Source: an uncultured bacterium
GTDB lineage: Bacteria; Bacillota_I; Bacilli_A; RFN20; CAG-826
Assembly (NCBI GenBank): GCA_949299195.1
Contig: CASFZN010000018.1
Coordinates: 352,149-416,148, forward strand
DNA: 64,000 bases
Direction of reading: 5' to 3'
Positions 1 to 64,000 of the stretch are shown here, in pieces (positions within the stretch are counted from its first letter, which is position 1; each line of letters opens with the position of its first letter). A program made the position numbers and the translations under genes. The notes under the pieces were generated by a model. That model was not told where the DNA came from and ran no database searches. It saw only the letters and a list, made by a program, of their open reading frames with translations.

Positions 1-467
1 AAGGAAAATCACCAATTAAAGAATTAGTTGAAGCTTTTAATAAGGTTGATGGAAAAACTATAGTTGGTGGTAAAAAAGTTAAACACGAAGAAATTGTTAA
101 ATACGGTTGCATGGATATTTTAAGAAAGGTTGATGAAAACATTTATGAACTTAAAGGTATTGTTGAAAAACCTAAATTAGAAGAAGCAACTAGTGATTTA
201 GCATCTTTAGGAAAATGGGTATTTAATCCTAGAATCTTTGGTATTTTAGAAAATACTCCTAAAGGAAAGGGTGGAGAAATTCAACTAACCGATGCTATTG
301 AAATAATTAGAAAAGAAGAAGGAGCTTATTTTGCTTCTTTTGAAGCCACTAGATATGATTGTGGCGATAAATTAGGTTATTTAAAAGCAGTTTTAAATTA
401 CGCTTTTAAAAATGAAGAGTATAAAAAAGGGCTATTAGAATTTATTGAAGAAAAGACTAAAAAGTAA
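1..467 (+). CDS. galU: UTP-glucose-1-phosphate uridylyltransferase, C-terminal part (5' end outside window)
   Basis: Open frame runs from window start to stop at 467; GalU signature 'GGEIQLTDAI' and 'RYDCGDKLGYL'. Confidence 0.8.
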   Translation, partial: GKSPIKELVEAFNKVDGKTIVGGKKVKHEEIVKYGCMDILRKVDENIYELKGIVEKPKLEEATSDLASLGKWVFNPRIFGILENTPKGKGGEIQLTDAIEIIRKEEGAYFASFEATRYDCGDKLGYLKAVLNYAFKNEEYKKGLLEFIEEKTKK

Positions 468-502
468 GATAAATCCTTATATATTTTAAATATTTGAAAA
501 TT

Positions 503-533
503 AAAAACTGTTAGATAATCTCTAACAGTTTTT
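503..533. terminator. bidirectional intrinsic terminator between convergent galU and lipoprotein gene
   Basis: hairpin aaaaACTGTTAGAtaatcTCTAACAGTtttt flanked by A and T runs. Confidence 0.6.
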
Positions 534-564
534 CTCTCTCTTAACTTGTGTTTTAGGTATTGTG

Positions 565-1242
565 TTATTCGCTAACGCTAGCAGTTGTGTCGGAAGTATA
601 TAAATCTTCATATACGTTCCAATAGATATATTTTGTTCTTCTATTAATATAGCCGTCACTATATTTTAATCTAAAGGAAGTAGGATCTTCGGTAGGAATT
701 TCAAGGAAGAACATTCTAGGAACATATTCATCAGTTGGAACACCTTTGAATGCACTTTCAGTTGGATAAACGTGATCCATCTTAAATAAATATGCAAACG
801 TACCAGTTGATGCTCCTGGAACTTGTTCTCTTTCGGTACCTAGGCCGATATAATATAATTCAGCTTCAGGTGGTAGGTTAACCATACAGAAGATTAATAC
901 GTTACTTTTGAAGAAATTATCATCATATTTTGACCAGATATCTGGTAAATCCATTCCTTCAACTTCAACTTTATAATCCCATAATAACTTATAGTTAAAT
1001 TCACGTGTACTACCATTTAAAGTAGCGACCGAATCATAAATAGTTACTGAATTTTCGTAAAAACTACGATACATTCCTTCTGGAACTTCCATTTGGCTAT
1101 CAATTCTAGTTGATTCCCATGGATGAAGTGGAGTTTCTTCATCGTCATCTGGGGGATTTTCGCCTCCACCAGTGACAAGACAACTTGTCATAGAGAATAA
1201 CCCTAATGCTAAAACACTTAATGATTTAATAGTCTTTTTCAT
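565..1242 (-). CDS. lipoprotein (signal peptide + lipobox Cys, 'FSMTSC'), function unknown
   Basis: N-terminus MKKTIKSLSVLALGLFSMTSC followed by acidic low-complexity linker; 225-aa ORF. Confidence 0.6.
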   Translation of the reverse strand: MKKTIKSLSVLALGLFSMTSCLVTGGGENPPDDDEETPLHPWESTRIDSQMEVPEGMYRSFYENSVTIYDSVATLNGSTREFNYKLLWDYKVEVEGMDLPDIWSKYDDNFFKSNVLIFCMVNLPPEAELYYIGLGTEREQVPGASTGTFAYLFKMDHVYPTESAFKGVPTDEYVPRMFFLEIPTEDPTSFRLKYSDGYINRRTKYIYWNVYEDLYTSDTTASVSE

Positions 1243-1321
1243 ACACTTTATTATATTTTAAAGATTGGGATTTGTGAATAATAAAAAAGAGTTATTTTTA
1301 AATAACTCTTTACCAAGGTCC

Positions 1322-1558
1322 TTATGCTTTTGTAAGGAATAAATGTTTGAATAAAAGAATCCAAATGATATCGATAATTTGTAATACGATACCCCATCCT
1401 AAGAAAGTATAAATTAATGCAGCGACTAAATTTAAAATTGTGAATTTTTCAATAACCGCACTCCAACGGACGACTAATTCAACGATATAGCCTACGATAG
1501 GTAAAATAAGAAGGATAATTTGAACTACTCTTGGTAAACCAAAAAATTTCTTTGCCAT
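1322..1558 (-). CDS. small two-TM membrane protein; start revised to internal ATG with AAGGAG RBS
   Basis: ORF 1322..1606 on the minus strand; internal Met (MAKKFFGL) preceded by aaaggagaaaagaATG; two hydrophobic helices. Confidence 0.45.
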   Translation of the reverse strand: MAKKFFGLPRVVQIILLILPIVGYIVELVVRWSAVIEKFTILNLVAALIYTFLGWGIVLQIIDIIWILLFKHLFLTKA

Positions 1559-1757
1559 TCTTTTCTCCTTTTTCTTTTTGCCTATTATAGCATATTGCCA
1601 ATTCAAAATAAGAATAAAATGAACTAATGAGACATTTTAATAATAAATCAATATTTTTAAGTATTAAATAACTACGATACTTATCATATATTTTTATTGT
1701 GTTATTAACTCTTTTCGATATAATTTAACTAAGGTTATTCTATAAAGGAGAGAGAAA

Positions 1758-2138
1758 ATGTTTTGTAAATATTGCGGAAAACAAATCCCTGATGATGCCA
1801 ATGTTTGTCCATATTGCGGGAAAGAAACACACGCCAAAAAAAGTGAACCTGTTCAAGAGGTAGAAACTAAGAAGACTTCTGATAGTGCCCCACAAATTTT
1901 TGGTATTTTATCAATTGTAGCTCCATTTATTGGGCTATCATTTGTAGGAATTATTTTAGCAATCATCGGGTTATGTATTGATAAAAATAAAGCTTATAAA
2001 GGACTTAATGTTGCTGGGTTGATCATCAGTATCATTATCTTAATTTTAACTATTGTTCTTAGTATCGTTTACTTTATTTTAATAGCAAAATATATTGAAG
2101 AAAACCCAGGTGTTATTCCTCAATATCCATCTTTTTAA
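1758..2138 (+). CDS. zinc-ribbon (CxxC..CxxC) membrane protein, paralog 1
   Basis: MFCKYCGKQIPDDANVCPYCG then two TM helices; RBS aaaggagagag. Confidence 0.6.
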   Translation: MFCKYCGKQIPDDANVCPYCGKETHAKKSEPVQEVETKKTSDSAPQIFGILSIVAPFIGLSFVGIILAIIGLCIDKNKAYKGLNVAGLIISIIILILTIVLSIVYFILIAKYIEENPGVIPQYPSF

Positions 2139-2172
2139 TATAATAATTATTTAAATTTTAAGGGAGAATTGT

Positions 2173-2526
2173 ATGTTCTGTAGAAAATGTGGAAAAGAAG
2201 TAGCTGAAGACGTTAGATTTTGTCCAAATTGTGGCGAAGATCAATGGGAAGAAAGCGAAAAAGTAGAAGAAAAACCAGTAGAAATAAAGAAGGAAGAAAA
2301 ACAAGAATTAAGCGGTTTATTATTAGCTGCAAAAATCTTAATTATTATTTCAATGGTTCTTGCTTTCTGGGCAATTTATCCATTAGTTTTAGGTATTTTT
2401 GCTATTAAAGCAATTGAAAATAACAAAAATCCTAAAGATTTATTAACCTGGAGTATTGTTACTTTACTTTTACTTAATACTATTGCTGGAATTTTAATGC
2501 TTGTTTATTCTGTTAAAGATGAATAA
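2173..2526 (+). CDS. zinc-ribbon membrane protein, paralog 2 (tandem duplicate)
   Basis: MFCRKCGKEVAEDVRFCPNCG then TM helices; RBS agggag. Confidence 0.6.
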   Translation: MFCRKCGKEVAEDVRFCPNCGEDQWEESEKVEEKPVEIKKEEKQELSGLLLAAKILIIISMVLAFWAIYPLVLGIFAIKAIENNKNPKDLLTWSIVTLLLLNTIAGILMLVYSVKDE

Positions 2527-2594
2527 GTTTTAAAAACTAATAAAATCCTAATATTAGTAAATATTTAGGAGTTTTCTAATAATTTAATAAAGTT

Positions 2595-2622
2595 AAAAAG
2601 TTTCCACGTGGAAACTTTTTTT
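2595..2622. terminator. intrinsic terminator, perfect palindrome AAAAAGTTTCCACGTGGAAACTTTTT (copy 1 of repeated family)
   Basis: 26-nt perfect palindrome with A-run/T-run arms, downstream of 2526 stop. Confidence 0.6.
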
Positions 2623-2881
2623 ATTGATAATAATCGCTTTTTAAAAAATTAGTTATATTTAAAAATAAAATATATAAAACTATTAAAAATTTTACTAAGA
2701 AAAATTAAAGATTATTTAGTCAAAATATAAGAAATTCAAAATAATGAAATATCCCATATTTTTCATGTTTTATAGTAAAAATCTTATTGATTTTTTCACT
2801 TTCTTTTTATATATTATTAACCGACACTAATCTAAAAAATTAAAGTCCCGGTAAGATTTTATATTTTAGGAGGATAGTGAG

Positions 2882-3340
2882 ATGAATAAAGAAACAACAA
2901 GTTTAAAGAAGGAAGAGATTGTCCGTAAATGGTATGTCGTTGACGCAACTAATCAACCTTTAGGTAGATTAGCTACTCAAATCGCTACTTATTTAATGGG
3001 AAAAGAAAAACCATCTTGGACACCAAACCAAGACTGTGGTGATTACATCATTGTAGTCAACTGTGATAAGGTTAAATTATCCAGTTCTAAGAAATTAGAA
3101 AACAAAAAATACTACAATGTTAGTGGTTATAACGGCGGTTTAAGAACAAGAAGTTTAGAGGTTATGCTTGAAAAATATCCTGAAGAAATGTTTAGAAGAG
3201 TCGTTTGGGGTATGATTCCAAAAGGCAGACTCGGAAGACAAATGATCAAAAAATTATTTGTTTACCGTGACGCTGAACATAAGCATGAAGCTCAAAAACC
3301 AGAGGTATTAACTTTCTCAAACTTAGGAGGTAAAAACTAA
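2882..3340 (+). CDS. rplM: 50S ribosomal protein L13
   Basis: '[21 protein letters not shown]', RBS ttaggagga; 152 aa. Confidence 0.95.
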
Positions 3341-3732
3341 TGGCTAAGAAAACTGCATTTTATGCAACTGGTAGAAGAAAATCCAGCATCGCAAAAGTCT
3401 ATTTAACAGAAGGCACAGGAAAAATTATTGTTAACGATAAAGATGTTAACGAATATTTCCCACACGCAACATTAGTCTTAGACTTAAAACAACCTCTTAC
3501 ATTATTAGGTGTTGAAGCTAAATATGATGTAAAAGCATACGTCCTTGGTGGCGGATTCTCCGGACAAACTGGTGCTTTAAGACTTGGTATTGCTAGAGCT
3601 TTACTCGAAGCTGGTGAAGATAGAGCAACCTTAAAAGTTCATGGTATGCTTACTCGTAACCCAAGAAGTAAAGAAAGAAAGAAATACGGTCTCAAAAAAG
3701 CAAGAAGAGCTCCTCAATTCTCAAAACGTTAA
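3340..3732 (+). CDS. rpsI: 30S ribosomal protein S9
   Basis: C-terminus '[25 protein letters not shown]'; TAATG stop/start overlap with rplM; RBS aggaggt. Confidence 0.95.
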
Positions 3733-3751
3733 AATATTTATTCAAACTATG

Positions 3752-3783
3752 GAAGCATTCTCAAAGAATGCTTCTTTTTTTAT
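3752..3783 (+). terminator. intrinsic terminator after rpsI
   Basis: GAAGCATTCtcaaaGAATGCTTC + T7. Confidence 0.7.
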
Positions 3784-3977
3784 CTGAAATTAAAAACTCG
3801 TTTTAACAACTTGAACAAACAAGTTTATTATTTATAATAAATTTGTAATAAGGAAATTAACGTTTTGTCTTTTAATGTTTTTGATAAAAATTCTAGATTA
3901 AAAGAGATAATTAGAGAGAAAATACTTATTAAAGTTAATTAAAAGATATTTTAAAAATAATAAAAGAGGTAAAAAGA

Positions 3978-4349
3978 ATGAAAATAGTAGGCAATATATT
4001 TTGGTTTATATTTGGAGGAGCTATTTGGGCATTAGTTTCTTTACTAATTGGAGTTTTATGCTGTATCACCATCATTTTAATTCCGGTAGGAATAAAAATG
4101 TTTCATTTTGCAGGTTTTATAGTCGCTCCTTTTGGAAAACACGCTGAATATAATAAAGGAAATGCTGGGAAACTTGTTATTAATATTATTTGGTTAGTTC
4201 TTTTTGGATGGGAAACTATTATTTCCTATGCTTTAACGGGAGTAATTTTGTGTTGTACCATCATTCTTATTCCTTTTGGAATTCAATATTTTAAAACTAT
4301 TCCTTTCCTTACTCTTCCATTGGGGACAACTTTCGTTAAAGATAACTAA
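3978..4349 (+). CDS. YccF-like inner membrane protein (internally duplicated DUF307-type repeat)
   Basis: two repeats of '...LCC(I/T)TIILIP(V/F)GI...' separated by a loop; 123 aa. Confidence 0.55.
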   Translation: MKIVGNIFWFIFGGAIWALVSLLIGVLCCITIILIPVGIKMFHFAGFIVAPFGKHAEYNKGNAGKLVINIIWLVLFGWETIISYALTGVILCCTIILIPFGIQYFKTIPFLTLPLGTTFVKDN

Positions 4350-4408
4350 TAATTTAAAAATTAGAAATTAATTATATATCCTTTAATAAAGTATAATTTA
4401 ATTTATAA

Positions 4409-6694
4409 ATGAAAGAGATAATTAAGAAAGATTTATTTAATAGTATTGATTCTTTAACTAATTCATTAGATAAAGAATATATTTTTATAGGAGAATCTTC
4501 CTATAAAAATATTTTATTATCCTATAAAAGTAATAATCCTTCAAAGAATATAAGTTATATAGATAAGAATGAATTTATTAAAAATATTACTTTTGATTAT
4601 AGTGATAACACTTTAATTAAATATATTATTCATAACTATAACTATGATTATTTAAAAAGTAAGGAATTATTAAAACTATTAGCGCTTATAGATATTGAAG
4701 AATCTAATAAAATAGTAGGTATTAATAAAGAGATTAGAGACGTTATTAATATTAAAAAAGATTTAATAAATAAGGGATTAATAAGTAAGGAATATAATGA
4801 ATTAAGTTTAACTCATTATAATAAAGAAAATAGGAATAATATCGAAATAATTCTTTTTGAAATTAATGAATTAGATAGTGAATTTCTATCTCTTTTAAAT
4901 AGATTAAATATCGATATTTCAAAAAGAATTAACTTTATAAACTTAGACAGTGAAAATATTAATGAAGTTTTTAAAGATAAATACTTAATCTTTAAAAACA
5001 CAATTAAAGAGTTTCACTATCTATTTAGTGAAATTAAAAGAATGATTCAAAAAGAAAGAATAGATCCTTCAAAAATAGTAGTCTATATGAAGGAAGTAAA
5101 CCCTTTTTATTTAAGATATTTTGAGGAGTTATACGCCATTAAGACTAATTATAAAAAAGAGATTCCACTTTTATTTAATAGTGTATTAACTAACTTTTTG
5201 GAAGAAATTTATAGTAGTGGAAAAATTGAAAAACTCCCATTATTAGAAGAAAATAACGGACCTAAAAATGACTTTATCTTGATTCTAAATAATGTTATTG
5301 AATATTTTGAGTTAGACTCAATTAAAGATTTTAATAGTGCATTTTTATCTTTAAAAGAAATCTTAAATGAACTCACTAAAAAAGAAGAAAAAGAGAATGT
5401 TGAAACAATAAAAATCATAACTTCTTATAAATATTTAAATGATGATGAATATTTATTTGTTTTAGATTTTGTTCATAATTCAATCTATCAAGAAAACAAG
5501 GATAATAAGGTTATTACTGATATTTCTTTAGAAAAACTAAAACTTAACACTTCTTATAAAAATAACCTTATTAATCGAAGAAAAGCATTATATTTTTGTA
5601 GTTTTAACAACGTAAAAATGTTTTCAAGAAGAAAACTCCATCTTGATGACACTCTATTTGATTCCCAATTTGTCAATGAATTTAATCTAAAAGGAGAAGA
5701 AGTTCCTTTTAATACAAACGGCTTATATACCAATAAAGCTTTAGAAGCCTTAAAAACTTCAATTTTTGATGAAAAAAATTTAAATGAAAGTAAAGAAATT
5801 TTATCTTATAAAAAATACGATAAAAGCTTTAAATCGTTTAATTTTGATAAAGGTGAATCTTTTTCTTTAAGCTTAATTTCTTCCTATGATTCATGTCCTT
5901 TTAAATTTTATGTTGATAAATATTTAAAGGTAGATAAATCTGAATATGAATTTAGTGCTAAAATCGGAACTTTATTTCATGAAGTAATAGAAAAATATTT
6001 TATAAGTAGATATCAAGAAAGTATCGACAAATTATATAAAGAAACTTACTTAAAAATGGAAAAAGATTTTGATGAAAAAGAAAAGATGATTTTAAAATAT
6101 TCAATTCTTCCAAAATTTATAGAAAGCGTCGAAAAGGTATTAGAAGATTATAAACTTGATGAGATTAAGGGTTTCGAAGATGAAGTTATTCTTCAAATTC
6201 CTTATGAAGTTGATGGAAAAATTTCAACCATAAACGGAAGAGCTGATTTAAAAATTAATTATAATGACGGAAAATATTCGATAATTGATTTTAAAACCGG
6301 AAATGTTAAAAATTATAAATTTGCCGATGGCGATCGAACAAAAATTCAACTTCCTTTATACGCAAAATCTTTTATGTTAAAAGAAGAAGGTGAATCTTCA
6401 CTTAAAGAAGTTATTTATCAACCAATTCTTCAAAATGCGGTTTTTGGAGACCCTGAAATCAATCTTTCGGCTTTTAAAGCAAAATTTCAAAATGTTTCTT
6501 ATGCTAAAAAGGAATTAGAAAGTGAAATTTTAGATTCTACTGATAGAATGGTTGAAGGAATTTTACGCGATATTTCTCAAAATAAATTCTCTTTAATTCA
6601 AAATAGTGAAGGGGATGATGATTCTAATACATGTACATTCTGTTCCTATGGAGATATTTGTTATATAGATAAAATAAAGAGGAAGAAATGGTAA
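4409..6694 (+). CDS. addB: AddB/RexB-type subunit of helicase-nuclease (nuclease domain with Fe-S cysteines, no Walker A)
   Basis: C-terminal PD-(D/E)xK-like 'GRADLKI...IIDFKTG...QLPLYA'; Cys at 'SYDSCPFKF' plus 'CTFCSYGDIC' (C-x2-C-x5-C) resembling AddB Fe-S staple; directly upstream of addA. Confidence 0.7.
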   Translation: MKEIIKKDLFNSIDSLTNSLDKEYIFIGESSYKNILLSYKSNNPSKNISYIDKNEFIKNITFDYSDNTLIKYIIHNYNYDYLKSKELLKLLALIDIEESNKIVGINKEIRDVINIKKDLINKGLISKEYNELSLTHYNKENRNNIEIILFEINELDSEFLSLLNRLNIDISKRINFINLDSENINEVFKDKYLIFKNTIKEFHYLFSEIKRMIQKERIDPSKIVVYMKEVNPFYLRYFEELYAIKTNYKKEIPLLFNSVLTNFLEEIYSSGKIEKLPLLEENNGPKNDFILILNNVIEYFELDSIKDFNSAFLSLKEILNELTKKEEKENVETIKIITSYKYLNDDEYLFVLDFVHNSIYQENKDNKVITDISLEKLKLNTSYKNNLINRRKALYFCSFNNVKMFSRRKLHLDDTLFDSQFVNEFNLKGEEVPFNTNGLYTNKALEALKTSIFDEKNLNESKEILSYKKYDKSFKSFNFDKGESFSLSLISSYDSCPFKFYVDKYLKVDKSEYEFSAKIGTLFHEVIEKYFISRYQESIDKLYKETYLKMEKDFDEKEKMILKYSILPKFIESVEKVLEDYKLDEIKGFEDEVILQIPYEVDGKISTINGRADLKINYNDGKYSIIDFKTGNVKNYKFADGDRTKIQLPLYAKSFMLKEEGESSLKEVIYQPILQNAVFGDPEINLSAFKAKFQNVSYAKKELESEILDSTDRMVEGILRDISQNKFSLIQNSEGDDDSNTCTFCSYGDICYIDKIKRKKW

Positions 6695-6707
6695 AAATAG
6701 TAGACTT

Positions 6708-9700
6708 ATGAAATTTAATAAAGAACAACAAAGAGCCATAGATTCTAGAAAGAATTGTTTAATATCTGCTGGAGCAGGAAGTGGAAAAACTGCTGTTTTA
6801 ACCGAGAAAGTTTTTCAACTTATAGAAAAAGGAGGAATTGATCCTAAGAACTTATTGGTTTTAACTTTTACTAATGCAGCTGCTTATTCAATGAAACAAA
6901 AAATAATTCGAGCATTTAAAAAGAATAGTAGTAATAAAGCTTTAGAAATTGTTAGTTCTCATATTGAAACATTTGATGCTTTTTCAGCATTTTTAGTTAG
7001 AAAATACTCGTTTAGATTAAAGGTAGATCCTAATTTTAAAATGGTTAATCAATCACTTTTTGATGCTAAAACCATGGAGATTATTGATAAAATTCTTGCT
7101 ACTTACTATAAAAATGAAGAAAATGAAACTTTTAAAGAATTAATCTATGATTTTGCATTTAAAGGAGACGATACTTTAAAAGAAATTTTATTCACCTTTT
7201 ATAAAAAATTATCTAATTATTCTTTAAAAGAAAAAGAAGACTTTATTTATAATTATGAAGAAAAATATTTAAAAGAGGAGTTTATTGCTTTTTCAATAGG
7301 TAAAATCATTAAAAATAAAGTATTAATCCCATTTTTTAACCATATTTCTTCTCCTCTTTTTGACGTTTTAAATAAACACGAAAAAATCAACGTTGAATAT
7401 AATTATCTTCTCGATACTTTAAAAAATGTTGAAGAAATAGATGAAAATGAGACTATTTCTTTATATCAAAAGATAATTGATTATTTAACTATAAATAAAC
7501 TCCCCCAAATAAGAAAATTCGCCTATAAATCTCAATATGATAAATATAAAAAATTTAAAGATGATTATTTAAAAAAATACGCCGTTTATTTAGATATTGA
7601 TTCTCAAAAAGAATTGTTATTTTCATACAAAAATAAAATTAAATTAATAATTGAAATCTTAATAAAAGTGGATGATGAATTAGAAAAATATAAATCATTA
7701 AATTCATCTTATGATTTTAGTGATATCTCTAAAAAAGCGTCATCACTATTAATCAAAGATGAATTTAATGATATTAAAGAAGAAATTAGAAACACTTATA
7801 AATATATTTTAGTTGATGAATATCAAGATACTAACGATATCCAAGAAGAATTTTTAAATAATTTAACTATAGGAACTAATAATAAGTTATTTGTAGTTGG
7901 AGATGTTAAACAATCAATTTATGCCTTTAGGAATGCTAATCCATCCTTATTTATAAATAGAAAGAATAATTATTTAAATGATTTAAAAAATAACGAAGTT
8001 ATCGATATGAATATTAACTATCGTTCTTTTAGCGAAATTTTAGAACTTATCAATCGTTATTTTAAAGCTAATATGTCTAAAAATAACGGCGGAATAGTCT
8101 TTAACACAATGGAAGAATTGATATACGATAACGAAACTGACTTATATAAAAATAGTGATAAATATATTAATGGCGATCATGGAATGAAGATTATTTTTAA
8201 TAATGCCATTGATTATTCTTTATCTAGAAGACTTTCACTTTATAACGATGCAATGCTAATTATTAAAGATATCTTAAAAAAGATTAATTCTAATTATGAG
8301 GTATTTGATGAAGATTCTCCTACTAAAAGAAGAAAGGTTAATTTTGGAGATTTTGCAGTTTTAACAAGAAAAAATAAAGATTTAGCAGCAATCTTAAAAA
8401 TATTTAAAGAGTTTGGAATTCCTTCCAATATAAAAAGTGATGTTTCTTATATTGATGCTCATCCTATAAGAGTTTTAGAATCTTTAATTAAACTATATTT
8501 AGCTTTTAAAAATAATGATGAATCTAATTTAGTTCATTTATATGTATCCCTTGCTAGAAGTTTTCTTTATTCATATAGTGATGAAGAAATTTATAACCTT
8601 ATTAATAGTGAAAATAAGATAAAACTTATAAAAGATAGTGAAATTTATATAAAAATGAGGAATTTTTATATAAATTTCAATAATATAGAATCCTTTTCTT
8701 TATCTTCTTTAATAGAAAAAATGATTATCGAATTTGATTTTAATAATGCTTTAATAAGACTAGGAGATTATGAAGATAATTTAAATTATTTAGAATATTT
8801 CTATTATTTAGTTAAAGATGTTGAAGGTAATGGTGGAAATATTTTTGATTTATTAAACACCTTAGAGTTAATGGTTGATAATGATATTGAATTAACCGCA
8901 TCTAATTTGGTAGATAATACTAACTCAGTCGAACTTGCAACAATCCATAAATCTAAGGGATTAGAATATAAAATTCTTTATATCCCTTTTAGAAGTGCTA
9001 TAAGTAGAGATAAACCTAAGATGGATGAATTTATGTTATCTAAAGAATATGGAGCTTTATTTAAAAAAAGAGGTTATAGTGGATTTTCTTACACTCTATT
9101 AAATAAGGATTATATTGATGAAGAGGCAAAAAGCGAAAAAGATGAATTTGAAAGACTTCTTTATGTTGCTTTAACAAGAGCCAAAGAATCGATAATTTTC
9201 GTAGGAAATTCATATTCTTCAAAATCCTTCCAGAAAAATTCTTTGGAAAAAGAGTTTTATAATGCATTTAATAAAAAAATTATCCCTAATTTAAAAACTT
9301 TTGATCTATTAGAAAAATATGGAATATTAGATAAAAATAGTAGGCAATTAATTTTGGATTATATCGATGTTTATAACGCTATTGCTATTAAAGATATAAA
9401 AAATAAATGCGTTGAAGAATTCATTAAATTTGAAAGAGAAAAAGACATCATTTCTTTAGGAACCTCTTTAAGAAAAGATAAACCATATCACTATTCAACT
9501 GGTCAAGGAAGCGTAAAAGATTTTTTACCTAATGAAAATGTGTATGAATATTTTAAAGTTTTTGCTACTAATAAAGACTTAATAAATTTAAGTAATTCAA
9601 TTTTATATAACTTAAGAGTTTTGAAGGAATATTTAAATAACGATTTTAGATTCGTTCTTTTTAGACAAAATAAAACTAAAAAGTTTGTTTTAACTAGAAA

Positions 9701-10454
9701 AGATAGAAGAATGTATTATTTTGTCAGAACTTTTGAAGAATTTAACTCTAAAAACGATAATGATATCTGGTTTGATTCATCATCTGGAGATGATTTCTTC
9801 TTAGTCGAAGCAATTGATAAATTAAATTTATTAAATGGTGAAAGTTTTGAACCTTTATTTATTGAAATTCCTCTAGATCCAATTAAATATGAAATTTATG
9901 ATTATAAAGAAGTTATTAAACCAATTTCAGCAACTAAGGATAAAGAATATAAAAACCTCGAAGTTAATGATGAAATAGTGGTCTTTAAAGAAAAAGAAAA
10001 TAAAAAAGCTTCTCATTCTGTATCTTTAGCCTTGCCTTTTAATAAAGAAATGGAAGAAAAACTCAAAGAAGGTATTAGACTCCATCAATTATTAGAATAT
10101 TTTAATTTCAAAAATCCTGATTATAGCTTTATTAAAAATGAGACAGAAAGAAAAATCATCGATAAAATCTTATCTTTAGATATTTTTAAAGATATAAAGA
10201 AAGCAAATATTTATAAAGAATATCAATATTTAGCAATAGACCAAGAAGGTATTATTGATTTACTTTTAGTATATGATGATCATATCGATATTATTGACTA
10301 TAAAACCAAAAATATTGACGATGAGGCCTATATTAATCAATTAAATATATATAGAGAAAATATCGATAAATTATTTAATAAAGGCAAGAAGAAGTACTTA
10401 ATTTCATGTTATCTTTTATCTTTAATTGATGGAATATATAAAAAGATTGATTAA
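6708..10454 (+). CDS. addA: ATP-dependent helicase/nuclease subunit A (UvrD-like helicase + RecB-like nuclease)
   Basis: Walker A 'SAGAGSGKTAVL', 'VDEYQDTN', 'TIHKSKGLEY', C-terminal nuclease 'IDLLLVYDDHIDIIDYKT'; 1248 aa. Confidence 0.9.
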   Translation: MKFNKEQQRAIDSRKNCLISAGAGSGKTAVLTEKVFQLIEKGGIDPKNLLVLTFTNAAAYSMKQKIIRAFKKNSSNKALEIVSSHIETFDAFSAFLVRKYSFRLKVDPNFKMVNQSLFDAKTMEIIDKILATYYKNEENETFKELIYDFAFKGDDTLKEILFTFYKKLSNYSLKEKEDFIYNYEEKYLKEEFIAFSIGKIIKNKVLIPFFNHISSPLFDVLNKHEKINVEYNYLLDTLKNVEEIDENETISLYQKIIDYLTINKLPQIRKFAYKSQYDKYKKFKDDYLKKYAVYLDIDSQKELLFSYKNKIKLIIEILIKVDDELEKYKSLNSSYDFSDISKKASSLLIKDEFNDIKEEIRNTYKYILVDEYQDTNDIQEEFLNNLTIGTNNKLFVVGDVKQSIYAFRNANPSLFINRKNNYLNDLKNNEVIDMNINYRSFSEILELINRYFKANMSKNNGGIVFNTMEELIYDNETDLYKNSDKYINGDHGMKIIFNNAIDYSLSRRLSLYNDAMLIIKDILKKINSNYEVFDEDSPTKRRKVNFGDFAVLTRKNKDLAAILKIFKEFGIPSNIKSDVSYIDAHPIRVLESLIKLYLAFKNNDESNLVHLYVSLARSFLYSYSDEEIYNLINSENKIKLIKDSEIYIKMRNFYINFNNIESFSLSSLIEKMIIEFDFNNALIRLGDYEDNLNYLEYFYYLVKDVEGNGGNIFDLLNTLELMVDNDIELTASNLVDNTNSVELATIHKSKGLEYKILYIPFRSAISRDKPKMDEFMLSKEYGALFKKRGYSGFSYTLLNKDYIDEEAKSEKDEFERLLYVALTRAKESIIFVGNSYSSKSFQKNSLEKEFYNAFNKKIIPNLKTFDLLEKYGILDKNSRQLILDYIDVYNAIAIKDIKNKCVEEFIKFEREKDIISLGTSLRKDKPYHYSTGQGSVKDFLPNENVYEYFKVFATNKDLINLSNSILYNLRVLKEYLNNDFRFVLFRQNKTKKFVLTRKDRRMYYFVRTFEEFNSKNDNDIWFDSSSGDDFFLVEAIDKLNLLNGESFEPLFIEIPLDPIKYEIYDYKEVIKPISATKDKEYKNLEVNDEIVVFKEKENKKASHSVSLALPFNKEMEEKLKEGIRLHQLLEYFNFKNPDYSFIKNETERKIIDKILSLDIFKDIKKANIYKEYQYLAIDQEGIIDLLLVYDDHIDIIDYKTKNIDDEAYINQLNIYRENIDKLFNKGKKKYLISCYLLSLIDGIYKKID

Positions 10455-10515
10455 ATTATAAAAATAGTAGACCCATCCTTACCCAGTTATTAAGAGGCAA
10501 GGTGCGAAATTTTGC

Positions 10516-10544
10516 TTTACAAGTGACCAGTTCTTTTCTATAAT
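10516..10544 (+). promoter_or_regulatory. sigma-A type promoter for tRNA cluster (-35 TTTACA, 17 nt, -10 TATAAT)
   Basis: tttaca(10516-10521)...tataat(10539-10544), about 33 nt upstream of tRNA-Ile. Confidence 0.4.
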
Positions 10545-10576
10545 ATTTAAGCATCGGTTAACCCAAGAGAATTTTT

Positions 10577-10653
<77 letters not shown>

Positions 10654-10684
10654 GTTAATCGATTATTCTAGCGTCAACCAAGAA

Positions 10685-10759
10685 GGGCGCTTAGCTCAAT
10701 GGGAGAGCGCTTCCTTCACACGGAAGAGGTCATAAGTCCGATCCTTATAGCGCCCACCA
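10685..10759 (+). tRNA. tRNA-Val (anticodon CAC), CCA encoded; unusual T-loop TCCGATC
   Basis: acceptor gggcgct/agcgccc, anticodon stem cttcc/ggaag, loop ttCACac. Confidence 0.65.
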
Positions 10760-10768
10760 TTAATACAT

Positions 10769-10844
10769 GCCTTCTTAGCTCATCTGGTAGAGCAACTGAT
10801 TTGTAATCAGTAGGTGGCTGGTCCGAGTCCGGCAGAAGGCACCA
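10769..10844 (+). tRNA. tRNA-Thr (anticodon TGT), CCA encoded; unusual T-loop TCCGAGT
   Basis: acceptor gccttct/agaaggc, anticodon stem actga/tcagt, loop ttTGTaa. Confidence 0.8.
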
Positions 10845-10855
10845 CAATTGAAATT

Positions 10856-10880
10856 AACACGATAATTATCGTGTTTTTTA
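10856..10880 (+). terminator. intrinsic terminator after tRNA cluster
   Basis: AACACGATAattATCGTGTT + T6. Confidence 0.6.
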
Positions 10881-11158
10881 TTTTTGCATACAAATTGTAT
10901 ATTAAATGCACGCATTTTTATTTTTACAGTGCAAACGTAATAAATGACACATCAGATTAAAAAAAAGATAGCGCTATTTTGCGCTATCGGAGTTTGAGAG
11001 TCGAAAAATTCCGTAAACCGCCGGTTTTTGGGGGACTCAACCGAAAAACATCAAGATCCTAAGTAATTGAATTGTTTTTTGAAGGTTATACAACGCAAAA
11101 CCAAAATTTATGTTTATCAGGCCCATTTTGTATATAATGTTAAACAGGAGAGCCGATT

Positions 11159-11773
11159 ATGTCGATGAAAGATAAATTACATAATCAAGAATTATATTTG
11201 CCAAACGGTGATGAGGTTATGGGTCCTCAAACTAAATGTTTAGAAAAATTATATGAATATAATTTAACAAGACCTTTTGAAGGTAAAAAAAGAGAACAAC
11301 TATTAATAGAAATGTTCGCTGAAATTGGAGAAGGCTGTTACATTGAACCTCCTTTACATTCAAATTGGGGTGGAAAACACATACACTTTGGAAAATATGT
11401 TTATTGTAACTTCAATACAACTTTTATAGATGACACTCATATTTATGTAGGAGATTACACAATGTTTGGGCCTAATGTTGTAGTTGCAACAGCTGGCCAC
11501 CCTATACTTCCTGAATTAAGAGAAAAAGCTTATCAATATAATATTCCTGTTGTTATCGGGAGAAATTGTTGGCTAGGAGCAGGAGTAATCGTTCTTCCAG
11601 GAGTAAAAATAGGTGATAATACTGTGATTGGAGCAGGAAGTGTTGTAACAAAAGACATTCCATCAAATGTTGTGGCTGCAGGTAATCCTTGTAAAGTCTT
11701 AAGAGAGATTGGCGATAGAGATAGAGAGTTTTACTTTAAAGGTAAGAGAATAAATTTTGATATTTTAGATTAA
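11159..11773 (+). CDS. maa: maltose/galactoside O-acetyltransferase (hexapeptide-repeat transferase)
   Basis: left-handed beta-helix hexapeptide repeats 'IGRNCWLGAGVIVLPGVKIGDNTVIGAGSVV'; N-terminal Mac-type domain; 204 aa. Confidence 0.8.
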   Translation: MSMKDKLHNQELYLPNGDEVMGPQTKCLEKLYEYNLTRPFEGKKREQLLIEMFAEIGEGCYIEPPLHSNWGGKHIHFGKYVYCNFNTTFIDDTHIYVGDYTMFGPNVVVATAGHPILPELREKAYQYNIPVVIGRNCWLGAGVIVLPGVKIGDNTVIGAGSVVTKDIPSNVVAAGNPCKVLREIGDRDREFYFKGKRINFDILD

Positions 11774-12375
11774 TAATTAACAATTTTTGTGTTTCGTTGC
11801 TCTTCAAGAGTTATAAGGCTATTAATTATTGTTATTAATTGTTTTTGGATTTTATTGTAGTCGGTTATTTTGTTTTTTAGATGAATAAAAATTATTTTTG
11901 GTTTAATTAAAACTTTATAATAATTTAAGAAATTAAAATAAGTTGAATTACAAATATATCCTCCAGCATTATTAGATATGTTTAGAGAATAAGAGTCGCG
12001 GTATTTCTCGTATATTTCATTAATTATATTTACGTTAAATGTAGTAGGAATTCCTTCTAATTTCGGTTTGTTGATATCAATTAATTCGTTAGTTTTGATA
12101 ATTCCATTATTATCTTTTATTTTTGAATTCATTAAATTTCTAGCAAAAATTTCAAAAGTAATATCTTCTTTATAAGGCGCTTCGCCAAAAAGAAATATAA
12201 AATCGTATTTTTTGTTTTTTAGATCATTTTTAATTGTTTCAAAATTTGAATATGTTACTTTTAATTCTTTTGTTTCATATTTAAAATTATCGATATTTAT
12301 CGATGAAATTATTTCTTTTGAAACATTTATATTCTTTCCATTAAAAGGTTCAAAATAAGTTAATAAAACTTTCAT
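11770..12375 (-). CDS. pcp: pyroglutamyl-peptidase I (pyrrolidone-carboxylate peptidase)
   Basis: N-terminus 'MKVLLTYFEPFNG', active-site 'AGGYICN', 'IFIHL'; 201 aa. Confidence 0.8.
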   Translation of the reverse strand: MKVLLTYFEPFNGKNINVSKEIISSINIDNFKYETKELKVTYSNFETIKNDLKNKKYDFIFLFGEAPYKEDITFEIFARNLMNSKIKDNNGIIKTNELIDINKPKLEGIPTTFNVNIINEIYEKYRDSYSLNISNNAGGYICNSTYFNFLNYYKVLIKPKIIFIHLKNKITDYNKIQKQLITIINSLITLEEQRNTKIVNY

Positions 12376-12415
12376 AATCCAAATTATATATTAGAAAAAG
12401 AAGTTGTAAATAAAG

Positions 12416-12440
12416 AAAAAGTTTCTATGTGGAAACTTTT
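12416..12440. terminator. degenerate copy of the CACGTG palindrome terminator (GTTTCTATGTGGAAAC)
   Basis: aaaaaGTTTCtatgtgGAAACtttt; downstream of minus-strand PHP gene. Confidence 0.45.
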
Positions 12441-12494
12441 ATCAATTTTAATTTGATATTTGATTCCATGAAAATTATTTTAAAAAAATAAGGA

Positions 12495-12513
12495 AGTTTC
12501 CACGTGGAAATCA
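12495..12513. terminator. copy of CACGTG palindrome terminator (AGTTTCCACGTGGAAAT), terminator of minus-strand PHP gene
   Basis: palindrome followed on minus strand by T-rich run. Confidence 0.55.
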
Positions 12514-12527
12514 AAATAATTTTGATA

Positions 12528-13424
12528 TTATTCGGCTTTTGCTAAAATAGTGTTAAGCTTTTCTTCTCCAATACTTAGCATGTAATAGTGATATCTTAAT
12601 GGATTCATATGAATTAAATCATCTTTTCCATGAATTCCACTACCAATTGTAAATAACATATTTTTCTCTTTAACAATTTTTAGCAATTCTTCAATATCTC
12701 TATCTGTATGATAATTTGAAAATACTTCGATTCCATCAAATCCTAAATCTGCAATTTTAGCAACATCTCCATAATCTTTTAAAATCATCATTGGGTGAGA
12801 TAAAATTGCGATTCCATCTTGATCATGAATTACATTTAAAACTTCGGTTATTTCAGGATAATTTCCTCTTAAATAATCTTCGTTTTCGTTCTTAAAATGG
12901 TCCCAATAGAAGTTAGAGAATGGGTTATCGCTTCTTTCTCCTCCTGGGCGATATGGTTTTAAGTTTGGATGCTCTTTATATTTATCAAATGCTAATAAAT
13001 ATTCTAAGAATGTGCGCGATGACCAAGGTAATTTTTTACGGTGAATAACAGAATATGCTTCAATATCACCATATTTTATATCAAACCCTAAGTCATTAAC
13101 CTTTTTAACTAAATTATTAAAGGATTTATCTTTAACTTCATAAATTCTTCTAAAAATTTCTTTTAATTCAGGTGTTTCTTTAACTCCATAAGCTAAAATG
13201 TGGTAGTTTTTTCCTTCATAAGAAACAGAGATTTCAGTAGCTGGAATTATACTTATATCACTATCTTTTAATGCTTCTTTTAAAGGTTCTACTCCATCCA
13301 TAGTATTATGATCGGTTAAAGCCACATAATCTAAATGGTCTTTTTTAAATATTTCTACTAATTCTTCAACTGAAAATGAACCATTTTCACTATAGTTAGA
13401 ATGTATATGTAAATCTACTTTCAT
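12528..13424 (-). CDS. PHP-domain metal-dependent phosphoesterase
   Basis: N-terminal 'MKVDLHIHSNYS' (PHP HxH), 'ALTDHNTMDG', 'ILSHP'; 298 aa. Confidence 0.7.
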   Translation of the reverse strand: MKVDLHIHSNYSENGSFSVEELVEIFKKDHLDYVALTDHNTMDGVEPLKEALKDSDISIIPATEISVSYEGKNYHILAYGVKETPELKEIFRRIYEVKDKSFNNLVKKVNDLGFDIKYGDIEAYSVIHRKKLPWSSRTFLEYLLAFDKYKEHPNLKPYRPGGERSDNPFSNFYWDHFKNENEDYLRGNYPEITEVLNVIHDQDGIAILSHPMMILKDYGDVAKIADLGFDGIEVFSNYHTDRDIEELLKIVKEKNMLFTIGSGIHGKDDLIHMNPLRYHYYMLSIGEEKLNTILAKAE

Positions 13425-13687
13425 AATATATTCCTCTCCCTTTTAATTAAAAAATAAATAATAAAAACATTAATAATATTAGTAAATATTATTATTTCTT
13501 AATTTAAAGCATAAATCCTCCCTCCTTTAACTTAGAGTTAATTATTAATATTGGTTAGAGTGAAGAAATAAATATATTAGTTACTTATATAATATCATAA
13601 TTTATTAATTTTATTTTTTATTAAAGTGAATAAGAATTAATTATAATAAAACTAATTAATATTATTAGTAAGAAGGAGATAAACACA

Positions 13688-15057
13688 ATGAAAATCGAAG
13701 AAAAAATAAAACTATCAAAAGAATATTATCTAAGTAATAAAACAAGTTGTATTAAAGAAAGAAAAGAAAACATAATAAAACTAAAAAACTTATTATTAAA
13801 ATATAAAAGCGAATTTAATGAAGCATTTAAAAAGGATTTTAATAAGTGTGAATTTGATGTTTTTAATACGGAATTCTTATTAATAATTGATGAATGTAAC
13901 TACATGATTAAAAACATCAATAAACTAACTAAAATAAAAAGAAAGAAAACCTCAAATTTAACTTTCCTTCAAAAGGCTATATATTCCCTGAACCATATGG
14001 AGTAGTTTTAATTATTTCTCCTTGGAATTACCCTTTACAGTTATCTTTTGAACCAATATTTGGTGCTATCGCAGCAGGAAATACGGTTATATTAAAACCT
14101 TCTTCATATTCTAAAAATGTTTCGATGGTTATCGAAAAATTAATTAATGAATTTAATAATTTTGGACTTCTTAATGTTGTATTAGGAGGAAGAGATGAAA
14201 TAACCGATCTATTAAATCAAAGATTCGATTATATTTTCTTTACTGGTTCCCCAAATGTTGGAAAAATAGTTTTAGAAAAAGCTTCTAAACACTTAACTCC
14301 AGTTTCTTTAGAATTAGGAGGAAAATCGCCTTGTATTGTTGATAAAGATGCTGATATTAATCTAGCTGCTAAAAGGATTGTATGGGGTAAATTTTTAAAT
14401 GCAGGTCAAACCTGTGTTGCACCTGACCATATATTAGTTCAAGAAGAAGTAAAAGATGAATTTATAAAGCATGTTAAAAAATATATAAAAGAATTTTATT
14501 ATGATGAGGAAGGCAAACTAACCGAAAACTTCCCTTATATTATCCATGAAAAACACTTAAATAGAGTTTTAAGATTAATTGATCAAAATAAGGTTATAGT
14601 TGGTGGAAAAAATGAAGATAGATTACTTGAACCAACCGTAATGGATAACGTTACTTATAACGATTCAGTTATGAAAGAAGAAATTTTTGCTCCAATCATG
14701 CCAATTCTTACTTTTAAAAACATTGAGGAAATTATAAGTAACTCTAAAACTTTAGAAAAACCTCTAGCTTGCTATTATTTTTCTAAAGATATTAAAAAGG
14801 CCAAAAATATAATGAATCAACTTTCTTTTGGAGGTGGAGCAATTAATGAAACTGTTATGCATTTAACCAACGAAGAACTTCCTTTTGGAGGAGTTGGAAA
14901 TTCTGGAATGGGAAGTTATCATGGTAAAAAAAGTTTTGAAACTTTCTCTCACTATAAAAGCGTTTTAGTTAAAAAAGGTATAGAAATTAATATTAAATAT
15001 CCTCCATACACTAAGAAAAAGTTTGATTTTATTAAAAAATTCACAGGTATTAAATAA
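13688..15057 (+). pseudogene. NAD(P)-dependent aldehyde dehydrogenase (ALDH3/YwdH-like) interrupted by a single-base frameshift near 13964-13968 (or sequencing error)
   Basis: frame 1 gives 'KRKKTSNLTF' then stop; the -1 frame continues 'PSKGYIFPEPYGVVLIISPWNYPLQL...ELGGKSPCIV...' to the catalytic 'NAGQTCVAPD' and 'GGVGNSGMGSYHG'; shift maps to ttcc/ttccc. Confidence 0.7.
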
Positions 15058-15076
15058 AAAAGGAGAAGAAATAAAA

Positions 15077-15469
15077 ATGAAAGAAGTATATGAATTTTTA
15101 AAAGAAGCTGGAACATTTTATTTAGCAACATTTGATGAAGCCTTTCCTAGAGTAAGACCTTTTGGGGTTGTTTCTGATTTTGAAAATAAGCTTTATATTC
15201 AAACAGGTAAAAAGAAAGAAGTATATAAGCAAATTAAATATAATAATCATTTTGAAATCTCAGCCACTAAGGGCGATGAATGGATTAGAATAAATGGATT
15301 ATTAATTGAAGATGATCAAGTTGAAGCGAAAAAATATATGTTAGATTTAAACCCAGTTTTAAGAAGTATGTATGATGAAAATGATGATAATACTGTAGTT
15401 TTTTATATTAAAGAAGGAGAAGCAACTATCTATAGTTTTACTAAACCTTCTAAAAAATATCGATTATAA
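15077..15469 (+). CDS. pyridoxamine 5'-phosphate oxidase-like FMN-binding family protein; start revised to ATG with AAGGAG RBS
   Basis: aaaaggagaagaaataaaaATG; 'FYLATFDEAFPRVRPF' typical of PNPOx-like split barrel. Confidence 0.55.
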   Translation: MKEVYEFLKEAGTFYLATFDEAFPRVRPFGVVSDFENKLYIQTGKKKEVYKQIKYNNHFEISATKGDEWIRINGLLIEDDQVEAKKYMLDLNPVLRSMYDENDDNTVVFYIKEGEATIYSFTKPSKKYRL

Positions 15470-15489
15470 GAATATAATAGTAAGTATTA

Positions 15490-15517
15490 AAAAAAGCGAA
15501 TTTTATCGCTTTTTTTA
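15490..15517. terminator. bidirectional intrinsic terminator between convergent genes
   Basis: aaaaAAGCGAattttaTCGCTTtttttt. Confidence 0.6.
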
Positions 15518-15542
15518 TTTACTACTATTTAAAATTATTTAT

Positions 15543-16850
15543 CTAATCTTTAAGTGCTAATATTGGACATACATAGATATCTTCATTATATAAATAAGAT
15601 TTATTTAAGTTAGCAACTAAAATAAAGAATCTTTTAAAACGATATCCTCTTTTTTCAGCAATATCTTTTTTTACCTTTAAGACTTTTTTAACACTTTCTT
15701 CAATGTCTTCTTTATTTAGAATAATATCTGCTCCAATATATTCATTAGTAATGTTAGATTTAAATACAATATCAAGTCCATTAAATAAATAATCTTGATA
15801 GTTATATAAATTAAATTCTTCATTATTTAATAGATATAATTTTAAATCTTTAATAGTTAAGCTTTTAAGCAAACTATCAAAGATATCTTTTAATATCGGA
15901 GTATTAATCTCATCTTTTAATAATTCAAGGGTGTAAACATTAATAGAAGTATCAAAATAACGTTTCTTTTGTACTTGTTTAATCTTGGTATATTTATTTA
16001 AAAAACTATATTCATCATCAGGAAGAGGACCAATATTATCAAATAAATATAATTTATTTAATAAATAGATATAACTATTAACCGTATTAGGTTCAATTTG
16101 ATAGTTTTCATTATTATAAATATCATCAATTAAATACGCATTAGAACATAAACTACATTCATTTCTTGCTAAAGCTCGCATAACTCTAGAAATAGAAGAG
16201 ATATTAATTAATGGATTATCAGCCTTTTTAAGTCGAGGTTCGATACTAATATAGTAATTTAATAAAAATTTATGAATTTCTTCTTCACTTAATTCTTTAT
16301 TTAAATTGGTATAAGGAAAAGAACCTCTAAAAATAAGATCAATAAAAATATCTGTTCCATTTAAATTCCCTAAATTATCAGAAATAACGTAGTTTGAATG
16401 TAATATTTCGTTTAGGGAAATTGTTCCATTACTATGACCTGCTTCATAGTTTGATAAACCAATCATTTGGATCCTTTTAAAGAAGGATTCATCGATATCT
16501 TTATATGGTTTTTTAATTTTAGGAAGATAGGAAGAGGTTAATAAATAGTGGTAACCTTTCTTTAAAATTAAATCTTTATTTTGATTTAAAAAATCATATA
16601 TTTCGAATTTTTGTTGAAATTCATCAATAAAATAAATGTTTGAACCATTATTTAAAGTGGGGTTAAGTAAGATATCTAATCCCTTTTCGTTAATGTCTTC
16701 AATTGTGATTATGTTTGGCTTTAAAAAAAGTGCGGCATCAGTTTTCCCAACTGCTAAGGGTCCTTCTAAAATTACCACCGGAAATTTAATGACGTTTTCT
16801 TTTAAGACTTTGTCAATATATCTCGGAACTCTTCGCTTATTTCCGTCCAT
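15543..16850 (-). CDS. AAA+ ATPase of the AAA_14/DUF4143 family (copy 1)
   Basis: Walker A 'GPLAVGKT', Walker B-like 'IYFIDEFQ'; 435 aa; paralogous architecture to 49029..50282. Confidence 0.55.
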   Translation of the reverse strand: MDGNKRRVPRYIDKVLKENVIKFPVVILEGPLAVGKTDAALFLKPNIITIEDINEKGLDILLNPTLNNGSNIYFIDEFQQKFEIYDFLNQNKDLILKKGYHYLLTSSYLPKIKKPYKDIDESFFKRIQMIGLSNYEAGHSNGTISLNEILHSNYVISDNLGNLNGTDIFIDLIFRGSFPYTNLNKELSEEEIHKFLLNYYISIEPRLKKADNPLINISSISRVMRALARNECSLCSNAYLIDDIYNNENYQIEPNTVNSYIYLLNKLYLFDNIGPLPDDEYSFLNKYTKIKQVQKKRYFDTSINVYTLELLKDEINTPILKDIFDSLLKSLTIKDLKLYLLNNEEFNLYNYQDYLFNGLDIVFKSNITNEYIGADIILNKEDIEESVKKVLKVKKDIAEKRGYRFKRFFILVANLNKSYLYNEDIYVCPILALKD

Positions 16851-16940
16851 TTTGATTCTCCAGTATTGCTCTAAATAAAGTTTATCATGCGGTAGATATA
16901 GGTCAATTTAAAATTTTAAGTTTTTGCGAAAAATTATTAA

Positions 16941-17165
16941 AAATGGTGACAAATTTTTATGATTTTACTGGATTTTTTTAGATTTTATTAAAAAAATCTT
17001 AAAATTTAATAAAATAATCACTATTTGTGTTCACCCCTAAACTAACAAAATGTCGACAAGGGGTGAGGTAATTTTTATTACATATATAAAAACGTTTTTA
17101 TTTAAAAAATTATTCACATTAAATTTAATGTAAGCGGTAGAAGGTGAAGAAATTTGTCACCATTT
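16941..17165. repeat. MITE-like element: perfect 16-bp terminal inverted repeats AAATGGTGACAAATTT / AAATTTGTCACCATTT flanking about 193 bp with an internal GC-rich hairpin
   Basis: TIRs at 16941-16956 and 17150-17165 are exact reverse complements; internal hairpin TCACCCCT(17031-17038)/AGGGGTGA(17059-17066) with loop containing the GTCGAC palindrome. Confidence 0.5.
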
Positions 17166-17250
17166 GAAATATTTATGGGAAATTTAAATATAGAATTTAT
17201 ATTTTTGGATTCTTAAAGATTATTTATTGTCTTTCCTTTATAATGTCGAT

Positions 17251-18018
17251 ATGGGAGAAGAAGTTGTTTTAAAAAATAATAAGAAAGGATTATTTAAAGA
17301 TTTAAATAAATTAGAAAAATTTTTAATGACTCTTTATTTAATTGTTTCAATATTAATTTATATAGTAATTATAGTCTTAGATATTTTAGAAAATTACCAC
17401 TTATCTTTTTCTTTTAAATTTAATGCGGTTATAATTAATGCTTTATATGCGCTATTTGTTCTTCTTTATTCTTATAAACTAAATAATTTAATGGTTTTAT
17501 TTAATTTTTTAGGATTACTTTTAACTATTGGTTCAGATTATTTTTTAGGATATAGGTCCGATAGCGAAAGCGGGATAATTATGGGACTTTTTATTTTTAT
17601 ATTAGTCCAAATTCTTTATTTTATAAGAATATTTATCTATTTAAATAAGAAAGAAAAGAAACTTTATTTAATGCTTACTATTTTTATAAGATTATTCGTT
17701 ATTTTTATAAAGACAATATTAGTAAGAAATCTATTTGATAGTATTTATTATAATCCAATTTATATATTGGCAGTTGTCTATTTTTTACTTATTATCATGA
17801 ATTTCGTTGATAACATGTATATTTCTATAAAATTTGATAGAAGATATTTGTTATTGGCTTTAGGATTTTTACTTTTTATCTTTTGTGACATTAATGTTGG
17901 ATTAAACTTTTTAGTTAATCATAGATACATTTATTTTTTAATTTATCTATTTTATATACCTTCTCAAATTTTAATTGCCTTATCTTCAAACCTTGAAAAT
18001 AAACCTATTAATAGGTAA
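17251..18018 (+). CDS. polytopic integral membrane protein, function unknown
   Basis: first in-frame ATG (ORF-track start is TTG at 17227); 6-8 predicted TM helices, very hydrophobic. Confidence 0.5.
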   Translation: MGEEVVLKNNKKGLFKDLNKLEKFLMTLYLIVSILIYIVIIVLDILENYHLSFSFKFNAVIINALYALFVLLYSYKLNNLMVLFNFLGLLLTIGSDYFLGYRSDSESGIIMGLFIFILVQILYFIRIFIYLNKKEKKLYLMLTIFIRLFVIFIKTILVRNLFDSIYYNPIYILAVVYFLLIIMNFVDNMYISIKFDRRYLLLALGFLLFIFCDINVGLNFLVNHRYIYFLIYLFYIPSQILIALSSNLENKPINR

Positions 18019-18046
18019 TTTATATTAAAAAAAAAGAAATCATATT

Positions 18047-18979
18047 ATGATTAATATTGATAAATTATTAGAGGAAAAAGTTGTTATAACTAAAGAAGAT
18101 GTCGAATATTTAGCAGATAATTATGAAACTGGAGAAGGGATTTATTCCGACATAAAGAAAAATTATAATCCAAACACTCTTTATTCACTTACATATTTCT
18201 ACGCTTCAGGAATTTCAAGTCAATGTGATTTTTCAGAAGAAATCGGTGAAGAAGAGCTCCTTTTCTCAATAAGACTTTTAGTTAATTAATATCAAAATTA
18301 TAAAAATTATAAAGGTAATAATGTTGGGATTAAGGAAGATGGATACTATAATTTTCCTGATATATGCACCAAAATCGCTTCTTTTTATCCACCTTTTAAA
18401 GAACATTGCCGGGAAGGAAAACAACCAAAAGTTAAATTAAGTAAAGAGAATTGTAAAAAATTATTATTAGAAGCATTAGAAGAAAATCCAGGAAATAATT
18501 ATGCTTACTTTTTATTAGCAAGATTTACTCTTTTAGAGGATAAAGGCTTTAAACGAACTGAAAAAGCAAAAGAATATTTATTAAGAATTCGTCATTATGA
18601 ATCTGAAGAAGAAAAAACTTACTTCTATGACGCCTGTGATTTTGATGTAACAGCAGTTGATTTTGTAGAAGCTGCTTTAGGGTGTTTACGCAATTATGAC
18701 TTTATAGATTGCTTTAAGTTATTAAAAGCAGGTTATGATTTTGAAAAAGATTATGAAGATGAAGATAAATTCATCCCAGTTATATATTATTTAGTTGCCA
18801 CTTATATGGATGGTATTGGAACAAAAGTTAATATGAATAAGGCTAAAAAATTAATTGAGGAACTTTTAATTATTTATAATAAAAACAAATATGCTAAAGA
18901 AATAGATGAAATAGTTTCTAAAGATCCATTAGGAATTATTGATAAATATTTTAGCTTAAAAGATTCAGCAAAAAGTTAA
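18047..18979 (+). pseudogene. Sel1/TPR-like repeat protein gene interrupted by an in-frame TAA at 18287-18289 (N-terminal 80-aa ORF plus a 230-codon continuation with no start codon)
   Basis: same frame translates cleanly before and after the stop; downstream part 'AYFLLARFTLLEDKGFKRTEKAKEYL...YYLVATYMDGIGTKVNMNKAKKLIEEL' (Sel1-like) has no in-frame ATG/GTG/TTG for about 170 codons. Confidence 0.5.
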
Positions 18980-19007
18980 AAAACTCACGAGAAATCGTGA
19001 GTTTTTT
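18978..19007. terminator. bidirectional intrinsic terminator
   Basis: aaaaACTCACGAgaaaTCGTGAGTttttt. Confidence 0.7.
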
Positions 19008-19032
19008 ATTAGAATAATAGCCTTTAAATTTA

Positions 19033-20244
19033 TTAGTTAGCGTAATTATCAAAGTAGCCTTGGATATAAACAATAGGAGTACCTTTATCGCCACTTCCGC
19101 TAGTAAGATCTGCTAAAGATCCAAGCAAATCAGTAATTTGGCGAGGAGTAGTACCTTCACTAACCATATTTCCAACTAAAGAAGCTTCTTTTTCTTTAAT
19201 CTTTTTAATCATTGCTTCTTTTAATTCTTCGCCATTTAAATCCTTAAATTCATTATCTGCTAAGAATTTAAGTTTTAATTCATTTGGAGTTCCTTTTAAT
19301 CCGCTTGTAAAGCCAGGAGAAACAACAGGATCTGCTAATTCCCAAATTTTACCTTGAGGATCTTTAAAAGCTCCATCTCCATAAACCATAACTTCAACAT
19401 GTTTAGAAGTTAATTCGAGTAATTTGGCTTGAACTTTTTCGACTAATTCTTGGCAATTAATTGGGAATAATTTGATCTTTTCCTCACTAGCTTTATTAGA
19501 ACCGAGCAATCCATAACTTGGATTATACCCACTATTATTAATTGATTCAGTTAAGATATCATCAAGCGAATAAACATTTTCTCCACCATTATTTAATAAT
19601 AATTTTTTGGTTCTTTTTCTAGTATGGATATCAGCATTAATTACATTTTTAGTATGTTTTAAAACTTCGAGTGGATTATTTGAGAAAATAATTTCAACCT
19701 CACTCCCAGATTCTTTAATTAAAGAAGAGTAGTACTCAACATAATCAACACCTGTAAATTCATGAACATTATTTTTAAACAATTCACGATATTTTTCTAA
19801 AGTTAAGGTATCAACATACGGATTAATTCCATGTTGATCTAAATCTTCAACCCTTACTAAGTGGTTACCTACTTCATCACTAGGATAAGATAAAACAAGT
19901 ACAATTTTTTTAGCAGCTAAAGCAATTCCTCTAAGTAAAATTGCAAATCTATTTCTTGAAAGAATTGGGAAAATAACGCCTAAATCATCGATTCTTTCAT
20001 CCTTTCCTTTATTAAATTTTTTTAATAAGTCATCTCTTATATCAAGAGTTGTAGCATAGTTACCTTGACTTCTAGCAACAATTGATTCAGTGATACAGAC
20101 TACGTCTTTATCATGAATCTCAAATCCTTCATTTTTAGAAGCTTCAATGATACTGGTTGTAACAATATCAATTAAGTTATCTCCTTCTTTAATAATTGGA
20201 GCTCTAATTCCTCTAGAAGTAACTCCGACTTTTCTTTCTGACAT
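19033..20244 (-). CDS. CofE-like (F420-0:gamma-glutamyl ligase family) protein, function unknown here
   Basis: C-terminal 'GTTPRQITDLLGSLADLTSGSGDKGTPIVYIQG' resembles the CofE/FbiB-N ligase fold; 403 aa. Confidence 0.5.
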   Translation of the reverse strand: MSERKVGVTSRGIRAPIIKEGDNLIDIVTTSIIEASKNEGFEIHDKDVVCITESIVARSQGNYATTLDIRDDLLKKFNKGKDERIDDLGVIFPILSRNRFAILLRGIALAAKKIVLVLSYPSDEVGNHLVRVEDLDQHGINPYVDTLTLEKYRELFKNNVHEFTGVDYVEYYSSLIKESGSEVEIIFSNNPLEVLKHTKNVINADIHTRKRTKKLLLNNGGENVYSLDDILTESINNSGYNPSYGLLGSNKASEEKIKLFPINCQELVEKVQAKLLELTSKHVEVMVYGDGAFKDPQGKIWELADPVVSPGFTSGLKGTPNELKLKFLADNEFKDLNGEELKEAMIKKIKEKEASLVGNMVSEGTTPRQITDLLGSLADLTSGSGDKGTPIVYIQGYFDNYAN

Positions 20245-20312
20245 ATAAAAATCCCCTCCTTTAAAACGCTTATGTTTTATTTATATATGCAAAGTTTATT
20301 TATCACTATTTA

Positions 20313-20906
20313 TTAGCTTTCATCGATATTTTCATCTTTTTTATCTCTAATAAATTTAATATCAGAATAGTATAACTTTTTTATTTTCTTAAATTTTCGT
20401 CTTTGGACAGGGGTAATTAAAAAGAAGACATCAGCAGCTTCCCAAATAAATACCCAACAAATAATTGAAATCACTTCACTCAAAGTAAAGTGAAAGACAT
20501 AATCGCTAATTAAATAAGCAATTAAAAAGATTATTCCAATAAAAAGAAGCGCTAATGAAATGAAATAATTTCTTCTTATTTCAATTTTTAATTCGCTTCC
20601 TTTATCAATGAATTCGTTTTTAAAGTTTTGTTTTAAAAATTCTTCTTCCACATTATTTATTGATTCATCTAAATGAACTCTTACTTCAAGTTTACTTTTT
20701 TTATCGGTATGGTGGGTGTTTTTAAATAGATATTCATAAATTTCATCATTTAGTTGGGATTTACCTGAATATTCTTCAAAAAGATTATCGCTTTTTAAAT
20801 ATAAATCGACGATTTTATCTTTAGAGGCTGCTCGATGGAGAATTTCATCAACTTTATCATCGATTTTTTCTTCGATATTTATGTTTTTTTCTTTTTCGTT
20901 TTCCAC
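20313..20906 (-). CDS. hypothetical membrane protein (two C-terminal TM helices)
   Basis: 197-aa ORF, charged N-terminal half, hydrophobic 'ISLALLFIGIIFLIAYLI' and 'VISIICWVFIW'. Confidence 0.4.
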   Translation of the reverse strand: MENEKEKNINIEEKIDDKVDEILHRAASKDKIVDLYLKSDNLFEEYSGKSQLNDEIYEYLFKNTHHTDKKSKLEVRVHLDESINNVEEEFLKQNFKNEFIDKGSELKIEIRRNYFISLALLFIGIIFLIAYLISDYVFHFTLSEVISIICWVFIWEAADVFFLITPVQRRKFKKIKKLYYSDIKFIRDKKDENIDES

Positions 20907-21202
20907 GTCTTTAATTATAAAGTAAATAAGAAAAAATGTTTAATATATTATTTTAAAAATTCTTACTTTTTGAAAATTAAGAATTTATGAACATTATTAA
21001 ATGTTATTTAATAATAAATCGAAACTCACCATTTATTATTAACCTAAATTAGTATAAAATTAGAGAGTTGTTGAAGGTAACAACAAATATTTTAATTAAC
21101 TTTAGAAAAGAATATTAGATTGGGTAATGAAGTATTAACTAATCTAATTAACAATAATTAATTTAGTAAAAAGTATTTTAAGTAGAAAATGAAGGAGAGT
21201 TT

Positions 21203-22252
21203 ATGACAAGAAAATACGTTTTTGGTTCAATCGCATTAGTTTTTGCATTATTAGCTTTTGGATGTCTATTTTTACCTTTTTATAATGCATACTTTAATGG
21301 AACAATTGGAAATAATACCCTTGTAGGAAGTATTAATGTAAGTGGTATTGCTTTTGCGTTAGGATTATATGTTAGCGGAACTGTTGATTTTGCAAATAGA
21401 CAATTCACCGCATACATGCAACCATCAGTTTTAATCGTTGCAATCTTAATTATTTTAATCATTGCTGCTTGTATTATTTCAATTGCATATAAAAATAAAT
21501 TAACTTTCTTATTCTGTATTTTAAATGTAATTATTTCAGGCGTTAGTTTATTAGTTGCTATTTTAGCATTTACTTCAACCCTTCATATTAGTGTTTCTAG
21601 TATGCCTGGATTTATAAATGAAACTATGGGTGTAGGAGCAATATTATGTGGTATTTGCTTACTTATTACCTGCATATTTGCCGTTTTACTTACAGTATTC
21701 ACCTATTTTGAATATAAATTCCAAATCGAACAAATCAAAAGAAAAGAATTACTTGCTAATCCAGAACTTGCTGGCGTTTTAAGCAATATGTCTTATCTTC
21801 CTTTCTTTAATGTTAAAGTTGAAGATATCGATACCTCTTTCTTAACCAAGCAAAAGGATCAAGAAAATCAAAATATTGCTCAAATTGGACAATTAAGTGA
21901 TGAAGAAATTAAAAAAGCACAAAAATTAGATAAAGAAACTAATTTAGAAGCTCATGTTGTCCGTGCAGAAGAAGCACAAGTTGGAGAACCTAACTTAGAA
22001 GAAACAATTATTGCTGGATCATATGAAGAAGATTCCATTGAAGCTAAAGAAATGGAAACAAAAGAAAATAAAGAACAAGTTAATTCCTTCATCAAAACTG
22101 AAAGGGTTAATAGCGAAGATGCTGATCCAAAAACTAAATTTGAATCTAAATTAGACGAATTAAAGAAATTATATGATTCAGGAATTATCAGCGAAGAAGA
22201 ATATAATTCCTTAAAAGATAAGCTTTTAAGAGAATATTTCAGTTCTAAATAG
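21203..22252 (+). CDS. membrane protein with C-terminal SHOCT domain
   Basis: 5-6 N-terminal TM helices; C-terminus 'KLDELKKLYDSGIISEEEYNSLKDKLL' matches SHOCT motif; RBS gaaggagag. Confidence 0.6.
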   Translation: MTRKYVFGSIALVFALLAFGCLFLPFYNAYFNGTIGNNTLVGSINVSGIAFALGLYVSGTVDFANRQFTAYMQPSVLIVAILIILIIAACIISIAYKNKLTFLFCILNVIISGVSLLVAILAFTSTLHISVSSMPGFINETMGVGAILCGICLLITCIFAVLLTVFTYFEYKFQIEQIKRKELLANPELAGVLSNMSYLPFFNVKVEDIDTSFLTKQKDQENQNIAQIGQLSDEEIKKAQKLDKETNLEAHVVRAEEAQVGEPNLEETIIAGSYEEDSIEAKEMETKENKEQVNSFIKTERVNSEDADPKTKFESKLDELKKLYDSGIISEEEYNSLKDKLLREYFSSK

Positions 22253-22274
22253 TTAGGGAGGAGACAAAAAGATT

Positions 22275-23660
22275 ATGAAAAGAAGATCAAAATTAATTAC
22301 AACCTTGCTTATTTCATCAATGTTAACAGGAATTACTTTAATTTCCTGCGGAAATTCATACCCATTCTATGAACCAATCGTTAATCAATATCGTGTTAGA
22401 TGGTTCTCAAACGAAGAATTAACAACACTTTTATATGAAACAACTGTTTGGGAAGGCGAAAATGCAACTTACCCATCAGATTTAGGAACTCCTACCTATG
22501 AAGGAACCGACCCAAAATATGAATGGACATTCACTAACTGGAGTCATTTAACCAACAATGTTACTGAAAATATGGATGTTTATGCTATTTTCACACCAAC
22601 ATTAAAAACATATACAATGACTTATTTAAAAGAAGATGATTCTGTTTATAAAACTTTAGAAGTTGATGCTGGCACAAAAGTTAGTGAAATCGAGCATCCA
22701 GCTGGACCTGCTAAAGATTCAGATAATCAATATTCTTATACCTTTAAGGCTTGGGAAACAACTGTTAGTAATGATTCAGAAGTTTTATCCGATTTAACAT
22801 TTACTCCTGTCTATGACAGAACTAACAGAGTTTATAAAGTTTATTTCATGAATGGTGATGGCACAGAGTTAGCTTCTCAAGAAGTTGAATATGGTGGTTA
22901 CGCAGAAATTCCAGAAGGAATTACTCCAACTTCAGTCGCGACTGCAAACACAGAAGATTACGACACCGAATTTACTAAACAATTTACAGGCTGGTCTCCT
23001 AACCCATTAACCACACCAATTACTCAAAATACTGAATTTAAGCCAACTTTCTCCGAAAACGATGTTACCGTTAGATCTTATCAAGGTAAAATTGTTGATG
23101 CTTACACGGCTTTAACAGAAAGCGAGCAAGACTATACCTATGGAACCGAACAAATTAAAGTCAAAGAATTAGATTCTGCTACTAGTGTTGATGAGGCTAG
23201 TGTTTCTAAAGTACATGTTAATTTTGGTTTTACTAATGGCGGAGCTAATCATCAAACAAGAGTATTTATTTATGAAGGAGAAGCAGAAGTTTCATTACAA
23301 TCAGGAGCATCCGATGCAACTTCTTCAGACGCCATCAGCGGTAAAATATCCTTCGTTTCTGTGTTTAATAAAAACGGCGTTCTTGATGAAGGAACAGATG
23401 TTATTTTTGAACAAACTCAATTTGAAAACCCTATAACTATGACTTGGGATAATTTAGATTTAAGTGTTAGTTCTTCAAACTTTGAATTACCATCTTATAC
23501 AAATGATTCTGTTATTAAATCAAATATTGATACTACCGGGTCATCCACTGACAATTACGAAGTATCTTTATATCATACTGCACGCGCAATTTACGCAAAC
23601 TTTGTTGAAGATGCTACTAACACTTTCTTCTCAAGCGTTAGCCTCAAGACACCTTATTAA
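22275..23660 (+). CDS. surface lipoprotein with repeated Listeria-Bacteroides (Flg_new-type) repeat units
   Basis: lipobox 'LISCG'; recurring 'Y.(W/Y)TF..W' units (KYEWTFTNW, YSYTFKAWE, FTKQFTGW); Thr/Ser-rich; RBS ttagggaggag. Confidence 0.6.
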   Translation: MKRRSKLITTLLISSMLTGITLISCGNSYPFYEPIVNQYRVRWFSNEELTTLLYETTVWEGENATYPSDLGTPTYEGTDPKYEWTFTNWSHLTNNVTENMDVYAIFTPTLKTYTMTYLKEDDSVYKTLEVDAGTKVSEIEHPAGPAKDSDNQYSYTFKAWETTVSNDSEVLSDLTFTPVYDRTNRVYKVYFMNGDGTELASQEVEYGGYAEIPEGITPTSVATANTEDYDTEFTKQFTGWSPNPLTTPITQNTEFKPTFSENDVTVRSYQGKIVDAYTALTESEQDYTYGTEQIKVKELDSATSVDEASVSKVHVNFGFTNGGANHQTRVFIYEGEAEVSLQSGASDATSSDAISGKISFVSVFNKNGVLDEGTDVIFEQTQFENPITMTWDNLDLSVSSSNFELPSYTNDSVIKSNIDTTGSSTDNYEVSLYHTARAIYANFVEDATNTFFSSVSLKTPY

Positions 23661-23667
23661 ATCAGAG

Positions 23668-23696
23668 ACATCCACAACTTGTGGATGTTTTTTTTA
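23668..23696 (+). terminator. intrinsic terminator after lipoprotein gene
   Basis: CATCCACAActtGTGGATG + T9. Confidence 0.7.
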
Positions 23697-23717
23697 CAAG
23701 AAGAAGTATTCACATTT

Positions 23718-23735
23718 AGTTTCCGCGCGGAAACT
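23718..23735. repeat. variant copy of the palindrome family (AGTTTCCGCGCGGAAACT)
   Basis: 18-nt perfect palindrome with CGCGCG core in place of CACGTG. Confidence 0.5.
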
Positions 23736-23869
23736 TTGTAAAATATTTAACGCTTACTTTAATACTTAGTAAGAAATAAAGTAAGCATTAAAATTAATGC
23801 AAGAATCTGTTTATTTTATTTTTTCGTTTCTCTATAATATTTTTTGATTTAGAAAAAGAAGGTTTTTAT

Positions 23870-25639
23870 ATGGATTTTTCAAGTTTAAGACACCAAACAG
23901 ATTCAAATTATTCTTATCCAAATAGTAATAATACAATTAACTTAATATTAGTAACTAAAAAGAATGATAATTTTAAGAAAGTCTTTCTTGTTTATCATGA
24001 AAAATATAAATTCACTAGAAGCGATGAACACTATGAAGTTGAGTTAACTTCTAAAGAAAGTGATGCATATAATGATTATTATAAAATCACGATAGCGGTC
24101 AATGATTTAAGATTTGGATACGTTTATAAATTTATAGATCATGATGATAAAATATATTACTATCATGAAAACGGAATTGAAAAAGAAGAGGACTTTAACT
24201 TTAAAGAAACTCATTATGATTTTTTCCAAGTTCCTTTCATTAATCCAATTGATGTAACAAGGGTTAATGAAAAGTTTAAAAATCGTGTATTTTATCAAAT
24301 TTTTGTAGATAGATTCTTTAGACCGGTTGATGCTAAAGAAAATACTAGAATTAATATTAAATGGAATGATAATAATGAAATTACTCCTAGAACTATTGCA
24401 GGAGGAACCTTAAAAGGAATTACTCAAAAATTAGATTATTTAAAAGAATTAGGTATTTCAGGAATCTATTTAACTCCTATTTTTGAAGCGTATTCTAATC
24501 ATAAATATGAAACGTACGATTATTATACGATTGCTAGTGATTTTGGAACTAAGGAAGATTTAAAAGAATTAGTAGAAAAAGCCCATAAATTAGATATTTT
24601 AATTGTACTTGATGGAGTATTTAATCACGTTGCTTTTTATCACCCTTTCTTTGAAGACGTTTTAACTTATGGGAAAGAATCTAAATACTATAACTACTTC
24701 ATGATTCATAATAATGATATAGAAGTAACCCTAAAAAAGAAAAATTTTGAAAGTTTTGGCTATGGTTTTCAAATGCCAAAACTTAATATGTCTAATCTAG
24801 AAGTGCAAGAATATTGTGTAAATGTTTTAAAGTATTATAAAAAAGAATTTAATATTGATGGATTTAGACTTGATGTAGCAGATGAAGTTGCTCATTCTTT
24901 TTGGAAATACGCTAATAGAGAACTTAAAAAGATTGATAAAGATAATTTCATGATTGCTGAAAACTGGCATGATGCACATTTATATTTAGATAATAACGAT
25001 GAATTTGATAGTGTTATGAATTATTCGTTGTTAAGTTATATTTTAAAATATGTTGCTGCTAATAAATTAACTAGTGAAGAATTTAAAAATGGATTAGTTA
25101 ACCTTAAATATCGCTATAAAGAGAATACCAATCATAACTTATTAAATCTTCTTGATAGTCATGATACTAAAAGATTTTTAAACTATTGTGATAAAAATGA
25201 AGATAAGTTTCTTTTAGGATTTTCCATTCTCTTTTTATGCAATGGCACCCCTATGATTTATTATGGCGATGAAACTGGACTAAGTGGAGAACACGATCCA
25301 CATTGTAGAAAGATGTTTAACCGGGAAGATACTGATGTCTATAATAAAAAAATAAGCGATAAAATGCGCAAAATTATCGATTTAAGAAATAAGGAACTAT
25401 TAAATGGATATGACTTTAAAATTGATTATATTAAAGAAAAAGATTATTTAGAAATTACTCTTTCTAAAGATGAAGGAAATAAGGTAATTAAAGCTTTAAT
25501 TAACTATAACTATAAGAATCCAAAAACTATTAATCTTATAGATTTAATTCCTAATACTTCTGAAATTCTTTATTCGTTAAATTATGATAATAAAGAAAAA
25601 GACCTATTTAATTTAGGAATAGTGGTATTTAAAAATTAA
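23870..25639 (+). CDS. GH13 alpha-amylase family enzyme (neopullulanase / cyclomaltodextrinase-like)
   Basis: GH13 regions 'YQIFVDRFF', 'DGVFNHV', 'GFRLDVADEV', 'LLDSHDTKR'; N-terminal domain typical of CDase/neopullulanase; 589 aa. Confidence 0.8.
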   Translation: MDFSSLRHQTDSNYSYPNSNNTINLILVTKKNDNFKKVFLVYHEKYKFTRSDEHYEVELTSKESDAYNDYYKITIAVNDLRFGYVYKFIDHDDKIYYYHENGIEKEEDFNFKETHYDFFQVPFINPIDVTRVNEKFKNRVFYQIFVDRFFRPVDAKENTRINIKWNDNNEITPRTIAGGTLKGITQKLDYLKELGISGIYLTPIFEAYSNHKYETYDYYTIASDFGTKEDLKELVEKAHKLDILIVLDGVFNHVAFYHPFFEDVLTYGKESKYYNYFMIHNNDIEVTLKKKNFESFGYGFQMPKLNMSNLEVQEYCVNVLKYYKKEFNIDGFRLDVADEVAHSFWKYANRELKKIDKDNFMIAENWHDAHLYLDNNDEFDSVMNYSLLSYILKYVAANKLTSEEFKNGLVNLKYRYKENTNHNLLNLLDSHDTKRFLNYCDKNEDKFLLGFSILFLCNGTPMIYYGDETGLSGEHDPHCRKMFNREDTDVYNKKISDKMRKIIDLRNKELLNGYDFKIDYIKEKDYLEITLSKDEGNKVIKALINYNYKNPKTINLIDLIPNTSEILYSLNYDNKEKDLFNLGIVVFKN

Positions 25640-25646
25640 GTATTAT

Positions 25647-25690
25647 AAAAACCCTATAAACTGGTTATCAGCTTATAGGGTTTTATTTTT
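25647..25690. terminator. bidirectional terminator between convergent amylase and nrdD
   Basis: aaaaCCCTATAAactggttatcagcTTATAGGGtttt. Confidence 0.55.
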
Positions 25691-25712
25691 TAAAACTTAG
25701 TATTTATTCCTA

Positions 25713-28148
25713 CTATTTTTCAATTTCATCGATATAATCGACAATTTTTGATAAGGAAGTAATGGTTTCTTCTTTTCCATTATTAACAACTAATAATGTT
25801 GGAGCACTCATTACGTGATATTTAGAAACTAAATCTTCACTCTTAGATGCATCAATTTCTTCAAATTCAATGTTCTTTTCTTTAAAGATATCTTCAACCA
25901 TCTTACAGTTACTACATGTTGGAGTAACAAATAATTTATATTGGATGTTTCCATCTTTTGTATTATCGACATCTAATTTGACATCATGTTCAACACCTTT
26001 ATTTTCATTAAAGATAGGAGAAGAAGTTTTAATTTCTTCGATAGGTCCTTTATGTTTTAAAACTGAAGTATTGATGTTGTAAGTTTTTCTTTCTTTGAAT
26101 TCTTGGCTCTTACCAACATTCCAGTTTTGAACTGGGCGGTAATATCCAGTAATTCTAGAATAAACTTCAGTTTTTTGATGACAATGAGGACATTCATAGC
26201 GTTCACCAATTAAGTATCCATGTTCTTTACAAACAGAATATGTTGGAGACATGGTGTAATAAGGAAGTTTATAATTTTCAGCAATCTTTCTGACTAAATT
26301 AGCTGTTGCTTTCCAATCTGGTAATTTTTCACCTAAGAAGGTATGGAAAACAGTACCAGAGGTGTAAAGAGTTTGTAATCTATCTTGAATATCAAGGGCA
26401 CTAAAGACATCGTCAGTATAAGAAACTGGGAGGTGAGAAGAGTTGGTGTAATATGGTCTTCCATCTTCCATTCCGCTAGTAATAATATCTTTAAATCTTT
26501 CCTTATCATGTTTTGCTAATCTATAGGCTGTTGATTCAGCTGGAGTAGCTTCAAGGTTATATAAATCTCCGTATTCTTCTTGATATTTAACAAGTCTTTC
26601 TCTCATGTGATTTAAAACATTAACAGCAAAATCTTGAGCTTCTTTATGAGTTAAATCACATCTTAACCATTTAGCATTTAAACAGCATTCATTCATACCG
26701 ACAAGTCCAATAGTAGAGAAGTGGTTATTGAATGTTCCTAAATAGTGTTGAGTATAAGGATATAAGCCAGCCTCTAAGAGTTTAGTGATGACTTCTCTTT
26801 TCATCTTTAAGCTTCTTGCGGCAACATCCATTAAATGATCAAGTTTTTTATAGAACTCTTCTTCGTTATTAGATAAATATGCAAGTCTTGGTAAATTGAG
26901 CGTAACAACACCAACACTACCTGTAGATTCGCCACTTCCAAAGAAGCCGCCTGATTTCTTTCTTAATTCTCTTAAGTCGAGTCTTAATCTACAGCACATA
27001 CTTCTAACATCGCTTGGTTCCATATCACTATTGATATAGTTAGAGAAATATGGAGTTCCGTATTTAGCGGTCATTTCAAATAATAATTTATTATTTTCAG
27101 TTTCACTCCAGTCAAAATCTCTAGTAATAGAGTAAGTAGGAATTGGATATTGGAAGCCTCTGCCATTAGCGTCGCCTTCAATCATGGTTTCAATAAATGC
27201 TTTATTGACCATATCCATTTCTTTTTTACAATCCTTATATTTATAAGGCATAAGTTTTCCGCCAACAATACAGTATTCTTCTGCTAAATCTGGTGGAACA
27301 ACCCAGTCGAGGGTAATATTTGTAAATGGAGCTTGAGTTCCCCATCTAGATGGGATATTTAAACCAAAAACAAAGGATTCAATGCATTTTTTGGTTTCTT
27401 CATAAGTTAAGTTATCTTCTTTAACAAATGGAGCTAAATAGGTATCAAAAGAGGAGAATGCTTGAGCACCAGCCCATTCGTTTTGCATAATACCAAGGAA
27501 GTTAACCATTTGGTTACAAAGGGTTGATAAGTGTTTTGCTGGAGCACTAGTGATTTTACCTCTAACTCCGCCTAAACCTTCTTTAATTAATTGTTTTAAA
27601 CTCCAACCAGCACAATATCCACTTAACATTGATAAATCGTGTAAATGAATATCAGCATTACGGTGAGCGTTAGCAATTTCTTCGTCATAAACTTCATGTA
27701 ACCAGTAGTTTGCAGTAATTGCACCACTATTTGATAAAATTAAGCCACCAATTGAATATGTGACAGTTGAGTTTTCTTTAACTCTCCAGTCGATATTGTT
27801 TAAGTATTGGTCAACTGTTTTCTTATAGTCTAAAGTTGTTTCTTTAATATTTCTGATATTTTCGCGATTTTTTCTATATAAAATATAGCTTCTAGCAACA
27901 TCACTATAGCCAGCTTCCATTAAAGTTTCTTCAACTAAATCTTGGATTTGTTCAACTGTAATAAGTGAAGAATCGGTTTTAGTTGGGAATTTGGAAGTAA
28001 CTTTTAAAGCTAATAAATCGATAATATCTTCATCAACTCTACGATCTACTGATTCAAAAGCTTTTTTAATAGCATTACTGATTTTGTTAAGTTCAAAGTC
28101 AACAGTTTTGCCATCTCTTTTAACGACTTTAATCTTGGTATAGCTCAT
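25713..28148 (-). CDS. nrdD: anaerobic ribonucleoside-triphosphate reductase (class III) with N-terminal ATP-cone and extra C-terminal glutaredoxin/NrdH-like CxxC domain
   Basis: ATP-cone 'KVVKRDGKTVDFELNKI'; 'CCRLRLDLRELRKKSGGFFGSGESTGSVGVVTLNLPRLA'; Zn-site 'CKEHGYLIGERYECPHCH'; glycyl-radical 'SRITGYYRPV'; then 'LFVTPTCSNCKMVEDIF...VMSAPTLLVVNNG'; RBS aaaaaaggagaaatt. Confidence 0.9.
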   Translation of the reverse strand: MSYTKIKVVKRDGKTVDFELNKISNAIKKAFESVDRRVDEDIIDLLALKVTSKFPTKTDSSLITVEQIQDLVEETLMEAGYSDVARSYILYRKNRENIRNIKETTLDYKKTVDQYLNNIDWRVKENSTVTYSIGGLILSNSGAITANYWLHEVYDEEIANAHRNADIHLHDLSMLSGYCAGWSLKQLIKEGLGGVRGKITSAPAKHLSTLCNQMVNFLGIMQNEWAGAQAFSSFDTYLAPFVKEDNLTYEETKKCIESFVFGLNIPSRWGTQAPFTNITLDWVVPPDLAEEYCIVGGKLMPYKYKDCKKEMDMVNKAFIETMIEGDANGRGFQYPIPTYSITRDFDWSETENNKLLFEMTAKYGTPYFSNYINSDMEPSDVRSMCCRLRLDLRELRKKSGGFFGSGESTGSVGVVTLNLPRLAYLSNNEEEFYKKLDHLMDVAARSLKMKREVITKLLEAGLYPYTQHYLGTFNNHFSTIGLVGMNECCLNAKWLRCDLTHKEAQDFAVNVLNHMRERLVKYQEEYGDLYNLEATPAESTAYRLAKHDKERFKDIITSGMEDGRPYYTNSSHLPVSYTDDVFSALDIQDRLQTLYTSGTVFHTFLGEKLPDWKATANLVRKIAENYKLPYYTMSPTYSVCKEHGYLIGERYECPHCHQKTEVYSRITGYYRPVQNWNVGKSQEFKERKTYNINTSVLKHKGPIEEIKTSSPIFNENKGVEHDVKLDVDNTKDGNIQYKLFVTPTCSNCKMVEDIFKEKNIEFEEIDASKSEDLVSKYHVMSAPTLLVVNNGKEETITSLSKIVDYIDEIEK

Positions 28149-28232
28149 AAATTTCTCCTTTTTTATAGTTAACCCTTTATTTTTAATATACCTATTTGCC
28201 TACTATTCTTTTCTTAAATAAGCATACATTTA

Positions 28233-28937
28233 TTAATCAATGCCTCTTAATTCACACGGAATTGAGTATTCATCAATAACGATTCTTTTAAATTCTTCTA
28301 AGATTTCTTTATTCCGTGAAGAATATCCCTCTTTGACGATATTAAATTCATTCTTTTTGAATTGTTGGAGGAAATATCTTTTACTTCCTTTTAACAATTC
28401 TCCAATTTTTCTAATATCTCCATGACTATGTAATTCCTTAACGATAGTGGTTCTAAATTCATAGTCGATATCGCTATTTTTAATATATTCTATTGAGGAA
28501 GTGATGTTTTTGATGCCGATTTCATTTAATCCAACTGTAGTATGATATTTTTCTAAAGAGTTTTTAATATCCATAGCGATATAATCAACAAGTTTTAGAT
28601 CAATAATCTCTTTTAATTTGGAAAACAAGTAGCCGTTGGTATCTAACTTAACTTTATATCCTAATTCTTTAACTTTTTTTATAAATGGAATTAGATCTTT
28701 TTGAAGTAAAGGCTCTCCTCCAGTGATACAGATTCCATCCAATAAACCAACTCTTTTCTTTAAAAAGTCTAAGATTTCACTTTCATCAATGATTTCGTTA
28801 TTAGAGGGAGCTATAACGAGTGACGAATTGTGACAATATGGACATCTAAAGTTACAACCGTTAGTAAAGAAGGTAGCAGCTGTATATCCTGGAAAGTCTA
28901 ATAAAGTTAATTTTTGATAACCTACAATTTCAATCAT
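28233..28937 (-). CDS. nrdG: anaerobic ribonucleotide reductase activating protein (radical SAM)
   Basis: 'FPGYTAATFFTNGCNFRCPYCHN' CxxxCxxC; 'ITGGEPLLQ'; immediately upstream of nrdD on the same strand. Confidence 0.85.
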   Translation of the reverse strand: MIEIVGYQKLTLLDFPGYTAATFFTNGCNFRCPYCHNSSLVIAPSNNEIIDESEILDFLKKRVGLLDGICITGGEPLLQKDLIPFIKKVKELGYKVKLDTNGYLFSKLKEIIDLKLVDYIAMDIKNSLEKYHTTVGLNEIGIKNITSSIEYIKNSDIDYEFRTTIVKELHSHGDIRKIGELLKGSKRYFLQQFKKNEFNIVKEGYSSRNKEILEEFKRIVIDEYSIPCELRGID

Positions 28938-29370
28938 TTTCTTACTTTCTATCTAAAATAGCGGATATAAAAGTATCTTTAACAGTTCTTAAAATTGAGA
29001 GTTAAATAAAAATTAATGTTTTTATTTTATTATTCTTAATTTAAAGCAAAGCTAAAATTACTTTACGTTCAATATTGTATCTCAAAAAAGAAAATAGATA
29101 AAGATATTTGCTTACAAATTTTTTCAAGTTTTAAATATTTTAACAATTATTGTTAAAATATTTATTTTCAATTTATCGCATTATTTTTTCATTAAATTTC
29201 TTTTAAAAAAATCGGTAAAAAATTCTTCAATTTTTAGTGGTAGTTAATTAGTGAATAACTAGTAGTTTTCTAGTAGTTTTCTAGGAGCAAATTGGGTAAA
29301 AAATTAGGAGTTAGAAAAAACTTATAGAAAAATTAGCGACAATATATTATTATTATGGGGCTAAAGATAT

Positions 29371-29446
29371 GGTTCGCTAGCTCAGCTGGCAGAGCAACTG
29401 ACTCTTAATCAGTGGGTCCGGAGTTCGAATCTCCGGCGAATCACCA
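29371..29446 (+). tRNA. tRNA-Lys (anticodon CTT), CCA encoded
   Basis: acceptor ggttcgc/gcgaatc, anticodon loop cTCTTaa, canonical T-loop ttcgaat. Confidence 0.9.
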
Positions 29447-29455
29447 TCAAATAAA

Positions 29456-29488
29456 TTAAAAGTTGGCCTAATTGGCCAACTTTTTATT
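29456..29488 (+). terminator. intrinsic terminator after tRNA-Lys
   Basis: aaaAGTTGGCCtaattGGCCAACTtttt. Confidence 0.6.
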
Positions 29489-29522
29489 ATCTATAATTAA
29501 CAATTTTTATATAATAATTGCT

Positions 29523-30206
29523 ATGAGCTGGGATAATTTTTTTAATAGCATAAAGACTAAAGATTACTATCAAGAATTAATGAAATTTATTGATAAAGAA
29601 TATTTAGAGAATGTTTGCTATCCTCCAAAAGAGTTGATTTTTAATGCGTTTAAACTAGTAGATCCTAAGGATATTAAGGTAATAATCATTGGTCAAGATC
29701 CATATATTCATAAAGGAGAAGCTATGGGTTTAGCCTTTAGTGTAAATGAAGGAATTAAACTCCCCCCATCTTTAAGAAACATCTATAAAGAAATAGAAAA
29801 TGAATTTAATATAGCTATGGATTATAATTCAGGGGATTTAACTTATTTAGCTAAACAAGGAGTCTTCTTAATTAATCCAATTTTAACGGTTAGAGAAGGT
29901 AAATCCTTATCTCATAATAACGCCTTATACCAAGAATTATTTAAAGATTTATTCGAGTATATCGATACTTTTTTAACTCAACCTCTAGTAATAATGTTAT
30001 GGGGAAATAAGGCTAAAGAATATAAAAAATATATTACAAATAAAAATAAAAATATGCTTGTTTTAGAATCTTCTCATCCGTCTCCATTAAGTGCAAATCA
30101 AGGAGGTTGGTTCAATTCAGGAATATTTATTAAAACTAATGAATATTTAGAAAAAAATAATATTAAAAAGATTTCATGGGCTAACTCCATCTTTCATCTT
30201 GACTAA
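29523..30206 (+). CDS. ung: uracil-DNA glycosylase (family 1)
   Basis: 'IIGQDPYIH', 'HPSPLSA'; N-terminus 'MSWDNFF...DYYQEL'; ORF-track TTG start at 29472 lies in the tRNA terminator and is rejected. Confidence 0.85.
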   Translation: MSWDNFFNSIKTKDYYQELMKFIDKEYLENVCYPPKELIFNAFKLVDPKDIKVIIIGQDPYIHKGEAMGLAFSVNEGIKLPPSLRNIYKEIENEFNIAMDYNSGDLTYLAKQGVFLINPILTVREGKSLSHNNALYQELFKDLFEYIDTFLTQPLVIMLWGNKAKEYKKYITNKNKNMLVLESSHPSPLSANQGGWFNSGIFIKTNEYLEKNNIKKISWANSIFHLD

Positions 30207-30235
30207 TCTTAATCTATAATTATTTTTGTAGATAA

Positions 30236-30330
30236 AGTTATGGGGGCTTGTGATACAGGCTGAGATAAAAGTAGTTACTTTTGACCATTTAACCTGATCT
30301 AGGTAATTCTAGCGTAGGTAAAACTCTTTT
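30236..30330 (+). promoter_or_regulatory. TPP (thiamine pyrophosphate) riboswitch aptamer
   Basis: tgGGGGcttgtgataCAGGCTGAGAtaaa...ttgACCatttAACCTGATCTaGGtAATtCtAGCGTAGGtAAaa matches the THI-element consensus (CUGAGA, ACCUGAUCU, AGCGUAGG). Confidence 0.8.
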
Positions 30331-30379
30331 TTATTGGATAAAACTAATTAAATAGTAGTCCTTAAAAATAATTAAAGAA

Positions 30380-30415
30380 TTAACTACCTAAGAATTATCA
30401 GGTAGTTTTATTTTT
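30380..30415 (+). terminator. candidate riboswitch expression-platform terminator
   Basis: ttAACTACCTaagaattatcAGGTAGTTttatttttc between aptamer and RBS aggaggg. Confidence 0.45.
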
Positions 30416-30444
30416 CTTTAATTTAATTTAGGAGGGATATATTT

Positions 30445-31569
30445 ATGATAGATGAAATTAAAAAAGAAAATGATATTACTGATAATTCTTCGACAACAGT
30501 ATCGAATAAAAAGTTTGATATTTATCGAGGAATTATAGGAATAGTTTTACTATTGGCAACTTACATATTTTTAGTTACTGATGGTTTTACGCTTTCAACT
30601 TTAAATGAAGAAGAAGTCACTCTTTCTTTATTTGATGCAATATTTGGAAATAGTGAATTAAAAATAGGATTAAATCCAATTGGATTAACTAGTTTTATTT
30701 TAATTTCTTGTGCAACTTTGTTATTTATTGTTGGATTTATTTTTAAAATAATAGGAAATAAAAAAGCATCAAACAGCTTATTTATTTCTTCATCAATTAC
30801 ATTATTTCTAGGATATATTTTCTATTTAGCAATTATTTATACATTTTATTATGTAGTTCCAGGAGCTAGTGAGATTATACCTTCTGAATATGGGATATAT
30901 TTTGTTACTCCATCAATGATAATTTATTCGGTAATTATCGCAATTTCTTTAATTATGATTTTAGCTTCTATTGAAAGAAAAGATGGCAGTAAATTTAAGG
31001 TAAAAGAGATTTCAGAATTAGCAATGATGGTTGCTTTAGCAATAGTTTTAGATCAATTTGTAAAAATTCCAATTGGTTCTACCGGAGGAAGTATTAACTT
31101 TTCCGCTTTTCCTTTAATGATATATGGGATTAGACATGGCTTTCTTAAAGGAATATTAGCTAGTTCAATCATTTTTGGAATTATTACGAATTTAATAGAT
31201 GGTTATGGTCTTTTATGTTATCCATTTGACTATTTAATTGCCTTTTTAGGATATGGGTCTAGTGGCTTATTCTATTACATTTTTAAGTCCACTATTTTTA
31301 AGAATAAATCGAGCGAAAATGACAATTTAATTTTGATTATTATCTCTTTAATTTTAGGAGCAATCACCTTATTTATTATAAGAATGATTGGTTCAACCAT
31401 GTCTTCGATGATTCTTTGGGAATATGAACTTGGCGCTGCTTTACTTTATAACATTTTATATGTTGGTCCTAGTGCCTTGGGATGTTTAGTAATTTCATTA
31501 CTTTTATCTCCTGTTATCAATATGATTAATAAAAGGCAAAAAACTTCTTATTTAGAAAAATTAGCATAA
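30445..31569 (+). CDS. TPP-riboswitch-controlled polytopic membrane protein; C-terminal half resembles an ECF-transporter S-component (ThiT-like), putative thiamine/precursor transporter
   Basis: 374 aa, about 10 TM helices; second half 'MMVALAIVLDQFVKIPIGSTGGSINFSAFPLMIYGIRHGFLKGILAS' S-component-like; directly downstream of riboswitch. Confidence 0.5.
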   Translation: MIDEIKKENDITDNSSTTVSNKKFDIYRGIIGIVLLLATYIFLVTDGFTLSTLNEEEVTLSLFDAIFGNSELKIGLNPIGLTSFILISCATLLFIVGFIFKIIGNKKASNSLFISSSITLFLGYIFYLAIIYTFYYVVPGASEIIPSEYGIYFVTPSMIIYSVIIAISLIMILASIERKDGSKFKVKEISELAMMVALAIVLDQFVKIPIGSTGGSINFSAFPLMIYGIRHGFLKGILASSIIFGIITNLIDGYGLLCYPFDYLIAFLGYGSSGLFYYIFKSTIFKNKSSENDNLILIIISLILGAITLFIIRMIGSTMSSMILWEYELGAALLYNILYVGPSALGCLVISLLLSPVINMINKRQKTSYLEKLA

Positions 31570-31743
31570 TTACCCCTTTTATAAATAAAAGATAAAATGC
31601 GATATTTATCGCATTTTTTCTTTATATAAAAACAAGTTAAAATGCTTTATAATTATATGGGTACGATTTTCTTTTAATATTTAATTAATAAATATTAAAG
31701 AAATGTAGAAAAAGTATTGATTTCTCTAGGAGGTAGTTAAAAA

Positions 31744-32964
31744 ATGGGATTTAAAAAAGCCAAAACAAAAGAAGAATTAGAACAAGAGGCTTTATTAGCA
31801 AGTCAAAATAGTCAAGAATTAGTCGATGAAAACGGCGAAAAAATAGAAACTAACGATAAGGTTGATGAACAAGGCTATGTTATTGAAGATGGAGTAAGTG
31901 AAACTATTGAAAGTAGTGAAAAAGAAAAAAGTTTAGCCGAAAGAATCAACGAAAAAAGAAATGAACACATTAAATACACTAAAAAATTAAAGATTATCAA
32001 CTATGTTGTTACAGGTGCATTATTTGTAGTTTTAGTTATTTGTTTAGTTTTAGCCCTCACTTTAGGTAATAGTAGCGATGGAAATAATTCTTATGTCACA
32101 ATTATCGTTTTAGTTGTCGCAGTTTTATTACTTATTGGTACTTTTGTATTTTCTAAACTTCAAAGAAAACAAATCGATAAAAGTGGCAACACATATGCAA
32201 TGTTTATTTATGAAGAAGCTTATAAAATTATCTATGATGTCGAAAATAGTGAATCTAAATTTAAAGATGTCACTTTCAATTTAAAAGAAAATGTTAACGA
32301 CATCTTCTTAGATGCAAGAATGTATACCAAAATTAATCAATTTAAAGCTTTAAATGTTATTGGCGGCAAAGCTTTAGTTAATGATGGCAAAGAAGTTGAA
32401 TTTAAAGCTTTCGATTGTGCTGCAATTACTGCTGAAAAAGGCCAAAGAGGTCCAAAGTTTGTCGGAAGAGTTTTTGTTTTCGATTTTACCGATAAATATG
32501 AAAGTGGTATGAGAGTTTTATATCAAAAAAAGGGTGGAAAACTTTCTATTTCAGTCGATGATATTGAAGATTTAACCTGTATCGAAAACAATCCAAAATA
32601 CATTTATTATGTTTCAAAACCTGAATATAAAAATGTTTTATGCTCTAAAAGCATCAAACTTATTAATTCAATCAAATTAGATAAAAATATTATCGATGTA
32701 ATTTGCGCAATAAATAATAACAAGTTATATATTGGAATCGATTATGCCGATGAATTTATCAATCTTCCTACTGATACTCCATATAACGAATCAATTATTA
32801 GTAAAGCTAAAAAAGATGTCGAAACAGTCACTGAAATTGTTGAAGCAATTTATCACACTAATAAAGATGTTGAAAAGATTGAAGATGTAGTTAGCGAAAA
32901 TAAGGAAGAAGCTGTTAAAGAAGAAACTCAAGAAAATAAAGAAAATACCGTAAATAAAGAATAA
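31744..32964 (+). CDS. hypothetical membrane-anchored protein (acidic N- and C-termini, two TM helices, central globular domain)
   Basis: 406-aa ORF, RBS ctaggaggtag; no recognisable motif. Confidence 0.4.
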   Translation: MGFKKAKTKEELEQEALLASQNSQELVDENGEKIETNDKVDEQGYVIEDGVSETIESSEKEKSLAERINEKRNEHIKYTKKLKIINYVVTGALFVVLVICLVLALTLGNSSDGNNSYVTIIVLVVAVLLLIGTFVFSKLQRKQIDKSGNTYAMFIYEEAYKIIYDVENSESKFKDVTFNLKENVNDIFLDARMYTKINQFKALNVIGGKALVNDGKEVEFKAFDCAAITAEKGQRGPKFVGRVFVFDFTDKYESGMRVLYQKKGGKLSISVDDIEDLTCIENNPKYIYYVSKPEYKNVLCSKSIKLINSIKLDKNIIDVICAINNNKLYIGIDYADEFINLPTDTPYNESIISKAKKDVETVTEIVEAIYHTNKDVEKIEDVVSENKEEAVKEETQENKENTVNKE

Positions 32965-32997
32965 CTTTAAGCTTTATTTTGTGTTTAAGGAGAAAAT

Positions 32998-33558
32998 ATG
33001 GAAGCAAGCTTGAAGGGTAAATGGATCGAAGTCCAAGGTTATAAACATGATGGTTCCTTACATCGAATTTGGGATAAGGTTTATGTTATTGAGGAAACTA
33101 AAGATTATATTGTTGTAGTTTCTAAGAAAACTAAAGTTATCGAACATGATTTTAGAATGCGGACCACAAAAGAACCAGCAGTCATGGTATTTTTCAAGGA
33201 CAAATGGATGAATGTTATCTCGATGTTTAAAAAAAGTGGTATAACTTATTATGTTAATTTAGCATCCCCATATATTAAGGATAATAACCGTCTAAAATAT
33301 ATAGATTACGATCTAGATTATAAGTTATATCCTACCAACGATATCCGTTTAATTGACGTAAAAGAATATGGATATCACCGTAAAAAATATCAATATAGTG
33401 ACGAAATTGATCAGATTTTAAAATATAACATCAAGAAAATTCGTAAATTAATGGAAAATCACGAATTCCCATTTATTGATGAAAAAATTAAAGAATATTA
33501 CGAAGAATTTTTAAAAGAAGAAGAGATTTCAAATAAAAATAAAAGTATAAATAGATAA
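32998..33558 (+). CDS. DUF402 family protein (Ntdp-like nucleoside tri/diphosphatase)
   Basis: 'GYKHDGSLHRIWDK' characteristic of DUF402/FomD-like; RBS ttaaggagaaaat. Confidence 0.6.
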   Translation: MEASLKGKWIEVQGYKHDGSLHRIWDKVYVIEETKDYIVVVSKKTKVIEHDFRMRTTKEPAVMVFFKDKWMNVISMFKKSGITYYVNLASPYIKDNNRLKYIDYDLDYKLYPTNDIRLIDVKEYGYHRKKYQYSDEIDQILKYNIKKIRKLMENHEFPFIDEKIKEYYEEFLKEEEISNKNKSINR

Positions 33559-33563
33559 AATAT

Positions 33564-34064
33564 ATGGAAAACAAAGACGTAGAATTATTAAGCAAATCAA
33601 TTATAGATACCAATAAAATTGGAGAAATTATCGCAAAACATTTAAAAGAAAAAGATGTAATTCTTTTAAGTGGAGATTTAGGAGCAGGGAAAACCTCTTT
33701 AACTAAAGCTATCGCTAAGGGGTTAGGAATTAAAGAGGAAGTAAATTCCCCTACCTTTAATATTTTGAAGTGTTATTTTAAAGATACTAACGATTCAAAA
33801 TTAAGTCTATACCATATCGATGCTTATCGACTTGAAGATGTTAATGAAGAAAATAAAAATATTGGTTTAGAAGAAGTAATTGATGGAGATGGAGTCGCAA
33901 TTATTGAATGGCCTCAATTTATTGAAGAATTTATTGATAAAAATCTATCATTAAATATTCAAATTACTATCAATAATATCGATAATTCTCGTAATTTTAA
34001 TATATCTACTATTTCTAATAGATACGATGAATTAATTTGTGATTTAATTAGAAATTTTAAATAA
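33564..34064 (+). CDS. tsaE: tRNA threonylcarbamoyladenosine biosynthesis ATPase TsaE
   Basis: 'LSGDLGAGKTSLTKAIAKGLGI', 'VNSPTFNIL'. Confidence 0.8.
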   Translation: MENKDVELLSKSIIDTNKIGEIIAKHLKEKDVILLSGDLGAGKTSLTKAIAKGLGIKEEVNSPTFNILKCYFKDTNDSKLSLYHIDAYRLEDVNEENKNIGLEEVIDGDGVAIIEWPQFIEEFIDKNLSLNIQITINNIDNSRNFNISTISNRYDELICDLIRNFK

Positions 34065-34084
34065 AAAGAAGGGAAAAAGAAAAA

Positions 34085-34708
34085 ATGAAATACTCTTTAT
34101 TACTTGATACTTCAAATAAATTATTAGTAGTTGGGCTAGCAAAAAACGACGAAGTCATCGATTCAATTATATATGAATGTTTTCAAAGACAATCAGAGTT
34201 TATGATTTTAAAGATTGAAGAAATCTTAAAAAGAAATAATGTCGAACCTAAAGAAATTGGCGAAATAGTCGTTACTTTAGGACCTGGAAGCTATACGGGA
34301 ATTAGAATCGCATTAACTATTGCAAAAATCTATAGTTATACCCTCAACATTCCTTTATATGCCATTTCTTCTTTATATATATTAAAGGATAAGAATAACC
34401 CTTCGATTTGTTTAATGAATGCAAGAAGTAAAAGAAGCTACATCGGGGTTTACGAAAATAATAAGGTCTTATTAAAAGACCAAGTTATGAAAAACGAAGA
34501 TGTAATCGAATATATTGCTTCCCATAAAGATTATAAAGTGTGTGGTGATATTGAATATCTTTTCGATTCCAACTTTAATTTAGAAAATAATAAGGACGAA
34601 ATTGTTTTAAATCCAGACCTTTTAAATAACATGTTAGAAGGAAAAACTTTAGAAAATAGTAGGGTAGAAAATATTCTTTCCCTAAAAGCGATTTATTTAA
34701 AAGATTAA
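34085..34708 (+). CDS. tsaB: tRNA threonylcarbamoyladenosine biosynthesis protein TsaB (YeaZ)
   Basis: 'LLLDTSNKLLVVGL', 'VTLGPGSYTGIRIALTIAK'. Confidence 0.8.
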   Translation: MKYSLLLDTSNKLLVVGLAKNDEVIDSIIYECFQRQSEFMILKIEEILKRNNVEPKEIGEIVVTLGPGSYTGIRIALTIAKIYSYTLNIPLYAISSLYILKDKNNPSICLMNARSKRSYIGVYENNKVLLKDQVMKNEDVIEYIASHKDYKVCGDIEYLFDSNFNLENNKDEIVLNPDLLNNMLEGKTLENSRVENILSLKAIYLKD

Positions 34709-34714
34709 TGGTTT

Positions 34715-35194
34715 ATGAAAATAACTCTTTTACATTTAAATAAAGAAGAAATCTTAAAAAATAAGGATTTAATCGTTAATTCTTTAATTGAAATTGAGAA
34801 CACTTCATATAATGAAGGATTAAAAGAACACGAAATTAAATACGAATTAATCGAAAATCCAGTGAGCGAATTTATTATTGCTATTGATAAAGAAAATAGC
34901 GATAAAATCGTTGGATATTTAGATTTTTGGATTACTTTTGATTCTGCAACTGTGTTTAAAATAACGGTCTTAGACACCTATAGAAAATTAGGAATTGGGA
35001 CCATATTAATAAATAAAAGTTTAGAAATTTTAAAAGAAAACGAAGTTTTATACTATACACTTGAAGTTAGAGAGTCTAATACAAATGCGATAAATCTCTA
35101 TAAAAAGTGTGGTTTTAAAGAAATTGTAAAAAAAGACAAATATTATAAAGATGGCGAAGATGCCATCTATATGGTGAAAGGAATTTATGGGTAA
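34715..35194 (+). CDS. rimI: ribosomal-protein-alanine N-acetyltransferase (GNAT)
   Basis: GNAT motif 'VLDTYRKLGIGTILI', 'LEVRESNTNAINLYKKCGF'; conserved tsaB-rimI-tsaD context. Confidence 0.75.
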   Translation: MKITLLHLNKEEILKNKDLIVNSLIEIENTSYNEGLKEHEIKYELIENPVSEFIIAIDKENSDKIVGYLDFWITFDSATVFKITVLDTYRKLGIGTILINKSLEILKENEVLYYTLEVRESNTNAINLYKKCGFKEIVKKDKYYKDGEDAIYMVKGIYG

Positions 35195-36218
35195 CTTAAA
35201 AAAAGATGAAATTATATTAGGAATTGAATCAAGTTGTGATGAAACTGCAATTGCTATTATTAAAAATGATGAATTAATAGCAAATGTAATTTCTTCCCAA
35301 ATTGAAGTCCATCAAAAATACGGCGGAGTTATGCCAGAAATTGCTTCTAGACTTCATTTAGAAAATATCGCTGTCGTTTTAGATAGCGCTTTAAAAAAAG
35401 CAGATATTAAAATGGAAGATGTTTCTGCCATTGCTTTTACTCGTGGGCCTGGATTAATCGGAGCTTTACATGTAGGACTTCAAGCTGCTAAAACTTTATC
35501 TTTAATTTATAACATTCCTTTAATTCCTGTTCATCATTTAGCAGGTCATATATATGCGAATGAATTTGTAGAAAAGGTAGAATTTCCTTTACTTGCTGTT
35601 GTAGTAAGTGGCGGAAATACTGAGCTAGTTTATATGAAAGACCACTTTGATTTTGATATTATTGGCGAAACTAAAGACGACGCAATCGGAGAAAGTTTCG
35701 ATAAAGTTGCAAGAGTTTTAGGACTCCCTTATCCAGGAGGAGTTGCGATTGATAAACTATCAAAAGAAGGAAAACATACCTATAAATTACCTACTCCACT
35801 ACATGATGATTCATTAAATGTATCATATTCTGGACTTAAAACCGCAGTAATTAATCTTATTCATAAAGAAGAAGTTAACAGCAACGAAATTAGAGTTGCT
35901 GATATGGCTAAATCATTCCAAGATGTCGCGGTTAATGAAATCATTTTAAGAGTCAAAAGAGCTAGCGAAAGATATGATTTTAAAGAGGTTGTTTTAGCAG
36001 GAGGAGTCAGTGCTAATTCACATTTAAGAGAAGAAATCGTTAAATTATTTGAAAATAACGATAAAGTAAGGGTAATTATCCCACCACTATGGTGTACAAC
36101 TGATAATGCAGCCATGATAGCAAAGGTTGGAACCTATTTATATAAAAGAAAGATGTTTGCTCCACTTTCAGTAGGAGTAGATCCTTCACGGAAAATTGAA
36201 GATTATGATAAATTTTAA
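35187..36218 (+). CDS. tsaD: tRNA N6-adenosine threonylcarbamoyltransferase TsaD
   Basis: 'ILGIESSCDETAIAII', 'VSGGNTELV', 'GLPYPGG'. Confidence 0.9.
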   Translation: MGNLKKDEIILGIESSCDETAIAIIKNDELIANVISSQIEVHQKYGGVMPEIASRLHLENIAVVLDSALKKADIKMEDVSAIAFTRGPGLIGALHVGLQAAKTLSLIYNIPLIPVHHLAGHIYANEFVEKVEFPLLAVVVSGGNTELVYMKDHFDFDIIGETKDDAIGESFDKVARVLGLPYPGGVAIDKLSKEGKHTYKLPTPLHDDSLNVSYSGLKTAVINLIHKEEVNSNEIRVADMAKSFQDVAVNEIILRVKRASERYDFKEVVLAGGVSANSHLREEIVKLFENNDKVRVIIPPLWCTTDNAAMIAKVGTYLYKRKMFAPLSVGVDPSRKIEDYDKF

Positions 36219-36289
36219 TTATTGATAAACACTAAATTTATTAATAATGATATAATTTTAAGTTATTGAGAGAGAGGTAGAAATTAATT

Positions 36290-37678
36290 ATGGAAAGAGT
36301 GATGAATGTTACAAAAGAATTATTTGTGAAATTGACTCAAAATTCTTTAAAAGATGACGAGAAAGTCTTACTTGAAGGTTGGGTTAGAGGGAATAGAGAC
36401 AATGGTAAAATTGGTTTTATTGAATTTAACGATGGAACTACTTTTAAAAATATTCAACTCGTTTATGATCACGAACTTCTAAGTAAAGAAATATACGATA
36501 AATGCGCGCATTTTAAATATGCAGGAGCAATAAAAGTAGAAGGTAAAATTAAACTTACTCCAGAAAACAAACAACCTTTCGAAGTTGTTGTTATAGATGC
36601 TGAAGTTTTAGGTGATGTTGATGAAGACTATCCTTTGCAAAAGAAAAGACATAGCTTCGAATTTATGAGAGATATCGCATATTTAAGACCAAGAGCTAAT
36701 ACATTCAACGCTTTATTTAGAGTTAGAAACATCCTTGCTTATGCAATTCATAAATTTTTCCAAGAAAGAGGGTTTATGTATGTTCATACTCCACTTTTAA
36801 CAACTAACGACGCTGAAGGTGCAGGTCAAACTTTTAAGGTTTGTGAAGATTTAAAAAATCCAACTGAATTTTTTAACGCAAATACCTCTTTAACAGTTTC
36901 TGGACAACTTCACGTTGAACCTTTTGCTTTAACTTTTAGAGACACCTATACTTTTGGTCCAACATTTAGAGCAGAACATTCAAATACTTCTAGACACGCG
37001 TCAGAATTCTGGATGATTGAACCTGAAATTGCTTTCGCTGATTTAGAAGATGATATGAACTTGATGGAAGACTTCTTAAAATACATCATGTCTTATGTAT
37101 TAGAAAACTGTAAGGAAGAAATGGATTTCTTTAACACCATGATTGAAAAAGGGGTTTTAGATAAAATTCAACATGTTTTAAATTCTCCATTTAAAAGAAT
37201 GACATATACTGAAGGTATTGAAATTTTAAAAGAAGCTGTCAAAAATGGTGAAAAATTTGAATATAATCACATTGAATGGGGAATGGATCTTCAAAGCGAA
37301 CATGAAAGATATTTAACTGAAAAAGTAGTTAAAGGTCCAATGTTTTTAATTGATTATCCAAAAGATATTAAATCCTTTTATATGAAACTAAATAAAGATG
37401 GAAAAACTGTTGCAGCTTGTGACCTTTTAGTTCCTGGAGTTGGAGAAATTTGTGGTGGTTCACAAAGAGAAGACGACTATGAGAAACTAAAAGCAAGAAT
37501 GGAAAAAGAAGGAAATGATAAAACATTAGACTGGTACTTAAATTTAAGAAGATATGGCGGTTGTATCCATTCAGGTTTTGGCCTTGGATTTGATAGACTA
37601 TTGATGTATATGACTGGATTAAGTAATATTAGAGATGTACAACCATATCCTCGTACACCAGGAAGCATTAAATATTAA
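36290..37678 (+). CDS. asnS: asparagine-tRNA ligase
   Basis: class II motifs 'FRAEHSNTSRHASEFWMIEPE', 'GGSQRE', 'GFGLGFDRLLMYMTG'; 462 aa. Confidence 0.9.
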   Translation: MERVMNVTKELFVKLTQNSLKDDEKVLLEGWVRGNRDNGKIGFIEFNDGTTFKNIQLVYDHELLSKEIYDKCAHFKYAGAIKVEGKIKLTPENKQPFEVVVIDAEVLGDVDEDYPLQKKRHSFEFMRDIAYLRPRANTFNALFRVRNILAYAIHKFFQERGFMYVHTPLLTTNDAEGAGQTFKVCEDLKNPTEFFNANTSLTVSGQLHVEPFALTFRDTYTFGPTFRAEHSNTSRHASEFWMIEPEIAFADLEDDMNLMEDFLKYIMSYVLENCKEEMDFFNTMIEKGVLDKIQHVLNSPFKRMTYTEGIEILKEAVKNGEKFEYNHIEWGMDLQSEHERYLTEKVVKGPMFLIDYPKDIKSFYMKLNKDGKTVAACDLLVPGVGEICGGSQREDDYEKLKARMEKEGNDKTLDWYLNLRRYGGCIHSGFGLGFDRLLMYMTGLSNIRDVQPYPRTPGSIKY

Positions 37679-37681
37679 TTT

Positions 37682-37939
37682 ATGGCAAGAATTAAGAAAA
37701 ATAACGACATAAAAGAAGCAAAAACTTCAAGAAAAGTTAAAGATGAGTTCTTAGAAGAAGAAAATGAAGACATTTTAAAAAGAAGAACTACATCTAGAAC
37801 TGTTGAATTTGAAACCATAAAAGAGGAAAAGTCCGTTAATTATGGCAGAAATAAGAAAGTTTTAATCACTTTCTCAATCCTTTCATTTTTCCTTCTTTGC
37901 TATATTGTTTATTTAGTAGTTTGCGCTTTTATTTTCTAA
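37682..37939 (+). CDS. small protein, basic/acidic N-region and single C-terminal TM helix
   Basis: 85-aa ORF tightly following asnS; terminator follows. Confidence 0.35.
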   Translation: MARIKKNNDIKEAKTSRKVKDEFLEEENEDILKRRTTSRTVEFETIKEEKSVNYGRNKKVLITFSILSFFLLCYIVYLVVCAFIF

Positions 37940-37961
37940 TAAAAAATAAGGTTTAATATAT

Positions 37962-37990
37962 AATTAGCCACAGATGTGGCTAATTTTTTT
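37962..37990 (+). terminator. intrinsic terminator
   Basis: TTAGCCACAgatGTGGCTAA + T8. Confidence 0.7.
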
Positions 37991-38129
37991 ACGATAAAAT
38001 TTTTAAAATAGTATGCTATAAAAAAAGTCGATATATCGGATAGAATAGTATCATTATTAAACAAATCATCTAACCATTTTTTATTTTATGAGCTTTCTTT
38101 ATATAGTAAAATGTTAGAAATCGCTAAAT

Positions 38130-38729
38130 ATGTTTTTAGACAAATTACGAACTGCAGTTAAATCCAAAAAGATATCAATTTTCACAGTAGTAGGAATCAT
38201 TATTTCTACTTTTTCATCATTAAATAAACTTTTTATTTTATATAATAGCTTCGCGGTTTATCTTTGTTTTTTCAATATTTTACTAATTATTACTAAAATC
38301 GAATGTATCTATGGAATTATTGATAACGATAACGAAGCTTTATATTATGCTAGAAATATTGTTAATGGAATTTTAGTTTTATGCGCTGGAATTTCTTTTG
38401 TAATTTATACCGTTATTGTCTTAATTTTTAGGGCATACCACGAAGAATATACTCGATTTGAAGGCCTTTATTTAGCTACTTTAGCATTTGTAGAAATCGT
38501 TATTGCTATTATCTTTTTTGTTAAAGATCGCCAAAAATCTCATTATTTAAAAACAATGAGGATTTCTAATCTTTTGTTGGCCTTTTCTGCTTTATTAACT
38601 GCTCAAATTTCGATTCTTTCTTTTACTGGAAATGATAGTTATTTAGGAAGTATTATTTTTGGAATGGTAATAGGAATTTCTTCGATTGGATGCGGGATTT
38701 ATATTATTTTATCCCTAAATATGGATTAA
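38130..38729 (+). CDS. hypothetical polytopic membrane protein
   Basis: 199-aa ORF, 5-6 TM helices. Confidence 0.4.
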   Translation: MFLDKLRTAVKSKKISIFTVVGIIISTFSSLNKLFILYNSFAVYLCFFNILLIITKIECIYGIIDNDNEALYYARNIVNGILVLCAGISFVIYTVIVLIFRAYHEEYTRFEGLYLATLAFVEIVIAIIFFVKDRQKSHYLKTMRISNLLLAFSALLTAQISILSFTGNDSYLGSIIFGMVIGISSIGCGIYIILSLNMD

Positions 38730-39091
38730 TTAACCATGATTATAATAAGTTTAAATTAGTAGACCCTTCTTTAAATAAAATTATAGATTTTGGTGAAGAA
38801 CAAAGAGTACATCGACTTCCTTTAAAAAGAGGTAAATTATCATATACTTTTTATTATGAATATATGGTAGATGTTGATAAAAAAGAAATTGAAGGCATTA
38901 TTATTAAAGAAAGCGTTTGGTTTAAAAAACTTAATATTTATATCAAAATATTGATTTACTTTTTTATTTTTATGCGGATTATTCCCTTTATAATTCTTCA
39001 TATTGCTTTAGGAGTAAGAAGAATTAATTTACATAAAAAACTCGAAGCCTTGATGAAGGAAAATGGCTTCGAGTTAATAGAATATAATTAA
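38690..39091 (+). CDS. hypothetical protein with C-terminal TM region (overlaps previous gene by 40 nt; doubtful)
   Basis: only in-frame start is ATG at 38690 inside the upstream gene; 133 aa. Confidence 0.25.
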   Translation: MRDLYYFIPKYGLINHDYNKFKLVDPSLNKIIDFGEEQRVHRLPLKRGKLSYTFYYEYMVDVDKKEIEGIIIKESVWFKKLNIYIKILIYFFIFMRIIPFIILHIALGVRRINLHKKLEALMKENGFELIEYN

Positions 39092-39104
39092 AATATTAAA
39101 TAAT

Positions 39105-39773
39105 TTATTCCCCACTATTTTCATCAATATTTGATAAATTATTGGTGTTATAGAAGGAAGATAGATCCATTTCTTCAAGTTTTGCGCTAAATAAACTCTT
39201 AGATAATTTTTTAATATATAGTTTTCTAGCAATATAAGCTTGAGTAACAACAAGATAATAAATTGTACCCACTACTAAGGTTAAGAAGATGAAATAGTTA
39301 AATATTTTTTCATCGGTAAATGGCTCTGGAGTTAACCAAACCCACGAATCAAAGTTAGATCCAAATGGAGGATAATACTTAACACTAGAAAAATCTAATA
39401 TATATAATAAGGATGCAATTCCAGTTTCTCTATCAAAGATAGATTCTAACCAATTTCCATAAATTGAGTGGTAAATGATATATAAAATTAAACAAGTTAA
39501 TAAAATAATAAATGGTGCAATTGATTGTTTATAAAATCTTTCAAGAGATTTTTGATAAGCAATAGTTTTAAATTCTTCTGGAGTTTTAATTATCCTAGAA
39601 ACAACAAGTTTTCCCATGTCTTTATCAACTGCTTTAGCTTGTTTTTTCATGGTGTATCTAATTAAGTTTCCTAATAAGCCAATTAAGACAAATAAAAATA
39701 AAAGTACCGCAATTATTACTAAAATAACTTTCCACGTGGAAACTTTTGCATCAAAAATGATAAAATTAAACAT
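39105..39773 (-). CDS. hypothetical membrane protein; translationally coupled (TAATG) to upstream gene; contains a copy of the CACGTG palindrome in its 5' coding region
   Basis: RBS aaaaggaggga inside upstream gene's 3' end; stop/start overlap TAATG; 'DAKVSTWKV' encoded by ACTTTCCACGTGGAAACT. Confidence 0.45.
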   Translation of the reverse strand: MFNFIIFDAKVSTWKVILVIIAVLLFLFVLIGLLGNLIRYTMKKQAKAVDKDMGKLVVSRIIKTPEEFKTIAYQKSLERFYKQSIAPFIILLTCLILYIIYHSIYGNWLESIFDRETGIASLLYILDFSSVKYYPPFGSNFDSWVWLTPEPFTDEKIFNYFIFLTLVVGTIYYLVVTQAYIARKLYIKKLSKSLFSAKLEEMDLSSFYNTNNLSNIDENSGE

Positions 39774-40360
39774 TAGTCATCCCTCCTTTTTAATGAGTGA
39801 GGACCATAATAATCTGGCTTTTGAGTCTCTTCAATATCATCGTCATCAATTAGATATTTTGTTTCTTCGTTTTCTTCAAATTCATCAATACTTTCATCAC
39901 TATAAGAATAAGAAGGTTCATTTTTTCTTTTAAGTTTATGTTCAACTAAAGGTGTTTCGATTTCTTCAATATATTTAGCGCTTTCATGATGATTGGCAAA
40001 ATAATTTGGATCTTTCTCTAATAATTCTTTGGTTCTTTTTAAATCATTGGGATTAGTAAGAATTATGTTATTGGTCGTGTTATAAACAATTTTTGTTCCT
40101 TTATCACTTTCAACGGAAGGAAGAGAAGAATTTTCTTCTTTTGTACCACTATTTTGTTTTAAGTATCGAGAGTTTTCTAAAATTTTATCAGCTTTATCGT
40201 CTAATTCTTTATTCTTTTTCCTATTTATGAGCCTTTCAAAAGTATAAATTATGCATCTAAAAAATAAATAAACGGCATAAACTATAAGATAAACTAATAA
40301 AAACGGAAGAAGAATAATATATAAAATTCCTAATCCTATGGTCTTAAAAAAATCTTTCAT
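39773..40360 (-). CDS. hypothetical protein, N-terminal TM helix and acidic C-terminal tail
   Basis: 195-aa ORF; 'EEIETPLVEH...DESIDEFEENEETKYLIDDDDIEE'. Confidence 0.4.
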   Translation of the reverse strand: MKDFFKTIGLGILYIILLPFLLVYLIVYAVYLFFRCIIYTFERLINRKKNKELDDKADKILENSRYLKQNSGTKEENSSLPSVESDKGTKIVYNTTNNIILTNPNDLKRTKELLEKDPNYFANHHESAKYIEEIETPLVEHKLKRKNEPSYSYSDESIDEFEENEETKYLIDDDDIEETQKPDYYGPHSLKRRDD

Positions 40361-40407
40361 ATCGATAATATTTTAAATAACAATTTTCTTTTTATAAATA
40401 GATGAAT

Positions 40408-41325
40408 TTAATTTATTCTCTTTTTATTCATTCTTCTTATGATAAGTTCAATAAAATCTGATAAAACGACTAAAATAGTAGGGATTATAAAAAAGAAAAA
40501 CAAATTAAATGTAGGAACATATGCTCCAATTACAAAAAATAAAGTCATAGAGATAAAAATACCTATTCCAAAAGTAACTATATAATTTAATCTATCATTT
40601 CTTTTTAAGTCTTCGTTTACAATATTCACCCCAATTATAAATATCAAAAGAATTAAAATAAGTAGATAATTATCGATATTTAATGTTAATAAAATAATCG
40701 AAGGAATAAATAAAACAATTACTAAAATCCCTAATATTTCTTTACTATATTCATAACTATTAAACTCTAGATTAAACCTTTTTATCTCATATTTAATAAA
40801 TAAATAGGTTAAAAAGATAATAATGAAACTATAGGAATAGATAAAAAAGTTCAAATAATATAAGAAATCTTCATTATTATGAAGATTAAATATTCTTAAT
40901 AATAAATTAAGAATATCATCATTATAAATAAAGTTAATAACTTCAATTCCTATAAGAGTAAAGATAAATAAAGCAATACTAGATAATAAAATTGTTAAGT
41001 ATTTATCGAATCTTTTATCTATTGATAACGAAAATAAAAAAGAAATTAGTAATGAAGGTAGAAAACTAATAAAAAAATAAGAAAAATCAAATATGGTAAT
41101 AAGTAAAGAAAGGGGAATAATTATTAAAACATAATAAAGATAATACCTTTTCTTTATAAAAGTAGCTAAAAGAGTTGAAGTTAAATAGATAAATAGATTT
41201 AAAAATACCCTCGTAACTGTAACATATGTTCCAACTCCTAATAAAATAAGATTAAGGGCAATAATTAATGAAATTAAAGGCAAAGCCTCTTTTAAAGAAG
41301 TTCGATATTTTAATAATCTTTTCAT
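40408..41325 (-). CDS. hypothetical polytopic membrane protein (about 9 TM helices)
   Basis: 305-aa extremely hydrophobic ORF. Confidence 0.45.
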   Translation of the reverse strand: MKRLLKYRTSLKEALPLISLIIALNLILLGVGTYVTVTRVFLNLFIYLTSTLLATFIKKRYYLYYVLIIIPLSLLITIFDFSYFFISFLPSLLISFLFSLSIDKRFDKYLTILLSSIALFIFTLIGIEVINFIYNDDILNLLLRIFNLHNNEDFLYYLNFFIYSYSFIIIFLTYLFIKYEIKRFNLEFNSYEYSKEILGILVIVLFIPSIILLTLNIDNYLLILILLIFIIGVNIVNEDLKRNDRLNYIVTFGIGIFISMTLFFVIGAYVPTFNLFFFFIIPTILVVLSDFIELIIRRMNKKRIN

Positions 41326-41432
41326 ACCTTAATCAATTTTATAATTAACCTTTAAATCTTGTCACTATTTTTAAAAACATTATAAATATAAATATTTATA
41401 ATAATTTTGATTTATTATAAGATATTAAAGTT

Positions 41433-43570
41433 ATGAATTTAAAAACCTTACTCAACGATAAACAATACGAAGCTGTAACTTCTTCATTTAAATATAATAG
41501 AATTATAGCTGGAGCAGGAAGTGGTAAAACCCGTGTTTTAACCTACCGTCTTGCACATTTAATTAATGATAAAAATATTGATCCTTATAACCTTTTAGCA
41601 ATTACTTTTACTAATAAAGTTGCAAAAGAAATGTTAAATAGAACCGAAGAATTACTCGGAAACATCGATATTAGTAGTTTAAAAATATCTACCTTCCACT
41701 CTTTTTGTAGTTATTTTTTAAGAAACGAAATCTATCACATCAACTTTCCTAGATCTTTTGTAATTATTGATGATAATGAAAGTGAAAACATGATTTATTA
41801 TTCCTTTACTAGTTTAGGTCATGAGATTAAAAAAGGAGATACCTTAGTTAAATCCACCATTAGATTTATTGCTAAAAATAAAACTAAAGGCCTTCTTCCT
41901 AGCGATATCAAAGAAGAAGATTTAGTTAGTGAAGAAATGAAAATCATGTATGAAGCTTTTAAAGAATATGAAAAAAATAAAGTTAGAAGTTATGCTTTAG
42001 ATTTTGATGATTTACTTATTTATACCGCAATATTTTAAGAGAATTTAGTGACGTAAAAGAAAAATATAATACTCGCTTTAAAGAGATTTTAGTCGATGAA
42101 TTCCAAGATACAAACGATTTACAGTTTAAACTTTTAACTCTTTTAGTAGGAAAAGACACAGGGCTTTATGTTGTAGGAGATCCTGATCAAACTATCTATA
42201 CCTGGAGAGGCGCTAATTTAAGAGTTATTTTAGATGTAGAAAAATATTTTAGGGGCTTACAAACTTTTATTTTAGACGAAAACTATCGTTCAACTAAAAA
42301 TATTTTAACCGCTGCTAATAAGCTTATTATTCATAATGCTGAAAGGGTAAAAAAAGATTTATTTACTAAAAACGAAAGTCGAGAAGAAGTAAGCTTTTTT
42401 ACAGCCCAAACTGATTTTGAAGAAGCTAGAAAAGTCGTTCAAAAAATACGTGAATTAACTGTAAAAAACGATGCAAAATATTCGGAAATTGCCATTCTTT
42501 ATCGATCGGCATATCTTTCTCGTCCTTTCGAACAAATTTTAATGAAAGAAAGAATTCCATATCGCGTTTATTCAGGAACAAAATTCTATGATAGAAGAGA
42601 AGTTAAAGATGTTTTAGCCTATCTTTCTTTATTAACTAATCCCAAAAACGATGTAGCTTTTGAAAGAGTTTATAACGTTCCTAAAAGAGGAATTGGAGAT
42701 GTTTCGTATGCAAAATTTAAACAAGAAGCATATGAATTAAACTTAAATTTATATCAATACGCTTTAGATTTATATAAATATGATTCTGAGGTTAGTAAAA
42801 AATCTCAAAATGCCTTATCTACCTTTGTTTTAAAATTAGAAAAAGCTAATGATTTACTTGAAGGAGAACACACTTCTCAAGAATTTTCTGGCATAATGCT
42901 CGACTTTTTAAATGACATTAAATATTTTGACTATCTTCAAGAAAATGAAGAAGATGGCGATGATAGAGCTTTAAACGTCAGATCTTTAATTAGCGATATT
43001 GCTAATACAGTAACTGGAAAAAATGCGATAAGTATCGAAGAATATTTACAAAACGTTACTTTATTAACTTCTCAAGATGATATTGTTAATGATGGTGATT
43101 CAATCACTTTAATGACCTGCCATACTGCTAAGGGTTTAGAGTTTAACTATGTTTTCGTAGTTGGATTAAATAAAGATGTTTTCCCAAATTATCGTGCTCT
43201 TCAAGAAGGAAAAGAAAGAGAAGAGGAAGAAAGAAGATTAGCCTATGTTGCCTTTACTCGTGCTAGAAAAATACTCTATTTATCTTGTAATTTAGGGCAT
43301 TCATTTATTAGTGGCACCACTAATGAAGTTTCTCAATTTGTTATTGAAGCCGGATTATCGCTTAAACCTAAAAACTCCTTTATCAAGGTAGGAAAAGAAA
43401 ATTTATATTCTTTCGATTTTAATAAATTTATGGAGGAAAAGAAAAAAATCGAAGAAGAAGAGCGAAAAGAAAGAGTTATAGGAACTTCATTTAAAAATAA
43501 TATAAAATGGAGTGTAGGCGATTTGATAAATCATAAAACTTTTGGAAAAGGAAAAATCAATAAATTATAA
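41433..43570 (+). pseudogene. UvrD/PcrA-type helicase paralog (pcrA-1) disrupted by a -1 frameshift in the T4 run at 42033-42036
   Basis: N-terminal 201 aa with 'IAGAGSGKTRVLTYR', stop at 42036; frame +2 continues 'REFSDVKEKYNTRFKEILVDEFQDTN...VVGDPDQTIYTWRGAN...ENYRST...TCHTAKGLEF...LAYVAFTRARK'; colinear and about 65-70% identical to intact pcrA at 50515. Confidence 0.7.
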
Positions 43571-43658
43571 AAAGAATTTTAAAATATTTTTAACTTTCAC
43601 TATTCTTTCAATATTATTATTTATATATATACTATATTTAGTAGTAATGACAATTATA

Positions 43659-43694
43659 TCTTTAATCGGTTATACCGATTAAAGATTTTTTTTA
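43659..43694 (+). terminator. intrinsic terminator after pcrA-1
   Basis: TCTTTAATCGGTtatACCGATTAAAGA + T8. Confidence 0.7.
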
Positions 43695-43793
43695 TATAAC
43701 AGCAATAAAAATTTTTACAGTGTAAAATCACGATTGATATCGTATTTTTTTCTTAATTATCAAAAATAGTCATAAATATAAATTAAGTCTTGC

Positions 43794-43803
43794 GGGGGGG
43801 GGG
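43794..43803. repeat. poly-G(10) homopolymer tract in the putative promoter spacer of the sipW island
   Basis: gcGGGGGGGGGGct between candidate -35 TTGCGG (43790-43795) and -10 TATAGT (43814-43819), 18-nt spacer. Confidence 0.6.
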
Positions 43804-43883
43804 CTTTAAATAGTATAGTTTTAATCAAATAAAGTTATTTTTAGGCTTTTATGCAAATTTTTATGATGGGGGATTAAAATTTT

Positions 43884-44492
43884 ATGCTAAAAAGAAAACT
43901 TTTAATGACAATTTTACCAGTATTAAGTGCTGCAGTTATTGTTGGCACCGGTTTTAGTGCTTGGCACTTTGGAAATACAACAGACAGCGAAACTTTAAAT
44001 GCTAATGTTGTTGTTACTGAAAAAGTTAATCATCATATTGACCTTACAGTTAATACAGAAATGACAAGATTACTTCTTGATCAAGGCTCCACCGATGGTG
44101 TTAGAGATGAAGGAATTACTTTTACTAATGATAATCACGAAGCTAATAAAGGTGTTTTAACAATTAATCTTGCTTCTTCAAGCGCAAAAACAGACTATAC
44201 ATTAACTGTTAGAATTGATCCAGATGAAGCTTTAAATAAATATCTTGAATTTGTAGAAGATGCAACAATTGATGGTTGGGCTTGGTCTAAAGCAAGTCAA
44301 ACTTTAACTCGAGATGTTACATTAACCGATGGGAAAGCAACTGTTACTTTAGATTTAGGTGATGAAACAGACAAACATAACGCATTATTTAACTATACAG
44401 ATGTTAAACCAAGAAATTCAGATGATTATGATACAATGGTTGCAGCATTAGAAAATGCTAAAGTTGTATTTACAGTCACTGTTAGTGAATAA
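43884..44492 (+). CDS. TasA/camelysin-like secreted protein with SipW-cognate-type signal peptide (copy 1)
   Basis: N-terminus 'MLKRKLLMTILPVLSAAVIVGTGFSAWHFGN' resembles TasA 'LVGGGTWAAFND'; sipW two genes downstream; RBS tgggggatt. Confidence 0.5.
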   Translation: MLKRKLLMTILPVLSAAVIVGTGFSAWHFGNTTDSETLNANVVVTEKVNHHIDLTVNTEMTRLLLDQGSTDGVRDEGITFTNDNHEANKGVLTINLASSSAKTDYTLTVRIDPDEALNKYLEFVEDATIDGWAWSKASQTLTRDVTLTDGKATVTLDLGDETDKHNALFNYTDVKPRNSDDYDTMVAALENAKVVFTVTVSE

Positions 44493-44614
44493 TTAATATT
44501 TTTATATGGATAGAGTCTATTTCTAGGACTCTATCCATATTCTTTATTTATTAGATTTATTAAATATGAAATAAGATTTTTATCTTACTTCTTTAAGTAA
44601 CAACAAGTAGTAAT

Positions 44615-47386
44615 ATGAGTAAGTTTAAAAAAATATTAATACCTATTTTTACTTTATTAACAGCACTTACTATCTTAGTGCCTTCTTTTGCGTTATCTTA
44701 TTTCATATTTAATAAACCTGATGAAACAATTAAAGACGTAAATAACGGCCCTAATAGATATGATGATATAAAAGAAAATTATAGTGGTGAAAATAATTCT
44801 TCTAAAACATATACTATTTATTTTTTTCCTTCTACTTTATATGCTCATATCGAATATGAGCATATAATGAATAATACAAATGAATTCACTAATCCTAAAC
44901 CAGAAGAGACTTTCGGATATGTTGAATATGATATGGAAACCGAGACTTTTAGTGAAGTTAAACCTGGGAATCAAAATAATGAATATATCATGAATTCAAA
45001 CCAAAGTTATGGTGATGCTGCTTACTATAATTCAGTATCTAATAGCACGTATCAAGCAGATGAGTATTGTTTTTACAATGATGTTAAGACTTATTTGCAA
45101 AATTTTAACGATTATAATGGAAGCATACCTGAAGAATTACAACCTTATAGTGATGCTTGGAATGATTTTGGTAGGGATTATGGATTGCCTGAAGATTTTA
45201 ATAAAACTTATTCAAATGGTGATAGAACAGGCAACCATTATAAGTTTAGGAATGATCGTCTAGGATATCGGCCAAATAAAAACCCTGAAAATAATGGCGA
45301 GATTGGAATAGGCGAAGGAAGATATTTACCTATAAAAGTAACGATTAAAGATACTTTACCAATGTATGTTTATAATCATATAGTCGAATATAAGCCAATG
45401 GCTGATATGGGTGATAGTTCTTCAGGTGAAAGAGCATGGTATAATTTCTCTTTTGCAGGATGGGGTTATTTTGACGAAAGCAAAAATTTTAGTGCTCCAA
45501 AAACAACTTTCGAAGAAAACGAACAATTTAATTATGATGATAATTATGTTCAAGATTCTTTTACTTCAGGAGATTGTAATAATATTTTCGATATTTTGAA
45601 CGATTTAAGTGAATACGATCCGGACGGGGATGGAATTATAAAATTGTTTCCTATTTTTAGTAATGGGAAAAAATACGGATTAAATAATGATACGGTCCAT
45701 TTAGGTGGTAGGGATGCTTTAAAGTTAACGTATCAATTAAAAGATGGATATAGTTATGAAACAAATGAACAATATTTTTTGTATTCAACCGATAAAATAT
45801 CTTACACAGAAGACAATATTGAAGTAACTTATGCTTCGATTAATAATATTAACCTCGATTTTGATAAATACGAAAATATGAAAATACAAGGTGCCGCTTT
45901 AGGTTTAGAAGGTGCCGGCGATTGGACTGGGACTTGGAGTAATTTATTGCTTGATTCTAAATATATTATAGGTGCAAATAATAGTTCTTATGAAGTTATA
46001 AATAATTTTGGCGAAGGTTTATATAATATTTATATTTTTACTGTATCCCCAACCATACATGGTGAGTATGTTGAGGGCTATCGTAATTATGAGTCTTTTG
46101 AAAATGTGGACGCTACAAACACTGCTTTAGAAAAATATAGCAATTTTATTAGTAATGATTTGCTCTCAAATATTGTTCAAGATTATATGCTATTTAAGAC
46201 TTTAAAAAATAAAGATTTGGAGTTTATTCAATCAAATCCAGTTTCTATTGGTAAAGATAGTAAAAATGTTGTTAATGATGGATTGTATCAATATATTACT
46301 AACACTTACGTTAATTCCAAATGTGTTATCGCTATTGAAAAAATTACTGAATCTAAATTTATTCAAAGTGTTGATATTGGAAATAATATAGCATCACAAA
46401 CTGAAGGTGATAACTATGATTTAGCATCTTCAATGTTATACGTTAAAGAGCCGGTATATTTAGGAAATTCGTTTGATACTAAAAGTATTAGGTTAGGACA
46501 AGGAATAGAACAAGACCATGTTGTTATTACCGATGTTGATGCTAATCTAGTTAATAATGAATTTAATAGTATTACGAATAAAGTTGACTTAAAAGAAGAT
46601 GTTGTTTTACTTAGAAACGTTGATTTTACAAACTATTCAACATTAAGGGAAGCTGCTTTTCAAATAAGGTTATTTGAAAAGTATCAAAGCATTTTAAATT
46701 TTATTGAGACAGATGAAAGTAATTTAAAATTAAGTGGTAATAGTAGTGCACAAACTTTTGAAGCTTTAATCTATAATCCTAAGGATAATAATTTAAATGC
46801 AAGCAATATTTTCTTAGATGCTTCTTATTATTTTAATTTAGTTAATGCTGGTGAAAATATAACTTTAAATAGTGATGGTGTAACATATGATGTCGATCAA
46901 AGAGTATATGTTCCACGTCATACTTCATATTTAGGTATGTATGATTTTATGCTTTATCATAATAAAGAAAATAATACTTATAAATTATATGCATATCGTC
47001 ATTCAAATGCGACTATTAGAGTTTTTACAGAAGATCAAGAAGATAATAACAATGATGGTTACGTTGATGTAAATGATACTCAATTAATATGGCAAAGAAA
47101 TACAAATATTGGTTCATATGCCGAAATTTATGATCAAGGGACGTGTGGAGAAGCTTCCGGAGATTTAAATGGTAGTGAATCAAGTTTTGAAAATGTTATT
47201 ACTCATTATTTAAACGATAAAGAAATAGGAACTTATTATCTTAGAGATCATGTTACTGGAATTGATTTATTTGAAATAATAAAAGATGAAGAAGGTAATA
47301 TCGAATTTAATCAATTATTAACTAATTTTAGAATTCGTAAATCTTATATCTTTTATTTAACAACTGAAAAAGTATTAGGAGAATAA
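44615..47386 (+). CDS. large (923 aa) secreted/surface protein with N-terminal signal-anchor, N/Y/D-rich; contains a DxDGDG Ca-binding-like loop
   Basis: 'MSKFKKILIPIFTLLTALTILVPSFALSYF'; 'EYDPDGDGIIKLFP'; no recognisable catalytic motif. Confidence 0.5.
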   Translation: MSKFKKILIPIFTLLTALTILVPSFALSYFIFNKPDETIKDVNNGPNRYDDIKENYSGENNSSKTYTIYFFPSTLYAHIEYEHIMNNTNEFTNPKPEETFGYVEYDMETETFSEVKPGNQNNEYIMNSNQSYGDAAYYNSVSNSTYQADEYCFYNDVKTYLQNFNDYNGSIPEELQPYSDAWNDFGRDYGLPEDFNKTYSNGDRTGNHYKFRNDRLGYRPNKNPENNGEIGIGEGRYLPIKVTIKDTLPMYVYNHIVEYKPMADMGDSSSGERAWYNFSFAGWGYFDESKNFSAPKTTFEENEQFNYDDNYVQDSFTSGDCNNIFDILNDLSEYDPDGDGIIKLFPIFSNGKKYGLNNDTVHLGGRDALKLTYQLKDGYSYETNEQYFLYSTDKISYTEDNIEVTYASINNINLDFDKYENMKIQGAALGLEGAGDWTGTWSNLLLDSKYIIGANNSSYEVINNFGEGLYNIYIFTVSPTIHGEYVEGYRNYESFENVDATNTALEKYSNFISNDLLSNIVQDYMLFKTLKNKDLEFIQSNPVSIGKDSKNVVNDGLYQYITNTYVNSKCVIAIEKITESKFIQSVDIGNNIASQTEGDNYDLASSMLYVKEPVYLGNSFDTKSIRLGQGIEQDHVVITDVDANLVNNEFNSITNKVDLKEDVVLLRNVDFTNYSTLREAAFQIRLFEKYQSILNFIETDESNLKLSGNSSAQTFEALIYNPKDNNLNASNIFLDASYYFNLVNAGENITLNSDGVTYDVDQRVYVPRHTSYLGMYDFMLYHNKENNTYKLYAYRHSNATIRVFTEDQEDNNNDGYVDVNDTQLIWQRNTNIGSYAEIYDQGTCGEASGDLNGSESSFENVITHYLNDKEIGTYYLRDHVTGIDLFEIIKDEEGNIEFNQLLTNFRIRKSYIFYLTTEKVLGE

Positions 47387-47400
47387 AAAGGAGAGTAATT

Positions 47401-48345
47401 ATGGGTGGACAATCTAAATTAGTAATTATCGCTTTAATTGTTTCGATATTTGTAATTATAGGTTTAACTATAGTATTTTGTTTCTTATTCTTTTTATATT
47501 CTTTTTATAAAAGTAAACATATTAAATTTGGATTTGAGGATGAAGAATTAAATAAAGAAATTACAACAACTTTATATAAAGTAAATTCTAAAAGATTAAA
47601 GAAAAATAAATCGTTATTAAGATATAACGATATTATTAAAAACGAACATTCATTAACAACTAAATTGCATATATTCATGAATATTGTTTCTAGTGTTGTC
47701 ATTGCTATATTAACTGCAATTTTTATAACTGCACTAGTTTATAGGGTAAATAATGATAATTTATTTATCGGTAATTCTACTTATATGACTATTTTAACTT
47801 CCTCAATGGAATGTAGAAATGAAAAAAATGAATATCTTGATGAATATAATTTAGATGATCAAATCTTGCAATATTCTTTAGTTGGTGTCGAAAAAATAGA
47901 AAAAGAAGAAGATTTGAAATTATATGATATCGTAGCCTACGAATATGAAGAAATAGTTATTTTACACCGTATTGTTGCTATAAAAATAGACGAAGAAACT
48001 AATAAAACAATCTATACATTAAAAGGCGATGCTAATGAATCTTCTTTAAATTATGAAAAAGAATTGGAATTTGAAGATTTTATTGGTAAATATAATGGTT
48101 TTCAAAATTATGGATTAGGTGTAACTATAACTTACGTTAAATCTAATATTGGAATTATTGCTATTTTAAGTGCTGCTATTTTCTTATTTTTAACAACTTT
48201 TGCTGAAGATATGATCAATAAAGAATATAAGAATAGATTGTCACTTTTAGCTGATGATAAATATTTAATTGTTGATTTAAAAGAATTGGCTAAATCAAAA
48301 TACGGAAAAAAGAAAAAGGTAGAAGAAAAAGAAGATGAGAACTAA
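47401..48345 (+). CDS. sipW: type I signal peptidase of the SipW (ER/archaeal) type, with extra N-terminal TM helices
   Basis: catalytic Ser box 'ILTSSMECR', His box 'VILHRIVAI', 'LKGDANES'; TM helices at both ends; RBS aaaggagag. Confidence 0.65.
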   Translation: MGGQSKLVIIALIVSIFVIIGLTIVFCFLFFLYSFYKSKHIKFGFEDEELNKEITTTLYKVNSKRLKKNKSLLRYNDIIKNEHSLTTKLHIFMNIVSSVVIAILTAIFITALVYRVNNDNLFIGNSTYMTILTSSMECRNEKNEYLDEYNLDDQILQYSLVGVEKIEKEEDLKLYDIVAYEYEEIVILHRIVAIKIDEETNKTIYTLKGDANESSLNYEKELEFEDFIGKYNGFQNYGLGVTITYVKSNIGIIAILSAAIFLFLTTFAEDMINKEYKNRLSLLADDKYLIVDLKELAKSKYGKKKKVEEKEDEN

Positions 48346-49027
48346 AAGATTTTTAACATTTTTCACTATTTTAAGTGCTATTGCTTCTATTTCGATAATT
48401 GGAACGGGTTTTGGAGCCTGGTATTTTGGTTCATCTTCTGGAAGTAAAGAAAATAATGTTAATGTTGTAATTAACGATGCTTATGAATTTTGTGATTATA
48501 AAATATATTACCCAAATATTTATTATATTGAATCGAATTTAGAAAATTTATCTACTTATGGTGGGCTTGTTTTTTATAATACAGACGAAACTATATTTAA
48601 AGTAGAAGGAGAAGGAAGCGGAGAATTAAATTACACCTTAACTAGTTCGGTAATGATTTCTTTTAATCTAAAAAGTTCTGCTATAGTCGATGTAGCTTCT
48701 AAAGATGATGCCTATTTTGATGCTTTACCTGATCCAAGTAATTTTAGAGTTAAATTAAACGTATCTTTAAGCGGTTATTTAGCCAATTGGTTTACCTATA
48801 CAGGTAAAGAAGATTATATTTTTGAATTTCAAAAAGGCAATGCTTATGAAATTACATCGCATTTAGATTATATTTGTTCTAACTGGTTGAATTTAAATGA
48901 TAAATTTGAATTAAAAGAAGATTCTCAGATTACTAATGAAGATGGCATTATTGATTTAAGTAAGATTAAAGATATAGAAGATTTTGGTAAAGTTAATCTA
49001 ACATTTACTTTTATTTCAAATTTATAA
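48335..49027 (+). CDS. TasA/camelysin-like secreted protein with SipW-cognate-type signal peptide (copy 2)
   Basis: 'MRTKRFLTFFTILSAIASISIIGTGFGAWYFGSSSG' shares the GTGFxAW(H/Y)FG motif with 43884 gene; overlaps sipW stop. Confidence 0.5.
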   Translation: MRTKRFLTFFTILSAIASISIIGTGFGAWYFGSSSGSKENNVNVVINDAYEFCDYKIYYPNIYYIESNLENLSTYGGLVFYNTDETIFKVEGEGSGELNYTLTSSVMISFNLKSSAIVDVASKDDAYFDALPDPSNFRVKLNVSLSGYLANWFTYTGKEDYIFEFQKGNAYEITSHLDYICSNWLNLNDKFELKEDSQITNEDGIIDLSKIKDIEDFGKVNLTFTFISNL

Positions 49028-49028
49028 T

Positions 49029-50282
49029 TTATAAATCTAAAGGATTATCTTTAAGTAAAAAATCAAATAAATTTAATATTAAATAATTATCTTCATTATA
49101 TGAAGTTAAATAACCTTGTTTTACTATTAATATTTTTTTAGCTCCATTATCTAAATATTTAAATGGACGCAGTTCTTGCTCCAATTTATCTTTATTAGTT
49201 GCATCTAGTGAAACTTGAATGTAATAGGTTTTATTATTCTTTTTAGCTTCGAAATCAATTTCTAATTCTTTTCTAAAACTTTTCTGATTTTTATCTTTTT
49301 GATTAATGATAATACTACCTAAATTAACTTCATAACCTTGAATTATTAATTCGTTATAAATTAGATTTTCAAGTAAATGCGTTTCTTCTAATTGATTAAA
49401 ATTTAAAATAGCATTTCTAATTCCTAAATCTTTAAAATAATATTTTTTATTCGAATTAATGAATTTTTTGCCTTTTAAATCTTTACGAATAATTTTTTCT
49501 ATTAAAAAAGAATCTTCCAAAGTATCAATATATTTTTCTATAAGATAAGTTGATATTTTTTTGTTTTTTAAACTCTTAAAAGTGTTAGAAATTTTTAAAG
49601 CTGAAAATCTAGACCCGATTGAAGAAGAAAGAACAAGCACTAATTCGTTAAAATCAATTTTATTTCTAATATTATTTTTTATTATTAAATCTTTTAAATA
49701 AGTTTCTTTATAAACGCTTATTAAATATTCTTTTTTATCATTTTCATTATTAAATTCAATTAATTTTGGGAGCCCACCATAAGTTATGTAATCTTTATAA
49801 GCATCTTCTAATTTTTGATGAGAATTCTTATAGAATTCTTTAAAAGATAATGGGTAAATTTTAATTTCGACACCTCTATCATTAAACTCGGTTAAGATAT
49901 CTTTTGAAAGAAATTTTGCATTGCTGCCTGATACAAAAACATTAAGATTAGAAATGTGATAAAAACCTAATAAAACTGAAGTAAAATTATCTACTAATTG
50001 AATTTCATCGAGTATTAAATAATAAATTAGATTATCTTTAATATTATTTAATACAAAATTATATAAATTATCTGAGTTTAAGAGATTTTTATTCTTATAA
50101 TCATCAAATTCTATTCTAATGATATGGTCTTGAAAGATACCACTTTTAATTAAGTAGTTATAAAAGAGTTCGTTTAATAATGTAGATTTTCCTGACCTTC
50201 TTAAACCTGTAACTATTTTAATTCTATTATCGTTAATTTTACTTATTATTTTTTCTAAATAATTATCACGATTAAATATCAT
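49029..50282 (-). CDS. AAA+ ATPase of AAA_14/DUF4143 family (copy 2); start revised to ATG with AAGGA RBS
   Basis: 'IVTGLRRSGKSTLL' Walker A, 'YLILDEIQL' Walker B; DUF4143-like C-terminal region; ORF-track N-terminal extension (to 50393) is hydrophobic junk overlapping palindromic sites. Confidence 0.65.
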   Translation of the reverse strand: MIFNRDNYLEKIISKINDNRIKIVTGLRRSGKSTLLNELFYNYLIKSGIFQDHIIRIEFDDYKNKNLLNSDNLYNFVLNNIKDNLIYYLILDEIQLVDNFTSVLLGFYHISNLNVFVSGSNAKFLSKDILTEFNDRGVEIKIYPLSFKEFYKNSHQKLEDAYKDYITYGGLPKLIEFNNENDKKEYLISVYKETYLKDLIIKNNIRNKIDFNELVLVLSSSIGSRFSALKISNTFKSLKNKKISTYLIEKYIDTLEDSFLIEKIIRKDLKGKKFINSNKKYYFKDLGIRNAILNFNQLEETHLLENLIYNELIIQGYEVNLGSIIINQKDKNQKSFRKELEIDFEAKKNNKTYYIQVSLDATNKDKLEQELRPFKYLDNGAKKILIVKQGYLTSYNEDNYLILNLFDFLLKDNPLDL

Positions 50283-50303
50283 ATATGATCCTTTTTTATA
50301 ATA

Positions 50304-50317
50304 TTTGCGTCTATACG
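50304..50317. promoter_or_regulatory. 14-bp near-palindrome TGCGTCTATACGCA (operator-like), site 1
   Basis: in divergent intergenic region between DUF4143 ATPase and pcrA. Confidence 0.35.
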
Positions 50318-50379
50318 CATTTTTTCTAAAAATATTATACAATATATAGACTAAAATAAAAAGTATTTTTAAAATTTTT

Positions 50380-50393
50380 GCGTATATACGCAT
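50380..50393. promoter_or_regulatory. 14-bp perfect palindrome TGCGTATATACGCA (operator-like), site 2
   Basis: 76 bp from site 1 (centre to centre), same intergenic region. Confidence 0.35.
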
Positions 50394-50514
50394 TTATTTT
50401 AAAAACCATTAATTATTAATATAAAATAAGATAACTTTTTATTACTAAATTTATACTAAAAAAGTTATTAGATTTAATATAAATAACAACCTAAATTTGA
50501 TAAAATATTTAGGT

Positions 50515-52731
50515 ATGAATTTTGAACGAGAACTAAATGATAAACAATATCTTGCAGTAACAACGAAAGAAAAATATAACCGTATAATTGCTGGTGCAGG
50601 TAGTGGAAAAACTAGAGTATTAACATATCGATTGGCCTATTTATTAGAAAAAAGAAATATTGACCCATTTAATCTTTTAGCGATTACTTTTACAAATAAA
50701 GCTGCTAAAGAGATGAAAAATAGAACAATTGATTTATTACCAACTTATAATTTAAAAAACTTACAGATTTCAACTTTTCATTCTTTCTGTAATTATTTAT
50801 TAAGAAGAGAAATTAAAGTTTTGGGATTTCCACAATCTTTTTCGATTTTAGATGAAAGCGATACCGAATTATTATTAAAAAATATTGCCGAAGAGCTAGG
50901 ATATGAAAAAAACGGACCAACTTTTGATTATGCTTTAAAATTTATAAGTGCAAGCAAAACAAAAGGGAAACTACCTGGTGATATAAAGGAAGAATTTTTG
51001 AATGATTTATCAAAAAAAGCTTTAACAATGTTTAAAGAATATGAAAAAAGAAAGAACGAACAATTCTCTTTAGATTTTGATGATTTACTCATATATACAG
51101 TACTGATTTTATCTTCTTACCCTAATATAAAAGAAAAATATAATAATCGATTTAAAGAAATCTTGGTTGATGAATTTCAAGATACAAATGATATTCAATT
51201 TAAATTATTAACTTTACTTGCTGGAGAAAATACATCTATTTATGTAGTTGGTGATCCTGATCAAACAATTTATACTTGGAGAGGAGCTAATCAAAAAGTT
51301 ATTTTAGATTTTGATAAATATTTTTCTCCGCTTAACACAATAATATTAAACGAAAATTATCGTTCAACAAGCGCTATTTTAAATGTTGCAAATACTTTGA
51401 TTGCTAAAAATGTCGAAAGGGTAAAAAAAGATTTATTTACAAATAATTCTAAAGGTGTTGATGTAATTTGCCATGAAGAATTTTCTGATCAAGAAGAAGC
51501 TAGGTGGGTAGTAAAGAAAATAAACGATTTAAAAAAGATTAAAAACGTAAAATTAAAAGATATCGTTATTTTATATAGAAGTTCATATATTTCAAAAACA
51601 TTTGAAAAAGTCTTGATGGAAAATAGAATTTCTTATCGAGTATATGGCGGGCTTAAATTCTATGATAGAAAAGAAATTAAAGATTCTTTGGCTTATTTTT
51701 ATTTATTATTAAATGATTTAGATGACATTTCCTTTTTAAGAATCGTAAATGTTCCTCGTAGAAGTATAGGAGATGTATCATTATCAACGCTCAAAAAAGA
51801 AGCTAGAAATGAAAATTTATCATTATATAAATATTCTAAAGATATAGATAAATATAATTCATTACTTTCGCCACGTGTTAAAAACTCGCTGTTTAATTTA
51901 GTGCAAATTATTGAAGAATATAAAATAAAAGTTAATGATAAAAATATATCTTATTCAGAAGTCTTAGATGCTTATTTAAAAAAGCTTGGCTATTATGATT
52001 ATTTAATTAATGATGATGATTCGGACGGGGAAAGAATTGCTAACGTTAAAACATTAATTGATGATATTCGAACTTATTTAAAAGAAAATCCTGAATCTTC
52101 TTTAGATGAATATATGCAAAATATTACTTTATTAACTTCTCAAGATGCGATAATTGATAACGAAAACACTTTAACTTTAATGACTGTACATACAGCAAAA
52201 GGTTTAGAGTTTGATTATGTTTTTGTTGTTGGGTTTGAAGATACAGTGTTCCCTTCTTATAAATCTGTTTCTGAAAACGGCAATAAAGGATTAGAAGAAG
52301 AAAGAAGGCTTGCCTATGTTGCTTTTACAAGGGCTAAAAAAGAATTATATATAACTTATAATAAGGGATATTCTTATATTGCAAAAACTTCACACATTCC
52401 TTCAAGATTTATTAAAGAATCTGGAATATATAGCATTGATTCAAGTTTTGAAAGAGATTTAAAACGTTATGATTCTTCATCAACTGTTTATAAAATTAAT
52501 TTTAATAGCAAAGAATCTTCTAGAAGAGTAAGTGAAGGAAGAAATTCAACTATTATTTCTTATCAAGTTAATAAAAATAATAATTGGGCGGTAGGCGATA
52601 ATTTAACTCATGATGCTTTTGGAGAAGGAAAAGTAATCGGTACTGATGGAGACGTCATTATTGTTGATTTTGCAAATTTCGGTGTTAAAAAAATGCTGGC
52701 TACACATCATATGTTGCATAAAAAGGAATAA
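50515..52731 (+). CDS. pcrA: ATP-dependent DNA helicase PcrA (intact)
   Basis: 'IAGAGSGKTRVLTYR', 'VDEFQDTND', 'VVGDPDQTIYTWRGA', 'ENYRST', 'TVHTAKGLEF', 'LAYVAFTRAKK'; followed by ligA as in Bacillus; start chosen by alignment with paralog (MNFERELNDKQY). Confidence 0.9.
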   Translation: MNFERELNDKQYLAVTTKEKYNRIIAGAGSGKTRVLTYRLAYLLEKRNIDPFNLLAITFTNKAAKEMKNRTIDLLPTYNLKNLQISTFHSFCNYLLRREIKVLGFPQSFSILDESDTELLLKNIAEELGYEKNGPTFDYALKFISASKTKGKLPGDIKEEFLNDLSKKALTMFKEYEKRKNEQFSLDFDDLLIYTVLILSSYPNIKEKYNNRFKEILVDEFQDTNDIQFKLLTLLAGENTSIYVVGDPDQTIYTWRGANQKVILDFDKYFSPLNTIILNENYRSTSAILNVANTLIAKNVERVKKDLFTNNSKGVDVICHEEFSDQEEARWVVKKINDLKKIKNVKLKDIVILYRSSYISKTFEKVLMENRISYRVYGGLKFYDRKEIKDSLAYFYLLLNDLDDISFLRIVNVPRRSIGDVSLSTLKKEARNENLSLYKYSKDIDKYNSLLSPRVKNSLFNLVQIIEEYKIKVNDKNISYSEVLDAYLKKLGYYDYLINDDDSDGERIANVKTLIDDIRTYLKENPESSLDEYMQNITLLTSQDAIIDNENTLTLMTVHTAKGLEFDYVFVVGFEDTVFPSYKSVSENGNKGLEEERRLAYVAFTRAKKELYITYNKGYSYIAKTSHIPSRFIKESGIYSIDSSFERDLKRYDSSSTVYKINFNSKESSRRVSEGRNSTIISYQVNKNNNWAVGDNLTHDAFGEGKVIGTDGDVIIVDFANFGVKKMLATHHMLHKKE

Positions 52732-54747
<2,016 letters not shown>

Positions 54748-54779
54748 AAAGGATAAATATTAAAAAGGAGAGGAAAAGG

Positions 54780-55085
54780 ATGAAGGAAGTAAATAAAAAT
54801 GTATTAAAAGATGCGGCCTTAAGACTCATGTTTGATATGAAAGATGAAGAATATGAAACCTTATTAAACGAATTTGATATTATTATTAAGCAACTCGTTT
54901 TAATGGATGAAATTAAGGGATTAAATGATATTGAACCAATGTCATTTCCTTATATTGATGAATCTTTTAATCTTTTAAGAGATGATGAAGAAATTAAAGA
55001 GACTTTATTAAATAAAGAAGAAGTTTTAAATATTGCTAAAAACACTAAAGAAGGACAAATTAAACTTCCTAAAGTCGTAAATTAG
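54780..55085 (+). CDS. gatC: Asp-tRNA(Asn)/Glu-tRNA(Gln) amidotransferase subunit C
   Basis: 101 aa; position immediately upstream of gatA-gatB; RBS aaaggagagg. Confidence 0.8.
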   Translation: MKEVNKNVLKDAALRLMFDMKDEEYETLLNEFDIIIKQLVLMDEIKGLNDIEPMSFPYIDESFNLLRDDEEIKETLLNKEEVLNIAKNTKEGQIKLPKVVN

Positions 55086-55107
55086 TTGGATAAATGAGGA
55101 GAATACT

Positions 55108-56610
55108 ATGGAAAAAGAATTACATGTTTTAGATTTAACTATCGAAGAAATCCACTCCCATTTATTAAATGGCGATGTTAAAGTTTCTGATTTAGTTAAA
55201 AAAGCAATCGAAAGAGTTAAAAAAGACGAATTTAATGCTTTTGAAGCTTATAATTTCGAAGAAGCTTTAAAAGAAGCAGAAGAACTTGATAAAGAAGAAG
55301 TTCCTAGCGATAACTTGTTATTTGGTATTCCTTATATCTGTAAGGATAACCTTTCTACTAAAGGCATTGAAACTACTGGTGGAAGTAATATATTAAACGG
55401 ATATATTCCACTTTTTGATGCAACTGTTGTTACTATTTTAAAAGAGAAAAAAGCGGTATTAATCGCAAAAGCTACTCTTGATGAACTCGCAATGGGTGGT
55501 AGTGGAAAATCTGGTCACAAAGGAATTCAACTTAACCCATATGACGAAAATAAAGAATCATTAATTGGCGGGTCAAGTAGTGGGAGTGCTGTAGCAGTTG
55601 CTTCTTCGGTTACTCCTTTCGCATTAGGAAGTGATACCGGCGACTCAATTAGAAAACCTGCCTCTTTTGGAGGTTTAGTTGGATATAAACCAACATATGG
55701 ATTAATTTCTAGATTTGGACTTTATCCTTTTAGTGTTTCTTTAGATCATGTTGGTTATTTTACTCGTAGTGTTGATGATGCTGCATTATTATTTGATACA
55801 CTCAATAAATTTGATGAAAACGACTTTACTTCATCTATTAAAGAAAGAAAAGCTATTTATCCTATAAAAAATAACGAAAAAAGAAAGATTTGTGTAATTA
55901 AAGAAGTTATTGATTCAATTAAAGATGAAGACATCTTATCTAGATTCAATTACTTAGTTGAAAATCTTAAAAAAGAAGGATATTTGGTCGATTATGTAAG
56001 TGTTGACCCTTCAATTTTAAAGGCGATTTATCCTGCTTATATTATTATTTCTAGTGCTGAAGCTACATCAAATAACGCTAATTTAGATGGTATTAAATTT
56101 GGTAATCTTAAAGAAGGAAATAGTTATCCAGAAGTCATGTTTAATACTAGAAATGAAGGTTTTAGCGAACTTATTAAAAGAAGATTTATCTTAGGAAGCT
56201 ACGCTTTAATGAGTGAAAACCAAGAAGAAGTCTATTTAAAAGCTAAAAAAGTTAGAAGAGTTGTAGTTAATACTTTTAACGAATTATTCGAAAAATATGA
56301 CGCTTTCATTGGACCAGCATCTCCAACTGTTGCTCCAAAAATTAATCAAGCAAGCGATAACTTCGATGATACATATTTAATTGCCGATAACTATCTTGCT
56401 ATTGGAAATTTTGGAGGCTATCCTTCAATTACAATTCCTTTAGGAATAAAAGATGATAAGATGCCTTTTGGAGTATCAATCACTTCTCCAATTTTTAAAG
56501 ATGAAGATACATTTATTATTGCTAAAGATTGTGAAAACATCTTAAAAATGAAGAATTTATCAACTAAAACCAAGTCTATTATTTTAAAAAATATGAAGGA
56601 GGCACAATAA
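55108..56610 (+). CDS. gatA: Asp-tRNA(Asn)/Glu-tRNA(Gln) amidotransferase subunit A
   Basis: amidase signature 'GGSSSGSAVAVASS...GSDTGDSIR'. Confidence 0.95.
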   Translation: MEKELHVLDLTIEEIHSHLLNGDVKVSDLVKKAIERVKKDEFNAFEAYNFEEALKEAEELDKEEVPSDNLLFGIPYICKDNLSTKGIETTGGSNILNGYIPLFDATVVTILKEKKAVLIAKATLDELAMGGSGKSGHKGIQLNPYDENKESLIGGSSSGSAVAVASSVTPFALGSDTGDSIRKPASFGGLVGYKPTYGLISRFGLYPFSVSLDHVGYFTRSVDDAALLFDTLNKFDENDFTSSIKERKAIYPIKNNEKRKICVIKEVIDSIKDEDILSRFNYLVENLKKEGYLVDYVSVDPSILKAIYPAYIIISSAEATSNNANLDGIKFGNLKEGNSYPEVMFNTRNEGFSELIKRRFILGSYALMSENQEEVYLKAKKVRRVVVNTFNELFEKYDAFIGPASPTVAPKINQASDNFDDTYLIADNYLAIGNFGGYPSITIPLGIKDDKMPFGVSITSPIFKDEDTFIIAKDCENILKMKNLSTKTKSIILKNMKEAQ

Positions 56611-56613
56611 TTT

Positions 56614-58038
56614 ATGAATTTTGAAGCAATTATTGGATTAGAAATCCACGTTGAAATGAAAACTCATACTAAAATGTTTTCAAGTGCCCCAATTAAATTT
56701 AAAGCTGAACCTAATACTAATATCACTTATTTAGATTTAGCATATCCAGGAAGCTTACCAAGAGTTAATAAAAATGCGGTAATTAACGCAATTAGAGTAT
56801 GTAATGCTTTACATATGGAAATTGATGATACGCTTTATTTTGACCGTAAAAACTATTTCTATGCTGACCTTCCTAAGGGATATCAAATTACTCAACAATT
56901 TAGACCTATTGGACAAAAAGGTTATTTAGAAATCGATGTTGACGGTGAGAAAAAGCGCATAAAAGTCGAAAGACTTCATATGGAAGAAGATACAGCAATG
57001 CAACACCACTATAGCGATTACACACTTTTAGACTATAACCGTGCAGGCATTCCGCTTGTTGAAATAGTTTCTTATCCTGAAATAAGAAACGGTAAAGAAG
57101 CTAGAAAATATGTCGAAAAAATTAAAGAAATCGTTACATATTTAGATGTTTCTGATGGAAAGATGGAAAACGGCTCATTAAGATGTGACGTCAATATCTC
57201 TTTACGTCCTTATGGCAGTGATAAATTCGGAACAAAGGTAGAAGTTAAAAACCTTAACTCAACCGCAAATATTGAAGCTGCAATTGATTTTGAAATGTCT
57301 CGTCAAGCTGCTTGTTTACTTAAAGGTATTGAAATTCATCAAGAAACTCGTAGATTTGATGAACTTAAAAAAGAAACAGTTTTAATGAGAACAAAAACTG
57401 AAGCTGCAGATTATAAATATTTTAGCGAAGGCAATATTCCTCCAATCTTTATTGGGAAAGATTTTATTAATCGTGCTATCGAAACTTCAAATGAATTATA
57501 TGATCAAAAATTAGAAAGATTCTTAAATGAATATAAATTAAATGAAGTTGATGCAAGGATTTTATTATCTTCTAAAGAATTATCAATTTATTATGATGAA
57601 GCAGTTAAAAATAATGATAATTATCAACAAATCGCTAACTTTATAATCTCTGAAGTTTTAGGTTATTTAAATAAAAATGAAATCGAAATTTCAAACTTTA
57701 ATGTTAAACCAGACGATATTTCCGATTTAGTTAACCTTTTAATCAAAAAGGAAATTAACTCTAAACAAGGAAAAGATATTTTTGCAAAAATGATTGAAAC
57801 AAATAAATCACCATTAGTTTTAAAAGAAGAAATGGGAGCAACAATTATCTCTGATCCTGAAAAAATTAGAACTGATATTATCGAAATTATAAAAGAAAAT
57901 CCAACTCTTCCAGATGATTACAAAAACGGTAAAACTAGAGCTCAAGGATTCGTAATGGGATTACTCATGAAAAAGAATAAGGGTAAAGTTGATCCAATTT
58001 TAGCAAACAAACTCATCGTTGAAGAGTTATTAAAATAA
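56614..58038 (+). CDS. gatB: Asp-tRNA(Asn)/Glu-tRNA(Gln) amidotransferase subunit B
   Basis: 'IIGLEIHVEM', 'DLAYPGSLP', 'RLHMEEDTA'; 474 aa. Confidence 0.95.
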   Translation: MNFEAIIGLEIHVEMKTHTKMFSSAPIKFKAEPNTNITYLDLAYPGSLPRVNKNAVINAIRVCNALHMEIDDTLYFDRKNYFYADLPKGYQITQQFRPIGQKGYLEIDVDGEKKRIKVERLHMEEDTAMQHHYSDYTLLDYNRAGIPLVEIVSYPEIRNGKEARKYVEKIKEIVTYLDVSDGKMENGSLRCDVNISLRPYGSDKFGTKVEVKNLNSTANIEAAIDFEMSRQAACLLKGIEIHQETRRFDELKKETVLMRTKTEAADYKYFSEGNIPPIFIGKDFINRAIETSNELYDQKLERFLNEYKLNEVDARILLSSKELSIYYDEAVKNNDNYQQIANFIISEVLGYLNKNEIEISNFNVKPDDISDLVNLLIKKEINSKQGKDIFAKMIETNKSPLVLKEEMGATIISDPEKIRTDIIEIIKENPTLPDDYKNGKTRAQGFVMGLLMKKNKGKVDPILANKLIVEELLK

Positions 58039-58050
58039 GAGGAAGTGGTT

Positions 58051-59394
58051 ATGAAAAACATCGATATTAACGAAGAATCATTATCAAAAGATTTATATTC
58101 AAGATTATCTAAAAATTATCTTAAAGACGTTAAAAATACCATCATCAGAAACGCTTTAAATAATACTAACATCACCGATTTAGCTTACGATGCATCAAAA
58201 CAAAGTGAAACCAATTTTGTTTTCTCTAATGAAATCAAAACTATGGCTGTTTGTAATCAAGAAAGAAGCGGTAGATGTTGGATTTTTGCTGGATTAAACG
58301 TTTTAAGAGAAATCGTTGGCAAGAAATTAAACATTAAAAACTTTGAATTATCCCAAAATTATGTCGCTTTATATGATAAATTAGAAAAATGCAATTACAT
58401 GATGACTTCAATCATTTCATTATTAAATAATGATCCATCAGAAAGAGTCTTCATGCATGTTTTAACTAATGGGATTCAAGACGGCGGACAATGGGATATG
58501 TTTAAAAATCTTGTCAAAAAGTATGGAATTGTTCCTCAAAGTGTCTTTAAAGAAACTTTCCAATCAAGCAACACCCATTTATTAACAACTGTTTTAAATT
58601 CTTATATTAGAAATTTTGCTTTTGAAGCCAAAAAATTAAAAGAAACTCGTAAAGTAAAAGAAATTTCTATTTTAAAAGAAAAATATTTAACCAATATTTA
58701 TAATGCAATTTTAAATTCTTTTGGCGTTCCACCAACAAAATTTAATTTCGAATATTACGATATTGAAGATAAATATCATATTGAAAAAGATTTAACTCCA
58801 AAAGCATTCTTTGATAAATATATTGGTAAAACTATCGATGAATACGTATCAATTATTAATTCTCCAACTGAAGATAAGCCATTCAATAAAGTTTATACAA
58901 TCGATTATCTTAATAATGTTATTGAAGGTGATCCAATTAAACACTTAAATTTACCAATGGATAGAGTTAAAGAATTAGTTGAAAAACAAATTTCTAATAA
59001 CGAAGTTGTTTGGTTTGGTAGCGATGTTGGTTTTTATAGAGGGAAAGAATATTGGGATGATGAAAGTTTAAGTTTACAAGGTCTTTTCCAAATTGATACT
59101 AAATGGGATAAAGCAGGAATGTTAGATTTCCACGCCTCAGTTATGAATCATGCGATGGTTATCACAGGTTTTAATAAAGTTGATGGCGTTGTTAATCGTT
59201 ATAAGATTCAAAATTCTTGGGGAAGTAAGGTCGGTACTAACGGATATTTTGTAATGAGCGACTCATGGTTTGATTCTTTTGTTTATCAAGTTGTTATCTT
59301 AAAGAAATATTTAACAAAAGAAGAATTAGACGCCTATAATAAAGAACCAATTCATTTAGATCCTTGGGATCCAATGGGAACTTTAGCCGATTAA
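58051..59394 (+). CDS. pepC: aminopeptidase C (bleomycin hydrolase-like C1B cysteine peptidase)
   Basis: active-site 'QERSGRCWIFAGLN', 'HAMVITG', 'QNSWG'; RBS aagaggaag 7 nt before ATG 58051. Confidence 0.85.
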   Translation: MKNIDINEESLSKDLYSRLSKNYLKDVKNTIIRNALNNTNITDLAYDASKQSETNFVFSNEIKTMAVCNQERSGRCWIFAGLNVLREIVGKKLNIKNFELSQNYVALYDKLEKCNYMMTSIISLLNNDPSERVFMHVLTNGIQDGGQWDMFKNLVKKYGIVPQSVFKETFQSSNTHLLTTVLNSYIRNFAFEAKKLKETRKVKEISILKEKYLTNIYNAILNSFGVPPTKFNFEYYDIEDKYHIEKDLTPKAFFDKYIGKTIDEYVSIINSPTEDKPFNKVYTIDYLNNVIEGDPIKHLNLPMDRVKELVEKQISNNEVVWFGSDVGFYRGKEYWDDESLSLQGLFQIDTKWDKAGMLDFHASVMNHAMVITGFNKVDGVVNRYKIQNSWGSKVGTNGYFVMSDSWFDSFVYQVVILKKYLTKEELDAYNKEPIHLDPWDPMGTLAD

Positions 59395-59408
59395 TTATAT
59401 AGAATAGT

Positions 59409-60188
59409 ATGGAAAAGAAATTTACTTTAATTACTGGAGCTTCATCGGGTTTAGGAAAAGAATTAGCAAAACTTTATGCTAAGGATAAAAATAACCTTCT
59501 TTTAGTTGCGCGAAATTTAGATAGTTTAAATAAATTAAAAGAAGAAGTTGACTCTTTGTATAAAGTAGAAGTAGATGTTTTATCAAAGGACTTATCTAAT
59601 CTCAATGAAGTTAAAGAAATTAAAGATTATGTTCTTAAAAAGGGCTATTTTATCAACAACTTAGTAAATAATGCCGGCTTTGGCGATACTAAAGATTTTG
59701 TTGATATGGACATTGATTTTAATATCAAATTAAACGAAGTTAACATTAACGCTTTAATGTATTTAACTCATTTTTTCTTAAAAGACATGCTTAAAAATGA
59801 TGAAGGACACATTATAAATGTTGCATCTGTTGCTGGTTTTTTACCTTCTCCGCACATGTCAACCTATCACGCTTCAAAAGCCTATATTATTTATTTAACT
59901 GAAGCAATTTCTGAAGAAATTAAAAAGAGTAAAGTTAAGGTCTTGGCAGTATGTCCTGGTCCTTTTGAGTCAAATTTTGTTAATGTTGCTCATAATCACA
60001 AGACTTTTGAAACTATTAAACCTATGACTACTGAATATGTTGCTAAAAAAACATATAAAGTATCCTTAAAAGGTAAAAAAATAGTCTATGTTTTACCTTT
60101 TAAATCTAAACTACTTTCAATCGCTCCTAGATTCTTTACAAGAAAGTTTGTAAATTATGTAGCTGGTAAAACATTAGAAGAAAAGTAA
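59409..60188 (+). CDS. short-chain dehydrogenase/reductase (SDR)
   Basis: 'ITGASSGLGKELA' cofactor motif, 'NNAG', catalytic 'YHASKAY'. Confidence 0.8.
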   Translation: MEKKFTLITGASSGLGKELAKLYAKDKNNLLLVARNLDSLNKLKEEVDSLYKVEVDVLSKDLSNLNEVKEIKDYVLKKGYFINNLVNNAGFGDTKDFVDMDIDFNIKLNEVNINALMYLTHFFLKDMLKNDEGHIINVASVAGFLPSPHMSTYHASKAYIIYLTEAISEEIKKSKVKVLAVCPGPFESNFVNVAHNHKTFETIKPMTTEYVAKKTYKVSLKGKKIVYVLPFKSKLLSIAPRFFTRKFVNYVAGKTLEEK

Positions 60189-60212
60189 GCATTAAAAACT
60201 ATTATGTTATTT

Positions 60213-60240
60213 AAAAGTTTCCACGTGGAAACTTTTTTTA
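60213..60240. terminator. intrinsic terminator, perfect palindrome AAAAGTTTCCACGTGGAAACTTTT + T-run (copy of repeated family)
   Basis: 24-nt perfect palindrome 25 nt after SDR stop. Confidence 0.7.
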
Positions 60241-60485
60241 TCCTCAGATTAGGGATTATCTGAAAGATTATCTATTATTTAATGTAAGGAAAATTAATGC
60301 TTACTTTATTTCTTACTAAGGTTTAAAAATGACTGCTTTAAAATAATGTAAGCGGTACCATTAAAAATAAGTTTGACAAAAAATCAACCTGGTTAGATAA
60401 TTAAAGACCTTAGATAAAAATCTAGGTAATGTTAATGACCCAATACATACCATTTCTATCTAAGTACAAGAAAGGAGAATACAGA

Positions 60486-60626
60486 ATGATTAAAAAGCTC
60501 AAACATTTAGTGGGCAATAAACGTCATTCTAATAAAGAAACGAATCTAAACAGAAATGAAAATGGGTTTATGTCTTTTGTAGAAGACTATATTGCTTACG
60601 CAGATATTAAAGATTTAATGCTTTAA
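60486..60626 (+). CDS. small basic peptide ORF (46 aa) upstream of ABC transporter genes; speculative
   Basis: strong RBS aaaggagaatacagaATG; own terminator follows. Confidence 0.3.
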   Translation: MIKKLKHLVGNKRHSNKETNLNRNENGFMSFVEDYIAYADIKDLML

Positions 60627-60635
60627 TAAAGATTA

Positions 60636-60669
60636 AAAAAGTCGCTTCAAGAAATTGAAGCGATTTTTT
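60636..60669 (+). terminator. intrinsic terminator
   Basis: aaaaaagTCGCTTCAAgaaaTTGAAGCGAtttttt. Confidence 0.65.
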
Positions 60670-60781
60670 CATATTAAAAACACGATAATTATCGATAAAA
60701 TTTTAAATTTTCAAAAGAATTTTAAAAAAAGTTGAATAATTTTTCAATTTAAAACGTTCTTGTATAGTGAAAGGGGAAATT

Positions 60782-62821
60782 ATGATTGAGGTTAAAAATG
60801 TAAAAAAAGTATATCCATTATCAAACAAGAACGAACTTATATTAAATAAGGTTAGTTTTCTTTTGCCAGATAAAGGTATTTATTTTATTCTTGGTAAAAG
60901 TGGAAGTGGAAAATCTACTTTATTAAACCTTATTTTAGGTATTGAAAGACCAGATGAAGGATATATAAAAATAGATGGAAGAAGAATTGATAATTTGAGC
61001 GATGAAGGTAAAGAAATGTTTTATAAAAATAAGATTTCTATATTATTCCAAAACTTCAATTTAATAAACGATCTTACTGTAAAAGAAAATTTAAATCTAA
61101 CTATTTCAATCAAAAATATGTATATTGATCTAAAGGGTGAATATATCAAAAAATTACTGATTAAATTCAAACTTATAGATAAATTAAATCAAAAAACTTA
61201 TTTACTTTCAGGCGGAGAAAAGCAAAGATTAGCCTTAATTCGTGCTTTAATTAATAATCCAAGTATTATTTTGGCTGATGAACCAACAGGAGCTTTAGAT
61301 AAAGAAAATCAAAAAATAATTTTAGATGAACTTAAAAAATTATCAGAAGATAAACTTATTTTAATTGTCACTCATAATAAAGAATTGGTTGATAAATACG
61401 GAGATGGATATTTATTAATTAAAGAAAAATCGGTAAAAATTCATAATATTGATCAAAATATTGAACTTAAAAGAACTAAAAAAGATAAAAGGAAGAAAAG
61501 GTTAAGTTTTTATTTTTCTTTACTTAAAAGAAACTTGTTTAGCAATGTTTCTAAAAATATTTTCACCGTTATTTCCTTATCTTTTACTCTTTTATTATCG
61601 TTTTTTACATTTAATTTTTACTTATCTATTAACGATATAAATGAAGGATTAATCTATGATTTTCCTTCTTATAATATTTTTAGTGTTTCAAAAGTTTATA
61701 ACACTTCTATAAATGGTTCTTCTTTATCTATAGAAAGGAAGGAAGATATAGATAGTAATGAATTTATGTCTTTTTTAAATGAAAACGAAATTGAAAGATT
61801 TTCATTATTAGAAAATTATTCCTACTTTTTAAATAATAATCGAACTATAAAAATTAACGATATTGAATTAGAAAGTGTTACATTTTTACCATCTTTTGAT
61901 GTTAAAAATGGAGAAGTGATCGTTAATGAAGCTTTTATTGATAAATATTTAATTCCTAATAATTTTCTTTTAGAAAACATCTTAAATGAAGGAATTGAAC
62001 TTAACGTATCTTCTTTTAATGAATATATTTCTTTTAGCAATATCACTAACACTGAAGTGAGCGAAAATCTGGATATAAATATCAACTTTTTAATTAAACA
62101 TGTATCTAAGGAGTTTTCATATCTTTCAACTCCTAGAGTCTATTATAGCTATGACTTTTTTGAAAGATATTTATTGGACAAAAATACGACAACCATCTCA
62201 CTTTTAGAAGGAAATAGCGTAAGTTATTTTGATTTAGTTAATCGCGCAAAAGAAAATGATTCAATAACATCTTTTTCTTCATATCTTTTACTTCATGATG
62301 AAGAAACTTATTTAAAAGTAGTAAGGCTAATAAACGAAAATACTTTTAAAAAGAATTATTTTGATTTATCAAACGATTCTTTAACTATTATCAATTCATT
62401 TAATGACATTATTAACATTTTATTTGTCGCTCTTAATTTCTTTATTGTAATTATTGCATTAACTTCGATATTTATCATATTTTCAATCACTTTTTATAAT
62501 TATTTATCTCATAAAAAAGAACGCGCAATTTTAAAAGTCTTAGGAAGTAATGAAGCTTCTATTAATCTAGTTTATATCTTTGAAGTTATCATTCTTTATC
62601 TATTATCTTTTATTATTTCATATCTGATTTATAGCAATATAAATCAAAAACTCTTTAATTTGGTCTCAAAGGAAGTAGGAATAACTCTTTTTTGTTCTCA
62701 ACATCCTTTTTTATATATACTTATATTCCTAGTTTTATTAATTATTACTTGCCTAACGACATATCTTCCTTTGAGACTATCTAAGAAAAATAAGGTTGTC
62801 AACGAGTTAAAGGAGGAATAG
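60782..62821 (+). CDS. fused ABC transporter ATP-binding / FtsX-like permease protein (MacB/YtrEF-type)
   Basis: Walker A 'GKSGSGKSTLLN', signature 'LSGGEKQRLALIRAL', Walker B 'ILADEPTGALD'; C-terminal 4 TM helices; RBS gaaaggggaaattATG. Confidence 0.75.
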   Translation: MIEVKNVKKVYPLSNKNELILNKVSFLLPDKGIYFILGKSGSGKSTLLNLILGIERPDEGYIKIDGRRIDNLSDEGKEMFYKNKISILFQNFNLINDLTVKENLNLTISIKNMYIDLKGEYIKKLLIKFKLIDKLNQKTYLLSGGEKQRLALIRALINNPSIILADEPTGALDKENQKIILDELKKLSEDKLILIVTHNKELVDKYGDGYLLIKEKSVKIHNIDQNIELKRTKKDKRKKRLSFYFSLLKRNLFSNVSKNIFTVISLSFTLLLSFFTFNFYLSINDINEGLIYDFPSYNIFSVSKVYNTSINGSSLSIERKEDIDSNEFMSFLNENEIERFSLLENYSYFLNNNRTIKINDIELESVTFLPSFDVKNGEVIVNEAFIDKYLIPNNFLLENILNEGIELNVSSFNEYISFSNITNTEVSENLDININFLIKHVSKEFSYLSTPRVYYSYDFFERYLLDKNTTTISLLEGNSVSYFDLVNRAKENDSITSFSSYLLLHDEETYLKVVRLINENTFKKNYFDLSNDSLTIINSFNDIINILFVALNFFIVIIALTSIFIIFSITFYNYLSHKKERAILKVLGSNEASINLVYIFEVIILYLLSFIISYLIYSNINQKLFNLVSKEVGITLFCSQHPFLYILIFLVLLIITCLTTYLPLRLSKKNKVVNELKEE

Positions 62822-62825
62822 TGAG

Positions 62826-64000
62826 ATGTTTAATTTGATAGATATTTCTAAAAAATATAATGAAGATATTATTTTGGATGAGGTTTCTTATTCTTTCAAA
62901 GATAAAGGATTTTATTCAATTTTAGGAGAATCCGGAAGTGGAAAGTCTACTTTATTAAATATTTTGGGATTGATTGAAACTCCTAGTGAAGGAAAAATAT
63001 ATTTTAAAAGTGAAAGAATTGATGATCTTAATGATTCAAAAAGAAGAGAATTTCGTCGCCAAAATCTAGGATTTATCTTTCAATCATTCAATCTTTTTGA
63101 TGATACAACAGTTTTTAATAACCTTGAATTACTATTAAATACCACTAAAAAAGAGGTAAGAGAAAATAAAGAAACTATCATCGATTCAGTCTTAAATAAG
63201 TTAGATATTTTGAAATTAAAATATAGTTTGGTAAAAGATTTAAGTGGTGGCGAAAAACAAAGAGTAGCTATTGCTAGAACTTTAATTACTAAATCAAAAG
63301 TTATCTTGGCAGATGAACCAAGTGGTGCGCTTGATGAAGAAAACGGTAATCAAATTTTTAAAATATTAAAAGAATTAAGTAAAAACACTCTTGTTATAGT
63401 TGTAACTCATAATGAAGAATTAGCCAAAAAATATTCTGATATTATCGTAAGAATTGAAAATAAAAAGCTAAAAGAATATGAAAATTCTGAAATTGAACTT
63501 CTTAAAAAAGAGGAAGTTAATAAAAATAGCGACAAAAACAATAAAAATAGTAAGGAAAAAACTTCTAAAAAAGATGAACTTAAAATTAAGTTTTCTTTTA
63601 AATGGAATCATTATAAAACCTTATTTAAAAGTAAAAAGATAAGAATGTTAGCCACAATTTCCTTATTTTCTATTTCTTTATTAGTAAGTGGATTAACTAT
63701 ATTTTTAAAAGATGGATTAGAGAGTTTATTATTATCAAGTTTTGAAGGAATTATTGGTGAAAATTCTTTAATTTTAAAAAGAAAAGAAGATGATTCCGCA
63801 ATTCTTTCTTATTATTCTGCATCTAAAAATGATGTAGAAACTTTAATGAAAAATCATAGTGAAAATATCGATTATATTGGGTGTTCTTATTTAAATAATC
63901 TTGAAGATTATTTTCCTGATCAAAATGAGGTTGAATTAAATTTTCCATATCATTCATCACTAACTTTAAAAGATTATAAAGCTACAGTTTTTAACGAATT
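62826..64000 (+). CDS. second fused ABC ATP-binding/permease protein (3' end outside window)
   Basis: RBS aaaggaggaatagtgagATG; 'GESGSGKSTLLN', 'LSGGEKQRVAIARTL', 'ILADEPSGALD'; open to window end. Confidence 0.75.
   Translation, partial: MFNLIDISKKYNEDIILDEVSYSFKDKGFYSILGESGSGKSTLLNILGLIETPSEGKIYFKSERIDDLNDSKRREFRRQNLGFIFQSFNLFDDTTVFNNLELLLNTTKKEVRENKETIIDSVLNKLDILKLKYSLVKDLSGGEKQRVAIARTLITKSKVILADEPSGALDEENGNQIFKILKELSKNTLVIVVTHNEELAKKYSDIIVRIENKKLKEYENSEIELLKKEEVNKNSDKNNKNSKEKTSKKDELKIKFSFKWNHYKTLFKSKKIRMLATISLFSISLLVSGLTIFLKDGLESLLLSSFEGIIGENSLILKRKEDDSAILSYYSASKNDVETLMKNHSENIDYIGCSYLNNLEDYFPDQNEVELNFPYHSSLTLKDYKATVFNE

Follow-up and report, generated by a model that had tools for sequence, protein, structure and literature searches.

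Probable in situ displacement of a native pcrA gene by an imported xenolog, with the native gene left behind as a remnant

Introduction

In Firmicutes-type bacteria, PcrA is a core helicase of replication, repair and transcription conflicts, and vertical inheritance is what is commonly assumed for core genes. Xenologous gene displacement in situ has reportedly been treated by Koonin and colleagues, with Omelchenko et al. writing on it in Genome Biology in 2003. The term itself is in use in the literature (PMC9425974; PMC1274311). In homology-facilitated illegitimate recombination (HFIR), one end of the integrated segment is homologous and the other is joined illegitimately at 3-10 bp of microhomology (PMC3240628; PMC6382021); the process was described by De Vries and Wackernagel (2002) and Prudhomme et al. 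(2002), as cited in PMC6382021. In the type VI secretion loci of Vibrio cholerae, sequential displacement of effector modules leaves orphan immunity genes behind (PMC5361080).

Here we analyse a stretch of 64,000 nucleotides (the window) from the metagenome-assembled genome (MAG) of an uncultured Bacilli/Mollicutes-like bacterium (assembly ERZ16268187), in which two pcrA copies lie on the same strand, 9 kb apart. Comparison with sister strains and with a related species indicates, with a probability that we put at roughly 0.8, that the native pcrA was displaced in situ by an imported xenolog and was itself left as a remnant.

Results

Structure of the broken upstream pcrA copy

The features of the two pcrA copies are as follows.

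41433..43570, + strand: native pcrA remnant, codons 1-708 of a 741-codon gene followed by a junction-created tail (INKL) and a stop
42025..42026, + strand: frameshift site, CC as against CCC in every other allele, leading to the TAA at 42036-42038
50515..52731, + strand: intact imported pcrA (738 aa), encoding the one complete PcrA now present at the locus and separated from ligA by 3 nt

That the upstream copy is frameshifted, as stated in the initial annotation, was borne out: its 5' ORF (41433-42038) runs for 201 codons to a TAA (42036-42038), after which the gene continues in a stretch that is open for 511 codons in the -1/+2 frame (42035-43570), and the two halves match PcrA/UvrD models in register (NCBIfam TIGR01073, profile positions 4-192 and 197-693). 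The remnant also matches Pfam UvrD-helicase and UvrD_C. The lesion is not the loss of one T in the T-run at 42033-42036 that had been proposed, but the absence of one C of a CCC run in codon 198. In an alignment of the window with L002, L003, L004, L005 and L093, the intact alleles read TAT ACC CGC AAT ATT TTA AGA (LIYTRNILREF) at this site and the window reads TATACCGCAATATTTTAAGA, and the residues AIF that precede the stop are already out of frame. Motifs II-VI of the native copy in the window lie past the frameshift and are thus untranslatable; the downstream frame offers no start until 169 codons in, past motifs II-III.

The upstream copy is truncated at its 3' end as well. Homology to the intact allele ends at 43555 (codon 708 of 741), the last 33 codons being gone, which removes most of the C-terminal Tudor domain (of 42 matched positions approximately 14 are left) and gives the gene a new tail, INKL*. 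When the frameshift is repaired, the product is 712 aa long.

Comparison of the two copies

The repaired product and the downstream 738-aa PcrA are colinear (715 columns, 14 gaps), in agreement with the initial annotation, whose estimate by eye of 65-70% identity is right for the DNA (68.7%), the proteins being 51% identical. Like the PcrA/UvrD superfamily 1A helicases (Geobacillus PcrA, 1pjr/3pjr; E. coli UvrD, 2is1), both copies have the UvrD-helicase and UvrD_C domains. PF00580 and PF13361 were found in order, with values of 1e-72 to 1e-81, in the native allele (P0001) and in the foreign copy (P0010), whose product has all UvrD-family domains, and the helicase motifs GSGKT (Walker A), DEFQD, GDPDQTIY and VAFTRA (motif VI) are invariant in the alignment of both alleles. 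TIGR01073 is the top NCBIfam model for the foreign copy and for the native fragments, yet, in contrast to established members, both copies score below its equivalog cut-off of 911.2 bits (647 for the foreign copy; 159 and 422 for the native fragments). Assignment to PcrA is thus a probable one, based on the best-matching model, on the best solved-structure match of the foreign protein (PcrA 1pjr, 1.4e-120) and on synteny: pcrA lies directly upstream of ligA as the native allele in L002 and L004, as the foreign copy in the window, and in L011, a related species, while the native remnant in the window has lost this adjacency. The Tudor domain (PF21196) scores 33.8 bits in the intact native allele, above the cut-off of 23.9, and a sub-threshold 16.9 bits in the foreign copy, although the residues align.

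The broken copy is the native allele by comparison with sister strains

The repaired upstream copy shares 98% identity with the intact native allele P0001, which is 741 aa long and has the Tudor domain. This allele is the sole pcrA at the locus in three contigs (L002, L003 and L004), where it directly precedes ligA-gatCAB and has the same upstream genes as in the window. At the nucleotide level the remnant is likewise 98% identical, up to 43555, to the sole pcrA of these island-free strains. The ancestral locus, preserved in the sister strains, had the order asnS, small membrane protein, 320-aa gene, three minus-strand genes, pcrA, ligA, gatCAB. Because the single pcrA of the island-free sisters is 98% identical to it, the broken upstream copy is, by this comparison, the native resident ortholog, and the earlier view of it as a second paralog, with the downstream pcrA-ligA as the resident, has to be reversed. 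The intact downstream pcrA, to judge from its relationships given below, came with the island and the 5' third of ligA from a different species. As one copy is resident and the other derives from a different species, the two are xenologs joined by horizontal transfer and not as products of duplication. Whether the native pcrA might itself be an abnormally divergent, older xenolog was considered and set aside: scaled by ligA, an identity to L011 of approximately 57% would be expected as against 51% observed, which is not clearly anomalous.

Extent, content and source of the foreign block

Compared with L002, the window is 98% identical over 31433-43555 and ~53654-62732, and is unalignable or 45-85% identical in between. 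The foreign block (43556 to ~53653, approximately 10.1 kb) stands in place of about 1.0 kb of the ancestral locus, namely the last 33 pcrA codons, the spacer and the first ~305 ligA codons. Besides the intact pcrA, the following features were mapped in and around it.

43541..43555, + strand: left junction, last bases in common with native pcrA (TTTGGAAAAGGAAAA), from a three-way comparison of the window, L002 and L011
43551..43682, + strand: 3' remnant (43 codons) of a donor small-membrane-protein gene, EKSINYKKNFKIFLTF..., with 32 of 38 residues identical to residues 39-77 of a 77-aa ORF of L011
43658..43695, + strand: terminator-like hairpin with a 13-pair stem and T-run, after the remnant gene
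43884..49027, + strand: four imported genes (202, 923, 314 and 230 aa), absent from the island-free strains
49029..50393, - strand: imported AAA_14/DUF4143 ATPase gene (PF13173, 1.3e-29; PF13635, 3.4e-13)
52735..53653, + strand: imported 5' part of ligA (~305 codons), 70-80% nucleotide identity to L002
53654..53723, + strand: right (homeologous) crossover interval inside ligA, mismatches to L002 being dense up to 53653 and then sparse (53673, 53724, 53829 and onwards)
53724..54747, + strand: native 3' part of ligA, ~98% nucleotide identity to L002, continuing through gatCAB to 62732

The block thus holds a gene remnant, a sipW-like four-gene cluster, the AAA_14 ATPase gene, a complete pcrA and the start of ligA. 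The description of the two helicase genes as flanking a sipW island was confirmed in that five genes lie between them, one of which, encoding the 314-aa product, has a weak SipW-type signal-peptidase match (TIGR02228, 38 bits, below cut-off). No family was found for the 202-, 923- and 230-aa products in NCBIfam and Pfam scans, and a search of the window for paralogs of the island genes gave none, except for a signal-peptide-like similarity between the 202-aa and 230-aa products.

The best match of the block is another, related species, L011. The foreign pcrA product is 82% identical to that of L011 as against 51% to the native allele, and the N-terminal part of the foreign ligA product is 90% identical to L011 as against 76% to the native one (L002). 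L011 also has a small membrane-protein gene and a sipW-like cluster beside asnS, the latter encoding products of 203, 900, 313 and 220 aa that are 33-65% identical to those of the imported genes; the AAA_14 ATPase gene is absent from both L002 and L011. At 82%, L011 has the nearest sampled foreign-type pcrA, and P0010 stands alone in its 90% cluster. The identical foreign PcrA protein was found in seven contigs, always in the same context, and the foreign block was not found in any other context among the sampled genomes. A pattern scan of species-representative genomes for both pcrA types gave a best match of 47% identity among the matches listed, the back-translated patterns (LAITFTNK, ISTFHSFC) being too general, and a search with the 305-aa neighbour gene matched the window's own genome and no further strains.

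Junctions

At the left junction (43555/43556), codon 708 of pcrA is fused to the interior of a small gene that is unrelated to it. Here A and G predominate in both partner sequences (GGAAAAGGAAAA as against AGGAAAGAAAAAG in the corresponding stretch of the donor-type small gene of the sampled species L011), and their similarity extends over approximately 12 nt of low complexity. The junction sequence is identical in the window (an ENA MAG), in L005 (another ENA MAG) and in L093 (Logan). The complete small membrane-protein gene of L011 sits between asnS and the sipW-like cluster, and the 43-codon remnant matches the window's own 85-aa homolog (37682-37939) more weakly. A promoter scan returned fewer promoter-like sites than shuffled controls and is uninformative in AT-rich DNA; the GC content of the genome is low (26.8%).

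At the right junction, identity of ligA to L002 switches from 70-85% to ~98% within 53654-53723. The gene is accordingly a mosaic: over its N-terminal 305 aa the product is closer to L011 (90% identity) than to L002 (76%), and in its C-terminal part it is 98.5% identical to L002. The right junction and the mosaic ligA are also present in L005 and L007-L010.

Fate of the native remnant

Three states of the remnant were observed: an open 712-aa ORF in L093 with all helicase domains present, a G420→TGA change in L005, and the C deletion at codon 198 in the window. The lesion in L005 (GGA→TGA at codon 420) is specific to it and is recorded in both ENA and Logan. Since TGA serves as a stop in no credible gene of the window, its disabling effect is a presumed one; TGA does not serve as a sense codon either, however. 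Reading it as sense under genetic codes 4 or 25 was considered and rejected, for no credible ORF in the window has an in-frame TGA and tryptophan is encoded by TGG 53 times.

Within the island-bearing clade, five of 15 substitutions in the remnant are nonsynonymous as against a neutral expectation of 80% (P=1e-4), and pairwise pN/pS ranges from 0.07 to 0.31, a pattern suggesting that the shortened native copy remained subject to purifying selection for a while after import. Such a signal could also come from recombination with island-free strains.

Discussion

Displacement of pcrA and alternative explanations

The data are best accounted for by a single import event. Approximately 10.1 kb from a different, related species, beginning midway through the donor small-membrane-protein gene and taking in the donor pcrA in full and the first part of the donor ligA, replaced ~1.0 kb of the native locus. 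At its right end, exchange probably took place by RecA-type recombination between the diverged ligA genes of donor and recipient, and its left end would have been joined illegitimately at the short A/G-rich microhomology in pcrA codon 708, a geometry from which we infer HFIR acting on incoming linear DNA. The cell thereby gained a complete foreign PcrA, correctly placed before ligA, while keeping a Tudor-less native PcrA of 712 aa. Because the three island-bearing strains share the junction but differ in their remnants, redundancy came first and independent loss of the native copy afterwards. No special mechanism need be invoked for the broken gene, a native copy that has become redundant and is being lost, and of the three options offered in the initial annotation for the broken copy (a decaying duplicate, a phase-variable or slippage-dependent gene, or a homopolymer error), decay is the best supported.

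Two alternatives concern the remnant itself. The missing C may be an assembly or sequencing error, the strain carrying an open truncated pcrA like that of L093, which would leave the structural account unchanged; we regard this as possible though not favoured. The 201-aa and 342-aa fragments are recorded from one MAG alone (its ENA and NCBI copies) and from no Logan assembly, a second window-specific C-run loss (CCCC to CCC at 38713) splits a gene that is intact (320 aa) in L002, L003 and L093, and a third gene, encoding an aldehyde dehydrogenase (13688-15057), is split too; these last two together could point to systematic assembly error. However, same-study sister contigs with MEGAHIT-style names (k87_...) agree with Logan, suggesting short reads, in which 1-bp errors at C3 are rare; no indels occur in hundreds of much longer A/T runs over ~21 kb of comparable sequence; neither of the two verified window-specific coding indels affects tsaD, asnS, ligA or gatCAB, both lying in genes that are likely dispensable; of six substitutions on the window branch, three are nonsynonymous; and the independent inactivating change in L005 indicates that the gene can be lost. 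The earlier suggestion of a homopolymer error therefore stands as far as the single base is concerned, but its correction would yield only the 3'-truncated version and not a full gene. Alternatively, the truncated copy may not be junk, the lineage maintaining two PcrA proteins with divided roles and the lesions being sporadic losses or errors. The low pN/pS, the paucity of nonsynonymous changes since the island-bearing strains diverged and the open ORF of L093 speak for this. We nevertheless consider it rather unlikely, as inactivating changes, each at its own site, are present in two of the three island-bearing alleles sampled, the substitution counts are small, and recombination with island-free strains could bring in substitutions already filtered by selection. 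Tentatively, we also entertain the related idea that two working helicases, a Tudor-less native one under purifying selection and a full-length foreign one, were kept for an appreciable time, with the lesions as the first losses. The Tudor domain of PcrA binds RNA polymerase, and if the idea is true, the two-helicase phase would be a natural separation-of-function experiment on PcrA. That TGA is neither stop nor sense codon in this genome might also bear on it.

The remaining alternatives concern the origin of the arrangement or the sense of the interruption, and all are far less probable than these. Some integrative elements truncate the 3' end of a housekeeping gene and supply a replacement, as happened here to pcrA, and the island could on this ground be a site-specific mobile element targeting the pcrA 3' end and bringing its own pcrA. 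This is very improbable, since no integrase, recombinase or transposase family was detected in any island ORF (NCBIfam, Pfam), neither direct or inverted terminal repeats nor att-like repeats were found at the block flanks, the right boundary is a gradient-free switch inside ligA as is typical of homologous exchange, and the block is colinear with the chromosome of the related species from asnS through pcrA-ligA. A chimeric assembly that switched between two co-occurring species can be discounted still more firmly: the related species L011 does occur in the same study and conserved stretches of ligA could let an assembler switch, but what follows codon 708 at the left junction is sequence lying 7 kb before the other pcrA, the two sides sharing no more than the short low-complexity similarity described above, these junctions were recovered again from several samples in independently made assemblies (ENA MAGs, MEGAHIT contigs, Logan) of strains that differ at 0.3-0.6% of sites, and the block occurs in no other sampled context. 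We give hardly any credence to tandem duplication within this genome followed by divergence, as the initial annotation implied; colinearity, common strand and close spacing would fit, but the copies share 51% amino acid identity, as against 98% for the upstream copy and the sisters' single gene, the sister strains have no second copy at the locus, and the divergent block does not stop at pcrA but reaches into ligA and has genes in synteny with those of another species. Equally little speaks for a functional interruption, that is, a phase-variable homopolymer switch or programmed ribosomal or transcriptional slippage giving a full-length protein. The shift does lie near short homopolymers (CC, TTTT) with a long open frame behind it; against this, no in-frame X XXY YYZ heptamer is read from the sequence, five other alleles have an uninterrupted, in-frame CCC, another strain is disabled by a base substitution instead, and the downstream frame first offers a start past motifs II-III. 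Tracts of C2 (C3 in relatives) or T4 are also far below the length of known contingency tracts or slippage sites.

Significance and relation to known systems

Displacement of the native pcrA by the imported allele makes the replacement of a core gene by a 51%-identical foreign homolog readable base by base, with both junctions, the mosaic ligA, the ancestral state in sister strains and three states of the displaced gene at hand. For annotation, this means that the 'pseudogene' is the ortholog and the intact gene the xenolog. As pcrA is a xenolog and ligA a mosaic, phylogeny or strain typing by either gene from this genome would be misleading. The mechanism is already known and ordinary; the locus is an unusually well resolved example of it and not a new kind of system.

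As members of the PcrA/UvrD helicases the two copies are atypical in their sub-cut-off equivalog scores, and the native remnant also in lacking most of the Tudor domain and in being frameshifted in the window. As in HFIR, a foreign segment is anchored in a homologous, here homeologous, ligA, its other end, in unrelated sequence, may lie at a short microhomology, and deletion (~1.0 kb) and insertion (~10.1 kb) occurred at once. The experiments that defined HFIR used naturally competent bacteria and, for the most part, shorter inserts with near-identical anchors, whereas here the anchor is ~75-85% identical, the insert is 10 kb long and the case is known from the sequence of an uncultured organism. 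As in xenologous displacement in situ, pcrA in its conserved position before ligA was swapped for a distant homolog with the operon architecture kept, the foreign gene being closer to L011 than to the native allele between flanks that are 98% identical to the sisters. As a rule, such displacements are deduced from phylogenies long after they took place; in the present case the native gene that was displaced still lies beside its replacement, and the ancestral state, an open truncated intermediate and two independently disabled alleles coexist in the sampled strains. In the type VI effector modules of V. cholerae, too, incoming homologous modules recombine at a conserved flank and remnants of the old resident stay adjacent (PMC5361080), but those are accessory toxin/immunity genes under diversifying selection, whereas the gene displaced here encodes a core replication and repair helicase.

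Organization and identity of the two pcrA genes

The upstream pcrA of the window is split between two reading frames, and the coding features concerned are as follows.

41433-42038, 5' half of the upstream pcrA, ORF of 201 codons with TAA at 42036-42038
up to 43570, 3' half of the upstream pcrA, open stretch in the -1/+2 frame relative to the 41433-42038 ORF
43551-43682, donor small-gene remnant adjoining the left junction, coding for the C-terminal 43 residues of a protein homologous to a 77-aa protein of L011 (contig of a related species)
50515-52731, downstream pcrA, 738 aa, with ligA beginning 3 nt later
52735-54747, ligA, adjoining the downstream pcrA

The PcrA model TIGR01073 is hit by both upstream halves, at profile positions 4-192 and 197-693 respectively; the hits are in register, so the halves form one interrupted gene. 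The repaired product (712 aa) aligned end-to-end with the 738-aa downstream PcrA at 51% amino-acid and 68.7% nucleotide identity. The initial annotation was therefore essentially right in describing two colinear PcrA genes with the upstream one interrupted, and its estimate of 65-70% identity holds at the DNA level. Short nucleotide matches to pcrA (6768-6803 and 7756-7865) also occur in a pair of large ORFs at 4409-10454, of 761 and 1248 aa; these are not pcrA paralogs in the present sense and probably encode an AddAB-type helicase-nuclease pair.

A protein search with the repaired upstream sequence retrieved an intact 741-aa protein (P0001) at 98% identity, and the remaining matches reached at most 54%. 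P0001 is encoded on three contigs of other samples (L002, L003 and L004) as the sole pcrA of each; its upstream genes are those of the window, ligA-gatCAB follows directly and the island is absent. This single pcrA before ligA-gatCAB identifies the broken upstream copy as the resident ortholog, so that its earlier designation as the 'paralog' is reversed by the examination of orthology and of copy number in relatives. A tandem duplication was ruled out by the 51% identity between the copies versus 98% to the sister-strain gene, and is also contradicted by the divergent block reaching into ligA.

Extent and source of the foreign block

In DNA alignments with L002 the window shows 98% identity over 31433-43555 and ~98% from ~53654 to 62732. 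The sequence in between, comprising the island, the downstream pcrA and ~920 nt at the start of ligA, either fails to align or is 45-85% identical. Foreign DNA of ~10.1 kb has taken the place of ~1.0 kb of the ancestral locus. Among the matches of the above protein search, the nearest to the downstream PcrA was P0008 (82%), followed by one at 61%. The downstream protein itself (P0010) is alone in its 90% cluster, and therefore the donor lies outside the sampled sequences. P0008 is encoded on L011, from the same study, in the order asnS, 77-aa membrane protein, 203/900/313/220-aa cluster, three minus-strand genes, two small genes, pcrA, ligA, gatCAB. The identities of the two ends of ligA to L011 and L002 mark the window gene as a mosaic.

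Identity of the window ligA to its counterparts
N-terminus, window versus L011: 90%
N-terminus, window versus L002: 76%
C-terminus, window versus L002: 98.5%
C-terminus, window versus L011: 61%

The product of 43551-43682 is identical to the L011 77-aa protein at 32 of 38 positions, and a terminator-like hairpin lies directly past this remnant. Together with the L011 synteny and the mosaic ligA, the remnant shows the imported block to be one uninterrupted segment of a related chromosome, spanning from the middle of the small membrane-protein gene to codon ~305 of ligA. After import the genome carries its own 85-aa small membrane-protein gene (37682-37939, past asnS) as well as the donor's 3' 43-codon remnant (43551-43682). 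The 202-aa and 230-aa island proteins, neither of which falls in a Pfam or NCBIfam family, have similar N-termini (42% over 40 residues; 43884-44003 and 48359-48478), consistent with a common signal peptide for the neighbouring SipW-like peptidase.

Down to the base, the window, L005 (from a separate ENA MAG) and L093 (Logan assembly of ERR10610563) have the same left junction. The imported pcrA is also found next to a mosaic ligA in L005 and L007-L010 (ENA, MEGAHIT-style and Logan assemblies), strains that are 0.3-0.6% divergent from the window. This recurrence across assemblies of differing strains excluded an assembly chimera. Between the window and L005, the region 43556-44492 (imported 202-aa gene and upstream region) differs by 3.1-3.7% and the rest of the locus by 0.1-0.7%; it is a local hypervariable spot, which may reflect diversifying selection on a surface protein or a recombination patch of separate origin.

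Junctions and mechanism

At the right junction, mismatches to L002 are dense up to 53653 and sparse beyond, the pattern that is left when two diverged homologs cross over. On the left, identity to L002 stops at 43555 within TTTGGAAAAGGAAAA, at pcrA codon 708, where the small gene of L011 has AGGAAAGAAAAAG at the corresponding place; the two sides seem to have been joined illegitimately at a short purine-rich microhomology, the partner compared being L011 and not the actual donor. No recombinase family was found in any island ORF and no terminal repeats of the island were detected, which, with the colinearity to the related species' chromosomal synteny, led us to reject an integrase-mediated island. 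The geometry is that described for homology-facilitated illegitimate recombination (PMC3240628; PMC6382021), from which we infer this process as its source. One-sided homologous recombination most likely produced the in situ displacement of the native pcrA.

Lesions of the native copy

Every island-bearing allele lacks codons 709-741 and ends in INKL*, a 3' truncation removing most of the Tudor domain (PF21196) present in P0001. The 90% cluster of P0001 holds eight further 741-aa sequences, which like P0001 come from island-free strains, and the shorter P0127 (712 aa), P0123 (419 aa) and P0129 (340 aa); a 289-aa fragment, P0133, falls in a related cluster. P0129, from a 2.5-kb ENA contig outside the window, joins PcrA residues 1-271 to a C-terminus resembling a Jag/R3H-type RNA-binding protein; this short contig is probably chimeric.

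At the lesion, where intact alleles read TAT ACC CGC AAT ATT TTA AGA, the CCC run is one C short in the window (CC at 42025-42026). The deleted base is hence not a T of a T-run, as initially annotated; the T-run is merely where the shifted frame reaches its stop. In L093 the truncated gene is open (712 aa), and in L005 CCC is intact and codon 420 is changed from GGA to TGA, recorded in both ENA and Logan. The remnant is thus in a different state in each of three island-bearing strains, and it was disabled independently in two of them. Neither phase variation nor a programmed frameshift was accepted as an explanation, as the tract is just C2/C3, a slippery heptamer is absent, five other alleles are in frame at the site and the first start codon of the downstream frame lies 169 codons in.

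The L005 TGA is counted here as presumably disabling, although no credible window ORF stops at TGA: the ~60 window ORFs of at least 100 codons end in TAA (52) or TAG (8), and the only stretch that ends in TGA runs antisense to 21203-22252. In-frame TGA is absent from credible window ORFs and Trp is always TGG (53 codons), therefore TGA is not a sense codon here; L002 and L011 show the same pattern. UGA may be unassigned or avoided, e.g. via loss of RF2.

We consider the C deletion probably real (roughly 70%). That it is recorded in this MAG only would suit an error, as would a second window-specific C lost from a C-run (38713), which splits a gene of 320 aa in L002, L003 and L093, and the splitting of an aldehyde-dehydrogenase gene (13688-15057). 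Yet A/T runs, far more numerous and longer, showed no indels in the 21 kb that could be compared, the two coding indels that were verified affect genes that are plausibly dispensable, and L005 provides independent evidence that the remnant can be lost. With or without a real deletion, the upstream pcrA is a truncated, redundant native copy.

The 320-aa gene corresponds to two overlapping window ORFs (199 and 133 aa; 38130-39091), with CCC at ~38713-38715 versus CCCC in relatives, ~3.3 kb from the pcrA deletion. In the aldehyde-dehydrogenase gene, a 310-aa ORF (14125-15057) matches PF00171 at profile positions 184-461 only and the N-terminal part lies in another frame (ORF 13688-14005), with the switch in an A-rich stretch near 13930-13990; this gene appears split.

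Polarised with L002 as reference, the window-specific remnant changes comprise three nonsynonymous and three synonymous substitutions plus the deletion; the L005 remnant has six synonymous changes and the TGA, and that of L093 one nonsynonymous and one synonymous change. Nonsynonymous changes make up 5 of the 15 substitutions within the island-bearing clade, versus a neutral expectation of 80% (P=1e-4), and pairwise pN/pS is 0.07-0.31. Taken at face value, these small counts indicate that the truncated native helicase was constrained after import and that its inactivations are recent; the signal could be mimicked by recombination with island-free strains.

At this locus a core helicase gene has undergone xenologous displacement in situ, and the displaced native pcrA is seen at several points on its way to being lost. 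The process is already known, as is the protein family, and the locus represents a well-resolved new example of them rather than a new kind of system.

Follow-up and report, generated by a model that had tools for sequence, protein, structure and literature searches.

The window, by which the whole 64-kb stretch of DNA analysed here is meant, has a GC content of 26.8%. A run of ten G (G10) lies in one of its intergenic regions, and four co-oriented genes, A to D, are found downstream of the run (Table 1). The signal peptides of genes A, B and D are related: each of them has a hydrophobic stretch, which is followed by GTGFSAWHF, VPSFALSYF and GTGFGAWYF, respectively. In an alignment of 15 homologues, 24 of the first 29 residues of gene A were invariant and the other five were nearly so.

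Table 1. Features of the operon and of its upstream region (positions are those of the window)
Feature	Position	Strand	Remarks
uvrD/pcrA-like paralogue, frameshifted	41433-42038 + 42542-43570		upstream of the operon
Terminator-like hairpin	43658-43686	+	13-bp perfect stem, 3-nt loop, T run; ends the upstream transcription unit
-35-like box TTGCGG	43790-43795	+	TTGCGG in 28 of 30 orthologous promoters
G10 homopolymer	43794-43803	+	proposed slippage-prone element; direct reading of the sequence
Promoter spacer	43796-43813	+	18 nt in the window; G9 would give 17 nt
-10-like box TATAGT	43814-43819	+	5/6 matches to TATAAT; aligns with TAAAAT, TAGACT and TATAAA of relatives
Ribosome-binding site GGGGGA	43868-43873	+	10 nt before the ATG; GGGAGA or GGAGA there in relatives
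Gene A	43884-44492	+	202 aa, secreted beta-sandwich protein, first operon gene
Signal-peptide region of gene A	43884-43972	+	first ~29-30 residues (MLKRKLLMTILPVLSAAVIVGTGFSAWHF); homologue alignment
Terminator-like hairpin after gene A	44504-44540	+	15-pair stem, T-rich tail; scan
Gene B	44615-47386	+	923 aa, secreted, related N-terminal signal (…VPSFALSYF…), without family match
Gene C	47401-48345	+	314 aa, ER/archaeal-type (SipW-like, S26B) signal peptidase I, extra transmembrane segments
Gene D	48335-49027	+	230 aa, secreted, gene A-type signal motif (IIGTGFGAWYF)

Twenty-two relatives of gene A were detectable in a set of 5.8 billion proteins, and an exhaustive search gave 530 representative clusters; no annotation was found among these 22 relatives and 530 clusters. 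When JGI metagenomes were scanned with the alignment of gene A, no relative was obtained, and thus no additional tract length came from that source. Gene A had no family match in Pfam or NCBIfam and no match among the PDB sequences, a profile search included. Its assignment as TasA or camelysin (Peptidase_M73) was rejected, since no match to a family, to a PDB sequence or to the TasA fold was obtained. The gene A family with its 530 representative clusters is probably surface-exposed.

The Pfam search with gene C gave no hit, and its score against NCBIfam TIGR02228 (38.2 bits, E 1.3e-9) is under the curated cut-off of 51.85. The boxes TSSME, LHRIV and KGDAN, which contain the serine, the histidine and the GDxN motif, were invariant in seven homologues. 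The seven-homologue profile matched human SEC11C (E 1.1e-5) and SEC11A (E 0.008) with the catalytic boxes aligned. Judged by these alignments, the designation of gene C as a divergent SipW-like signal peptidase with extra transmembrane segments is justified, and the sipW label of the original prediction is supported at the profile level.

It is possible that the hairpin at 44504-44540 is a partial terminator, which would set A in excess over B to D. At the equivalent place in one relative (L006), the scan did not call a hairpin. At the other end of the operon, an AAA_14/DUF4143 ATPase gene (49029-50393, minus strand) converges on it. This gene encodes 454 aa in the window and 417 aa in L002, one of three contigs (L002-L004) of the nearest relative.

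The sequences of the operon were compared with those of L002. Gene A has 19 differences, of which 18 are non-synonymous and one is synonymous. Gene B has 20 non-synonymous and five synonymous differences, gene D has nine and three, and peptidase gene C has one of each kind. Between lineages, identity is 31-42% for A, B and D and 65% for C. The differences of A, B and D (43884-49027 against L002) suggest diversifying selection or recombination acting on the secreted proteins. A constant signal for export and processing together with a variable exposed body and a conserved peptidase is the pattern that surface structures typically show when selection diversifies them, and contingency loci usually carry structures of this kind.

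The operon had also been called an island. This label is unsupported, because relatives keep the operon beside a tRNA-synthetase gene and a gene of 77 aa. What looks like the inserted part in the window lineage is the upstream uvrD-like block, not the operon. Relatives have the 77-aa gene intact, with the tRNA-synthetase (or a WYL-like) gene on one side of it and the operon on the other. In the window lineage, the end of the uvrD-like gene stands in place of the 5' part of the 77-aa gene, and a 46-aa ORF with a TTG start (43542-43682) is the C-terminal membrane half of this conserved protein (MENEVKKRKKN…FLTFVILSILLFIYILYLVVMAF…). The tRNA-synthetase gene of the window (36290-37678) is about 6 kb off, which suggests an insertion at roughly 38-43.5 kb. 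The uvrD/pcrA-like gene itself (41433-43570) is split in the window into 201 and 342 aa by a 1-nt deletion, CCC to CC, near 42025. It has another split without an indel in L002 (419 and 289 aa) and in L004, where it is cut by the contig end, and it is intact in L003 with 712 aa. The paralogue is thus decaying independently in close strains. A full-length PcrA-like gene is present at 50497-52731.

Two further observations concern the window as a whole. A TPP riboswitch (Rfam RF00059, 67.8 bits) was found at 30230-30338, upstream of an ORF at 30445-31569. The genetic code is the standard one with TGG as Trp. Code 4 (Mycoplasma) was rejected, since 103 codons for Trp are TGG and every in-frame TGA lies either ahead of a true start or within a spurious ORF. 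The stops of all 40 long ORFs are TAA in 36, TAG in four and TGA in none, and TGA seems to be almost unused in the window as a stop or a sense codon.

The G tract and its putative promoter elements

The sequence at 43790-43819 is TTGCGGGGGGGGGGCTTTAAATAGTATAGT. It consists of TTGC (43790-43793), the ten G, CTTTAAATAG and TATAGT. The position and the letters of G10 given in the original prediction were confirmed in the window, and its claim that such a run is highly improbable at about 27% GC was borne out. G10 is the sole G/C run of at least seven in the 64-kb window, and the runners-up are four G5 and one C6. In an independent-base model with the base counts of the window, about 3x10^-4 G10/C10 runs are expected per window. 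In 100 dinucleotide-preserving shuffles, the mean number of G8 words was 0.12, and three overlapping G8 matches, which equal one G10, were reached in one of the 100. At least seven G/C is the cut-off for phase-variable tracts (PMC6321876), and G10 exceeds this cut-off for a slippage-capable simple-sequence repeat. The possibility of an assembly artefact, which had been raised together with the prediction, was checked with the relatives. At least 17 more contigs, which stem from several assembly projects unrelated to each other, carry TTGC-G(n) at the corresponding position. Therefore, the tract is not an artefact of assembly.

Two other kinds of switch were considered for the tract region and rejected. 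The only ORF that spans the tract is a 22-aa ORF with a TTG start on the minus strand. It was judged spurious, and a translational switch by a tract within a small ORF was discarded with it. An invertible promoter was discarded because the flanking inverted repeats are no better than chance matches in AT-rich DNA.

The terminator-like hairpin upstream of the operon is strong, and thus the operon needs its own promoter. The predicted TTGCGG and TATAGT boxes with a spacer of 18 nt are present, and both boxes are conserved among relatives. The first gene was predicted to lie about 65 nt further on, and the ATG of gene A (43884) indeed follows 64 nt after the last base of the -10 box. The final two G of the -35 box are also the first two G of the tract, so that slippage leaves the -35 box unchanged. 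TTGCGG matches TTGACA at three of six positions only, and for this reason TTGCGG-N18-TATAGT is not called by a simple sigma-70 scan. The scan called TTTACA-N18-TATCGT at 43714-43743 in the same intergenic region instead.

Spacer and tract length among relatives

Thirty-four related loci were fetched. The comparison set is composed of the window and the 29 loci in which the upstream region is present along with an orthologous promoter (n = 30). The loci come from independent metagenome assemblies, and the deposited MAGs of the relatives, with 24-28% GC, bear the name 'uncultured Bacilli bacterium'. All of the 30 promoters share one layout, namely a TTG(C)GG-type box, a G-rich stretch and a -10 hexamer. 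The two exceptions to TTGCGG are TTGTCG and TTGCTG, and the -10 hexamers are TATAGT, TAAAAT, TAGACT, TATAAA or CAGACT. Each lineage keeps a constant distance between its -10 box and the ATG, which amounts to 64 nt in that of the window and to 44-47 nt in the others. The promoter core is conserved despite a gene A identity of only 35-40% between lineages. Outside the core, the intergenic sequence of the window lineage is not alignable with that of the other lineages.

The tracts were classified as interrupted when the longest run was at most 5 G and as uninterrupted when it was at least 8 G. Thirteen loci have interrupted tracts. Their spacer is 17 nt in 12, which carry six distinct alleles including GGGGTGGGGTG, GGGTGGGGGCG, GGTGGGTGGGT and TGAGTGGAGGT, and 16 nt in one (L033), which is a distinct strain and not a clonal variant. 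The other 17 loci have uninterrupted tracts, and their spacer is 17 nt (G9) in eight, 18 nt (G10) in seven and 19 nt (G4TG8) in two. The 17-nt spacing in 12 of the 13 non-slippery loci indicates that selection keeps the sigma-70 optimum where slipping is impossible. The comparison marks TTGCGG-N17-TAnAnT as the putative selected geometry. The view that the boxes would be a real promoter, the spacing of which wanders only where the tract is slippery, is supported by these alignments.

The 19-nt spacer belongs to the lineage of L017 and L028. Here G4-T-G8 is found upstream of gene A in both fetched contigs, the flanks of which are identical, and the spacer is two steps off the optimum, which might make it a stable OFF state. 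The observation covers these two contigs, and four more contigs with the same protein lie outside it.

Homopolymers of other kinds were seen in three more loci. In L019, a more distant relative, a G10 (2165-2174) lies inside the 3' end of an ORF for a 309-aa OmpR-like regulator, where it encodes …PEGGGY…. TATAAA adjoins this run directly, and gene A follows 190 nt downstream, a geometry unlike that of a spacer tract. The run is possibly a C-terminal switch of the regulator. In L020, a poly-T of about 15-16 T, counted by eye at ~5880-5900, takes the place of the G tract and precedes gene A by about 110 nt. It could be a homopolymer switch of another kind. In L021 (5940-5975), TTGACA-CGGC-G9-TGTTT-TTAAAT is located upstream of a distant paralogous operon, and here a promoter close to the consensus contains G9 in its spacer. 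This operon encodes two proteins like A, one like B and a peptidase that ends in a long acidic extension fused to it.

Tract length was also compared between close relatives. Length differences were read from consensus assemblies and not from reads, and some of the contigs, according to their names, have a coverage of 3-14x. In a second lineage, the consensus of L006 (G9) shows no mismatch to that of L007 (G10) in 10,929 flanking bases and none to that of L008 (G10) in 10,243. Tract length is the sole difference of L006 from L007 and L008, which represent the same clone in different samples. Both lengths appear on slightly different backgrounds as well: L009 has G9 with nine SNPs and L013 has G10 with two SNPs, and further backgrounds are those of L014 and L035 (G10) and of L018 (G9). 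Together, the eleven assemblies of this lineage comprise five G9 and six G10. As for the window lineage, the three contigs of the nearest relative (L002-L004) have G9 against the G10 of the window, and the uvrD-like gene next door is 99.4-99.6% identical between these contigs and the window. The predicted gain or loss of one G with a shift of the spacer is thus seen as G9 (17 nt) against G10 (18 nt) between otherwise identical assemblies. Two contigs begin past the tract, L015 by one base and L005 by 31 nt. These starts fit a branching of the assembly graph at the tract.

Alternative readings and proposed mechanism

Poly-G is error-prone in Illumina data. The tract could be real and of fixed length, and the G9/G10 differences could be homopolymer errors of sequencing or assembly without any switching. 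The low coverage of some contigs (3-14x) is in keeping with such errors. The clonal flanks offer no homopolymer of at least 8 nt by which such errors could be gauged internally, their longest runs being six A/T runs of 7 nt. However, rare consensus errors would not be expected to give the near 50:50 split of five G9 and six G10 in eleven assemblies. ENA and Logan contigs that apparently derive from the same data agree in tract length (L022/L023, L026/L027, L031/L032, and L002 with L003/L004). The start of L015 one base after the tract is what graph branching predicts, and the conservation of the tract at about 25% GC would be left unexplained by errors. A fixed tract length is therefore considered improbable.

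The tract could also be hypermutable while the operon is transcribed from elsewhere, for example from TTTACA-N18-TATCGT at 43714-43743. It would then be a part of the leader and either neutral or active at the RNA level. The scan prefers this upstream site, which has nine of 12 matches and a TG, and other lineages have a partly conserved block some 75 nt ahead of the tract. However, the -10 box of the upstream candidate is not conserved between lineages. TTGCGG and TAnAnT are conserved in the non-slippery alleles together with an exact spacing of 17 nt, and a leader needs no such spacing. Transcription from another promoter is judged about as improbable as the errors above.

The least probable by a small margin of the three is that the G-rich stretch is kept for the binding of a regulator, or for promoter melting or structure, with length change as tolerated noise: interrupted alleles are still G-rich at about 25% GC and in some relatives genes resembling regulators, with a faint WYL match or an OmpR-like product, lie upstream of the operon, but the length of the stretch is conserved and its detailed sequence is not, one T-to-G change (G4TG4 to G9 with the same spacing) favours a repeated gain and loss of slipperiness over a fixed site, and the window has no such regulator gene beside the operon.

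The reading that we prefer, with a probability of about 0.72, is that G10 is a slippage-prone repeat in the spacer of a sigma-70-type promoter and that it switches the SipW-type secretion operon. The sequence-level parts of this promoter-spacer slippage, which the original prediction had proposed, held against the relatives: the boxes are conserved, the 17-nt rule is followed and G9 and G10 toggle. Points against the reading are the weak -35 box together with the other site that the scan called, the 19-nt spacer of L017 and L028, and the deviating position of G10 in L019. TTGCGG-N17/18-TATAGT would be the promoter that the operon actually uses. By slipped-strand mispairing in replication, the tract would gain or lose one G and the spacer would shift by one base. 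The distance between the -35 and -10 boxes and their rotational phasing would be altered. By analogy with porA, fetA and vlp, one base of spacing is expected to alter expression. G9 with its 17 nt would be optimal and give full strength, G10 with 18 nt would give reduced strength, and longer or shorter tracts would be worse. The 18-nt allele of the window would presumably be weaker or OFF. In most cases, one more base in a 17-nt spacer tunes a promoter but does not shut it off, so that the tract may work as a volume control and not as a switch between ON and OFF. Gene A would be the most direct target of the switch because it is the first gene of the operon. Switching would presumably be frequent and reversible within the population. 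The population would always hold cells with different levels of the secreted, fast-evolving A, B and D. A single T-to-G change would turn the locked G4TG4 into the slippery G9 with the spacing kept, and the reverse change would lock it again. Such single T/G changes would account for the mix of locked and slippery alleles among relatives.

A more far-reaching and tentative idea is that these uncultured Mollicutes-like Bacilli make a surface fibre or pilus of a kind not described before from the products of the operon. The SipW-type peptidase would process it, its subunits would be under diversifying selection, and the promoter would be an evolvable contingency switch that was repeatedly locked at 17 nt by T interruptions and unlocked by T-to-G changes. 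The conserved signal peptide and the beta-sandwich subunit, which is faintly like donor-strand pilins, hint weakly at a fibre, and we regard the idea as somewhat unlikely. If it were true, one and the same promoter would exist among the relatives in a natural set of alleles, some of them locked ON and others phase-variable.

Comparison with known systems and significance

As cited in PMC5320596, the poly-G of porA in Neisseria meningitidis (van der Ende 1995) and the poly-C of fetA in Neisseria (Carson 2000) lie between the -35 and -10 boxes. The present locus is similar to them in having a G/C homopolymer of about 9-14 nt in the spacer and a length that varies among strains; in these surface-protein genes, one-base slippage changes the -35/-10 spacing and with it the level of transcription. 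On the other hand, the present host is an uncultured low-GC bacterium of the Bacilli class and not a proteobacterium, and the effect is predicted from sequence. The target is a SipW-type secreted-protein operon instead of an outer-membrane porin or receptor. Besides, naturally 'locked' interrupted alleles of 17 nt occur among the relatives of the present promoter.

The poly-A of vlp in M. hyorhinis (Citti & Wise 1995) and the TA repeat of Vmm in M. mycoides (Persson 2002) are located in promoter spacers, as cited in PMC10502178. The very low-GC, Mollicutes-related background and a repeat in the promoter region of genes for variable surface proteins, presumed ones in the present case, are shared with the present locus, and ON/OFF switching by indels is described there for vlp and Vmm. 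In contrast to these A or TA repeats, the present tract is poly-G, which is far more conspicuous at 27% GC. Unlike the lipoproteins of vlp, which are encoded by a multigene family, the present proteins come from one operon that includes a signal peptidase gene, and the organism uses the standard code.

In Bifidobacterium breve, slippage of a G-tract controls the production of surface fibres (PMC9187656). The sortase-dependent pilus clusters of this species resemble the present case in that the G-tract belongs to a Gram-positive gut commensal and is conserved across relatives (PMC9187656). The tract of B. breve is intragenic and acts by a translational frameshift (PMC9187656), whereas the present one is intergenic and would act on promoter spacing. 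In Helicobacter pylori, sabA has a T-tract next to the -35 box, which was described as a 'rheostat' (PMC4081817). A homopolymer at or near the promoter is common to both loci, and the graded expression of a surface protein is that of sabA (PMC4081817). The sabA tract is upstream of the -35 box and concerns the DNA geometry relative to the alpha subunit of RNA polymerase, whereas the present tract is within the spacer. The poly-G tracts of tpr in Treponema pallidum are also promoter-near homopolymers with graded expression of surface proteins.

The gene content resembles that of tapA-sipW-tasA in Bacillus subtilis, in which, according to PMC10269814, a dedicated ER/archaeal-type peptidase is encoded with its secreted substrates and the substrates share an unusual aromatic-rich cleavage region. 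The likeness does not extend to gene A, since neither its sequence nor its fold revealed homology to TasA/camelysin. In B. subtilis, tapA-sipW-tasA is controlled by SinR/SlrR and is not known to be controlled by a repeat.

In its mechanism, the locus most likely belongs to the class of porA, fetA and vlp, the sequence-level defining features of which are all present. Promoter-spacer homopolymer switches are textbook knowledge for pathogens of Neisseria, Haemophilus and Mycoplasma. To our knowledge, they are hardly documented in uncultured commensal bacteria of the Bacilli class or in SipW-type operons. If the switch is confirmed, metagenome assemblies alone would be able to reveal such switches through the contrast of clonal flanks with a variable tract. 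The alleles of the relatives (slippery G9/G10, locked 17 nt and expanded 19 nt) would form an unusually clear natural series for studying how single point mutations turn fixed promoters into phase-variable ones. Finally, an uncultivated low-GC lineage with small genomes would be found to apply the logic of contingency loci to a set of fast-evolving secreted or surface proteins, on which the presumed pressure would be immune or phage.
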